Below are positions 1 through 64,000 of a stretch of DNA of 64,000 bases, in pieces. Source of the DNA: Squalus acanthias (Eukaryota). The notes beneath the pieces were generated by a model. The model was given only the letters and a program-made list of their open reading frames with translations, ran no database searches and was not told the DNA's origin. The first letter of the stretch is position 1, and every line of letters starts with the position of its first letter. The position numbers and the translations under genes were made by a program. The DNA lies in contig CM059432.1 of assembly GCA_030390025.1 (NCBI GenBank), forward strand, positions 24,120,001 through 24,184,000, in the 5' to 3' direction.

Positions 1-115
1 TTTTCAGCAGTGAGCACAAATTTTGCATGCAGTCTAAAGCATTAGCGCCTGGCACTAATTCTCCAACTTTTCTACTGATACTGCCCATTCCTGGGCTATA
101 ATGAATTTCTAGCCC
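1..115. mobile_element. Right end of a PIF/Harbinger-type element (runs off the window start)
   Basis: Ends GGGCTATAATGAATTTCTAGCCC followed by TAA; same terminus style as the element at 32120-32632. Confidence 0.6.
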
Positions 116-498
116 TAAGGGTACTAGGCATGTTTACATTGTTAAATATTACATCTTAGAGGTGACCTTATTGAGGTAGTTAATATCTTCAGGTGAACAG
201 ATAAACTGGATTCCAGGGTGTTGTTCAATTTTAATATAAGTTCCAAGACAAAGGGACATGGATTTTATATTTTATTCATTCATGTGATGTGGGCATTGCT
301 GGCAAGGCCAGAATTTATTGCCCATTGCTAATTGCCCTTGAGAAGGTGGTAGTGAGCTGTTTTCTTGAACCGCTGCAGTCCATGTGGTGAAGGTACTCCC
401 ATAGTGTTGTTAGGGAGGGAGTTCCAGTATTTTGACCCAGCGACGATGAAGGAAAAGCAATATATTTCCAAGTCAGGATGGTGTGTGACTTGAAAGGA

Positions 499-949
499 CA
501 AAGAAAGAAAGACTTGCATTTATATAGCGCCTTTCACGACCACCGAACGTCTAAAAGCACTTTACAGCCAATGAAGTACTTTTGAAGTGGACTCATGTGG
601 GAAACATGGCAGCCAATTTGTGCACAGCAAGGTCCCACAGTCATCAATGTGATAATAACCAGATAATCTGTTTTTGTTATGTTGGTTGAGGGATAAATAT
701 TGGCCAGATAATTCCGTTACTCTTCTTCAAAATAGTTCCATGGGATCTTTTACATTCACCTGAGAGGGCAGACTGGGCCTCGGTTTAACGTCTCATCCAG
801 AAGACGGCACCTCCGACAGTGCAGCACTCCCTCAGCACTGCACTGGAGTGTCAGCCTAGCTTTGTGTGCTCATAGTTCCTGGAGTGGGAACTGAACGCGC
901 AATCTTCTGACTCAAAGGCTAGTGTGCTACTCACTAAGCCACAGCTGAC
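499..949 (-). mobile_element. tRNA-derived Deu-domain SINE (SacSINE1-like), full length, nested in the LINE
   Basis: tRNA-like head, GTGCTGCACTGTCGGAGGTGCCGTC Deu-type core, (TTTC)n tail; degenerate ACTTG-AGG target duplication. Confidence 0.85.
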
Positions 950-2341
950 ACTTGGAGGGGAAGTTGCAGGTGGTGGTGTTCCCATGCGCCTGCTGCTCTT
1001 GTCTTTCCAGGTGGTAGAGGTCGCGGGTTTGGGAGGTGCTGCTGAAGAAGCCTTGGCGACTAGCTTGTAGTTGGAGCACACTGTAGCCATGGTGTGCCGA
1101 TGGTGGAGGAGTGAATGTTTAAGGTGATGGATGGGGTGGCAATCAAGCAGGCTGTTTTGTCCTGGATGGTGTCGAGCTTCTTGAGTGCTGTTGGAGCTGC
1201 ACTCATGCAGGCAAGTGGAGAGTATTCCATCACACACCTGACTTGTACCTTGTAGATAGTGGGATGGCTTTGGGGAGTCAGGAGGTGAGTCATTGGCCAC
1301 AGAATACACAGCCTCTGACCTGCTCTTGTAGCCACAGTATTGGCACAGTTGGTCCAGCTATGTTTCTGGTCAATGGTGACCATCAGGACGCTGATGGTTG
1401 GGGGATTCGGTGATGGTAACGCCTGGCACTTGTGTGGCGCCAATGTTACTTGCCACTTATCAGCCCAAGCCTGAATGTTTTCCAGGTCTTGCTGCATGCG
1501 GGCACAACCTGCTTCATTATCTGAGGAGTTGCTAATGGAACTGAACACTACTTCTTTTTTCCATGTGTGGACCAAGGTTGTAATGAGGTCTCTAGCCAAG
1601 TGGCCCTGACGGAACCCAAACTGAGCATCGGTGAGCAATTTATTGGTGAATAAGTGTCGCTTGATAGCACTGTCGACAACACCTTCCATCACTTTGCTGA
1701 TGATTGAGAATAGACTGATGGGGCGGTAATTGGCTGGATTGGATTTGTCCTGCTTTTTGTGGACAGAACATACCTGGGCAATTTTCCACATTGTCGGGTA
1801 GATGCCAGTGTTATAGCTGTACTGGAATAGCTTGGCTAGAGCTGTGGCTAGTTATGGAGCACAATTCTTCAGCACGGCGACCGGGATATTGTCGGGGCCC
1901 ACAACCTTTGTTGTATCCAGTGCACTGAGTCATTTCTTGATATCATGTGGTCTGAATTCAGTTGGCTGAAGACTAGATTCTGTGATGGTGGGGACATCGG
2001 GAGGAGGCTGAGATTGATCATCCACTCGTCATTTCTGGTTGAAGATGGTTGTGAACACTTCAGCTTGTCATTTGCACTCACATGCTGGGCTCCACTATTG
2101 TTGCGGATGGGGATGTTCATGGAGCCTCCTCCTCCTGTTAGTTGTCCACCACCATTCACGACTGGAAGTGACAGGACTGCAGAGCTTTGATCCATTGGTT
2201 GCGGAATCGCTTAGCTCTGTCTATAGCATGCTGTTTCCGCTGTGTAGCATGCATGTAATATATATTTTGTAGCTTCCCCAGGTTGGCACCTCTTTTTTAG
2301 GTATGCCTGGTGCTGCTTCTGGCATGCTCTTCTGCATTCCT

Positions 2342-2777
2342 CATAGAAACATAGAAACATAGAATCTAGGAGCAGGAGTAGGCCATTCGGCCCATCGAGC
2401 CTGCTCCGCCATTCAATACGATCATGGCTGATCATCCAAATCCAGCACCCTGTCCCTGCCCCAATCCCCACAGTACTCACATCCCACCCTACCCCCGTAA
2501 CCCCACGCATTTAATTCCCCCTAACATATCCCATCCTATCCCCATAACCCCACATATTTAATCCCCCCTAACACTAAGGGTCAATTTATCATAGCCAAAT
2601 CAACCTAACCTGCACATTTTTGGACTGTGGGAGGAAACCGGAGCACCCGGAGGAAACCCACGCAGACACGGGGAGAATGTGCAAACTCCACACAGACAGT
2701 CACCCGAGGTCAGATTCGAACCCGGGTCTCTGGCGCTGTGAGGCACCAGTGCTAACCACTATGCCACCGTGTTGCCC
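2342..2777 (-). mobile_element. HE1-like V-SINE, full length
   Basis: tRNA head (TGGCATAGTGG...GGTTCGAATC), V-domain GTGTGGAGTTTGCACATTCTCCCCGTGTCTGCGTGGGTTTCCTCCGGGTGCTCCGG, CR1-type tail ending (TTCTATGT)n. Confidence 0.9.
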
Positions 2778-3892
2778 TGGTCCCCTGGCTTAATGGTAAA
2801 GGTAGAGTGAGGGATACGCCGGGCCATGAGGTTACAGTTTGTGGTGGTATACAATTCTGCTGCTGCTGATCTGAATCTATCCCATTTAGCACGGTGGTAG
2901 TGCCACACAGTACGATGGAGAGTGTCCTCAGTGTGAAGACGGGACTTTGTCTCCAAAAGGACTGTGCGGTGGTCACTCCTACCAATCCTGTCGTGGTCAG
3001 ATGCATCTGTGAAAGGTGGATGGTGAGGACGAGGTCGAGTAGGTTTTTTCCCTCGTGTTGGTTCTCTCACCACCTGCCGCAGGCCCAGTCTGCTAGCTAT
3101 GTCCTTCAGGACTCAGCCAGTTTGGTCAGTAGTGGTGCTACCGAGCCGCTTTTAGTGATGGACATTGAAGTCCCTCACCCAGAGTAAATTCTGTACTTTG
3201 CTACCCTCAGTGCTTCTTCCAAGTGGTGTTCAACATGGACGAGTACTGATTCATCAGCTGAAGGAGGGTGGTCGGAGTTTTCTCCTTGCCCATGTTTGAC
3301 TTGATGCCATGAGACTTTATGGGGTCCGAAGTCAATGTTGAGGACTCTTAGGTCCACTCCCTCATGACTGTATTCCACTGTGCTGCCATCACCTCTGGTG
3401 GGTCTGTCCTGCCGGTGGGACAGGACATACCCAGGGATGGTGATGGAGGAGTCTGGGACGTTGGCTGAAAGGTATGATTCTGTGAGTTTGACTAGGAGCT
3501 TGACCAATCTGTGGGCCAGCTCTCTCAATTTTGGCACAAGTCCCCAGATGTTAGTGACAATACTTTGCAGGTTCGCCTGGGCTGGGTGTCATATCTGGTA
3601 CCTAGATCGATGCCAGGTGGTCCATCCGCTTTTATTCTTAGTACTGTACATTTATTTCTAGCGGTTTGGTACAACTGAGTGGCTTGCTAGGCCATTTCAG
3701 AGGCAAATAAGAGTCAACCACAGTACTCTGGGTCTGGAGTCAGACCAGGTAAGGATGGCAGATTTCCTTCCCAAAGGACTTTAGTGAACCAGATGGGTTT
3801 TTAACGACAATCCGGGAGTTTCATGGTCACCATTACTGATACTAGCTTTTTATTCCAGATTTATTTAATTAAATGAATTTAAATTCCATGGT

Positions 3893-3977
3893 GGGATTTG
3901 AACTCATGTCTCCAAATCATTCGCCCAGGCCTTTGAATTACTAGTCCAGTAACATAACCACTAAGCTACCGTACCCC
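3893..3977 (-). promoter_or_regulatory. Pol III type-2 promoter-like A box and B box at the LINE 5' end
   Basis: Minus strand TAGCTTAGTGG (3968-3958) and GAGTTCAAATCCC (3905-3893). Confidence 0.65.
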
Positions 3978-3994
3978 GTAAATGATTCAAAACA

Positions 3995-4585
3995 TTGACC
4001 AGAAACTGAACTGAACTAGCCACATAAATACCATGGCTACTTTGAGCAGGCTGGTTATACTACGGCGAGTGACTCACCTCCTGACTCCCCAAAGGCTCTC
4101 TACCAACTACAAGGCACAAGTCAGGAGTGTGATGCAATACTCTCCACTGGCCTGGATGGCTACAGCTACAACACTCAAGAAGTTCAACACTATCCAGGAC
4201 AAAGCTGTCTGCTTGATCGTCACCCCATCCACTGCCTTAAACATTCACTCCCTGCACCATCAGCATACCGTGGCTGCAATGTGTACTATCGACAGACCCA
4301 AACCTGTAACCTCCACCACCTAGAAGGACAAGAGCAGCAGTCAAGAGAGCACCATCACCTTCAGGTTCCCCTTCAAGTTACACACCAAACTGACTTGGAC
4401 ATATATTGCTGATCCTTCACTGTCGCTGGGTCAAAATCCTGGAACTCCCTACCTAACAGCATTGTAGGAGCACCTTCACCACACGGACTGCAGTGGTTCA
4501 AGAAGACGGCCCACCACCAGCTGAAGTCATCTAAGTTTGGGCAATAAATGCTGGCCTTGCCAGCGATGTCCACAGTAAAAAAAAA
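3995..4585 (+). mobile_element. 5'-truncated CR1-Zenon-like LINE 3' fragment
   Basis: ORF 4033-4323 YKAQVRSVMQYSPLAWM; same 3' UTR; A-tail at about 4577-4585. Confidence 0.85.
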
Positions 4586-4952
4586 CTTAGGCAATATGGG
4601 GCCGATTTTCTTCTCACTACCGCCTTGTTTACGCCTAAAAATGGGCGGTAGTGGGACCAAAATCAGAGGAAAAACAGGCCCATCGACTTATCACTGGAAA
4701 TCCACTCATTCCAATTTTTGGATGGACCTCGATTTAAGCGGTCGTCACCTCATTAATGTATAGAATTAAGAGTTAAATGGCACCATTTTCATCACTTCCC
4801 ACATTGTTATCATCAGTTCCTCAACCTGCCCGTAAACAGTGAACAGTACAAGTCGGGAGGTGTGCATTTCCAGTGCTATATACTCATTTGTTCTACACTA
4901 CAATGCTGCAATGGTTTGGGAGTCATTTGGCTTGTACTTAGCCAATTTTAAG

Positions 4953-5287
4953 GAAAGAAAGAAAAAGAAAGAATTGCATTTATATAGCGCCTTTCACGAC
5001 CTCAGGATGTCCCAAAGCACTTTACAGCCAATGAAGTACTTTTGAAGTGTAGTCACTGTTGTAATGTAGGAAATGCAGCAGCCAATTTGCGCACAGCAAG
5101 GTCCCACAAACAGCAATGTGATAATGATCAGATAATCTGCTTTTAGTGATGTTGTTTGAGGGATAAATATTGGCCAGGACACCAGGTATAACTCCCCAGC
5201 TCTTCTTCGAAATAGTGACATCTGGGATCTTTTAAGTCCACCTGAGATAGCAGACGGCGCCTCGGTTTAACATCTCATCCGAAAGAT
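4953..5287 (-). mobile_element. Deu-domain SINE, 5'-truncated
   Basis: High similarity to 499-949 and 62051-62523. Confidence 0.85.
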
Positions 5288-5295
5288 GCCTGCAG

Positions 5296-5408
5296 TCCTC
5301 GACCCGAAACGTTAACTCTGTTTCTCTCTCCTCAATGCTGCCTGACCTACTGAGTGTTTCCAGCATTTTCTGTTATTTCAGATTTCCAGCATCCGCAGTA
5401 TTTTGCTA
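5296..5408 (+). mobile_element. Penelope-like element 3' tail (family 2)
   Basis: GACCCGAAACGTTAACTCTGTTTCTCTC...CAGATTTCCAGCATCCGCAGTATTTTGCT, shared with 15663-15806 and the copies near 49124 and 52930. Confidence 0.7.
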
Positions 5409-6099
5409 TTGTCTTAGTAGCCTGTAGTGGTTCTTTTAACATTTTGAACTTGTAAGGGGCTTCTGGCAATACACTTTTTTCTTTATGGGGGTTCTCTGGC
5501 TAATTTCACTCTGACTACAGGATGAGGAAGAGGAGGAGCGACAGCAGGAGGAAGAAGAAAGCAGAGCTGCAGCCGCAGGGAGACCAAATAGAAAGAGACG
5601 TGCGCGCAGGAATGCTTACCCTGCCAGGACAGTGTCTCGGCTCGGGACAACATACTTACAGTTCTTTGAGGAGCTTCATCCACTTGTTATTTTGAGACCT
5701 CAGACTAGTCCATAGTGGGGGAGTCGATGTACATCATACATGAGCTGTTGGCCTGATGGACCGCCATCATTTTTCTTGTTCTATATTTTCTTATGTTCTT
5801 ATATAAGCATAAGTGTTTAAATGTATTGGGATACTAATGCAGCTAATATGCTTAATACAGTGAGGTACAGTCTGGGCTTTTGCCCCATTGAGGTTTTCTT
5901 GTAATAGTAGGTGACATCCCAACAGGATACAGCCAATTTTAACAAGAGTAGTTTTCTTCTGTTCTGAACAGTGATTGTCCCATTTCTGGCTTACTGCTTT
6001 GTCTTTCCAGTACCTTTACCAAGGCATGACTGAGGCAAACATTGTACAGTGTTTTACAAACCTTTCTAACATTTTAAAATCTATTACCTAAAACCTAAA

Positions 6100-6420
6100 A
6101 TCCATAATGAGAACAGGCTATTCAACTCCTCAAGCTCAGTCAATCCAGAGTTTTTGTGTGATTACGGACTTCCCTCCCAAACCATGTGTTGATCCTCTAC
6201 TTTAGGAGACCAATTTCCTTCCTTTCCCTCGGCATAAAAAGATCAAGCACTGTTGTCTGTAACCCTCAATCCTGCTTTTCAACAGGTAATGATCCAGTTC
6301 CTTCTTAATGGTACCAGCTGATCCCAAATGAACTTCCTTCTTTGGGAAGCGGTTCCACAAGTCCATCCCCCTGTGGGGAAAAAACAACTTTCTAATCTAA
6401 CCTTTCTCAAGCTTACTAAC
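6100..6420 (-). mobile_element. Old CR1 3' fragment
   Basis: ORF 6202-6387 FFPHRGMDLWNRFP...KKELDHYL matches the CR1 C-terminus. Confidence 0.65.
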
Positions 6421-7142
6421 AGGGCATTAGCTGTACTTTTGTGTAAGTAGTTAGCGTAATTGAACTCTTGACCTTTATCTGTTCTCCTCTTCCCTCTTTG
6501 TTTTGGTCGGTCCTATAAGGGGTTATCTCCAGACTGACTGTACCATTTCTAATAAAGGGTCAAACATTAACCTATTTTTCTCTTTCAGCATTATCTATTT
6601 TTATTTCAGATGTTTCACTTTTTTTCTCAAATCATCCTGGTTTGTCTGTGTGGTGTGCGTTGCCTTCACGGAGAAGTGTTTGCTAATAATGATATTTAAC
6701 ATTCCATTCAGTGCACTGAGAGAACATAGCAATTAGAGGGCAGTAGTAAGCTCCATTTCATCCAATGCGCAGCTGAAATCATCAGCTGAAAAATTGGGGG
6801 TAGAGGGGAGACAAGTGAATGTCATAGATAAGGGTGTCTTGGACACATAGTTCCAAGTGCAGCATATAAATCACCTGGATTGTATCCATTACCAGTAGGT
6901 CATCGTGAATATTTCCAGCCAGGACCTTGTTAGAAACAGATTAAGTGGGATCAATCTAGTTCAAGCATTCAGGACCGTAAAGCAGAAAATAAGTTAGAGT
7001 GGATTAACGTAACATACTCACTCAGAGAAATCACAGCAACACAGAATGCAGGAAACGGAAATGTCATTAAGATGAAGTGGAAATGTACTGCAGAGGCTGG
7101 GGGAAGGTACATTGTAAGGGCAATGCAAAGGAAGCAAGACAT

Positions 7143-7974
7143 GGACCTCGATATTAATCCCCTCCACAACGGGCGGGAGCGGGTCGGGTTAAAAATTTTA
7201 AAACAGGGAACTCGTCCTCAACCCGCCGCATACGCGCCTGCAGCCATTTTCACAGCGGCGGGTTACATGATGTGCGTGTGTCCTGCCATTGAGAGGTGGG
7301 ACACTTTATTAACATATTTAAATCAGGCTCCCACAGTGCAATTGGGAGCCTGATTTAAAGTAAACAGTTGCCGCGCAGGATTCCCAGGTGTCGGAAAACC
7401 CGGCAGTAAAAGGAGGCCGGGAGCTGCCGGTTCAAGAATGTAAGTGCCTTTCACAGCAAACCTTGTGGGTCAGGAGGAGAAGCAGTGCTACCCCGGCCCC
7501 ACAATAAAACCTTCAGCCTCCCCTCTGCCAATCGCGGCATCTCTCTCCCACCCGCTGCGATCGCAGACCTCTCCACCACAAGCCTTGATCTCCGGCCTTT
7601 CCCCCCCCTCCGCCCCCGCGATGTCATCTCTTCCACCCCCCCCTCGCCAAAGCATCAATCACCGTACCTTCCCCCTTCCCGTAATGGCCTCTCTCTTCAC
7701 CCCCATCCCAAGTCCTGATCTCTGGCCATTCCCCACTCCCGACTGCCAGGGAACGTCCCTAAAAGTCCCCGGCCGTGGCCTCCTGCTGCTGGTTTTCCCA
7801 CCCGGCAGCTGGCCAGCCTACTACAGTAATTTGGCCGGCTGCTGGGTGGGAAGTGAAAGAAATAAATCATACTGATCCTGCCGTTTAATTAGGCAGGACC
7901 TCCCCGTCCCCAGACTCGATGCATTCCCCGGCAGCTTTCGCCCTGGCCTGCACTCTCCCCCTAAATATCAGGGC
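7143..7974. mobile_element. Probable Harbinger-type MITE, degenerate ends
   Basis: GC/CpG-rich block bounded by GGACCTCGATATTAA and TAAATATCAGGGC; subterminal GGCGGG motifs like the other MITEs. Confidence 0.4.
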
Positions 7975-8134
7975 AATGTGTCAGCCCTGTTCTCTGCATA
8001 CCTTGAGAATAGAATGTCCATGTCATTCATCACTTCGATGAGCAAACATATGCACCCCAAGCTATTAAAAAGGAAATTTTAAAAAAACTGAGATTTTTTC
8101 TGAATCTAGTTAATCTTTTAAAGTAATAATATAT

Positions 8135-8540
8135 ATCAGCTTAGCCATTTTGGTAGCACTCTTGATACACTCCAACATAGGCTATACTGACATCTTAGTA
8201 CAGTACTAAGGGAGTTTTGAATTGTTGTAGGTAGCATCCTTTGGCTAAGACCAGTGCCCTGTGTGTCTGTTCTGGTGGTTTAGGTGGATATTGAAGATCC
8301 CATAGCATTATATGAAGAAGAGAAGGGCGTTCTCCAGGTGTCCTGGTCAACGTTTCTTCATCAACAAATACCATAAAAAACAAGCTCATTAGTTTGATTG
8401 TTCTTTGTGGAATCTTACTGGGTGCAATATGACTGCTACATTAGCCTGCATAACAATAGTCACTGCACTTAAAAATAATTAATTCCATGAAATGGTTTTA
8501 AACATTTCTGAAAAGTGTGAAAAGGTGCAATATAAATACC
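8135..8540 (+). mobile_element. Diverged Deu-domain SINE
   Basis: Colinear but decayed match to 62051-62523. Confidence 0.65.
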
Positions 8541-8599
8541 ATGCTCTAATGCTTCTTTATATTCGGAATTGCTTCAAGTAGCAGTGATTCTGTAATATG

Positions 8600-9270
8600 C
8601 TGGAACACAACTGTGAAATTTGCTCCATTTACATTGCAGAATGAATTCTGCAGCACTGTCAGCACACACAAACAGCTGCTCACGCAGTTGTTAGAATTGC
8701 AATCGCACCTCAGAGTCATGGGCCCACCATTTTCTGACCAGCGGTCCCTGTGATGAGAGCGCTTGATTGGGGAATTAGCCCCACAGTTCCTGATCTTTGT
8801 ACTGAGGTTGTTTGGAATAGCGTCGGAGGGCAAGTACTGAAAGCTTGGAGTGGGAATGGGAGGAGTATTGAATTGGCGAGCCACACGGCGATCAGTATCA
8901 TATTTGCAGACAGACTGGAGATGCTGAGCAATTTGTGTTTGGTCTCCTCAATATAGAGGAGGCCACACTATGAGCAACACATGCAGTATGCTAGATTGGA
9001 AGGAGCATGTGCAAAATTGCTGTCTTACATGGAAGGAATGCTTGGAGCCTTGACGTTGGTGAATGAACAAGTTTTGCATCTTCTATGGTTACCCTTCATA
9101 GTGATGCAGGAAGGGCGGCTAGAAGTGATGAAGGAGGGCAGGCAGTAGTGAAGGATGGAGCAGACTTCATGAGATGAATAGCCTTTTCTCAGTGTATACG
9201 TTCATATGTTTTAGAGGGCTTTGATGGAAGATTGAACAATGCTTTGCTCTTCCATCACCACCTCAGATGG
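8600..9270 (-). mobile_element. Old Penelope-like GIY-YIG remnant
   Basis: Minus strand near 8970-8935 reads CGLLYIEETK (YIGET motif); boundaries approximate. Confidence 0.55.
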
Positions 9271-9929
9271 TTCAGTTTGTAAGTGCGCCATCCAACATGG
9301 AGCCAAATTATATTGAAATAGAAGGTCGAAGATTTGATCCTTGGTCTATGCTGAGATAGCTGATCTAGTGAGCAGCAGTAGAGGTGCTACAATCAGTCAC
9401 AGCACCCCTGGTCTAGGAAGTAGAATATCATCAAAGAGTTGCAATCCTGATTGGTAACCAAAGACATAGCTGGATGTATGTATGGACATTGGGTAAGGAC
9501 AAGAATGAGCTTGAATATCATGCCCACTGCGATGAATAGCCTGAACTATCAAGGCCAACTAATAAGGATCACTTGTGGCAAGCACTATAAGGTGACTGAT
9601 ACCTTTGGAACCATAACCCAGCAGAGAGTGAAAGCCTGCAGGAGAGGCAGCGTGGGGAGGGCAGGGAAAATGATTTAAAAAAGGCTGCTTTTAGTGACAC
9701 CACAAGTCCCGGCCAGAAGGGAGATGATTGGGTAATGTCACCGTCAATCATGCCTGGAGACTGCCGTGCTGTAAGTGACTGGGATGGATTTTACGCACAT
9801 AATTTGTGTTCTGTAACTATCCTCCACTCACTGCATTTTGCTGGAGAAATAATCCTAATTTTATAGGTAGACTCTACTGTAGTTTCGGTCATGTTTCGGT
9901 TTCTGTTTGCTGTAGTTCGTCGACACTCT

Positions 9930-10617
9930 GGGCTCGATTTTGTCATTGGGGCGGGCTGGGGTCATGTCATCCACTTTTCGTGTTAGCCACCCGACTCCAA
10001 TTGGATGTGGGAGAATTATTCGATTTTCCCCTAATTGGGCAATTGAGTTCCAGCATGTGGGAACCCATGACCCAATGAGTATTTTCAGTCTGAAAGTCGC
10101 CTCTGATGATGTCATCATTGCTGCTGCATTTAAGGTCTGCAAAGACTGGGAAGCGTTTGACCTTTGCGAGGAGGAGGAGGAGGAGGAAGAAGAGGAAGAG
10201 GAAGAGGAAGAGGAAGAGGAAGAGGAAGAGGAAGAGGAAGAGGAACAACAACAACTGCTAAACGTTACCCCAGAATGATGATAGATCGAATCCCCTTCCT
10301 AATGGTGGACCTGCAACTGATGGTCAGCAATCCAAGTATGCTACCGCCAGGTTTCACCGTCGTGTTTCAGAGGAGGCGTGCATCATGTCGGAAAAGTGTT
10401 AAAATCAGAAAGGCCTCTCAAAATGGGATTATAGAGGCAATTAAGTGGTTCTTAAGGGGCTATCCCGCCTCTTGGAGGCGGGACGGAGACGGGATCAGAA
10501 ACCACGCATTTGGGAAAATTGCATGGAGGCGGGGTCAGGCCTGCCCGCCATTTTTTGTAATTTTAACACCCCACACACCTCCATTCCTGCCTCCTCGGGC
10601 CTGGCAAAATCCAGCCC
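9930..10617. mobile_element. Harbinger-type MITE
   Basis: TIRs GGGCTCGATTTTG / CAAAATCCAGCCC; 3-bp TSD TCT; homologous in reverse to 11444-12216. Confidence 0.8.
10168..10255. repeat. (GAG)n-(GAGGAA)n-(CAA)n microsatellite inside the MITE
   Basis: Directly visible; it generates the poly-E, poly-RG and poly-LF ORFs. Confidence 0.95.
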
Positions 10618-11307
10618 TCTATTTACAGATTCTGTTTGCTGTAAAATAGATTCTGTTTGCTATAAGTCATCCCCCCTCCCCCGACCCCATCTCCAACTCA
10701 TTGGTTGACACAGTGGTGTCAATACTCACTCCGTAAAAAAAATTAAGGCAGTGTTTCTTTACTTGATGACCATTCAGTGATCCCTGTTGGTAATTGGGAT
10801 ATTGGTTGAGGATAGGATAAGGAACAGCTGGGAAAGCCATTTGAGCTACTGGAACTATACTCCAGCAATGGGTTGACTGTCGTACAATTTTTTTTACTGT
10901 GCGCCTATTTTTCTGTTTTATATATTTGCTGAAAATTAATTCAAAATCTGTGCTCCATTGAACTACATTTGATTTATGAGAATTTCATGTGCAGAGTATC
11001 ATCAGGTGTGAATGTTATTGCTTACTTTTGTTTAAAAACCAGTGATGTGAACAGAAATTAAGGTCGGTGCTGTCTGAAGCAGAGTTTACCCAATTTGTTT
11101 TGCACAAGGGATGCTAGCTCCCTTGATGGTTCATTGCCTAATGTGGTATTGAGAAGTCTGAGGTTCAATCCTCAGTCTGTGCTGAATTTGCAGATGTCAT
11201 TCAGGGGCAATATGGACCCACAGTGGATCTCAGAATTCCTGAAATTGGGGCGGGGGCTAGAGGGATGAATCAGTCAGAATTCCCACTCCTCATGATTCTA
11301 GTGACTC

Positions 11308-11894
11308 ATAAGAACATAAGAAATAGGAGCAGGAGTTGGCCATAAGGCCCCTCGAGCCTGTTCCGCCATTCAATAAGATCATGGCTGATCTTCAACCTCA
11401 ACTCCATGTTCCTGCCTGATCTCCATATCCCTTAATACTCTTAGGGCTGGATTTTGAATGACCCATGGAGTCGGGTTTGGAGGCGTGTGGGGGATTAAAT
11501 TTGCGGGGTCGGGGTTTCCGACACTATCCCGACTCCATCCCGCCTCCACGCAATTTTGACATAATCAGTCGCGGGGTTCCCGATTCCGTCCCACCTCCAA
11601 GAGGCGGGAGAGGCCATTAAAGCCCTTAACAAGCTCTAAATTGGCTCTGTAATGCCATTTTGAAACGCTGTAGCTAGTTTAACCCTCTTTTGACGTGAAG
11701 CACGCCTGGTGTGAAACACTCCAGTGAAACCTGGCGGGAGCACAAGTGGATAGCTGACTATCGGCTGCAAGTCCACTATTATGACAGAGATGTGATGAAG
11801 GTGGTAGTAGTAGTGTTAGGTCTGAACATTGCCTCTGATGCTGCTGCATTGAATGTCTTCAGAGACTGCCTGGGAGGACTTACTTGGCAAAAAA

Positions 11895-11929
<35 letters not shown>

Positions 11930-12908
11930 CTCTAACCACCCCCCTCATTTTTGCATCCAGGTCCACTCACATCAAAAGCCAGGCAAGTCCTCTCTCACCA
12001 ACAGTCTCTGAGACTAAGCAGTCAGTAATGATGACATCATCAGAGGCGACTTTCAGACTGAAAACACTAATTAGTTCATGGGTTCCCACATGCTCCAACT
12101 CAATTGCCCAATTAAGTGAAAATTTCATCAGGCACCCACATTAATCTGGAGTCGGGGGGGAAACACGAAATGCGGATTACACGACCCCAACCCGACCCCA
12201 AGACAAAATCCAGCCCTTAGAGTCCAAAAATCTATCGATCGCAGCCTTGAATATACTCAACGACTGAGCATCCACAGCCCTCTGGGGTACAGAATTCCAA
12301 AGATTCACAAACCTCTGAGTGAAGAAATGGCTCTTCATCTCATTCCTAAATGGCCGACCCCTTATCCTGAGACTACACCCCTTAGTTCTAGTCTCTCCAG
12401 CCAAGGGAAACAGCCTCTCAGCATCTATCCTGTCAAACCCTCTCAGAATCTTACATGCTTCAATGAGATCATCTCTCATTCTTCTAAACTCCAGAGAATA
12501 TAAGCCCATTCTACTCAATCTCTCCTCATAGAACAATCCTCTCATCCTAGGAATCAATCTAGTGAACCTTTGTTGCACCCTCTTTAAGGCAAGTATATCC
12601 TTCCTTAGGTAAGGAGAACAAAACTGTACACAGTACTCCAGGTGTGGTCTCACCAAAGACCTGTACAATTGCAGCAAGACTTTCTTAATCTTGTACTCCC
12701 TTGCAATAAAGGCCAACATACAATTTGCCTTCCAAATTGCTTGCTGTACCTGCATGTTAACTTTCTCTGTTTCATGTGCAAGCATACCTAAATCCCTGTG
12801 AGTACCAACATTTAATAGTTTCTCATCATTTAAAAATTATTCTGTTTTTCTATTCTTCCTTCCAAAGTGAATAAACTCACATTGCCCCACATTGTACTCC
12901 ATCTGCCA
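11308..12908 (-). mobile_element. CR1 (HER1-like) LINE 3' portion, split by a MITE
   Basis: ORF 12177-12785 (LVRPHLEYCVQF...LWNSVPQRAV); tail (TTCTTATG)n at about 11308. Confidence 0.9.
11444..12216. mobile_element. Harbinger-type MITE inserted in CR1
   Basis: Perfect 13-bp TIR GGGCTGGATTTTG; TSD TTA (11441-43 / 12217-19); CR1 sequence rejoins across it. Confidence 0.9.
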
Positions 12909-12954
12909 CTGGAAAGTGAATGTTTAGGAATGCCAGGTGAGTACAGCTTTAGAC

Positions 12955-13190
12955 TTAGAATTATACAGACTGCAAAGCATAGAAACAACCATTCGCCCCA
13001 ACTGGTCCATGTCGGTGTTTATGCTCCACACGGGCCTCCTCCCACCCCACTTCATCTAACCCTATCAACATATCGTTCTATTCTTTTCTTGCTCATGCGT
13101 TTATCTAGTTTCCCCTTATATGCATCTACACTATTCACCTCAACTACTCACTATGGTAGCAAGTTCCACATTCTAACCACTCTCTGGGTA
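12955..13190 (-). mobile_element. CR1 3' tail fragment
   Basis: TTCCACATTCTAACCACTCTCTGGGTAAA is the reverse complement of the CR1 FTQRVVRMWN region. Confidence 0.6.
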
Positions 13191-14079
13191 AATTTCCCCC
13201 CACACTTGAATAACTTGACCACACTTGCTGTTTAGGCTTGTATGGGAACAGTGGCTATCTGGCTGAGGTGCTCGAGGGCTGCCAATACCTATGGAACTGT
13301 AACCCAGTAAGAGACAGTAAGAGGAATGAAAATTGGATGGACAAAAAAAGGAACATCATATCGTACAGACAGGGTGACTCAGGTTTACTAATAAAAGGCA
13401 GGCATTATACTAATGCCTCCCTAAAATTGAATTCAAATGCACAAAAGGAAAGAAATAATACAGCTTACCTAAGCATAACATGCAGTGACTCATGAAGGAA
13501 ACATTATGGGTTGGCCCCAATCTGACATATGCTGTAAATTTCTCCCTGTTTACCACAGAGCTACATTCAGTGGCTACAGGGTTAATTTGAGAAGCAGGAC
13601 AATTTGGCAACCATACAGTTCCCATCCATGTGCAGTGGAGTAGCAGAATAGGTTCTTTACATGCTAGATTAACCTGCAGAACAGAACCCTGCAGGAGCAC
13701 AGAATGTCCCTTTTCCTGGGTAAATACACAAATGCCGCAGTGGGATTCATAATAACATGGCTGTCCATGCCGATAGCTAAGTGGACACCTGCTGCTGTCC
13801 CAGGCAAACAGTCACAAAAAAAACAGCAGGAAAATTGAGGCTATTAAAGAGGCGTTATTTGAAAATGAGAAAAACAGTGGGAGAAATATCAGTGTCCTTT
13901 TTTTTATAATCAATGCCACTGCAGTCGATGCACTTAATCTTCAGAGAATTGTAACATTTTACTGGTTTGCCTCATTAGAAGCAGAGATTTGCTCGTAGCT
14001 TAACAACTACTTTTGACACACAGATAATCCTGTGAAAAGCCACCTCTGAGAGCTGTATGAAAAGCACATCAGAGAAAGG

Positions 14080-14400
14080 GGTACATTAAAAGAAGAGACT
14101 TTGAAGTGACCTTATTGAAGTTTCAAGATTATGACGGGGACTGACAAAATCAATCCAGGCAAATTGTCCATGATGAAGCAAGGCTCCAGTATCAGGGGAC
14201 ACAAGTTAGAAATGAGGAAGTTAGGAGTAAGAAGAAAAGCCAGGTTGCATCTTTCACTCAATGGGTTAATAGAGTTGTGGAAAGGCAGTGGAGCAGATAG
14301 TATAAATTAGATACATTTCCACCTAGAGAAGTGAGACAGCATGTAGGTAGGCTTGGGATCTATTAAAATGGGGCAGACTTGTTAACCTAATGGCATTTTC
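14080..14400 (+). mobile_element. Old CR1 3' fragment
   Basis: DLIEVFKIM...RGHKLE-like translation, heavily decayed. Confidence 0.55.
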
Positions 14401-14807
14401 TTGCTTCTACAAATCCTTATCTTTCTTTGATAAGTGAACTGAAATCGCACGATGCAATATTGATAACAAACGCATTAACAAGTGTGTATGGAATTCTGTC
14501 TGCTACTTTAAAAAAAAGTGTTAACTTATTTAAAATAAATGGGTTTACACCTTTGTTAAAATAACACAGAGGAATTTCACATGTATGTTTTGATGCACAT
14601 GTTGACATTGTCAAACAGAACAATTTCAACCACAGAATACTGGCAGGATTTCTCAGCTTCTCAGGAGAGGGCTCACAGTTAGTACATTGAAGGACAAAAG
14701 TCATAGAATGAGAAAAGGACTCTTAACCCATAAAGGATGTCTTATTTATTTGCTGCTGTGGTAACCTCACTCGTGATTACCCCAGAAACATTCCCTCCCC
14801 ACATAAT

Positions 14808-15532
14808 GGCCCAAAAATTAGTGAGTGAGCCTTCGTGCGAGGGTAAGGCCTTCCCGCGATCTCTCACTGTGCACTGGCTTTTTCAGTCCGAGCTCGCACG
14901 AACTTGATGTTCTGGACAGCTGCTGTGCAGTGCTTTCGTATCCCACAGGCGTAGTTAATTCGTGCGAGCTGTGGGATCACGTGACTCAGTTAGAGCCAAT
15001 GGCAGCACACCATCTTTCATTCATAGCTAGCTATGAATACTATACCCCCCCCAAAAGAACAGCTAAACCTCAATTAATTTTTTTTAAAAACCAACACATT
15101 AATAAAATAAGTATAGTTAAATAAATTAACCATTTTAAACAAAAAATTAAATTTTTGAAAAAATGTAAAATCTTTTAAAAAGTTATAAAAATAAACTTAC
15201 CTGTCTTTAAAGTCTCTAAAAAAGATATACCTGTTAAAAAAAATTCAAAATAATACTTAATTAAGTACTTACCTTGTTAAAAGAGGGTCTTACACCTCCT
15301 TTCTTTATGTCTAAAATCTTCCATGCTTACCTGCGCGTCCAAAGCACTAAGTGCACTGCGTGCGCGCAGCCTGTAGCACGCACACGGTTCACCTAGGAAC
15401 CGCCCCCTTTTGAAATCACCAAGTGCCGGTTTTCAGCGCATGCGCAGTGCATGCAGAAAACCGGCAATTGGAGACAGAATACGCGAGAGTACACAGTGCG
15501 TACTCTCGCGTAGCGGCACTAATTTTTGGGCC
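14808..15532. mobile_element. Hairpin-rich MITE, copy 1 (Harbinger-like)
   Basis: Perfect 16-bp TIR GGCCCAAAAATTAGTG; TSD AAT/AAT; homologous to 53016-53758 and 55234-55975. Confidence 0.9.
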
Positions 15533-15662
15533 AATCTCTCTGTCTTCTTTTGTAGCGAAGTTTATGTTACTCTATACTTTCCTGCACCAGAACTCTGCCA
15601 TTCTCTTTTTAACGAAACACTTGGCACAGGACTTATTTTATCGGGCAATAGTCTAGTCCTTA

Positions 15663-15806
15663 TATAATATAAAAACAGAAAATGCTGGGTCATCGACCTG
15701 AAACGTTAACTCTGTTTCTCTCTCCACAGATGCTGCCTGACCCACTGAGTGTTTCCAGCATTGTCTGTTTTTATTTCAGATTTCCAGCACCCGCAGTATT
15801 TTGCTT
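15663..15806 (+). mobile_element. Short PLE (family 2) insertion with small 5' inversion
   Basis: 14-bp TSD TAGTCTAGTCCTTA (15649-62 / 15807-20); the 5' ATAAAAACAGAAAATGCTGG is inverted relative to the downstream CCAGCATTGTCTGTTTTTAT. Confidence 0.8.
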
Positions 15807-17452
15807 TAGTCTAGTCCTTAATAGAGGATGAGATCAGTACAGTAGTGAGCAATGATTTTGGCTCAGAAGATCCAGATGTAGAATCAGTTTGGGTGGAGAT
15901 AAGAAATAGTAAAGGAAAGAAGTCACTTGTGGGAGTAGTCTTTAGGCCCCCTAACAGTAGCTACACTGTAGGACAGAGTATAAATCAAGAAATAATGGGG
16001 GCTTGTAAGAAAGGTACTGCAATAATCATGGGCGATTTTAATCTTCATATAGATTGGACAAATTAAATTGGCAAAGGTAGCATTGAGGACGAGTTCATAG
16101 AGTATATTCAGGATGGTTTCTTAGAACAGTACATTGTGAAACCAACCAGGGAACAGGTTATTTTAGATCTGGTAATGTGTAATGAGGCAGTATTAATTAA
16201 TGATCTCATAGTAAAGGATCCTCTAGGGAAGAGTGATCATAACATGTTGGAATTTCACATTCAGTTTGAGGGTGAGAAACTTGGGTTTGAAACTAGTGTC
16301 TTAAACTTAAATAAAGGCAATTACAAAGGTATGAAGACAGAGTTGACTAAAGTGGACTGGGAAAATAGATTAAAAGGTAAGACGGTAGATAAGCAATGGC
16401 AGACATTTAAGGAGATATTTCATAACTCTCAACAAAGATATATTCCAGTGAGAAAGAAAGACTCTACGAGAAGGATGAACCATCCACGGCTAACTAAGGA
16501 AGTTAAAGATGGTATCAAATTGAAAGAAAAGGCATACAATGTTGCGAAGATTAGTGGTAGACCAGAAGATTAGGAATTTTTTAGAAACCAGCAAAGGATG
16601 ACTAAAAAAATAATAAAGAGGGATAAAATAGATAATGAGAGTAAATTAGCAAGAAATATAAAAACAGACAGTAAGAGCTTCTACAAGTATATAAAAAGGA
16701 AGTGGGTAGCTAAAGTAAACATTGGTCCCTTAGAGGATGAGACTGGAGAACTAATAATGGGAAACAAGGAAATGGCATGACTTTGAACAAATATTTTGTA
16801 TCTGTCTTCATGGTAGTAGACACTAAAAGCATCCCAATAATAGTCGATAACCAAGCGGTAAAAGGGAGGGAGGAACTTAAAACAATCACTACCACTAGAG
16901 AAAAAGTACTAGGCAAAATAATGGGACTAAAGGCTGACAAGTCCCCTGGATCAGATGCCCTGCATCCTGGGGTCTTAAAAGAAGTGGCTGCAGAGTTAGT
17001 GGATGCATTGGTTGTAATCTTCTAAAATTCCCTAGATTCTGGAAAGGTCCCAGCGGATTGGAAAACTGTAAATGTAACGCCCCTATTCAAGAAAGGAGGG
17101 AGACAGAAAGCAGGAAACTATAGGCCAGTTAGCCTAACATCTGTCATTGGGAAAATGCTCAAATCCATTATTAAGGAAGTAGTAGCAGGACATTTAGAAA
17201 ATCATAATACAATCAAGCAGAGCCAACATGGTTTTATGAAAGGGAAATCATGTTTGACAAATTTATTAGAGTTCTTTGAGGATGTAATGAGAAGGGTGGA
17301 TCAAGGGGAACCAGCAGATGTAGTGTATTTGGATTTCCAAAAGGCATTCGACAAGATGCCACATAAAAGGTTACTGCACAAGATAAGAGCTCATGGTGTT
17401 GGAGGTAATATATTAGCATGGATAGAGGATTGGCTAACTAACAGAAAAGAGA

Positions 17453-18973
17453 GGCCGTGAATTTAATCGCACTGAGCGGGCGGGTTTGGAGGCGAGTAGG
17501 AAACGCGCTGTCAACCCGCTCCACGCGAGTCTCCCAGGTGTCGGCTCTGTCCGCGCAGAACTGACCCGACACCAAGCGATGGGGGAGACAATTCAACTAC
17601 TTAAATGGCTTGTTAAGAGCCAATTTAAGTGTATTTTGAGGCTTACTTGTAATTTTACCTTCTCCCCCACAGGTTACCCACTGTTCGGGGAACACACCAA
17701 CTCAACCTGGCGTGTTTTGAGTCTGCTCTGATGGTTGTGAAAAGCTGACAGCTGCAGAAGTGGTGTCAAGGATGCCATGTTGCAGATGGTGAGTTTCAGA
17801 GCACAGAAAATGTTGGTTACTGCATTTTTAATACATATAGAGATTTCTTTAGCTTACAAGTTTTAAGATCCAACTGTATGTCCAGTGCCACCTCATTGGG
17901 AGAACCTCTCTCACCAGTGACAGATCGCTTCTGTCATCTCACCTGCAGCTGCCATCTATTCCAGCAACATCGGAGCCAATGAAACAATCAGACCTTGGTC
18001 CTCTGAATCCTTCCATGATCAGCCCAACACCAACATCACCAACCTCATCACCAAACTTCTCCACCATCGCCCAATGCTGCACTGGATACAGGGCATCAGC
18101 CCCTGACAAAATTGCTGCCCAGGAGGCCAGCGATAGCATCACCATGTACTTCACTTGACGCTGTAAACCCTGGCTGCCACATAATGCGCCAGGTTGACAC
18201 CATCCCACACCAGCACCGTGAAGCATCCCTTTAATGTCCAAGCCATTCCATGCACACTCATCATTATAGCGGGGGGGAGGGAAGTTATGACTGAACAATC
18301 ATTGGAACTCAGCAAGACACTTCTCAATGTGGGCTCAGATCTGTCCAATAAGGGGCACTTTTTGAAAAAGAGATTTCAATGTATGACAACACATTACCAG
18401 AAACTTCACATGGACATTGGCTAAACCTCTCAAGTGCCTACCCTTGTGTGTTGTTAGTTGGTTTGCTTGCAGTAGGATGAGTGTGAGTGTGAGGGGTGGC
18501 TAGTGAGATGGGGAAGTAATAAAGTAGATAGAGAGGGTTGGGTGGAGGTGCAAAGTAAGTTGGTGTCCTGGGGAGGTCTCTTCTGCCCTTGGAAGGGAAG
18601 AAAACCTCCCTGCGTGCTGTGACTCCGTCCATAGGCATATGGAGGGAGTCATTGGAGAGCCTGGGTGAAAGTGTTCACCTTTGTGCAGTGATTGTCAGTG
18701 TTTGTAGCACCTCAATGCTGTCAAACACTGACAGAACAACTGTCAAACTCAATGTGGACGTGGTCCCTTTAAGGAAACTGGCTGATGGCGCGTCATCAAA
18801 TGACGTCATCAGACCCGCTTCCTGTTAATTGGCCGGTAAGACCGCAGGACAGGTTTAACAAGGACAATCAAGGTAAAATCACGTCTGCAGAGCGGAGGCA
18901 GGTGGGGGCAGGACCGGAACCCAGAAACCAACTGTCCCGCCCCCATCCCGCCTCCTCAATTAAATTTGCGGCC
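17453..18973. mobile_element. Non-autonomous Harbinger with transposase and Myb remnants, inserted in CR1
   Basis: TIRs GGCCGTGAATTTAAT / ATTAAATTTGCGGCC; TSD AGA; minus strand near 18570-18670 RLSNDSLHMPMDGVTARREVFFP (Myb/SANT exon 1 relic). Confidence 0.85.
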
Positions 18974-19166
18974 AGAGAATTGGGATAAATGTGTCATTTT
19001 CAGGTTGGCAAACTGTAGCTAGTGGGGTGCCACAGGGATCAGTGCTGGGGTCTCAACTATTTACAATCTATATTAATGACTTGGATGAAGGGACTGAGTG
19101 TACTGTAGCCAAATTTGCTGATGATACAAAGATAGGTGGGAAAGCAAGTTGTGAAGAGGACACAAA

Positions 19167-19982
19167 GGGCTGGATTTTGAAACTGGGGTCGGGTTGGGGT
19201 CATGAATCACACATTCTGGCTTGTAAACCCGCCTCCATCGAGATGTGGCCAACCCACTGTATTTTCCCTTGATTGACCTTGTTGAGCCCACCCAGTGGGC
19301 TCAGCAGGCCAATTAAGGGCCACCCGGCAACAGGGGACGTCACAGATTGACATTTCATCTGTCAAGAGCTTTTGACAGCTGAAATATCAGCGTTTGACAG
19401 CTCTGTGAAGCTGTCAAACACTGATAATATGATTTCTAACTTCAGTCCTTCCTCTCAGGCTGAGTTAGAAATCATTCCACCACAGAAAACAGAAGGCTGC
19501 AGTTTTTGACAGGTCCATGGCTTTTCTGCTTTCTGTGCCGGTGAGATTTCTGACTCCCGAGAACTGAAGGGCTGACACCTGCAGGAGGAAGTTAAGGTAA
19601 GTAAAACTTTTTCCAACACTTAGCACTTACCTTACACACTTACCTCTGCACACATGCACCCATCACTCACCTGCCCACCGGACATATCGACCCCTCCAAC
19701 CCCTGCAGACCCACGGTCCGCCCCGATAACTTGGCGTGGGTGCCACCTGTCGGGAAGCCCACATTTCACCATTTAAAATAGGGATTGTCCAAAAAACTGC
19801 CTGTTAACTAATCCCTTCCCGCCTCGGGGAGTCGGGTCTCAGCACAGGTCGGGTACCCGCCGCCAGCGAAACTGGCACGGAGGCGGGTTGGAGGCGGGAT
19901 GGGGTCGGGACCCCCGAATCTGCAACTTTAACCCCCCACACGCCTCCAAACCCGACTCCACGGGTCACTGAAAATCCAGCCC
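19167..19982. mobile_element. Harbinger-type MITE inserted in the CR1 RT region
   Basis: TIR GGGCTGGATTTT / AAAATCCAGCCC; TSD AAA; CR1 rejoins as GACACAAA|GAGTCTG. Confidence 0.9.
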
Positions 19983-21249
19983 AAAGAGTCTGCAAAGGGA
20001 TATAGGTAGATTAAGTGAGTGGGCAAAAATTTGGCAAATGGAGTATAATGTAAAATTTGAGGTTATCCATTTTGGTAGGAAGAATAGAAAAGCAAAATAT
20101 TATTTAAATGGAGAGAGACTACAGAATGCTGCGGTACAGAAGGATCTGGGTGTCCTCATACATGAAACACAAAAAGTTAGCATGCAGGTACAGCAAGTAA
20201 TTAGGAAGGCAAATGGAATGTTGGCCTTTATTGCAAGGGGGATGGAGTATAAAAGTAGGGAAGTTTTGCTACAACTGTACAGGGTGTTGTTGAGATCACA
20301 CCTGGAGTACTGTGTACAGTTTTGTTCTCCTCATTTAAGGAGGGATATACTTGCATTGGAGGCAGTTCAGAGAAGGTTCACTAGGTTGATTCCTGAGATG
20401 AAAGGGTTATCTTATGAGGAAAGGTTGAGCAGGTTGGGCCTATACTCATTGGAGTTTAGAAGAATGAGACGAGATCTTATTGAAACTTACAAGATTCTGA
20501 AGGGGCTTGACAGGGTAGATGCAGAGAGGATGTTTCCCCTTGTGGGGGAATCTAGAACTAGGGGGCATAGTTTCAGGATAAGGCGTCGCCCATTTAAGAT
20601 GGAGATGAGGAGGAATTTCTTCTCTCAGAGGGTCATGAATCTTTGGAATTCTCTACCCCAGAGAGCTGTGGAGGCTGAGTCAGTGAATATATTCAAGGCA
20701 GAGATAGTCAGATATTTGAGCTACAGGGGAGTCAAGGGTTATGGGGAACAGGCAGGAAAGTGGAGTTGAGGCCAAAATCAGATCAGCCATGATCTTATTG
20801 AATGGCGGAGCAGGCTTGAGGAACCGAATGGCCTACTCCTGCTCCTAATTCTTATGTTCTTATGTCCACTGCTCTATCTACTTTAGATCCCTTAATAGCA
20901 AAATGTTTAGCCTCTTAGGTGGCAGCAATGCCAATGATTTTGCCCCACCAGACTGGTTAGTTTTGTTTTAAAGATTTCGGCTCATAAACTGTGAAGTTCA
21001 ATATTACAGTAGTAATACTGTAATATAATTCGAAGCACTGGAGGTTTGTCCTATGACACCAATTACCTCAATTTTTCTGTGGCTTCCTGGTGCCTTACAT
21101 CAAAAGATGCATTGATGATGAAGGCAGCTACTTGCACTCTCATCTGGCAGAATGCTTTGATTGGTTTGTCTTTTCTCATTGATAATTTTTGCTGACTGCA
21201 CACTTTTGATTGGCGGTTTTCAATTCTGTTTGCTACTTTGCTATCTGTC

Positions 21250-21620
21250 AATGGTCAGTTTGCCTTTAAGTCAAAAAGTTGTGGGTTCACGCCCCATTCT
21301 AGGACTTGAACACATAATCTAAGATGACACTTCAGTGTTGCATTGTCTTTCTTAATGAGACATTAAACCAGGGTCCTGAATGCTTTTTCAAGTGGATGTG
21401 AAAGATGCTGTGGCACTTTTTAAAGATCAGGAAATTCTCTTGGTGTTCTAGTCAACATTCATCTTTCAACCAGCACCACCAACCAGATTAACTGGTAACT
21501 TATTTTAGTATTGTTTTTGGGACCTTGGTGTGGACAAAATTGGCTTTTGCCTTTGTCTAAATAACAACAGTCACTTCAAAAGTAGTTAGTTGTCTGTGAA
21601 GTGCTTTGGAATGCCCTGAA
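21250..21620 (+). mobile_element. Diverged Deu-domain SINE
   Basis: Decayed colinear match to the SINE family. Confidence 0.65.
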
Positions 21621-22212
21621 GACGGCTTGTCCGTCATGCAGTACTGGATGCGTAGAAATTTCTTCCAATTAAATATTGGGAAGACCGAAACCATTGGGGG
21701 TGATTTTCTGACGTCCGAGGAGGCAGGTTTGGAGGCGGGAAAATCGGAAACAATGAGTGCGGGTTCGGAACCTGCCTCCAACCCGCCTCTGTGGGATTTT
21801 GCCGGTGCCAGTTTTGCAGCGCGGGAAACGGTCCTGCCTCCTGCTGCCCATAGCACTTGTTAAGAGGATTAAATGCTCGTTAAGGGCCTCTCTAAGCCTA
21901 TTTTGAGAGGCCCTCGTGATTTTTCGACCATTTTGGCGTGTTCCACGACCCTCCTAAACCACGCCAGCTAAACCTGTCGGGTTGACTTGTGGGTGGTCTC
22001 CTCACAGCTGCAGGTCCACCATTAAATTGTTTATTTCATCAGGGATTAGTTGCAGGTGGCAGAACTTTGCTTTAAAAGGTCTTTGAGCACTTTTAGAAGG
22101 CCTTCCGAAGTCGGAGGTGCTGCAGCTTGTATCTATCAACGTGGGACCTCCTTGGAAGACCCTCTCCCCGCTTGCAATGAGCGCTTCCCCAACGGAGGCA
22201 CCTGCAAGCAGC

Positions 22213-23487
22213 ATGGGAACCATTCGTTTTCTTTCTCCATGGACCTCAGATTCAGATGAGGAGCATCCACGGCAGCAGCAGAACCAGGCAGCTCAGGAGC
22301 AACAGCAGCAGGAGCCCCAACCTCCTGCTCAGCCACCTGATGCTGCACATGGCAGAAGGCGCCAGCACATCGAGGCACCTCGCCGCAGGAGATACCCCCC
22401 ACAGAGGGTTTACAGACAGAGGATGAGCTACCTCAACAAGAGTGAGCAGCAGTGCCAAAGGAGGCTGGGACTTTCGCAAGAGGTTGTCCGAGAGATCTGC
22501 GGACTGCTGCAGCAAGACCTGGTGCCCAGAGGAGCGGGTGGACAACCCTTACCAGTGGCTGTCAAAGTCACCACCGCACTCAACTTCTTTGCCTCAGGCT
22601 CCTTCCAGGGATCATCAGCAGACATCAGCGGCATCTCCCAGTCGGCCGCCCACAGTTGCATCATGCAGGTTACCGATGCCCTTTTTGCTAAGGCACACAA
22701 TTACATCCAGTTTTCAAGGGATCAAGCAAGTATAACCGCCCGTTCAGTTGGCTTTGCAAATATGGCAGGCATGCCAATGGTGCAGGGCGTCATAGACTGC
22801 ACACATGTGGCCCTTAGGGCACCCCATCATAACCCAGCTATCTTTCTCAACCGAAAGGGCTTCCACTCCTCAACGTACAGCTGGTGTGTAACCACAAGAA
22901 GGAGTTCTTGCATGTTTGCGCCAAGTTCTGTGGTAGTTGCCATGACTCTTTCATCCTGCGGCACTCTAATGTTCCTCCACTCTTCAATCCGCCAAACCAA
23001 CTTAACGGATGGCTCCTTGGTGACAAAGGCTACCCCCTGAACAAGCGGCTAATGACGCCGATCAGGAGGCCAGCTAACGAGGCTGAAGAGCGCTACAATG
23101 CCAGCCGCACTTCGACCAGGTCCATCATCGAGCAAACCATTGGGTTGTTCAAGATGCGCTTCCATTGCCTTGACCGATCAGGTGGAGCCCTGCAGTATAC
23201 ACCATACAGGGTCTCCAGAATGGTCGTGGTCTGCTGTGCACTGCACAACATCGCACAGCGTCGTGGCTTGCAGCTTCCTGAAGAGCAAGTGGCTCAGTTC
23301 CAGCCCTCCTCAGATGAGGATGAGGAGGAGGATGATCTGGAGAGGAGGAGGAGGAGCAGGAGGAGGAGGAGGAGGAGCAAGAGGAGGAGGAGGAGCAGGA
23401 GGAGGTCAGAGCGCCGGTGTATCAACCAGCAGCAGCATGGCTGCTCGGGATGCAAGGGATGAACTTATCATGGTCAGATTTGCATAG
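22213..23487 (+). pseudogene. Harbinger (HARBI1-like) DDE transposase, about two frameshifts
   Basis: [38 protein letters not shown]...KMRF, CCALHN; frameshifts near 22870 and in the GAG repeat near 23340; ends ELIMVRFA*. Confidence 0.9.
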
Positions 23488-23729
23488 GTTGCCCAAGTTG
23501 GCACGTGTCCTTGGCTCCATCCTAAGACATCATTGACAATGGACATGACTCTCTGGCTTCCTTTCACTCAGGCCACCAACCTGACAACGCAAATGTGGCG
23601 AAGCCCGCATGTGGTGCTGCCTAAGGCGAAAGACCAGATGCCATAATGCCAACATTTTGGCATCAAATCATTTTAATGCTTTCCAACAGGGATGGCATTT
23701 CATCAATACACAGAAACATTTTCCAAATC

Positions 23730-23913
23730 TGCACACTGATCTGGAGTTTATATCCCTTGCCAGCTGTACCCACACAGGCTTGGTTTCTTTGGGAGGCCTC
23801 TTCCTCCCAGATGAGTGGAAGAGCACCTCCCTGCTAGCTCTCACCCCCTCAAACAACATTTGCAGCGCCTCATCCTGGAGCCTCGGGGAGGCCCTTGTCT
23901 TGGAATTGGAAAT
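23730..23913 (-). pseudogene. Truncated exon 1 of a Harbinger Myb/SANT-like gene
   Basis: RASPRLQDEALQMLFEGVRASREVLF...KPVWVQLARDINSRS aligns by eye with the exon at 25423-25658. Confidence 0.75.
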
Positions 23914-25798
23914 AGTGGTTTCTCAGAATATGTTGCAGGTGGTGCAGCATAGGCAGAAATCCTGTAGAATGATCCAAGGCAGCAAGAAGCCATAAAATCA
24001 AGCTGGAAAAGTGATGTCAGGAGAGGCGGGTTTCAGTCCCAAAACACTAATTGGCCAAGGGCATCCCACACCTCTGAAATCAAGTGGCCAATCAGGGGAA
24101 AATCGCAATTTTTTGAAAACTATCAGTGGAGGCGGGTTTCAAACCTACCCAAACTGAAACCCGCCTCCATCTCGCCTCCAGTGGGAAAATCGCCCCCAAC
24201 ATCTTTGGTTACCGCCACTCCGTTTCCTAGCCACTAATTCCACCCCTTCCCTGGCCACTGTCTCAGGCTGAACTAGACTGTTTGCAACCTCAACCTATTT
24301 GACCTTGAGCTGAGCTTCCGACCCTGTATCCTCTCCATCACCAAGATTGCCTACTTTCACTCATCTTCGCCCCGCCTCAGTCCATCTGCTGCTGAAACCT
24401 TCATCCATGCTTTTGTCACCTCCAGACTCGACTATTCCAATGTTCTCCTGGCCAACCTCCCATTTTTCACCCTCTGTAAACTTGAGCTCATCCAAAACTC
24501 TGCTGCCCGTATCCTAACTCACACCCGAGTTCCGTTCACCCATCACCCCTGTGATCGCTGACCGATATTGGCTCACAGTCCGGCAACGCCTCGATTTTAA
24601 AATTCTCATCCTTGTTTTCAAATCTCTCCATGGCCTTGACCATCCCTATCTCTGTAATCTCCTCCAGCCCGACAACCCTCTGAGAACTTTGCATTCCTCC
24701 AATTCTGGCCTCTTGAGGATCCTCGATCTACTTCGTCTCACCATTGACAGCCATGCCTTCAGCTGTCTAGGTCCTAACCTCTGAAATTCCCTCCCTAAAG
24801 ATCTCTGCCTCTCCAAGTCTCTCTCTCCTCCTTTAAGATGTTCCTTAAAACCTACCTCTTTCTGTCCTAATATCTCCTTATATGGCGCAGTGTCAAATTT
24901 TGTCTGATAATGCTCATGCAAAGCACCGTGGAACGTTTTTACTACGTCAAAGTTGTTGTTGTTGCAAATACAAGTTCTTTCTTTCCATCTGTTCAGTTGT
25001 GATTTGTTGCCGTTTTATGAATAGAGAATTTGAGCCAATCAGGTGCAAATGTGACTCACAGGGGGAGAAATTCAGTATCGCCCCATTTGGGGCGGAATTA
25101 TCGGCCGGGCGCAAAGATTAGCGCCTGGCGCTAATTATCGCCTCCGACTGCAAACTTGACTTTTATCACCCCTGGAGGTGATTGGAGCGCTAAATCAGGC
25201 GCTACACATCTGTCTTAAGGCGCAAAGTGCCGAGGAGCGAGGCGCTAACTCAGAGCGCGGGCGCAGCGCAGGTGCTGTCAGTTAGCGATGGAACACAGAC
25301 ACACTGGCGCCGGACAGTTCTTAAAGGGGAGGGTCGATCTTGCACTCCAGCCACACCCTGCTCATTGCAGCCTTGAATCTCGGCCTGGAGAGACCTGTGC
25401 TTAAATCTTCCAGCCAAGGACTATGGAGAGGGTGAGAGAACGAGCTCAGCGCTTCAGCGAGCGGGCCTTGGATGCTTTGGTTGGTGTGGTGGAGCGCAGA
25501 AGATCTATACTCTTCCCTGAGAGTGGCAGGAGGCCTTTGCCGCGCGAGTACAGAAGAGTGTGGAGGGAGGTGGCTCAGAGCGTCTCCTCCAGGAGCATGG
25601 TGCCCAGGACCCATATACAATGTCGAAACAAGTTCAACGACCTCATCGGGTCGTCAGGGTGAGTGGCTTTTTTTCAACACCTCTCCATCCCTCCATCTCA
25701 ACCTCACTCTATGGCCAGAGGGTCTTAAAACCCCAATGCCCAACACTCATCCAACACCTATAGCCCTCTCATGAAACACACACGCACATTCCACACTT

Positions 25799-25906
25799 TG
25801 CATACAGTAAGGGCAATTCACCTATGGGAGGCACATCAGGCAAGACCATGGCTGCATACAGTAAGGGCTATTCACCTAGGGGAGGCACATCAGGCAAGAC
25901 CATGGC
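25799..25906. repeat. 54-bp tandem duplication in Myb intron 1
   Basis: TGCATACAGTAAGGGC...CAAGACCATGGC twice, two mismatches. Confidence 0.9.
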
Positions 25907-27012
25907 TGTATATTTACTCAGACGCCGTTCTTTTTCTTGCAGCCAAGCTATCTCATAATAGGAGACAGCAGCAACGGACGTGTGGAGGGCGGCCTCAGCT
26001 GCAACCCCTCAGCGATCTTGAGGCGCGCATCCACAGGATTGTGGCAAGCCGGGTGATCGGTCCCGTCGCCACTGGAGACGCCGACCCCGTTCTGGACAGC
26101 AATGGTAAGGCCATCACCTTTTTGTCCTCTGTCCTTCCACTTGTCCCTCACAACACCAGCCTTTGACACTTTCAATCCAACTTACTAAATCGCTGCACTC
26201 ATTCCTCCCTTACTGCCCCCCTGTCCTCACGCTAAAGCCACTCTTGTACCTCCCTGCTTTCAGATGGTGATTCACCAGCTGAGGAGACGGGCCCTCAAGC
26301 TGCCAGTGGGAGTGAAGCTGCAGGTGAGGAGGAAGATGAAGGCGGAGCATCAGCGCCACCCTCTCCCAAGGAAGCCCAAGCCCACACTGGGAACACGCTT
26401 TCCCTGGAGGGGAGCAGGGGGGAAGGGTCTGATGAGGGTGAAGCTCCAGGACCCAGCGGGCTGCAGCAACGCCATGGGGGTAGGGAAGCTCGGGGGCCTT
26501 CTCCCCGGAGGGAGAGTATGCCAGCGAGTCCTACTGCACTGGACGCAGTGAAGGAGCGGCTCATCGCTGAAATGAACACGCAGGTGGCGGACATGCACAC
26601 TGTGCAGTGGGAAGGGTGCCCGAATGCATTGAATCACTGGCAAGGAGTGTGGAGCACTTCGCTGTAGCACAGGCGGATGCCACGCAAATGTTTAGTGCTG
26701 CAATTCAGTCAATGGCTGCCATGACCCCATCTCTGACTGCTCTTATGCAGACTCAGATTGAGGCCACGCGAGCACTGACTGCTGCCATCCTCGCTGGTTC
26801 GGACACATTTTCCCGGGGCTCTCCCTCTCACAATGTGCTCCAGCAGATTCCTCCGGATGCTGAAGTGCTGCCCTGTGGGAGTGCCAGTGTGTTGGTCGAG
26901 CAGGGAGTTGCTGTCCTCTCTCAAGATGCGGAGATGCGGGTGTTGGACTGGGGTGGACAAAAATGAGAAGTCGCACAACACCAGGTTATAGTCCAACAGT
27001 TTTATTTCAAAT

Positions 27013-27048
27013 TACGAGCTTTCGGAGCTGCTGCCCCTTCGTCAGGTA
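27013..27048 (-). ncRNA. Minimal type I hammerhead ribozyme motif (PLE pLTR)
   Basis: UAC-CUGACGA-A-GGGGC(AGCA)GCUCC-GAAA-GC-UC-GUA. Confidence 0.7.
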
Positions 27049-27308
27049 GAGGTACATTGAGGGAATCTGTTACACAGTATATATACACAGAGAGCAATTT
27101 GTCTGCAGAGATAAAATCTGTTAGGAAGGCATTACATCAAAGACACATCAGAGTACAGCTAAGACAATGAGGTGGGTCACAGAGGGTCCAACGTGTCAAA
27201 TGTTGTCGTCTGCAGTTGAGCTTTTAACTTTTTTTTTTCTGTTTATTTTTTTGGTTGTTTTTTTTTGTGTTTTTTTTTTAAACTGGAAAGACAGACAACG
27301 ATGTCGAG

Positions 27309-28250
27309 TCACGTTCTGTAGCGTGACATGAACCCAAGATCCCGGTTGAGGCCGTCCTCATGGGTGCGGAACTTGGCTATCAGTTTCTGCTCGATGATTT
27401 TGCGTTGTCGTGTGTCTCGAAGGCCGCCTTGGAGAACGCTAACCCGCAGATCCGAGGCTGAATGTCCTTGACTGCTGAAGTGTTCCCCGACTGGGAGGTA
27501 ACAATCCTGCCTGGTGATTGTTGTGCGGTGTCCATTCATACGCTGTCTCAGTGTTTGCATGGTCTCGCCGATGTACCATGCTCCGGGGCATCCTTTCCTG
27601 CAATGTATGAGGTAGACATCGTTGGCCGAGTCACATGAGTATGTACCATGTACCTGGTGGGTAGTGTCCTCACGTGTGATGATGGTATCTGTGTTGATGA
27701 TCTGGCATGTCTTGCAGAGGTTGCCGTGGCAGGGTTGTGTGGTGTCGTGGTCGCTGTTCTCCTGACAGCTGGGTAATTTGCTGCGAACGATGGTACTTTT
27801 GAGGTTAGGCGGCTGCTTGAAGGCGAGTAGTGGAGGCGTGGGGATGGACTTAGCAAGGTGTTCATCGTCATCGATGACATGTTGAAGGCTGCGAAGAACA
27901 TGGCGTAGTTTCTCCGCTCCGGGGAAGTACTGGACGACGTAGGGTACTCTGTTGGTTGTGTCCCGTGTTCGCCTTCTGAGGAGGTCTATGCGGTTTTTCG
28001 CTGTGGCCCGTCGGAACTGTCGATCGACGAGTCGAGCGTCATATCCCATTCTTACGAGAGCGTCTTTCAGCGTCCGTAGGTGTCCATCGTGTTCCTCCTC
28101 GTCTGAGCAGATCCTGTGTATTCGCAGGGCTTGTCCATAGGGGATGGCTTCTTTAACGTGGTTAGGGTGGAAGCTGGAGAAGTGGAGCATCGTGAGGTTG
28201 TCCGTGGGCTTGCGGTAGAGTGAAGTGCTGAGGTGTCCATCTTTGATGGA
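27309..28250 (-). CDS. PLE RT thumb, Cys linker and GIY-YIG endonuclease (5'-truncated, uninterrupted frame)
   Basis: LYRKPTD, IPYGQALRIHRICS, CHGNLCKTC, VYLIHC...WYIGET, RMNGHR, EQKLI, GLNRD. The Cys linker suggests the Neptune group. Confidence 0.9.
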   Translation of the reverse strand, partial: SIKDGHLSTSLYRKPTDNLTMLHFSSFHPNHVKEAIPYGQALRIHRICSDEEEHDGHLRTLKDALVRMGYDARLVDRQFRRATAKNRIDLLRRRTRDTTNRVPYVVQYFPGAEKLRHVLRSLQHVIDDDEHLAKSIPTPPLLAFKQPPNLKSTIVRSKLPSCQENSDHDTTQPCHGNLCKTCQIINTDTIITREDTTHQVHGTYSCDSANDVYLIHCRKGCPGAWYIGETMQTLRQRMNGHRTTITRQDCYLPVGEHFSSQGHSASDLRVSVLQGGLRDTRQRKIIEQKLIAKFRTHEDGLNRDLGFMSRYRT

Positions 28251-28769
28251 GAGACCATGCAGACACTGAGACAACGTATGAACGGACACCACGCAACAAT
28301 CGCCAGGCAGGATTGTTACCTCCCAGTCGGGGAACACTTCAGCAGTCAAGGACATTCAGCCTCAGATCTGCGGGTTAGCGTTCTCCAAGGCGGCCTTCGA
28401 GACACATGACAACGCAAAATTATCGAGCAAAAACTGATAGCCAAGTTCCGCACCCATGAGGATGGCCTCAATAGGGATCTCGGGTTCATGTCACGCTACA
28501 GAACGTGACTCGACATCGTTGTCTGTCTTTCCAGTTTTAAAAAATACACAAAAAAAAAACAACCAAAAAAAAATAAAAAACAACAAAAAGTTAAAAGCTC
28601 AACTGCAGACGACAACATTTGACATGTTGGACCCCCTGTGACCCACCTCATTGTCTTAGCTGTACTCTGATGTGTCTTTGATGTAATGCCTTCCTAACAG
28701 ATTGTATCTCTGCAGACAAATTGCTCTCTGTGTATATATACTGTGTAATAGATTCCCTCAATGTACCTC

Positions 28770-28805
28770 TACCTGACGAAGGGGCAGCAGCTCCGAAAGC
28801 TCGTA
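28770..28805 (+). ncRNA. Minimal type I hammerhead ribozyme motif (inverted pLTR copy)
   Basis: CUGACGA 28773-79; helix II 28781-94; GAAA 28795-98; palindromic AGCU; predicted cleavage after C28802; helix I UAC/GUA. Confidence 0.7.
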
Positions 28806-29472
28806 ATTTTAAATAAAACTGTTGGACTATAACCTGGTGTTGTGCGACTTCTCATTTTTGTCTCTCTCAAGATGACAGCATTCCTGCTGCCACCACTGTC
28901 ACTTCTCCACTGCACTTGCCACCGCCTGTAGGACAGACTGCTGCCGCCCATGCGGAGTTGGTGCAGTCTGCAGCCTGGTCCTCCAGGCCCAGAGCTGGTC
29001 GAGGCCGTCCTTCAAGGGCATCTGCAGTCTCAGGTTCTGACAATCAGCAGCCTTCCACCAGCCTTGCTGCAGCCACTGGGGCCCCATTACGGAGGAGCAG
29101 TAGGGTGGGAAGGGGGGAAGTGCGCAAGGGAAGGAGATCACCCTCGAAGGGCAAAAAGTAGGAGGTGTGACAAAATGCTGGTCATTTTTTTATTAAAGGC
29201 TGAGGTTCGTGGTCAAACTTTTGTTTAGTGTTTTGGACATTATCTCCAGGTTGTGAGAACCAGTTATGTTAATGACTGTTTTTTTGTGTTTCTTTCTATT
29301 AGTTTATCATGAGGAAATGACACACACAGAGTTTGTAAAATAAATAAGTTTTTGTATTCAAAATGTACATGTTTGGTCTTTGGAATCATTGCTGCCTTGG
29401 CCGGCTTAGGGGTTGCGGGTTGGTTTCATTCATGTTGTTCTCAATGTGAGAAGCCATTTCCTCGGCAGGGGC

Positions 29473-30584
29473 CTAGAAGCGGCTTGCTATCAGCCGTTGA
29501 CGGATGGCCCTTCCAGTTTCTACATTGTGGGCCTCCCTCCCGCCTTGGTGCTGCTGATGATCATCCTCCTCCTCTTCCTCCTCCTCTTCCTCCTCCTCCT
29601 CTGGTGGTGCTCCAAGACCTGGTGGCATTGGCTGGGTCCTGAGGATTGCCAGGTTATGCAGCATGCAGCACACAACTACAAAGTGGGAAACTCACTCAGG
29701 CAGCGGAACCGTTGCTTGAGCACGCTGATTGTGTGCTCAACGATGTTCCTGGTAGCTTGATGGCTCTCGTTGTACCGCAGCTCAGCAGGGGTGTTGGGCG
29801 TACGGAGCGGTGTCATCAGCCAGGTGCTCAGTGGATATCCCTTGTCCCCGAGAAGCCAACCAACTGGCTGATGCGGTGCCTGGAAAAGTTCTGCCACAGT
29901 AGTCTGGTGCAGGATGAATGCATCATGGCAGCTGCCAGGATAGTGGGCATTGACAGCGAGTATCAGCTGTCTGTGGTCACAGACCAACTGAACGTTTAAG
30001 GAATGGAACCCCTTTCTGTTGCGGAAATCCTCGGCATTCTCATGCAGAGCACGCAAAGCCACATGCGTGCAGTCAATGGTGCCCTGCACCATGGGGAAGC
30101 CCGCTATCCTATCAAAGCCCATTGCGCGTTCTTGCTGCTTGTCTGGAGTCATGGGGAAAGAGATGTACTCTCGTCTCCTTTTAAAGAGGGCATTTGTGAC
30201 CTGACAGATGCAGCAATGCACCGCGAACTAGGAGATATTGGCTGATTGAAATGAGCCAGTGGCATAAAAGTTCAGAGCCACTGTGATCTTCCCTGCCACC
30301 AACAGAGACGTCCTGGACCTCAGTTGAGGCTGCAGATCTGGCTGCAGCAGGTGGCAGAGCTCAGTGACTACCTGCTTGCTGAAGCGCAGCCTTCGCAAAC
30401 ACTGCTCCTCAAACATATTAATATATGTGAATTGTTGGCGATATACCATGGGAGGGTAAGGTCTCCTGTACAGAGGCCTGTTGGCCCTCCTCCGTCTGGC
30501 CATGATTGCCACTCTCTCTTTGCGTCTCTGTGTCCTCCGATTCTGGTGGCGCAGGACGATGCCCCCAATCAGTGCAGCCCCCAC
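29473..30584 (-). pseudogene. Harbinger (HARBI1-like) DDE transposase, frameshifted
   Basis: ALNFYATGSFQ, TIDCTH, NRKGFHSLNVQLVCD, YPGSCHD, GDKGY, IVEHTI..LKQRFRCL, CCMLHN; breaks near 30225 and 29690; start codon is GTG here but ATG in the derived MITE. Confidence 0.92.
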
Positions 30585-32119
30585 AGTCTCTTGGCAATCA
30601 AAGTTATGAAGGTCAAAAACCAAAGTACCTGCAAAGTTATGATCAGTAGCCAAAACTACCTCACACAGCGTTGACTCAATGCAGAAGTCTCTCTTTCTCT
30701 CTCTCCGAATCTCTCTCTCTCTCTCTCAGAATGAGTGGAGCAAAAATGTCTACCACAGAGAAAGACAGGAAGAGCCCCCCTTTAAATAGCGCTCCCCCCA
30801 GCCCCACAGCGACTGGGGAGCGTTCCAGTCTTCTGGTCGTTGGTTGCTCCAGGCGGAAAGGATGGGGCCGCCACTCAATTTCCGCTCCGGGGCACCACAA
30901 GGGCGTTGCACCCTCGTATGACGTCAAGATCTGCGTGCGCAGGAGATCGCGGCGGTAAAGTTTATCGCCACCGCAAAATGTCTAGTTAATTTTGCGAGCA
31001 GTGCAAACATCACTGCGCCTGGGCGCTAGTTGCTTTGCGCCCCATTAGCGCCCTCTTAAGGCGCTAACAGGAGGCGTAACCAACTGAATTTTTCCCCCAT
31101 ACTCTTCATATCAAGTATGATGCCTGAAGTGTGGGGACAAAATATGTCCTTGCCAAAACAGTCTATATGTATGTTTCTATCTATATACATAAATGAATAA
31201 ATTCTATACTCCAAAGATTTCTCCATTTTGAAGTTGGGACCAACAATTTTTTAAAGCATCTCTGTCCGAAAACATTTATAAAGACTCTTTTGATTCAGCC
31301 AATTGGGAGAGAGAGAAATGAAGTTTGCCCCAAGTACATCATTAGAGGGGCAGGTCAAATTTCTGATGTGTTCTCAATACTTACCAAAAAAACCCCACAA
31401 AGTGCCCAATATCAGCAGCTCAGGTACACGTATACTCCACAAAGAGTTATGTCATCAGATTGCACTCTGAGGCTTAAATTTCTCAACATTTTTGTCAACC
31501 TTTTCTAAATTGACTGATGTTACCTATAAGCTTGTGAAATGCATTGTCCTGACACTAGCTCACCCCCTGGCTGGTAGTGAGTTTCCAACACCTGATGCTA
31601 TCTGACATACCAGAGCTTGTGAGGCGTTCCAGTGCGGCAACAAATAGCTTAAAACATGATTCAAGAACTTTCAGTTTGAATGAGACTCCAATGTTAGAAA
31701 GGAAGTATGTAGGTCTATGTAGTGCAGTGATTAGAACATTGTGCTTTAATACCTTTGGGATCCGTAGTCAAGACCAGCCCAGGCAGATAGGATTGAAGTT
31801 TCTTTTCCCTGATGACTGTAAGTGATACATTGAATTTATTACCTTGGCTGTGCCTGTGCTGCTGGCAAAAGGGGTTTAGCTATTACGTACATTCTTGGTC
31901 CCTGAATTACTTGGTGGTCCTGCTGCTTGGGATCGCTATCCTTGTCTGGTGCCAGTCGTACTGCCTGCTTTTAACTCAGTTTCTAATGAATCAACAGAAC
32001 AAAAACTGCCTATAATTCTACACTATAAAGAAATAATGTACTCAGATAACACGCTGTCATTATACATGCTGAGTGTCGTTGCTTCATGTAGACATTGGTG
32101 TTTTGGAGTTAAAGTCCAT

Positions 32120-32632
32120 GGGCTAGAAATTCGGCGGGTTAGCGCCTCCCGTTAGCGCCTCCAGGGGGGCGATAACAGGGCCCGAACCACTTACTGCCCT
32201 GGCGCGGCGAGAATATCACCTCCCGCTAAATTCGGCAGGAGGTTTGCGGTGGCGGTGTGGCGTTGCGCCCCGATCTCCTTCCCCCGGAGATCATGACGTC
32301 ATAGCCGTGCGCATCGCCCCGGTAGTGCCCCGGACCCCAACTTTGGTTTCGCCCCCTGCAGCATCGTTGGGTGAAAACACCAGCAGCTGCAGGAGGCGTT
32401 CATCGGGAGGCCGGGCGCTTCGGGGGTGATACTTAAAGGAAAAAATATACTGAAATGCTCGTTCTCTGTTTTTTTTGCTTTTTTTCCCCAGCGCTTGATT
32501 TAGCGTTCCACTTCCTTCCTGGAGCGCAAAACCGAATTTTTTTAAAAGTTGAAAGACATTAGCGGCTGGCGCTAATTTTTTCAACTTTTAAAAGTTAGTG
32601 CCCCAAACGGGGCTATAATGAATTTCTCCCCC
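32120..32632. mobile_element. Harbinger MITE related to the 25061-31098 family
   Basis: TIRs GGGCTAGAAATTC / GAATTTCTCCCCC; TSD CAT/CTT; shared GCGCCTCCCGTTAGCGCC subterminal motif. Confidence 0.8.
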
Positions 32633-32818
32633 CTTTCTGAACAAAAATCAGCATCCCCTCCCGACTCCGCCCCTCACTACTGCTCCCACGTACGATCTAA
32701 TGCGGCTGTTGCTGAGGGAAGAGGGGGCTGGCACTTTACTGCAAACTCTAGACAGATAGCTGTAAATGAGAACACTCACTATCGTTTTACTAGGTTAAGA
32801 ATTCTCAGCTACAGTGTG

Positions 32819-32985
32819 TAGGGTTGCCAAGATATTCTTGGAGGCTTCATCACATGACCTCCCGTCGCCAACCGCCTCACCCAGTCAAGCAGCCTTTCTC
32901 TTTGCATCTCCAATATTTTAATAAGCAATAAACAAAGTTGTTCAAAGAAAATGAAACCCGCAATCCTGGCGGGTTGACTACCCTG
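32819..32985. mobile_element. hAT-type MITE
   Basis: TAGGGTTGCCAA / TTGACTACCCTG termini; 8-bp TSD ACAGTGTG / ACAGCGTG. Confidence 0.75.
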
Positions 32986-33705
32986 ACAGCGTGCTGCATC
33001 CCCGGAGCAGCATCAGAACCTGTCAGGAGCTAGGAGTGGAATTAAGGAGGGGGCAAGGGAGAAGGATGCAAACATGAACTGGAGGTGGGAAAGAAGTGAC
33101 AGCATGAATGGAGGGGAAGAGGGAGAATAGTGTGGCTTGGGATGGGGAAAGGACAGTGTTGGCAAGAAATGGGGTGGGGAGGCGTGTTGAGAGAAGGGAG
33201 GTAGGAGTAGAGTATCAGCATGAATTGAGAGAGCAGCAGTCGATAAATGCTAGCGTAAATGATGGAGGCAAGGTAAAGAAGAGTGGCAGTATGAACTGGG
33301 TGGGAGGGGGAAAGAGTGAAATGAGGGTGAAGGGTAAGAAGAAGAATGCCCCCATTTCGAGATACTATAAATATGGTTGGAGAGGAAATTGAGATATCCT
33401 ACTGGTGCTCCAGGAATGCTCCTCTGAGGCTGAATCTATGGCATGTTAGGCCTTCTTTTCCTCTACTTTATAGTTTTAGAAAAAGATAGATGTGCAGAGA
33501 CAGACATTGAAGTCCTTACATTTGTAAATATGATCAGAAGTGAAATCTGGAACAAAAAATTGATTTAAAAAAAAACCACACCCAACATTTTTAAATTGTT
33601 ATTTCACTTAACTTTTACTGACTGATTTTTTTGTAGTGTTTTGTTTCCTCATATATTTTCAGTGCAGGGATGCTGGGAGGGAGATTTCCTACAGCTGATT
33701 GAGCA

Positions 33706-34171
33706 TCAACCATGGCTCAGTTGGTAGCACCCTTGCCTCTGAGTCAGAAGGTTGTGGGTTTCAAGTCTGACTCCAGAGCCATGAGCACAAAAATCTAGGC
33801 TGACACTCCAGTGCAGTGCTGCGGGAGTGCTGCACTGTCGGAGGTGCCATCTTTTGGATGAGATGTTAAACCGAGGCCCCGTCTGCCCTCTCAGGGTGGA
33901 CTTAAAAGATCCCATGGCACTATTTTGAAGAAGAGCAGGGGAGTTATCCCCGGTGTCCTGGCCAATATTTATCCCTCAATCAACATCATTAAAAACAGAT
34001 TATCTGATCATTATCACATTGCTGTTTGTGGGAGCTTGCTGTGCGCATATTGCCTGCCGCATTTCCTACATTACAACAGTGACTACACTCCAAAAAGTAA
34101 TTCATTGGCGGTAAAGCACTTTGGGACGTCCTGAGGTCATGAAAGGTGCTATATAAATGCAAGTCTTTCTT
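33706..34171 (+). mobile_element. Deu-domain SINE, full length
   Basis: TGGCTCAGTTGG A box, B-box-like GTTTCAAGTC, Deu core, TTTC tail. Confidence 0.9.
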
Positions 34172-34394
34172 TATCACTGTTGTTGTGGGTGAAAAATGAA
34201 TTGGGATGGTTACTGATGAGGTATGTGTGATGTGATTGAATCTTGTTTTGCCATTCACACTGCTGAACTTGGTTTGAACACATTTAAAAACCACAACTGC
34301 CTAAATGTGTTGTTAGTGTGTAGAAAACAACAAAAGGAAATGTAGTTTAATCTTTTCTTTTTGACTAAAAAGGAAATTAGTTTCCATTATTATC

Positions 34395-36025
34395 ATAGAA
34401 TCTTACAGCACAGAAGGAGGACATTTGACCCACTATGCCTGTGCCGGCTCTTTGAAAGAGCTATCCAATTAGCCCCACTCCCCTGCTCTTTCTACATAGC
34501 CTTGAAAATCGTACCTTTTCAAGTATGTATCCAATTCCATTTTGAAAGTTACTATTGAACCTGCTTCCACCACCCTTTGAGTCAATGCATTCCAGATCAT
34601 CACAACTCGCTACATAAAAAGATTTCTCCTCATCTCCCCTCTGGTTCTTTTGTCAATTATCTTAAATCTGTGTCCTCTGGTTATCGACCCTCCTGCCACT
34701 GGAAACAGTTTTTCCTTATTTACTCTATCAAAACCCTTCATAATTTTGAACACCTCTATTAAATCTTCCTTTAACCTTCTCTGCTCTAAGGAGAACAACC
34801 CCAGCTTCTCCAGTCTTTCCACATAACTGAAGTCCCTCATCCCTGGTACCATTCTAGCAAATCTCCTCACCCTCTCCAAGAACTTGACATTCTTCCTAAA
34901 GCCCAGAATATGATACAATACTCTAGCTGAGGCCTAACTAGTGATTTATAAAGGTTTAGCATAACTTCCTTGCTCTTGTACATTATGGGGGAAAAATTCG
35001 GTTGCTTTGTGCCTCCCGTTAGTGCCCTAAGAGGGCGCTAATGGGGCGCAAAGCAACTAGCGCCCGGGCGCGGCGATGTTTGCGCCACTCGCGAAATTGA
35101 CCAGACATTTTGCAGCAGCGCTAAACACTACCACCACGATCTCCTGCGGCCGCAGATCGTGACGTCAGTCGAGCGTGCAACGCCCCGGTAGTGCCCCGGA
35201 CCGGATATTGAGTGGCGCCCCCTGCCTTACCGCCTGCTGCTAGCAACGACAGGTTGAGGAGAGTGTTTTGCAGTCAGGAAGGGACTGGAGGAGCGCTATT
35301 TAAAGGCGACCGCTTCCTGCCTTTTTTTTGTCGGCGATATTTTGCACCACGCATTCTGAGAGAGAGAGAGAGACTTCTGGAGAGATTCAACGCTGTGTGA
35401 AGGAGTTTTAGGTACTGAACAGCAATTTGCAGGTTCATTTTGATTTGACCGTCCTTGCATCGATTTAGAAGAGACTATGGGGGCTGCACTCCGAGCTCTT
35501 TCCCTGGGCCTCTCCATTGTTCTTTCCAGCAGATTTGATGTCCAGTTCTCTCCAGGCCGAGATTCAAGGCTGCAATGAGCAGGGTGTGGATGGAGAGCAA
35601 GATCGACCCTCCCCTTTAAGAACTGGCCGGCGCCAGTGTGTCTGTGTTCAATTGCTGACTGACATCACATGAGCTTCGCCAGCACTCTGAGGTAGCGCCT
35701 CGCTCCTCGGTGTTAGCGCCTTAAGAGAGGTGTATAGCACCTGATTTAGCGCTCCAATCGCCTCCAGGGGCGATGGAAGCCAAGTTTGCAGTTGGAGGCG
35801 ATAATTAGCACAGGTGCTAAACTTTGCGCCCGGCCGATAATTGCGCCCCAAACGGGGCAATACCGAATTTCTCCCCCAAAGCCTCTATTTATAAAGCCCA
35901 GGATCTCATATTCTTTTTAAGAGCCTTATCAACTTTCCCTGCCACCTTCAAAGATTTGTGTATGTGTATGCCCCAGGTCTCTATTTTTCTGCTTTCTGCA
36001 CTCCCTTTAAAATTGTACCATTTAG
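34395..36025 (-). mobile_element. CR1 LINE 3' part, split by a MITE
   Basis: ORF 34610-34918 ERLEKLGLFSLEQRRL...RGHRFK; resumes after 35877. Confidence 0.85.
34987..35877. mobile_element. Internally deleted derivative of the 25061-31098 Harbinger family (opposite orientation)
   Basis: TIRs GGGGGAAAAATTCGG / CCGAATTTCTCCCCC; both arms align to the ends of the large element; junction near 35490. Confidence 0.9.
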
Positions 36026-36054
36026 TTTTGTTGTGGAGCTTTAAGAAAAAAATA

Positions 36055-36425
36055 ACCATTTTGTATATAGCACCTTATTGTGTCTCTCAGGAAGTCGCAA
36101 AGCACCTCACATACAATGAATTGCAGTCACTTTTATTACATGAGTGAATAAAGCAGCCATTTTGCAGACAGCAATGTCCCACAGTCAGCACTGAGATGAA
36201 CAACATGTTATCCTGTTTTTGGTGGTTTGGCTAAGAAGACGATGTTGGCCAGGACACCAGGAAAACAACCTGCTCTTTTTTTGAGTAGCGCCATGGGATC
36301 TTTAACATCAACCTGAACCATTAAGTAGGCAGACAGGACCTTACTTTAATGTCTCACCCACAACATGGTACTGCACTAAAGTGTGATCCTGGTCCTCAAA
36401 TGTGCTCAAGTCCTGGAGCGGGACT
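36055..36425 (-). mobile_element. Diverged Deu-domain SINE
   Basis: GGCCAGGACACCAG, CCATGGGATCTTT landmarks. Confidence 0.65.
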
Positions 36426-37244
36426 TTATTTTGTATCAATAATGATACAACTGACCTGGAAAGACCTGATAGTGGTTAGAAAATGCTTGTTCTGCAGCAC
36501 TGACATCCCTCACCTCAACGATCAGCAAAATTCACTCTAAAAACTGGAAACTGGCCAGGGGTTTTCAGCCTCCATATGAGAGAAACAAAATGAGAATGTT
36601 CATATCTTTTGCTGATAGTTTAATTTCAATTTATGTTACTTGTAGTGAAGCATTCTCACTCATTTAGATCACCAGGGCTTACATAAAAAAATACTGTCCC
36701 ACTGACACCAGTGCCGTTTCTTTTTTCCCTAAGTAAAAGGGCATAACTCAAGCATGACAGCTAATGGTGGTAACACAATGTCATCAGTGTTATATCCTGT
36801 TTAATCAATGGATATTATCGACATTTTCAAAGTCATTCTGGATGTAGTGTGATCATTCACTGCAGTGAATTCTCGCATTGACAGTAATGAAATTACTGTA
36901 CCGACAAAGCCCGCAGAATGACTGTGAAATATTGCTCCGGTGGCATGGCATTATGAAAGTTCTTTTTGCTCTTGTAAAAGGCACATTATTCATGAGCCCT
37001 GCAGGCGGGAGTGAGTTATCATAGTCCTTCCTATAAGTGAAAGATCATGTGTAAAGCGCAATCAATGGCGTAATATTTTACATATTTCATGGATGGCTCA
37101 TGTTGGGTTTGGAATGCAGTCTTCAAATGCACCTTGTGCGCTAGAATGAGAACTATTAACATCTTCAATTTGTTTATTTTTTGCTTTCACTCCAATTGTT
37201 CTCTTCTAATCTTCCTCTCCTCCAGTACCTCGCTCAAGTGCTTA

Positions 37245-37710
37245 AATGCTTTCCGTATCCTAACTCGCACCAAGTTCCGTTCACCCATCACCCCTGTGCT
37301 CACTGCCCTATTGGTTCTCAGTCTGCCAACGCCTCAATTTTAAAATTCTCATTCTTGTTTTCAAATATCTCCATGGCCTCACTCCTCCCTATCTCTGTAA
37401 CCTCCTCCAGCCCTACAACCCTCCAAGATCTCTACACTACTCAATTCTGGCATCTTGTTCAACCCCGATTTTTATCATTCCACCATTGGCAGGCATACCG
37501 CCAGTTGCCTAGGCCCTAAGCTCTGGAATTCCTTCCCTAAACCTTTCCGCTCTCTACCTCTCGTTCCTTGTGCTCCTTAAAACCTACCTGTTCTATTACC
37601 TCCTTATGTGGCTCAGTGTCAAATTTTGTTTGATAACACTCCTGTGAATCGCCTTGGAAAATTTTACTATATTAAAGGTGCTATATATATATGCAAGTTG
37701 CTGTTGTTGT
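37245..37710 (+). mobile_element. L2 LINE 3' end
   Basis: RSPITPVL...FKILILVFK...KLWNSFP; similar to 24500-24960. Confidence 0.8.
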
Positions 37711-38373
37711 TAATTGTCATATACTGCAGAAAAAGATAATGCACCTTTAAGCTGACTTTTCCATGACATTAACTATATTGAACTGTTACTTAAGATGTCA
37801 TTTCAGATCATCTGCCAATGACGTAACTTACATAAAGCCATTGCATTAACCACAGTAACTGTGCTGGGGAAGCTAATAATATTTAAGCAACATTAACTGT
37901 GCAGAGAGGCTCCGTTATCATCTAGTTTCACTTTAAGTAAATATGCTTGTCATTCTTGTACCTATTTTTGTGAATTTTCCACTGATGAAGCTAAGAGAAA
38001 TTAGTGCTGGGGAATGGAACACTTCCCATTTGAGTACCCAAGGCCGCAATTTTGCCGGCGCTTAGCGGACGGGATGGGATGGGTGGCAGGTCAGTTGTTA
38101 AATTTTAAATGATTGATGGCGGATTGGGAACCCGCTGTCAAATCGCGCACACTGGACTTTCCCGATGTCGGGTCTGCCGGCGCTGAGCAGACCCAACAGG
38201 CAGCAGCGGGGGAGGCAATTAAAATCATTAGTGGCTTGTTTACAGCCACTTATCAATGGTTTTCCCCGAGCTTTTTGGATTTGACAGGTCGCCCAACGGT
38301 TTCCCGCTGTGCCTAGACCTCATCTGTGAAGCTGAGGTGGGCGGTCAGTGGCCATTGAATCAGCTGATGAGTT

Positions 38374-39468
38374 TGAAGGAATATTTACTAGTCCTAGCCC
38401 CTTTAGGGCTACCCCCGGATCAGGTGTATTTCTCAGACGTTCACTTTCAACTAAAGTTTGAGGTAGCCGAATCCTAAAGACGCTTAATTGGGTCTAAAGG
38501 TCCGGGCTATCTCTCCCTAAAGGAAAGGAACAACCCAAGAATATTACCATCCTCCAGATAGCGCTTTTAATTCGTTTAGCTAGACTGTAACATTCCGGAT
38601 ATTATGAGGGTCCGGAAAACTCCCTCAGAATTTTGTAACTCTCCACCAAAGAGTGTACAGAGATTGAGTTCACGAGTTTTTGATACAGAAGTCTTATGTG
38701 AGACAATTCTAAAAATATATAGATTTATTAAAGAACCGACATACAATTTACAGTTGGTGAGTCAATCGCAACATTAACAGTTCCAAAAAGAGAAAACATA
38801 TGATCTTTTTAACAGAGAATCTTACTTTCAAATTTTAACTTCACTACAGTATTATAGTTCTTAAAGTTCTTATACAGGATATCCACCAATATCAAATACC
38901 TTTGATCCCTGAGGTACAAAGAGTTGAAGACTACAGAGCCACCTCTGAAGCCGAGAATCGTTTTGGCCGATTAAAGCGTATCTGTTATCCCATTTGAGAG
39001 TTCAATATTTATACCCTTTTCCAGTGGTATTTCCTTTAAGGTTTTCTGCTGATGCAAGCTAATTATCTCTAGTCATTTTTCTGCCGGTGTTCTCTAGGTG
39101 TTCTAAGTTTACCATATAAAAATGGTGTGACGGCAGGTGTTCCTTACTTTATGTCATCTTTACGAGGGCAGATGTTCCTTATCATATGTGCTTCTTTACC
39201 AAGTGTAAATTAGAACACCTTATCCAGGGTGAACCATTGTTTTGTTCCCAAAAGATCAGCCTATCGGAGCCCTTCACCTTCTGTTTCAATAAGGTTATTT
39301 ATTTAGGGTCAACAACTATCTTATCTCAATAGCCAGAATGCTTTCATAGCTATTTCATAGTTAGGTTTCTAAATTTCCAAACCCAGTTTGTCATGTTTTA
39401 ATAAGGCCAGAATTTGTTCATAAGATAGTGTATTTTTCTGAATAGGTTATATGGCTTATTCCTTCACA
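38374..39468 (-). mobile_element. Solo LTR, 1095 bp
   Basis: TG...CA ends with TGAAGGAATA / TATTCCTTCA inverted repeat; 4-bp TSD AGTT; minus-strand TATAAAT (39013-07) and AATAAA (38729-24). Confidence 0.8.
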
Positions 39469-40006
39469 AGTTGACAGCTTCAAATGTCAACTCAAAGCTC
39501 CCAGCTGATTGAGATATGTTCCTTCAACCACTAGTTTCTCTAAACTGCATTTCCACTACAGATTCAGGATGCTGCAAGTCTTAACACAATTCTCCAACCA
39601 GTCTGACCTCATTACCCCTCCCACCATTGACAGATCGCTTCTGTAATCTCTACTTCTTCTGCCATCTATTCCATCAGCATGGGTGCCCTTGAAACTCTCA
39701 GCTTTGTCCTCAGAATCCCACCACGATCAGCCCCAACACCAGCATCACCAGACACACCAGCAGCACCAACATCAACACCAATCTTCTCCGCAATCACCTG
39801 ATGCTGCACAGGACAGAGGACATCAGCACCCGAGCACAATGCTGCCTGGGAGGCCAGGAATGGCCTCACCATGGCCAGATTTACTTCACTTGATGCTGTA
39901 CACCCTGGCTGCCAATGATGTGTCAGGTTGGCACCACCCCACACCAACAACATAAAGCATCCCTACAATGCCTTTCACACTCGTCAGCATTAATGGAGGT
40001 ACCATT

Positions 40007-40820
40007 ATTTTTTTTATTTTTTTTATTCATTTATGGGATGTGGGCATTGCTGGCAATGCCAGCATTTATTGCCCATCCCTAGTTGCCCTTGAGAAGGTGG
40101 TGGTGAGCCGCCTTCTTGAACTGCTGCAGTCCGTGTGGTGAAGGTACTCCCACAGTGCTGTTAGGTAAGGAGTTCCAGGATTTTGACCCAGTGACGATGA
40201 AGGATTGGCGATATACGCCTAAGTCAGGATGGTGTGTGACTTGGAGGGGAACTTGGAGGTGGTGGTGTTCACATGTGCCTGCTGCCCTTGTCCTTCTAGG
40301 TGGTAGAGGTCGCGGGTTTGGGAGGTGCTGCCGAAGAAGCCTCGACGAGTTGCTACAGTGCATCTTGTAGATGGTACACACTGCAGCCACGGTACGTCGG
40401 TGGTGGAGGGAGTGAATGTTTAAGGTGGTGGATGGGGTGTCAATCAAGCGGGCTGCTTTGTCGTGGATGGTGTCGAGCTTCTTGAGTGTTGTTGGAGCTG
40501 CACTCATCCAGGCAAGTGGAGAGTATTCCATCACACTCCTTACTTGTGCCTTGTAGATGGTGGAAAGACTTTGGGGAGTCAGGAGGTGAGACACTCGCCA
40601 CAGAATACCTAGCCTCTGACCTGCTCTTGTTGCCACAGTATTTATGTATCTGGTCCATTTAAGTTTCTGGTTAATGGTGACCCCCAGGTTGTTGATAGTG
40701 GGGGTTTCGACGATGGTAATGCCATTGAATGTCAAGGGGAGGTGGTTAGACTCTCGCTTGTTGGAGATAGTCATTGCCTGGCACTTCTGTGATGCGAATG
40801 TTACCTGTCACTTATCAGCC
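40007..40820 (-). mobile_element. CR1-Zenon-like LINE 3' fragment with intact frame
   Basis: ORF 40079-40774 open to HHHLLKGN*; A-rich tail near 40007-40026. Confidence 0.9.
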
Positions 40821-41924
40821 CGTTATGTCTCACCATTCACTGCAACTCATTAAGCCACTTCCAAGGCTGCACACAAATCTGTCCAAGAATGCAAAGTGTT
40901 GAAAATAAAGGTTTCAATGTTTGACACTGCATTAACAGACACTTTAAATGAACCTTGGCTAAAACAACCAAGTGCCTACCTTTGTGTGTTGTTAGTTGGT
41001 ATCCTTGCAGTAAGATGAGGGTATGTGTGAGGGGTGGCTAGTGAGATAGGGAATTGATAATGTAGATAGAGAGGGATGGGTGGAGGTGCAAGGTAAGTTG
41101 GTGTGAGTAAGGATGTGCAGGAGTAGAGTAGGGAAGACAGAGTGATGGGGATGTGATGAGTGGCACAGCAGGATGAGGTTGAGTGTGGCTTTGTAGTAAT
41201 GTTTTGTGATCTACTGAGATCATTGAAAGGTTTGCGTCACTGCAGCCTGGTCCTCCTGATGACATCCCTGCTTGTGTCCTCCTGTGGAATGTGTAACCAG
41301 GCTGTGTTGATCTCCTAGGGAGGTCTCTTCCGCCCATTGGAAGGGAAGAGAACCTTCCTGCATGCTATGACTCCCTCCATAAGCATATGGAGGGAGTCAT
41401 GGGGGAGCCTGGGTGCAGCCGTGTTTGTCAGTGTTTGCAGCACCTCAATGTTGTAAAACACTGACAGCACAAATGCCAAACTAAATTTGGACATGGCCCC
41501 CTTAAGGAAACTGGCTTATGGCACGTCATGACGTCATCAGACCTGCTTCCTTCAACTGGTCGGGAAACTCGCTGGGCGGGCTTAACAAGCCCAATCAATG
41601 GAAAGTCATTTTGGAGGCCAGGTTTGAGTCAGCAGCGGGGCCGAGACCTGCCACCGACATCACTCGCCGAGATCAGCAAAATCTCAGCCCACGTGTCAGT
41701 ATCAAGTACTCCCACACTGGGTATAGTATAGTTAAAGCTCATTTCCTCCCTCCCAATAATGTGCTTCAGTCCTAACCAAGGAAAAGCATCCCCACTTTCC
41801 CAATTGACATTTTTTTCCCACAAGCCATCTGTGTTGCAGTTCTGAGTAATATTACCAATGTAGCGATTTCTGCTAAATTAGGGGCCGTCTTGTTCTGTGG
41901 ACATTCTTCAGATTCAGACTGTAG

Positions 41925-42112
41925 GGGCTTGATTTTGCGGGGGTCAGCAAGCATGATCGGTGGCGGGTCAGGTGGGAAACTCACTGGGCAGGATTAACAA
42001 GCCCGATCAACGGAAAGTCATTTCAGAGGCCAGGATGGAGACAGCAGCAGGGCCGAGACCCACCACCGACGTCGCCCAGTACGGACCCGCCGAGGTTCGT
42101 AAAATCGCGGCC
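41925..42112. mobile_element. 188-bp minimal Harbinger MITE
   Basis: GGGCTTGATTTTGCG / CGTAAAATCGCGGCC; TSD TAG/TAG; body matches 41560-41689. Confidence 0.75.
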
Positions 42113-42269
42113 TAGAAATAAGACCACATAAGACCCTCACAGCTAACAGAGAGAAGAGGCTTTTATTCCAAGTCTGGTATAGTTTTTCAATAGTATTCCA
42201 GTTTGTTAGTCAAGAGCTGTGAAGTTTATTGCAGTCCTTACATGCAGTTAGGATGCATAATTGAAGTAA

Positions 42270-42420
42270 AAATTGAGAGGTCGCACAACACCAGGTTATA
42301 GTCCAACAGTTTTATTTGAAATCACAATTTGAAATTTCAAATAAAACTGTTGGACTATAACCTGGTGTTGTGCGACCTCTCAATTTTGTCCACCCCAGTC
42401 CAACACCGGCATCTCCGCAT
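42270..42420 (+). mobile_element. Palindromic micro-insertion of PLE family 1
   Basis: Perfect 54-bp inverted arms (42269-42322 / 42334-42387), 3' tail, and 14-bp TSD CATAATTGAAGTAA (42256-69 / 42421-34). Confidence 0.9.
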
Positions 42421-42679
42421 CATAATTGAAGTAAGACAGAGAGAGTGAAATGGGGAGTAAAACATTGAAGACAAACTATGTGTCTTGAGCTAAAGAGCTA
42501 GGCATCTTGCCGGATTCCATTTAACTGTAACAATCTGGACATGCACACTTTGGCCTATATACCCAACCACAGTAAAAGCTTGCCTCAGCAGCGTTAGTAG
42601 AGTGGAGTGCACAATAACGAGAGAAGACGACAATATTGTTGGAGCGAGAATTGTACAGCTAACTTGAATTTAATTGAGT

Positions 42680-43075
42680 ATAGATGATTGAGGGGTGATC
42701 TGATGGGATGTTTAAAATGTTTAAAAAGGATTTGATAGGGTAGATATAGAGAAACTATTTCCTCTGATGGGGAAATAAAGACTGAGGAGACATCATCTTA
42801 AAACTCGAGCTAGGCCATTTCGGAGGGGAATCAGGAAGCACTTTTTCACACAAAGGCTAGTAGAAATCTAGAATTCTCTCCCCCCAAAGGCTGTGGTTGC
42901 GGGGTCAATTGGAGCTTTCAAGGCTGAGATCAGTAGATTTTTGTTAGGTAATGGTATCGAGGGATTATGGAGCTAAGGCGGGTAAATGGAGTTGAGGTAC
43001 AAATCAACCATGATCTAATGGCGGAGCAGGCTTATGGGGGTCGAATAGCATGCTCCTGTTCCTATATTCCTATGT
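42680..43075 (+). mobile_element. CR1 3' fragment
   Basis: RLRGDLM...KHFFTQRLVEI; CR1 3' UTR. Confidence 0.85.
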
Positions 43076-43259
43076 GATTTATATACATTTCAGGCTGACT
43101 AGCAAAAAGTCTCTTTGGCACAGGAGAGGGCCTTGTGCCCAATGGTGCTACAATGGGGTTGACCAGAGTGCAGAATAATGGATGATGGCCAATGAGCTAC
43201 ATTGAGACTATTGGATATTGGGAAACGGGTTACATAGAGTACGATACTTTTCTGGCAGT

Positions 43260-44360
43260 GAGCTACCTAAGAGCTACAACTTGAATTTATATAATGCCTT
43301 TAAAGCAGAAAGTGTCCAAAAGTGCTTCCCTCAGGAGAAACAGACACCAAACAGTACTGGAAGGGTTAGGAGTGATGACCAAAAAGCATGATCAGAAAGA
43401 TAAGTTTTGATGAACCTTTTAAAGTTGGGGTGAGAATAGCAGTGCAGATTTGTTTAGGGAGGGAGTTGAAGAGACTGAGATGAAGACAGCTGAATGCTTT
43501 GCCATCAATGGTAGAGCAGAGGGCGGGTGATGTCCAGGAGTCCAGAGTTGGAAGACCAAAGGGAAAGGGCTGCTTATAAAGCTGCAGTCGGAAGGGTGAT
43601 CCATGGAAGGATTTGTGAATGAGGATGAGAATTTTGAATTTGATGTGTTGGAGTACAGGGAGCTAATGGATGTCAATGAGGATGCAGCTTCTGGGCAAAT
43701 GGAACTTAGTGAAGAACAGGATGCAGGCAGTGGAGTTTTGGGCAAGTTGCAGTTTGTGAAGTGTGGTGTTTAGGAGACCAGAAATGAGCACATTGGAGAA
43801 GTTGAGACTTCAGGTAACATGTGTGCAGATAAAGATTTCATTAGTGGTAGAAATGAGGTCAGGGTGCAGGTGGGTAATGTTGTAGAGATAGAATATAGAA
43901 TATGGATAGGGTATGGGGAATGGAGCTCAGTTCTGGGTCATGCAGCACAACAAGACTGTGAACTGTCTGGTTTGGTGTGAGTAAACAGCCACATAAGAAT
44001 ATGGGGCTGGTGGAAAGTTTAAAAACTATTTGACTGGAACTGCATACAATGGTTTTGATCCTTTCAATGTTCCATTTGAGAAGGTTCTGGCTCATCTATA
44101 ACTTGATATCTGACAGGTAGTCTGACAACACTGAGGTGTTTATGGAGTCGAAGGAGGTGGTTCTGAAAGAGAGCTGCATGTTGTCAGCATATATATGGAG
44201 ACTGACCCTGTGTCAATGGATAATGTTACCAAAGGACAATATGTAAATGAGGAAAAGGACGGAGACAAGGATGGAACTTTGGGGTACTCTCGAGATGATT
44301 GTGCAAGAATGGGAGACAGAACCATTACTGGAGATGTACTCGCTGAATTGGGACACATAG
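43260..44360 (-). mobile_element. Old L2 LINE RT and 3' region
   Basis: VPQSSILVSVLF, YIYADNMQL, LKWNIERIKTIV on the minus strand. Confidence 0.75.
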
Positions 44361-44604
44361 AAGTGGAACTCGACTAGATAATGGATATTTAGCAGTTATT
44401 TACACGTGTCTTGAAATTCTGCAGCTTGTTAACTCATTTAAATAAGCAGGTTAATTCCTCTGTAAAAATAGCAGACAGCAACATTTATTATGAATATATT
44501 AGAAGCTCATACATTAATATTCATACACCAAGATCTCAAGTCCCCAAAGATATAATGGATACTTATCGCGAGTTACATGGAGGATAATGGACACCAAACA
44601 CTAG

Positions 44605-45758
44605 GGACTAAAAATTCCAGTTCGCTGGAAACCTGCCGAGAGAGCGCAGGCAGCATTGGTATTTTGATGCTGCCTGCTAATTAACATCAGCGGGGCGTTG
44701 ATTTTGTTGTGTAACGCGCTCTTTCCAGCGCTAAGCTAAGCAGGAGGCCGAAGGTTGCGTCTGTCTCCCGCTTGCAGTGAAGGAGAACGGGGAAGAAAGG
44801 AGCGAACCTGTCGGCCATGTACGGAACAGTTGCCGTACTTGCTACAAAAATATTACCTGCCACCTGATGTTTGTTGATATTTTAATAGTTCATGAAATGA
44901 ATGCATTTGCATTCTCTATAACACAAATCGTTCCGCAACTCTTGAAAGTGTTTAAATGTGCAGTAATTGTGCCAGCTTTTAGTGGGTCTTGCATACTCGA
45001 CACAAAATAATTATTTGATAATAATTGGTTATGGAATTTTGAATAAATGAATTATCGCTCCTTAAAATCTTAAGCAGTTGAATCCAGATTTGCTAGGGGG
45101 TGACGTTCTGGTGAGGCTATCATAAAGATAAAAGAGATCTTATCAGAGATGATCATCAAACATTTCAATGGAGTTCTAGCCAATCTGATGCTTCTTTTTT
45201 ATTTGCTGGGAATCCACCGAGGGATTTGTAGTTTTGTGCAGGTGTTCAGTTCTGAACTAAAAGCTTGTTCCACAAGGTTTCACCCATTGATTCACTGACC
45301 CACAAACACTGTAGGCCTCCCGGAAAGCCGCCAGAAAATGCAACCCCCCAAGAACCTTGTCAAAGGTGTTTGAAATTCCGGCAGCCATCTGAGGTGTTTT
45401 CCACTTGTCAGCCTCCATCCTTGTATACAATCTGTCAAGTCCTGCCAGACTCCTCATGGCTGTTAACGCTGCTGAAGTGCTTTTAGCGGCTGCACGCACA
45501 GGTGTGCTTTAGAGAGGGCGGCAATAGGAGCAGCAAAATGGATGAGCGGGCATCAACTTGGCATTGCACGCCGATTGACATCACGCTCCGACACCTTACA
45601 ATACTTTTGGCGAGCGCAGGCAATGGCAGCGCTGCCGACCTGCCGAAAATGGCGGCTGCCGCGGGATCCGCCGGCAGTGGCCGAAAGTGTGGCGGCCGCC
45701 ATTTTTTCTCCCAAATCGGGCGGTAACAGCCGGCGCTAAATCCCCAAATTTTTAGCCC
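44605..45758. mobile_element. Non-autonomous Harbinger-type element
   Basis: GGACTAAAAATT / AATTTTTAGCCC; TSD TAG/TAT; CpG-rich subterminal regions. Confidence 0.65.
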
Positions 45759-45770
45759 TATGTTACTTAG

Positions 45771-47005
45771 GGGGGAAAAATCGATAAGGCCCAAAAACGA
45801 GCACAAGTATCGCGATGTGCGATCTGCCTACTGAAAGTGGTGCAGGCAGCACGCAAAATTTGTGCTGCATACTCGTTACCATGATTGCAGCACTGAGCTC
45901 AGCGCTAAATGTGCTATTGGTTGGCTCAGCGCTCAACAGAGGGCCCAATATTGTGTGGAGTTTGCTCTTTATTTAAAGGTTGCCTGCAGACTCAAAGGCT
46001 GCACTTCTTAAAGGAGAGGTGCTCTGTTAGAGAAGTACCTGATTGTGGCTCGAGCTGGAGCAATGTGTCTCAACAGGGGAGAGAGTGTGCACCTCGGTTC
46101 TCAGATGCAGAACTAGAGGCCTTGGTGCAGAGGGTGTATAGGAGGAGGCAGGTACTCTACCCGCAGCGGGGCAGGAGGACTTCCAGGCACACTGTGCAAA
46201 GGCAGTGGAAAGAAGTCGCAGAAGCCGTCAGTGCCAATAGTGTTGCCCCAGGACATGGATCCAGTGCCGGAAGAAGTTTAATTACCTCACTTGAGTGGTC
46301 AAAGTGAGTGAATGCACTTACACCCACATCTCACACCTTGCACACAATTCCATCTATTCAACCATGAAAGGCACATCACCCAAACACACTCCACCACACT
46401 CACTGACACACTCCCCTTTCTCTTGCAGGTCAAGGTGTCTCATAGCAGCAGAGAGCAGGAACAAACAGGCGGAGGGCAAGCACGGCTGCACAACCTGACT
46501 CAGCTGAAGGAGACTGTGCTGGAGATCATTGGAGAGGCCATCACTGAGGACGAAGCTGAGAGCATTGATGGTGATGGTATGCTCATACCTAATCCTTCTT
46601 CTCACATCCCACTTCCCCCTCATCCCACAATCTCTTCCCACTTACAAGCTGCTGATAGTGTATGCATGCACATCTTGCTTTCCCCCCCTACCCTCACCAC
46701 AATGTGACCCTTGTGCCTCTCTCCTTTCAGATACCCAAGAACTCCAACCTTGTCAGCCTGTGCAGCAAGAAGTAGAGGAGGAGAGTGATGGAGAAGAATA
46801 GGCACCGTCACCCGATCTGACACCCCCAGGCACCAGCTCAGAAAATGGCCCTGCACGTACTTTCGAGGGTAGTATAGAGGCGGGATCTGCATGTGGTGAG
46901 TCACCGGGACTGCAGCGAGGCCAGCGGGGAAGAGAGGCGCAGGTGCCAGCTCCCCAGAGGGCGAAGTCGCACGTGAGTTCTGTTGCACATGACTCAGATG
47001 AGCTC
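45771..47005 (+). mobile_element. Harbinger left half with three-exon Myb/SANT pseudogene (exons about 46065-46303, 46429-46576, 46731 onward); right end missing
   Basis: Starts GGGGGAAAAATCG; APRFSDAELEALV...QWKEVAEAVS...RTWIQCRKKFN; GT/AG boundaries at the same positions as in the 25423 gene. Confidence 0.8.
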
Positions 47006-47584
47006 TTAAAGGACTGCTGCACATCTCAAAAGGACTAGTGGGCTGGAGGCTGACTAAATAAGACTTGAAGACCTCCTAGAACTGTCATCTTCACAGAGGA
47101 GAGCTAAGAGGTTTTATTGAAAGAGATGGTCCTAAGGAAAGTGTCTGGTTTTGAAGTGAGGAAAAAGTAGAAGCAGTGTACAGCAAGTATTACAAAAGAT
47201 GGCCAATTTTGTGATTATTGTCACCTCTGCACATTGCTCAGGAAGAATAATGGATGCCCACTCAAAGCACCAAGCACTCAGCCTACAATATGCTATGATA
47301 TTTGCAATGCAGACTAAAATGCTTTGTCCCCATGTTTTATTTAAACCTAAAAAATGCTGTCACTGAAACTACACCTCCAACTCGATGGTTGCCAAAGAAA
47401 TAGGCCCCTTTTCACTCACAGTTTTAGCATGTTTTCTCATTTCCACATACTGGCTCCGATATCTACTTGTTCTCTACAGCCTCAATTTTAACTGTGTGTC
47501 AGTTTTTAGCGGGTGACCGGTAGTTAGAAACTCACCCGCTGCTCCAAAGATGAGGCCTTGCGTATTTTAACATCCAGGCCTGCT

Positions 47585-47722
47585 CAGTCCTAGATAGTGT
47601 TGAGCTTCTTGAGTGTTGTTGCAGCTGTACCCATCCAGGTAAGTGGAGAGTATTCCATCGCAATCTTGACTTGTGTCTTGTGTGTGACAGAGAGGTTTTA
47701 GGGAGTCAGGAGATGAGCCACT
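47585..47722 (-). mobile_element. CR1-Zenon-like LINE fragment
   Basis: Matches 40465-40600. Confidence 0.75.
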
Positions 47723-48633
47723 CTACGGGCATTGTGCATTGCTGGGAAGGGACCGCTCCCCAAGGGCTGCATCTTGGAATTGCGGAGGTAGTATTGTGTT
47801 CTAGGTGAAATAATAATGAAGTCAATACAGTGACATAGGAGTTAAAGATATATTAGATAATACCATATACCTTCAAGCTACTGCATGGTATACAGTGTTG
47901 CCAAAAATAAATCAGCAGTGAATTTTCTGCCTATACAATAAATATTACAATAGTCTTATGATTACAAAATCACTTCGTGGCCCTTTTTCCTACATAGTAC
48001 AAAACAATTCTGCTGTACGTATCGCTCTTCTGCTTGTGATTCTTGTGAATATTAGCCATCATGACTAATGGCTATTAAAGGAAGTGCCGATGAGTATTAT
48101 ATGTAATGTCCATGCTGAGAGAACTGCTACTGATAGAGACAATTAATTCTTTCAATTAATCAGTCAATTTACCATCCTGAAGCGAAGTGAGAGTCAACAC
48201 CCTGCTAGCTGGCACCAGAACATCTTTATAAAACACTCCAGCCATCAATGTTTTTGATTAATTACAGCAGACCATCTCAGGAAGCTGCAGCTATATTCAA
48301 TGGTATTTTCCTGTAGTGTGGTTAGACGGGACTAAAATAAAGCTACTAAATAATAGCTGATCATGGTCAACTCGGACTGTGATACCTTCGTTCCTCCATT
48401 GACTGCTGATTCATGCTATCCTGCGCCATGTAGTTAGTAAAGCAATTTTAGATATACAGGGAAAAACAGGACATGCTGGACAGCTGAAATAAAAAAAAGA
48501 ATAGTCTGGAATCTGAAATGAAAATAGAACATGTCTCTCCGAAATGTTTCACACACAATTTGTTTGAAGTGCAGTCGTTATTGTTATGTGGGTGAACAAA
48601 GAGTGTTATGGGACGCTCATCAGAATGGATGCA

Positions 48634-49123
48634 TAGAATCATAGAATATAGAAATTTATAGCACAGAAGGAGGCCATTCGGCCCATTGTGTCTGTGCCGG
48701 CTGAAAAAGAGCTATCCAGCCTAATCCAACTTTCCAGCTCTTGGCCCGTAGCCCTGTAGGTTATTAAGAACATAAGAATTAGGAGCAGGAGTAGGTCATA
48801 CAGCCCTTCGAGCCTGCTCCACCATTCAATAAGATCATGGCTGATCTTCGACCTCAACTCCACTTTCCCGCCAGATCCCAGTATCCCTTGATTCCCCTAG
48901 AGTCCAAAAATCTATCAATCGCAGCCTTGAATATACTCAATGACTCATCCCTCTGGGGTAGAGAATTCCAAAGATTCACAACCCTCTCAGTGAAGAAATT
49001 CCTCCTCATCTCAGTCTTAAATGGCCGACCCCTTATCCTCAGACTATGCCCCCTAGTTCTAGTCTTTCCAGCCAGGGGAAACAACCTCTCAGCATCTACC
49101 CTGTCAAACTCCCTCAGTATCTT
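48634..49123 (-). mobile_element. Two adjacent CR1 3' ends
   Basis: Tails near 48634 and 48765; ORF 48854 onward FDRVDAERLFPL...GKWS*. Confidence 0.85.
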
Positions 49124-50250
49124 AAATAACAACAGAAAATGCTGGAAATACTCAGCAGGCCAGGCAGCATCCATGGAGAGAGAAACAGAGTTAACGTTTC
49201 AGGTCTGGGACCCTTCATCAGAACTGGAAAAAGCTAGAGATGTAACAGATATTAAGCAGGTGCAGAGACAGGGGGGGCGTAGAGGGATTGGACGTCCATA
49301 GTGAAAAGTTTTTACGGTTGGGGCCAGGAAACTGGAAACTGTTAAAGTGATGGAGGGCGTCGGAAGAGTCGCGAATGTAAGTGGGAAGAGACTGGACAAG
49401 GGGAGAAAAAATAGAGTCGAGATAGGAAGAGATAAGTTCCTCCATTCCCCACCAGGACGACCTGAGGGCGCTCCGCTTCTTCCTTGAACAGAGTCCCAAC
49501 CAGTCCCCATCCACCACCACTCTCCTCCGCCTGGCTGAACTTGTTCTCACATTGAACAACTTTTCCTCTGACTCCACTCACTTCCTCCAAATTAAAGGTG
49601 TTGCTATGGGAACCTGCATGGGCCCTAGCTATGCCTGTCTTTTCATGGGATATGTGGAACATTCTTTGTTCCAGTCCTACTCAGGTCCCCTCCCTCACCT
49701 CTTTTTCCGGTAAATCGATGACTGTATCGGTGCCGTTTCCTGCTCTCGCCCTGAACTAGATAAGTTCATTCACTTTACTTCCAATTTCCACCCTTCCCTC
49801 ACCTTCACATGGTCCATCTCCGACTCTTCTCTTCCCTTCCTTGACTTCTCCGTCTCCATTTCTGGTGATCGGCTTTCGACAAACATCCACTACAAGCCCA
49901 CTGACTCCCACAGCTACCTGGACTACACTTCCTCCCACCCCGCTTCCTGTAAGGACTCTATTCCATTCTCTCAGTTTCTCCGTCTCCGCCGCATCTGTTC
50001 TGATGATGCCACCTTCCATACCAGTGCTTCCGACATGTCTTCCTTTTTCCTCAACTGAGGATTCCCCTCTACTGTGGTTGACACGGCCCTTGACTGTGTC
50101 CGTTCCATTTCCCGCACTTCTGCTCTCACCCCTTCCCCTCCCTCCCAGAACCACGATAGGGTTCCCCTTGTCCTCACCTTTCATCCCACCAGCCTCCACA
50201 TTCAACGGATCATCCTCCGCCATTTCCGCCACCTCCAACGTGATCCCACC
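49124..50250 (+). mobile_element. Penelope-like element family 2: inverted pLTR, inverted RT piece and forward RT domain
   Basis: Plus strand from about 49441: SIPHQD...QIKGVAMGTCMGPSYACLFM...FR*IDD...PFLD...HYKPTD; minus strand 49440-49278: SYLDSIFSPLVQSLPTYIRDS...FTMDVQSLY. Confidence 0.9.
49189..49225 (-). ncRNA. Minimal hammerhead ribozyme motif (PLE family 2)
   Basis: AGUU-CUGAUGA-A-GGGUC(CCA)GACCU-GAAA-CG-UU-AACU. Confidence 0.65.
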
Positions 50251-50550
50251 ACCTCCCGTTAATTGTTTAATTGTCCACCACCATTCACGACTGGATGTGG
50301 CAGTACTGCAGAGCTTTGATCTGATCCGCTGATTGTGAGATCGCTTAGCTCTGTTTATATCATGCTGCTTCTGCTTTTTAGCATGCACGTCGACCTGTGT
50401 TGCAGCTTTCCCAGGTTGGTACTGCATTTTTAGGTACACCTGGTGCTGCTCCTAGCATGCTCTTGTGCCCTCCTTATTAAACCAGGGTTGGTCCCCTGGC
50501 TTGATGACAATGGTGGAGTGAGGGATATGCCGGCCCATGAGGTTACAGAT
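50251..50550 (-). mobile_element. CR1-Zenon-like LINE internal fragment
   Basis: KRSHNQRIRSKLCSTATSSREWWWTIKQLTGGGG. Confidence 0.85.
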
Positions 50551-51261
50551 TGGCAACCAAAGGTTTCCTTGAAAGTTGCAGCATTGGACCCGAACTGTAT
50601 CAACATCAGCAAGCAACACTTGTATGTAAGAACAAGCCCAGGAAAGTTGTATATGTTACAAAACTCAGCCCATACTGTTGGCAGGTTTATTCAGTACACC
50701 CATAATCCAACAGGCTCTAAAATTGACTCGCCCATTCTACACACATTAATGGTATTAGTATTTGATTTCAATGCATTTAAATTGACTATTTTAAAGATTT
50801 AACAGTCATGATTCAATTTTTAATTTGCATTTTAAATAGGATTTATTGGAGTTAAACTATGGTCCGCCTCTAGCGTATGTACACTGCACTGAAAGACCTT
50901 GATATCTCACTTTTCTAATCCTGATTTTACAATGCGGTGTGCAATTATTAGGATGTCACAGTTGTGGAAATTGAACTTTTTTTTTCTTATTAAATATATC
51001 AAAGACTCACGTTCTGGAATAAGACAGCCACGTGTTCATGTTGAGCAGAATGTACCTTCAGGGAAAGGTTATCCGTCTCTCCCTCGCTCATACGAAAGAA
51101 CTCCAGCTTTCAAGTTCGATGAAATAAGCACAAACATATTGCAATTGTCACAAAGCTACTTCTATGGTAATAGTTGATCTGCAATGTAGATTCCTAATGC
51201 AGGCACACTGTCACTGATGGTTTCACTGGAGGGAATTACTATTCTAGCTCAAAAATTGAAA

Positions 51262-51955
51262 GTAAGAAAGACTTGCATTTATACAGTGCCTTTCACAGTC
51301 CTAGGATTGTTCCAAAGAGCTTCACAGCAAGTTAAATACTTGTAAAGTGTAGCTATTGTTATAATGGAGGAAACATGGCAGCCAATTTGAGCACTGCACG
51401 CTCCCACAAACGGCAATGAGATAAATGACCAATTCAATAGTTTTAGTGATGTTGGTTGAGGGAGAAATGTTGGCCAGGGCACAGGGAGAACTGACCTTCT
51501 TCAAGCAGTGTCATGGGATCTTTTACAACCACCAGAGAGGCCAGACAGGACCTTGACTTAACATCTCACCTGAAAGATAGAACCTCCAACAGTACTGTGC
51601 TGGAGTGTCAACCAAGATGTGCGGGTTAGGTTGATTTGGCTATGATAAATTGACCCTTAGTGTTAGGGGGAGATTAAATATGTGGGGTTATGGGGATAGG
51701 ATGGGATATGTTAGGGGGAATTAAATATGTGGGGTTACGGGGGTAGGGTGGGATATGTGCACTGCGGGGCTTAAAGCAGGGACAGGGTACTGGATTTGGA
51801 TGATCAGCCATGATCGTATTGAATGGTGGAGCAGGCTCGACGGGCCGAATGGCCTACTCCTGCTCCTAGATTCTATGTTTCTATGTTTCTATATTAAGAT
51901 TATATGCTCAAGTCTCTGGAGTGGGGCTTGAACCCACAGCATTCTGACTCAAAAG
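51262..51955 (-). mobile_element. Deu-domain SINE with a nested HE1-like 3' half (about 51618-51892, plus strand)
   Basis: SINE landmarks on both sides; insert is the reverse complement of 2342-2615; AAGAT duplicated at its flanks. Confidence 0.8.
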
Positions 51956-52929
51956 CATACACATGATATGTGAACCCACTTAAATTTGGTAGCTTCATTT
52001 GAGGACAAGCCTCAACTGAGCTTTATTTGCAAGCCCCTGCAAATATATTGTTTCTGTAGCTGGAGCTGGTTGCCCCTGAAAATAAATTCATGTTCCTGAC
52101 ACAAGTTGCTTCGGAGATATTGGAGCAGATTTTGCTGTTCCTGTGCCTGTGCGTATTGGAACACTTGGGCACAGTGCAAAGAGGAAAATTAGGCGGGAAG
52201 ATGTCACACATCTAATGGAACCAAACCAATTTTTCGGCCATATTTAAACGCTCAGAAAACTGGGCAGGGTCCCATATGGCAGTCGACTTCCCTGACTGAT
52301 TTTCCGTTCAAGGGACTCCTTTTGGACCTCAAGCTGAGCGTATCAGGCAGGCAGAACAATCACACCACCTGCCTGATATCCGCCTGAGGTTAAAATGGAC
52401 CCCAATGAGGTAAATCAAGAAGTGCCGGTTACTAAACTAAATGTAAAAATGTGTGGAAATGAACTGTTCACTGCTCACACCTTCACCGACAACATCACAC
52501 GCATTAATCCCTTGCTGTGTACCTTATCAAACATCAAGGACATAAAACACACTGGCAGTTAACATCAGCAGTGCTAGCACAAAAGCCAAATGAAAATTGA
52601 AACAGTGAATGGTGCATATCTTAACAGTTATCAAGGCATGAATTCAGTGTTACAGTGTAATGTTAGGCTTCTGATAATGATTATAAAACCACTTTGCTCT
52701 CCAGTTTATGATACCATCAAGCCTCTTAATTAGATCACCATCTTGTAATCAATCACATTCATCCTTTTTTCTCTATGCAGCCTAAATAGAATCAGTGATG
52801 AACAGACATCCATTGTTGCACTTTGGGATTTTTATAGCACTTTTTGTGCTCATGGCTAGACATAAACTTCCCCAGTCTTTTATGAGCTAAAACCTGCATC
52901 TGTATTCTCTGCCGAGTATGTATTTAGTA

Positions 52930-54120
52930 TACAAAAGCTGGAAATTTGAAATAAAATAAAAAATGCTGGAAATATTCAGCAGGTCAGGCAGCATCTGTGG
53001 AGTGACAGAGTTAATGGCCCAGAAATTGATCTCGCTCTGTTCCCGCGGGGGTAAGGCTTTCCCGCGATCTCTCACCTCGCTTGTGCTTTTTCAGATCCAG
53101 CTCGCACGAACTTCATGTTCTAGAGATCAGCTGGGCAGTGCTTGCGTATCCCAGCGGCGTAGTGAATTCGTGCGAGCTGTGGGATCACGTGACTCAGTTA
53201 GAGCCAATGGTAGCACACCATCTTCCATTCATAAGTTTCACAGCAGGCTGTGAAATCTATGAATCTTACACCCCCCCAAAATAACAGCTAAACCTCAATT
53301 AAATTTAAAAAAAAACACATCACATTAATAAAATAAGTATAGTTAATTAAATTAACCATTTTAAATAAAAAATTAAATTTTTGAAAAAATTTAAAATCTT
53401 TTAAAAAGTTATAAAAATAAACTTACCTGTCTTTAAAGTCTCTAAAAAAGATATACCTGTTAAAAAAAATTCAAAAAAATACTTAATTCACTACTTACCT
53501 TCTTAAAAGCGGGTCTTACTCCTCCTTTTTACATTTCTAAAATCTTCAGTACTTACCTGCGCGTCCAAAGCATGAAGTGCACAGCGTGCGCGCAGCCTGT
53601 AGCGCGCACGCGATGCACCGAGGACCCGCCCCCTTTTCAGAAGAGCAATTGCCGGTTTTCAGCGCATGCGCAGGGCATGCAGAAAACCGGCAATTGGAGT
53701 GGGAATACGCGAGAGTACGCAGTGCGTACTCTCGCGTCCCGGGATCAATTTTCGGCCCAATGTTTCAGGTCGATTACCTTTCATTAGAACTGGAAAAAGT
53801 AAGAGAGGTAACAGGTTTTAAACCAGTACAGAGGCAGGGAAAGGGGGAGGTGAGGAAAGCACAAAAGGGAAGGATGTGATAGGATGGAAGGCAGGAGAGA
53901 TTAAGTGACAAAAGGGATGATGGTACAAGGCGAAAGGAGGTGGTAATGGGACAAGTAAAGAAACAAAAGATGGGTCTAGAGGAGGTGTAAATGGGAATAG
54001 CAGATTCATCAACAACAGCTGCCATCCGAATAAATGGGGGCAGAGGTTATGAACTGAAATTGTTGAACTCAGTGTTGAGTCTGGAAGGCGTTAAAGTGCC
54101 TAACAGAAAGATGAGGTGCT
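52930..54120 (-). mobile_element. PLE family 2 3' end (end of GIY-YIG plus pLTR), split by a MITE
   Basis: Minus strand HLIFLLGTLTPSRLNTEFNNFS; pLTR shared with 49124-49270. Confidence 0.8.
53016..53758. mobile_element. Hairpin-rich MITE, copy 2
   Basis: TIRs GGCCCAGAAATTGATC / GATCAATTTTCGGCCC; TSD AAT/AAT. Confidence 0.92.
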
Positions 54121-55099
54121 CACTTTTAACGCTCTTAAAGCAACACTTGCATAACCATCACAACGCACTCTAATTCTAACTCTAACTCTACAGGTACCCA
54201 GCTCCCCGAACAGAAATTAATTACTCGCATGTACTTAAAAACCTGTCATTCACATTAACAGCCTCATACCCCTATTTCTCTGACTTCAGCTCTCCGATGC
54301 CACACATTCCTCAACTGCTATCCTTGCTCTCGGTTACTCTATCTTCTTCTGGGAGAAATGAGCAAAAATGCTTGCAAGAGGCAGGCCACCAGAGCGGGTA
54401 TCTCTTGAAGCACCTCACCCACTGTGAGGAGAAGACCATGGAACTCACAGCACTCACAAGAGCCAATTTTGTGAAGCATCTGTCCCTCATTAGTCTGTGA
54501 TATGCTACCTCCCACACAACAAATCATGCATAATGCACACAATGGATATTCTGTGACAAAGTTGGCTCCACTTAACTTTCCACTCTGAGCAAGTGTGTAG
54601 GATGTAATAAGAACTGCCTTAATAATTCACTAAACGGAAATATTATGGATACATTTTAATTTTTCTTCCTCTCCTCTCTTGAAGTTGCTAACTCGTTCTA
54701 CGCTCCTGCTGAATGGGCATCATCAGTCTCCTGCACTTCACTACAGTGGACATTCTTCATGTCTGAGCCTTGAAAGCAAGTGCCATCAGGCTTTTCAACT
54801 GTGACATGGGTATGGTCACAGTTGAGTCTGATCTGACATACTTTCTTACCTGACACATGCACAAGCACACTTTTCTAGACAGGGTAAGAAGCAGAATAAC
54901 AAACCATGGCTGATTTTCCCCTTCCCTAGCTGACGTCAATTGAAGCATCCATACTGAGACTAGCTAACAGCACAGACCTGGGAAGATGAGATCTTAATAT
55001 GTCACAGTTTCACTCCACCTTACCCATCGGGGGAGCTGTTAATTACAGACATGTTTGACTGTGGTGACACAGAACACTGAGTGTGCCTTTTCTTAAATA

Positions 55100-56143
55100 A
55101 AACGATAAGGAGACACCTGGTTGCCCCAGTGTCATCAAACAAAACAAACAAAAGTGCCCCCATTTTAAAGGGGCGCAACTAATAGAAAATAAAATCGGGG
55201 AAAAAAAGGGAACTTATAAAATTAAATAATAATGGCCCAGAAATTGATCTCGCTCTGTTCCTGCGGGGGTAAGCCTTCCCCGCGATGTCTCACCTCGCTT
55301 ATGCTTTTTCAGATCCAGCTCGCACGAACTTGATGTTCCAGACATCAGCTGTGCTGGGCTTGCGTATCCCAGCGGCGTAGTGAATTCGTGCGAGCTGTGG
55401 GATCACGTGACTCAGTTAGAGCCAATGGCAGCACACCATCTTCCAATCATAAGTCTCACAGCATGGCTGTGAAATCTATGAATCTTACACCCCCCCAAAA
55501 TAACAGCTAAACCTCAATTAAATTAAAAAAAAACCATCACATTAATAAAATAAGTATAGTTAATTAAATTAACCATTTTAAATAAAAAATTAAATTTTTG
55601 AAAAAATTTAAAATCTTTTAAAAAGTTATAAAAATAAACTTACCTGTCTTTAAAGTCTCTAAAAAAGATATACCTGTAAAAAAAAATTCAAAAAAATACT
55701 TAATTCACTACTTACCTTCTTAAAAGCGGGTCTTACTCCTCCTTTTTACATTTCCAAAATCTTCCCTACTTACCTGCGCGTCCAAAGCATGAAGTGCACA
55801 GCGTGCGCGCAGCCTGTAGCGCGCACGCGATGCACCCAGGCCCCGCCCCCTTTTCAGAAGAGCAATTGCCGGTTTTCAGCGCATGCGCAGGGCATGCAGA
55901 AAACCGGCAATTGGAGTGGGAATACGCGAGAGTATGCAGTGCGTACTCTCGCGTCCCGGGATCAAGTTTCGGCCCATTATCATCACCCGTGTCGACCACA
56001 CATTCCAGTCTCTGCAGTGCCCACTGGTTGCAGAAGATTTCAAGTGTACTGGCAGATACCGCGTGGTCCTTCTCCGGGGACACCTTGGTGCGGACAAAGC
56101 AGCGGAAGTGAGGCAGGCCGCCAGAGTGACCACCCCCACAGGC
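55100..56143 (-). mobile_element. Tx1/L1-clade LINE 3' end, split by a MITE
   Basis: LPHFRCFVRTKVSPEKDHAVSASTLEIFCNQWALQRLECVVD resembles Tx1 ORF2 C-termini (from recall). Confidence 0.55.
55234..55975. mobile_element. Hairpin-rich MITE, copy 3
   Basis: Near-identical to 53016-53758, same orientation; TSD AAT/ATT. Confidence 0.92.
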
Positions 56144-59100
56144 CATGGTCACCATTATTGATACTAGCTTTTTATTCCAGAATTATTTAATTAACTGAAG
56201 CTAGTATCAGTAATGGTGACCATGAAACTATCGGATTGTCGTGAAAACCCATCTGGTTCACTAATGTCCTTTAGGGAAGGAAATCTGCCGTCCTTCCTCT
56301 GGCCTGGCCTATATGTGACTCCAGACCCACAGCAATGTGGTTGACTCTTATCTGCCCTCTGAAATGGCCTAACAAGCCACTCAGTTGTAACAAACCACCA
56401 CGAAACACAATATTAAGAATAAAACCGGACGGACCACCCGGCATCGAACTTGGCACCGGCTACGGACATGGCAATGGCACACCCCAGCCCATTCGACCCT
56501 GCAAAGTTCTCCTCACCAACATCTGGGGACTTGTGCCAAAATTGGGAGAGCTGTCCCACAGACTAGTCAAGCAACAGCCTGAAATACTCATACTCACAGA
56601 ACCATACCTATCAGCCAATGTCCCAAACTCCTCCATCACCATCCCTGGGTATGTGCTGTCTCACCGGCCAGACAGACCCACCAGGGGTGGTGGCACAGTG
56701 GTATACAGTCGGGAAGGAGTGACCCTGGGAGTCCTCAACATTGACTCTGGACCCCATGAAGTCTCATGGCTTCAGGTCAAGCATGGGTAAGGAAACCTCC
56801 TGCTGATTACCATGTACCGCCCTCCCTCAGCTGATGAACCAGTAGTCCTCCATGTTGAACACCACTTGGAAGAAGCACTGAGAGTAGCAAGGGCACAGAA
56901 TGTACTCTGGGTGGGGGACTTCAATGTCCATCACCAAGAGTAGCTCGGTAGCACCACTGCTGGCCGAGTCCTGAAGGACATAGCTGCCAGTCTAGGCCTG
57001 TGACAGGTGATGAGAGAACCAACACGAGAGAAAAACCTACTTGACCTCGTCCTGTTGCAGATGCATCTGTCCATGACAGTATTGGTAGCAGTGACCACCG
57101 CAAAGTCATTGTGGAGACAAAGTCCCATCTTCACACTGAGGATATCCTCCATCGTGTTGTGTGGCACTACCACCATGCTAAATGGGATAGATTCAGAACA
57201 GATGAAGCAGCTCAAAACTGGGCATCCATGAGGTGCTGTGGGGCAGCAGCAGAATTGTATTTCACCACAATCTGTAACCTCATGGCCTGGCATATCACTC
57301 ACTCTACCATTACCACCAAGCCAGGGGACCAATCCTGGTTCAATAAGGAGTGTAGAAGAGCATGCCGGGAGCAGCACCAGGTGTACCTAAAAATAAGTTG
57401 CCAACCTGGGCAAGCTGCAACAAAGGACCACATGCTTGCTAAAAAGCAGAAGCAGCATGCCATAGACAGGGTTAAGCGATCCCACAATCAACAAATCAGA
57501 TCAAAGCTCTGCAGTCCTGCCACATCCAGTCGTGAATGGTGGTGGACCATTAAACAACTAAAGGGAGGAGGAGGCTCCATGAATATCCCCATCCTCAATG
57601 ATGGTGGAGCCCAGCACATGAGTGCAAAAGACAAGGCTGAAGTGTTTGCAACCATCTTCAGCCAGAAGTGCCGAGTGGATGATCCCTAACGGCCTCCTCC
57701 TGAGGCCCCCACCACCACAGAAGCCAATCTTCAGCCAATTCGATTCACTCCACGTGATATCAAGAAACGGCTGAGTGCACTGGATACAGCAAAGGCTATG
57801 GGCCCTGACAACATCCTGTCGTGCTGAAGACTTTTGCTCCAAAACTAGCCGCGCCTCTAGCCAAGCTGTTCCAGTACAGCTACAACACTGGCATCTATCT
57901 GACAATGTGGAAAACTGCCCAGATATGTCCTGTCCACAAAAAGCAGGACAAATCCAATCCGGCCAATTACTGCCCCATCGGTCTACTCTCAACCATCAGC
58001 AAAGTGAAGATTGACTGTAGCCTGATGGGGCAGTAAGTAGCTATCAAGCGGCACTTACTCACCAATAACCTGCTCACTGATGACCAGTTTGGGTTCCGCC
58101 AGGACCACTCTGCTCCAGACCTCATTACAGCCTTGGTCCAAACCTGAACAAATGTGATGAATTCCAGAGGTGAGGTGAGAGTGACTGCCCTTGACATCAA
58201 GGCAGCATTTGATTGAGTGTGGCATCAAGGAGCCCTAGTAAAACTGAAGTTGGGGGGAAAACTCCCCACTGGCTGGAGTCAAACCTAGGACATCGCTGCA
58301 GGAGTTCCTCAGGGCAGTGTCCTAGGCCCAACCATCATCAGCTGCTTAGCAATGAACTTCCCTACAACATAAGGTCAGAAATGGGGATGTTTGCTGATGA
58401 CTGCACAGTGTTCAGCGCCATTGACAACTCCTCAGATAATGAAGCAGTCCATGCCTGCATGCAACAAGAACTGGATGACGTTCAGGCTTTGGCTGAAATG
58501 TGGCAGGTAACATTCGCGCCACACAAGTGCCAGGCAATGACTATCTCTAACAAGTGAGAGTCTAACCACCGCCCATTGACATTCAACAGCATTACCATCG
58601 CCGAATCCCCCACCATCAACATCCTGGGGGTCACCATTGACCAGAAACTTAACTGGACCAGCCACATAAATACTGTGGCAACAAGAGCAGGTCATGGCTA
58701 GGTATTCTGCATCGAGTGTCTCACCTCCTGACTCCCCAAAGCCTTTCCACCATCTACAAGACCCGAGTCAGAAGTGTGATGGAATACTCTCCACTTGCCT
58801 GGATGAGTGCAGCTCCAACAGCACTCAAGAAGCTCAACACCATCCAGGGCACAGCAGCCCACTTGATTGGCACCCCATCCACCACCTTAAACATTCACTC
58901 CCTTCACCACCGGCGTACCATGGCTGCAGTGTGTACCATCTACAAGATGCACTGCAGCAACTCGCCAAGGCTTCTCTGGCAGCACCTCCCAAAAGACCTC
59001 TTCCACCTAGAAGGACAAGGGCAGCAGGTGCATGGGAACACCGCCACCTCCAAGTTCCCCTCCAAGTCACACACCATCCTGACTTGGAAATATATCACCG

Positions 59101-59295
59101 TTCCTTTGTCATCGCTGGGTCAAAATCCTGGAACTCCCTCCCTAACTGCACTGTGGTTATACCTTCACCACACAGACTGCAGAGGTTTCCAGAAGGTGGC
59201 TCACCACCACCTTCTCAAGGGCATTTAGGGATGGGTAATAAATGCTGGTCTTGCCAGCGACGCCCACATCCCATAAAAATGAATAGAAAAAAAAA
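56144..59295 (+). mobile_element. CR1-Zenon-like LINE, near full length, with short 5' inversion
   Basis: LTNIWGL, ILTEPYL, VGDFNVHH, SSDH, ALDIKAAFD, FADDCT, VMEYSPLAW, HHHLLKGI*; A-tail; 5' UTR matches 3660-3870. Confidence 0.9.
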
Positions 59296-59804
59296 TTGAG
59301 AGGAATGCACTCGATGTTTTTTTTTTCCTTTCACTGTTCTCTTGTGGTAATACATTCAGCCTACTGTCTGCAAACTGTGATGCTGCATTAGAATATGGAA
59401 GTGAAAAGGTGACTGATGCTATAAAAGGACTCCGCAGTCATGAGTGAATTGAGCAAATTGCAACTTCAGGAAAGCGACATCAGCTCATGTAGATGCCTTT
59501 AATTAAAACAGAGAAATACATAATGCAAAATTTTGCTGATAGACTGTTACAAGACAGGCATTTTAAAATTAATGTTGCCGTCTCAAGCATTATGCTGTGT
59601 TGTACAGTGACTTTGTACATCAGAACAAGGAACAGATATCAACAGTATTTAAATCCTGGGGTTTGTGTTTACAAGATGATTGAAAATCTGAATGGAGACC
59701 TCAAAGTTCCATTTACTTCCCCCTTTTCTTGGCTTTTCAGCTGTTTCAAGGAGGGATTGTTTCTTGGGACTGACAGCAGCGAGACAAGGCAGTTGCCCTA
59801 AAAA

Positions 59805-60513
59805 TGAAGACTTGCACTACCTCAGGTATAGCGTCTTGCACGATCTCAGGTCGTCACAAAGTGCTTTACAGCTAATGAAGTACTTTTGAAGTGTATTCAC
59901 TGTTGTAGTGTAGGAAACGTGGCATCCAACTTGCGCACAGCAAGGTCCCTCAAATAGCAATGAGATAATGACCAAATTTGCTTCAGTGATTTTAGTTGAG
60001 GGATAAGTATTGGCCAGGACATCGGGGAGAACTCCCCTGCTCTTCTTCTAAATAAAAAAGAAAGAAAGACTTGCATTTCTATAGCGCCTTTCATGACCAC
60101 CGGATGTCTCAAAGCGCTTTACAGCCAATGAAGTATTTTTGGAGTGTAGTCACTCTTGTAATATGGGAAACGCAGCAGCCAATTTGCGCACAGCAAGCTC
60201 CCATAAACAGCAATGTGATAATGACCAGATAATCTGTTTTTGTTATATTGATCGAGGGATAAATATTGGCCAGGACACCGGGGGTAACTCCCCTGCTCAT
60301 CTTCAAAATAGTGCCATGGGATCTTTTATGTCCACCTGAGAGAGAAGACGCGGCCTTGGTTTAACGTCTCATCTGAAAGACGGCACCTCCAGCAGTGCTG
60401 TGCTCCCTTAGTACTGCACTGGAATATCAGCCTGGACTACATGCTCAAGTTTCTGGAGTGGGACTTGAACCCACAACCTTCCAACTCAGAGGTGCGAGTG
60501 CTACCACTGAGCC
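59805..60513 (-). mobile_element. Two tandem Deu-domain SINEs (partial 59805-60054; near complete 60057-60513)
   Basis: Both match the SINE family; the second includes the tRNA head. Confidence 0.85.
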
Positions 60514-60639
60514 TTAAAATTACACCGTGAGATAAAACATACAAGCGCCTAACAGGCTCATCTGAAATTCCTCTCTCTACTATTTTAAAGGAGGAGCTAA
60601 TCCATTTAATTTAAGAGCATTATCAACACTACTAAAATA

Positions 60640-61679
60640 GTAGAAACATAGAAACATAGAAGATAGGAGCAGGAGTAGGCCATTTGGCCCCGTGAGCCTC
60701 CTCTGCCATTTAATGAGATCATGGCTGATCATCCAAACTCAGTACCCTGTCCCTGCTTTCTCCCCATATCCCTTGATTCCTTTAGCCTTAAGAAATATAT
60801 CTAACTCCTTCTTGAATATATTTAATGAGTTAGCCTCTACTGCCTTCTGTGGTAGAGAATTCCACAGGTTCACCACTCTCTGGGTGAAGAAATTCCTCCT
60901 CATCTCAGTCCTAAATGGCTTACCCCTTATCCTTAGACTGTGACCCCTGGTTCTGGACTCCCCGGCAATCGGGAACATCCTTCCTGCATCTAGTCTGTCT
61001 AGTCCTGTTAGAATTTTATAAGTTTCAATGAGATCCCCTCTCATTCTTCTAAACTCTAGCGAATACAAGCCCAATCGTCCCAATCTCTCTTCATACGTCA
61101 TTCATGCCATCCCAGGTATCAGTCTGGTGAATCTTCGCTGCACTCCCTCCATGGCAAGAACATCCTTCCTCAGATAAGGCGACCAAAACTGCACACAATA
61201 CTCAAGGTGTGGTCTCACCAAAGCCCTGTACAACTGTAGCACAACATCCTTGCTCCTGTACTCGAATCCTCTCGCTATGAAGGCCAACATACCATTTGCC
61301 TTCTTAACCGCCTGCTGCACCTGCATGCTTACCTTTAACGACTGGTGCACAAGGACTCCCAGGTCTCGTTGCACTTCCCCTTTTCCCAATCTATTGCCGT
61401 TCAGATAATAATCTGCCTTCCTGTTTTTGCCACCAAAGTGGATAACCTTGCATTTATCCACATTATACTGCATCTGCCATGCATCTGCCCAATCACCCAA
61501 CTTGTGCAAATCATACTGGAGTTTCTCTGCATCCTCCTCACAACACACACACCCACCCAGCTTTGTGTCGTCTGCAAACTTGGAGATATTACATCTAGTT
61601 CCCTTGTCTAGATCATTAATATATATTGTGGATAACTGGGGTCCTAGCACTGATCCCTGCGGTACCCCACTAGTCACAG
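60640..61679 (-). mobile_element. Young CR1 (HER1-like) 3' kilobase
   Basis: SGVPQGSVLGP, KFADDTK through GEKAGTGY* with a single in-frame stop at 61102; (TTCTATGT)n tail shared with HE1. Confidence 0.92.
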
Positions 61680-61789
61680 GGATATCAAGTGGGTTAAACT
61701 TCTTTTTGCTAGAATGCTGTGGTGTCATTTCAGGACCAGTAAATCAGAAGGCTATATCACCATGGAGCTGAGCTTCTGACTGCATATCC

Positions 61790-62650
61790 TCTCTAACACA
61801 AAGACTCTCTACTTCCACCTCCGTAACATCTCCTGTCTCTGCACTGCCTCAACCAATCTGCTGCCAAAACGCTCATCCATGCGTTTGTCATCTCCAGACT
61901 TGAGTATTCCAATGCTCTCCTAGTTGGCTTCACATCCTCAACCCTTCATAATCATCAGCTCATCCAACACTCTGTTGCTTGTATCCTATCCCACACCAAG
62001 TTCCGCTCACCCTAGCACGCTCATCCTTAGTGACCTGCAATACCTCTCGGTCAGCTGTGGCTCAGTTGGTAGCACTCTCGCCTCTGAGTCAGAAGGTTGT
62101 GGGTTTAAGTCCCACTCTGGGGACTTGAGCACATAAAGCTAGGCTGACACTCCAGTGCAGTGCTGAGGGAGTGCTGCACTGTCGGAGGTGCCGTCTTTCG
62201 GATGAGATGTTAAACCGAGGCCCCGTCTGCTCTCTCAGGTGGACATAAAAGATCCAATGGCACTATTTCGAAGAAGAGCAGGTGAGTTCTTCCCTGATGT
62301 CCTGGCCAATATTTATCCCTCAACCAACATAACAAAAACAGATTATCTGGTCATTATCACATTGCTGTTTGTGGGAGCTTGCTGTGCGCAAATTGGCTGC
62401 CTCGTTTCCCACATTACAACAGTGACTCCACTTCAAAAGTACTTCCTTGGCTGTAAAGCGCTTTGGGACGTCTGGTGGTCGTGAAATGAGCTGTATAAAT
62501 GCAAGTCTTTCTTTCTTTCTTTCCCCCAATGCCTCAATTTAAAATTCTCATTCTCATGTTCAACTCCCTCTGTGGCCTGTCCCGTTCCTATCTCTGTAAT
62601 GTTTTTCAGCCCTATAACCCTCCGGGAACTATGTGTTCCTCGAACTTTGG
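61790..62650 (+). mobile_element. L2 fragment with nested full-length Deu-domain SINE (62051-62523)
   Basis: LIHAFVISRLEYSNAL before the SINE, FKILILMF after it; SINE has clear A and B boxes. Confidence 0.85.
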
Positions 62651-63499
62651 CCATAAAGTATGCTGATTATCTTACCAGTCTAAATCTTATTTGAAACCAG
62701 CCATTATATCTTACATTAGTGTTGTCTGGCTCTACGTAGTTCCTTGTTCACTCGTGCAAGTCAGCAGCTGGCATCAATACTGTACTGTATCAGACCATGA
62801 GGTACCTAACCAAAGGTTCCCGCTACTAATTTGCCTCTCTCTCTGAGCGCCTCCCTCTCCTGATCCAGTCATTGCGGATGTAGAAAATAATACCATGCAT
62901 CCGCGCAACTTCAAGTCTTTTTGAATAAAGCTGAATGACTCACTTTAAGCACTGAATATGTTTATTGGTTACCTTCTACTTACAAGTAATTACTGCTGGG
63001 GGCGGCGGGGGGGGGGTCGTCATTGAGTACGCAGGGCAGGCTCCGAGTAGAATTCCTACAGCCAAAACGTAATCCATCGCTGTTCGGCTGGAAAACCTTG
63101 GTGGTGTTGCAGTGGGACCACCGCTGTAGCTCCAGAAGGGGCATCGAGAGACCTTAAAAGGTCAGAAGAAATCTGACTATCAAGGAAGCTCCCGGCTTGT
63201 AGACCTTGGCAGAGATAGAGACATATAAAGGTAAGTGCCGGGGACTGAAATGGAAAGAGAGAAGGCCCCTATTAAGCCACCAGGGAGAGGGCCTAATAGA
63301 GGCCTCCTCTCCTTCATTACGGAATTCGGAACATTCTCGCCACTACACCGGGCCTACTGCCACCTTTGTCCAGGCAATTCCAGGTAAGAAGAGTCAACGG
63401 GAAGAAAATCTGCTGGAAACCTGGACCCCCACTCTCCCTCCCTCAACCGTCAACAATTGTAATTGGCTAAAAAAAAAGAAAGCAGAGAGTAGGGGTAAA

Positions 63500-64000
63500 G
63501 GGTAGTTATTCAGATTTGAGGGAGGTAGAAAGCGGTGTTCCACAAGGATCAGTGCTGGGACCACTGTTATTCATAATTTACATTAACGATTTGGACAAAG
63601 GAGCAATTAACTCAATATCAAAATTTGCAGGTGATACCAAACTGGGGGGTATAGCTAACACTGAGGAAGAATGCAACCTAATACATGAAGACATTAGAAA
63701 ACTTGCAGACTCGGCAGTTAAGTGGCAAATTAACATTAACATAGATAAATGTGAGGTGATGCACTTTGGTAGGAAAAATAGAAACATCATCTATACCTTA
63801 GAAAATAAGAAACTGAATGGGGTAGAAGAGCAAAGGGATCGAGGGATACAGGTGAACAAATCATTAAAAGCAGCATCGCAGGTCAGCAAAGCATTTAAAA
63901 ATGCTAACAAAGCACTGGGACTTATTTCTAGGGATATAGAATTCAAAAATAGTGAAGTTATGTTGAACTTGTATAGGAATCTGGTGAGGCCATATTTAGA
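63500..64000 (+). mobile_element. CR1 RT region running off the window end
   Basis: SGVPQGSVLGPLLFIIYINDL, KFAGDTKLG, LYRNLVRPYL. Confidence 0.9.

Follow-up and report, generated by a model that had tools for sequence, protein, structure and literature searches.

The stretch of Squalus acanthias DNA analysed here (the window, 64,000 nucleotides) raises the question of whether a protein-coding LINE can be transcribed from a tRNA-type promoter. According to the textbook division, LINEs are transcribed by Pol II and code for proteins, whereas SINEs are transcribed by Pol III and are non-coding. A decayed Zenon LINE runs on the minus strand of the window from about 3976 down to 270, and a sequence-only reading had described it as an autonomous element starting with A and B boxes, poor in T4 runs and possibly read throughout by Pol III. 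The observation behind this reading was confirmed, and its sequence-level predictions held wherever they were tested; taken as a whole, the interpretation was partly supported by our analysis.

In the family majority, the element is 3.3 kb long with a single ORF of 971 codons, and the family accounts for about 5.7% of the DNA in a 1.06-Mb sample of the S. acanthias genome. On the minus strand of the window copy, the tRNA-like head (3893–3976) has a sharp 5' boundary and contains the A box (3968–3958), two anticodon-arm-like stem-loops (first loop CT-AGT-AA) and the B box (3905–3893). The head is followed by a conserved 5' UTR body common to the short SINE-like derivatives (3701–3892), by a conserved hairpin (3675–3700) whose anticodon-like loop of 7 nt, CU-AGC-AA, includes a TAG that is an in-frame stop, and by a conserved GCTA in the ORF frame, a candidate codon mimic or first codon (3659–3662). 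Downstream lie a basic N-terminal leader without AUG (3556–3658), the AP-endonuclease region, frameshifted in this copy (ORF part 1, 2778–3555), the reverse transcriptase region (ORF part 2, 950–2351; Pfam RVT_1, E 7e-11), which has lost about 310 nt near 1550, and finally the ORF end, some 60 nt of 3' UTR bearing a stem-loop, and a short A tail (270–492). Two minus-strand SINEs are nested in the copy: one with a tRNA head (about 2352–2777), which we take to be V-SINE/HE1-like, and one of Deu type by its by-eye resemblance to the Deu alignment (500–949), presumably SacSINE1-like. A second copy (56198–59291, plus strand) is 5'-truncated at family nt 138 and 91% identical to the family majority. 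It had been read as carrying the same UTR from 56144 onward; this holds from 56198, and 56144–56199 is an inverted, minus-strand UTR piece (family nt 109–164) at its 5' end.

As had been proposed, the element has no ORF1: it begins at the head, reaches its single long frame after 330 nt and shows nothing conserved upstream. The UTR of about 400 nt thought to run straight into the endonuclease was found again, with the difference that the frame opens at about 330 nt and the endonuclease begins near nt 435. In full-length relatives, endonuclease and reverse transcriptase share one frame (PF03372/PF14529 plus PF00078); the 171-aa window fragment alone gave no Pfam endonuclease match. Stuart et al. 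(2026; PMC13343379) catalogued SquAca_Zenon-1 and -2 and the CarCar, RhiTyp, ScyCan and HypSab_Zenon-1 elements, and our comparison with the consensuses of their supplement covers the first 400 nt of each row. A motif search recovered two window motifs in the published elasmobranch Zenon rows, and by eye SquAca_Zenon-1 is nearly identical to the family majority over its first 400 nt. Judged from these matches, the element is an already catalogued elasmobranch Zenon of the CR1 group, in line with its initial Zenon-like label.

Both boxes were confirmed at the 5' end, and the head, until then seen in this copy only, proved to be a family feature. Indeed, a 54-nt head pattern gave 424 exact matches against none for its reversed control, and conservation falls to background immediately upstream of family nt 1. 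Among 28 loci chosen through the UTR/ORF junction, 11 reach the head and the remaining 17 end at scattered points of the UTR or head. Four of five testable insertions were positive in an empty-site test, indicating head-to-tail insertion as a single unit, and a joint omitting exactly the 3,272-nt copy was present in contigs from two runs. What inserts is a unit whose 5' end is formed by the head. The likeness of the head to a tRNA is limited: the Rfam tRNA model scored 22.6 bits (E 0.027) on the head of one copy, under the gathering score of 29, ARAGORN found no tRNA in the head, and head plus hairpin fold no more stably than shuffles. A likeness to the salmon AvaIII SINE may exist. The A/B pattern was matched by none of 54 relatives, and an ARAGORN count of zero in 43 relatives is uninformative because the program misses the shark head too. 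By eye, the A and B boxes are retained within the first 400 nt of the six published shark and ray consensuses, where other head positions vary; in one of the six, the B box is one letter short. For the 5' UTR body, identity with Meta, UCON3 or DeuSINE was rejected, as no by-eye likeness to the supplementary alignments of PMC7245038 was seen.

The family majority contains no T4 in 3.3 kb, against 17 A4, 11 C4 and 8 G4, an absence not significant alone under dinucleotide or codon-matched nulls (P 0.11–0.16). Shorter runs are also scarce, with 7 T3 against 20.5 expected under a mononucleotide null and, in the ORF, 5 against 11.6 by codon permutation (P 0.004); the observed/expected ratio in the ORF is 0.72 for TT and 0.93 for AA. 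The neighbouring CR1, correctly described as rich in T4, has five in 2.1 kb and a TT ratio of 1.05, and T4 per kb per copy amounts to 4.1 for CR1 vs 0.27 for Zenon. For the 54 relatives examined out of 80, the TT ratio ranges from 0.86 to 1.37 and T4 occurs in all except one (L292). The thin lineage C majority contains one T4, and an older SINE subfamily carries T4 at about nt 113 in 9 of 19 parsed copies. Of the depletion first suspected, the T4-free consensus was confirmed, and the T3 and TT deficits withstood comparison with matched nulls, which the T4 count alone did not; sense-strand T runs are avoided beyond composition. The T4 runs initially listed (453, 2955 and 57832) are present, but they are not the only three: 553 and 729 lie in the nested Deu-type SINE and 56169 in the inverted piece.

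A-rich ends were listed for 90 of 147 3' ends. When 92 tails were parsed as a T-run plus an A-run, 56 had a single T and 19 had at least four, and T-run length showed no association with age (P 0.71). T4A3 is itself common in the genome (396 vs 178 for A3T4). A built-in 3' terminator was rejected, T4 being found in the first 22 nt of 33/147 ends vs 22/147 in the next flank window. Target-site duplications measured 9–10 nt in 3 of 53 cases and at least 5 nt in 21 of 53, vs 17.5% in mismatched pairs, and are therefore short at most; long duplications are mostly absent. Contigs of runs X15 and X17, taken for RNA by guess only, span all 30 bins of the element and are uninformative on start, strand and polymerase; those of run X23 gave no coverage of the element.

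The first methionine of the 971-codon frame is codon 285, which bears out the claim that no conserved ATG precedes the ORF. The hairpin with the AGC loop sits 12 nt upstream of the conserved GCT and is present in the minimum free energy fold, with a stability close to that of shuffles (z -0.6). An in-frame TAG at nt 309–311 is found in 64 of 103 copies and retained in the majorities of lineages A–C and in all six published consensuses over the compared portion. No near-cognate codon is common to the four lineages. The recurrent lengths of the leader all keep one frame, and the linker upstream of GCT is 1 nt shorter in the whale-shark consensus; in the sequences compared, the frame is preserved from GCT onward and not upstream of it. 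Pairing of AGC with GCT, limited to 3–4 possible pairs, could form in lineages A–C and in the six published rows. In the old lineage D, ACT replaces GCT and the AGC loop is unchanged; the pairing is broken and there is therefore no compensatory change. A synonymous-change test favoured the ORF frame for lineages A–C (10/19, from non-independent pairs) and not for lineage C vs D (2/16). A conserved AUG uORF at nt 274 coupled to a frameshift was rejected, since the older lineages lack it or have it closed and it is shifted in the row of the whale shark, and no slippery heptamer or 2A motif of the kind treated in PMC3894237 was seen by eye. From these patterns, translation likely starts near the conserved GCT behind the hairpin.

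About half of the head-bearing copies are SINE-sized (43 short, 36 long). In these, the 5' and 3' ends are joined by internal deletion, and 33 different junctions were counted among 41. Left breakpoints bunch just behind the hairpin (median nt 338), and many short forms retain the hairpin; one SINE subfamily that amplifies by itself carries it in degraded form. Microhomology does not account for the junctions (mean 0.67 vs 0.70 for the null), and in a tree built from the 5' modules most branches (45/76) lack resolution. Many separate SINE-like forms thus appear to have been shed by internal deletion. Only these derivatives are short and non-coding as in SINE2; the long form has its 971-codon frame.

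A tRNA-type promoter, the avoidance of T runs and the lack of a normal start codon, taken together, make Pol III transcription and cap-free translation likely. We therefore consider that this tRNA-headed Zenon LINE, with neither T4 nor an in-frame AUG, is probably transcribed end to end by Pol III and translated from a cap- and AUG-independent start near GCT. TFIIIC would bind the A and B boxes of the head, Pol III would read through 3.3 kb and stop at the first T run of the flank, and the UTR would recruit ribosomes. Mobility would need only the 5' 330 nt, as promoter, and the 3' 65–140 nt, for recognition by the reverse transcriptase; if these suffice, internal deletions at insertion would yield ready-made SINEs, some of which may later have been amplified independently, as the many different junctions, together with a few that recur, suggest. 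A bolder version, which we offer as a speculative possibility, would combine a 3.3-kb protein-coding Pol III transcript, an AUG-less start on a tRNA-mimicking pseudoknot similar to the dicistrovirus IGR IRES, and a standing SINE factory, in which template jumps from the 3' end to the 5' module would, from before the shark-ray split onward, have given rise to at least dozens of independent SINE lineages. As argued by Kojima (2024; PMC10886601), Pol III processivity restricts such elements to about 1.3 kb, which counts against our explanation.

Alternatively, the head could be a captured SINE that lies in an internal promoter for Pol II or now acts as one; the transcript would be capped, translation would re-initiate after a tiny in-frame uORF that ends with the TAG of the hairpin or use lineage-specific near-cognate codons, and the T scarcity would be a by-product of codon usage or composition. 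LINEs are generally transcribed by Pol II, as noted in PMC10886601, and the non-significance of the T4 depletion alone fits this scenario. So do the in-frame ATG-GCC-TAG (lineages A and B) or GTG-GCC-TAG (C and D) just upstream, the TTG at 324–326 in 93 of 103 copies and the ACG at 339–341 in 26 of 64 B copies. However, TTG is out of frame in the published whale-shark consensus, and among the copies of lineages B and D it has TAA directly behind it in 29 of 64 and 5 of 7, respectively. This scenario leaves unexplained both a TT and T3 depletion restricted to the sense strand and exceeding that of all 54 relatives, and the A and B boxes kept across the published shark and ray consensuses; we judge it unlikely.

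Pol III transcription could also be combined with ordinary translation, through unusual capping or rare master copies with an open ATG303, the hairpin then acting in reverse transcription or RNP assembly. Of 103 copies, 11 do have an ATG303 from which reading into the ORF is uninterrupted, the broken pairing in lineage D agrees with such a role, and so do the many short forms that keep the hairpin with breakpoints clustered behind it. Against this, the TAG stop persists in the lineage A–C majorities and the six published consensuses, and the hairpin has decayed in the self-amplifying SINE subfamily, where translation is unnecessary; we hold this variant to be quite improbable. That the head–ORF link arose by chance time and again, template switching or adjacency having joined a headless LINE to an abundant SINE in dead-end chimeras, is hardly credible and largely refuted: the excess of SINE-sized over long head-bearing copies and the older SINE subfamilies known in the genome would suit it, but the UTR-to-ORF junction is identical in all long copies, in the four lineages and in the six published consensuses, no other 5' end of the family exists in the copies examined, and variable junctions are confined to the short forms.

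If Pol III transcription with a cap-independent start is correct, an abundant family, present in five elasmobranch species in the published survey (PMC13343379), would break the LINE/SINE division and provide a natural multi-kilobase Pol III mRNA. The short forms would offer a directly visible route to SINE birth, with head, body and tail acquired in one step, bearing on the open question of the origin of SINE bodies.

Among the papers listed by our literature search, none describes an autonomous Pol III LINE or a tRNA-like head in Zenon. The elasmobranch Zenon LINEs described in PMC13343379 resemble the window element, being about 3.3 kb long, without ORF1, with APE and RT and an A tail. The terms "tRNA" and "promoter" have no match in the main text of that paper, so the head is present in the published sequences but unremarked there; by eye, its hagfish and coelacanth Zenon rows show no such head at their start. 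With no AUG and with its frame fixed by a triplet that follows a hairpin, the element recalls the type 6 dicistrovirus IGR IRES, whose non-AUG start is described as governed by pairing between a hairpin loop and the triplet immediately ahead of the first codon, with tolerance of upstream in-frame stops (10.1101/2024.04.17.590008). Unlike that IRES, Zenon has only 3–4 possible pairs with no compensatory change, one mismatched lineage, no Rfam IRES match and, for PKII and PKIII, no more than candidate helices. RTE-1_DAn and related elements are also LINEs containing a tRNA-like sequence, but belong to another clade (PMC5786205). The A/B-box head, conserved body and LINE 3' tail of tRNA-derived SINEs (SINE2) match the build of the short Zenon copies; here, unlike in SINE2, the protein-coding partner itself has this head and body as its 5' end. 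As in the bipartite non-autonomous LINEs reported from the RTE, Ingi, Vingi and R2 clades (Kojima, 2018; PMC5786205), the ends of the short forms are kept and the middle is deleted; whereas the elements described there are limited to four clades and their SINEs gain a separate head, Zenon, from the CR1 group, supplies its own head and does so through dozens of junctions.

On its sequence motifs, which match the Zenon rows in the portions consulted of the supplement of Stuart et al. (2026; PMC13343379), the retrotransposon in the window can be taken as an established member of Zenon, a group which that paper defines by a poly-A tail and a missing ORF1. All six elasmobranch Zenon rows open with the same tRNA-like head (first 400 nt of each, compared by eye), and over these 400 nt SquAca_Zenon-1 is near-identical by eye to the family majority obtained here. 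The words “tRNA” and “promoter” are absent from the main text of that paper in the portions consulted. In a sample made up of the window and five 200-kb stretches chosen blind, the family accounts for 5.7% of 1.06 Mb (81 chains). Parts of the stretch were present in 20 of the 24 listed public runs, covering seven organisms, and 17 runs hold at least half of its words.

Copy 1 is a single non-LTR retrotransposon running from 3976 to 270 on the minus strand, in four pieces (81–91% identity to the family majority) broken up by two nested SINEs and a ~310-nt deletion. The A box (3968–3958, minus) and B box (3905–3893, minus) reported by the sequence-only reading were both recovered, as were its T4 runs at 453, 2955 and 57832; two further runs, at 553 and 729, lie inside a nested SINE. 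That reading also described a second copy with the same UTR. This copy is present (56198–59291, plus), but its 5′ end is cut off at family nt 138 and an inverted UTR piece precedes it. Inversions also occur in four long copies from other loci (L087, L093, L099 and L105), which combine deletions with internal inversions. Further fragments lie at 3993–4574 (+), 40018–40821 (–), 47577–47723 (–) and 50246–50552 (–), with 79–95% identity to the family majority. Besides Zenon, the window holds two ORFs (22087–23462, +; 29676–30725, –), which resemble Harbinger/PIF-type transposases, and a presumably Penelope-like element (26956–28862) with a GIY-YIG-like C-terminus, 615-nt direct repeats and 11 T4 runs in 1.9 kb. 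Repeats of ~750 nt occur at 14832–15535, 53012–53761 and 55230–55976; the last two (53012–53759 and 55230–55976) are 97% alike, lie ~1.5 kb apart and are possibly an LTR pair.

The tRNA-like head is real and belongs to this family as a whole. When the UTR/ORF junction served as query, without regard to the head, 3,359 candidates resulted; 40 of them were scored and 30 retrieved. Of the 28 loci that were neither self nor duplicates, 11 aligned up to a point no more than 20 nt from where the head starts, and 17 ended at scattered points from nt 36 to 269. Moreover, a 54-nt head pattern had 424 exact genome matches, against none for its reversed control. In the head-bearing copies (36 long, 43 short), the majority-base share was 0.64–0.97 at nt 1–8 and never exceeded 0.49 ahead of nt 1, so the element has neither a longer UTR nor an ORF1. 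Of 20 copies retrieved for a flank test, 15 had both ends and five had repeat matches on both sides; in four of these five, other copies of the flanking repeat carry the two flanks as one uninterrupted sequence. The flanks of L075 are joined across exactly its 3,272-nt copy in contigs of two public runs. TSDs had been proposed as a check; long ones were mostly absent from head-bearing copies. Older heads (L311–L340) have one anticodon arm, whose loop CT-AGC-AA is identical to that of the hairpin preceding the ORF, and the younger head has two.

Among 29 loci chosen by the head, nine run on into the ORF and 20 are short forms, in which head and UTR are fused to the last 65–175 nt. The 41 short-type junctions comprise 33 distinct ones (23 clusters at ±3 nt), with left ends at 261–443 (median 338) and right ends at 3125–3234 (median 3197); nine carry extra letters and microhomology did not exceed chance. 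We infer that short forms arise by template jump during insertion. They may instead come from serial deletion within a few SINE masters. Leader variants of both young lineages occur among the short copies, a single origin was found in 0 of 200 bootstrap trees, and the weakly resolved tree of 5′ modules required 21 label changes (26 in shuffles; at least four forced). Some junctions recur (a single one was seen four times) and each of two older subfamilies shows typical junctions of its own, so that some short forms were amplified as SINEs. Deletions above 150 nt numbered 15 in 54.8 kb of Zenon (seven of SINE type); for CR1, with its shorter reference, the count was two in 33.9 kb. A partnership of Zenon with SINEs is known from bivalves (PMC11481361, in the part consulted); parts of PMC5499810 and PMC4824008 served as background on the topic.

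The majority of 17 copies (19.9% T) contains no T4 and seven T3, next to 17 A4, 11 C4 and eight G4. For T4 alone, the expectation was 4.0 under mononucleotide shuffling (P = 0.015), 1.7 under dinucleotide shuffling (P = 0.15) and 1.9 when synonymous codons were permuted (P = 0.11). The T3 count was lower than the 20.5 expected by mononucleotide shuffle (0 of 2,000 shuffles as low) and the 11.8 by dinucleotide shuffle (P = 0.034), and the ORF has five T3 against 11.6 under codon permutation (P = 0.004). Since TT in the ORF is at 0.72 of expectation but AA at 0.93, the depletion is strand-specific. A CR1 control of 2,077 nt, built from the seven of 20 loci of sufficient length, has five T4 and a TT ratio of 1.05, with a higher T content (25%). 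Fifty-four of 80 related metagenome loci were examined. Their TT ratios were 0.86–1.37, T4 occurred in 53, none showed the A/B pattern upstream, and in most of them a Met precedes the endonuclease. The exception, L292 (a distant relative on a metagenome contig, 1–3018, 5′ end missing), has no T4 versus 5.6 expected and the lowest TT (0.86); it could reflect chance or a second T-avoiding lineage. L292 speaks against the T-run reading, as do one T4 in the thin majority of lineage C (1,699 nt, from 16 copies that include five duplicates of a single locus) and a T4 adjoining a run of A near nt 113, present in nine of the 19 copies parsed from an older SINE subfamily. These five duplicates (L345, L347, L349, L350 and L363; G000:C3, 63.8–64.7 Mb) are one truncated copy repeated within a megabase, apparently as part of a segmental duplication, and inflate the lineage C counts. 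The 3′ end gave no support for a terminator built into the element.

Probable transcription by Pol III best explains why the A and B boxes are kept and T runs are avoided on one strand; combined with a putative cap-independent start, this reading carries moderate confidence. None of the papers listed in the literature searches described such a reading of Zenon.

As the sequence-only reading had noted, no conserved ATG precedes the ORF: the sole reading frame (nt 330–3242, 971 codons) has its first Met at codon 285. Leader length was measurable in 24 of 36 long copies, and 18 share one frame, including all recurrent variants. Of the 19 leader codon differences among lineages A–C, 10 were synonymous when read in the ORF frame, five in +1 and none in +2; between lineages C and D, the same test did not support the ORF frame. 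A hairpin (nt 298–323, loop CU-AGC-AA) is present in every lineage and in all six published rows (PMC13343379, portions consulted); of its stem pairs, one is formed by G-C in lineages C and D and by A-U in the stingray row, and is mismatched elsewhere. Twelve nt past it stands an in-frame GCT followed by A, and beyond GCTA the sequences diverge in frame. The whale-shark row of that supplement has lost 1 nt of this linker by comparison, which shows that upstream of GCT the frame is not maintained. The in-frame triplet 309–311 is TAG in 64 of 103 copies, TAA occupies triplet 327–329 in 29 of the 64 B copies and five of the seven D copies, and ATG303 is open in only 11 of 103. Taken together, these observations make an AUG-independent start at GCT or directly after it likely. 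The main alternative is re-initiation following a two-codon uORF that ends at the loop TAG.

An AUG-independent start could involve a hairpin–GCT pseudoknot, which we regard as a candidate structure. Zenon had no IRES match in Rfam, and hairpin stability was not above that of shuffles. According to the portions consulted of 10.1101/2024.04.17.590008, the PKI loop of type 6 IRESs pairs with the triplet ahead of the first codon, and the Zenon hairpin with its GCT resembles this PKI. In lineage D, however, the triplet reads ACT and the loop is the same as elsewhere, and only 3–4 pairs are possible between the AGC loop and GCT.
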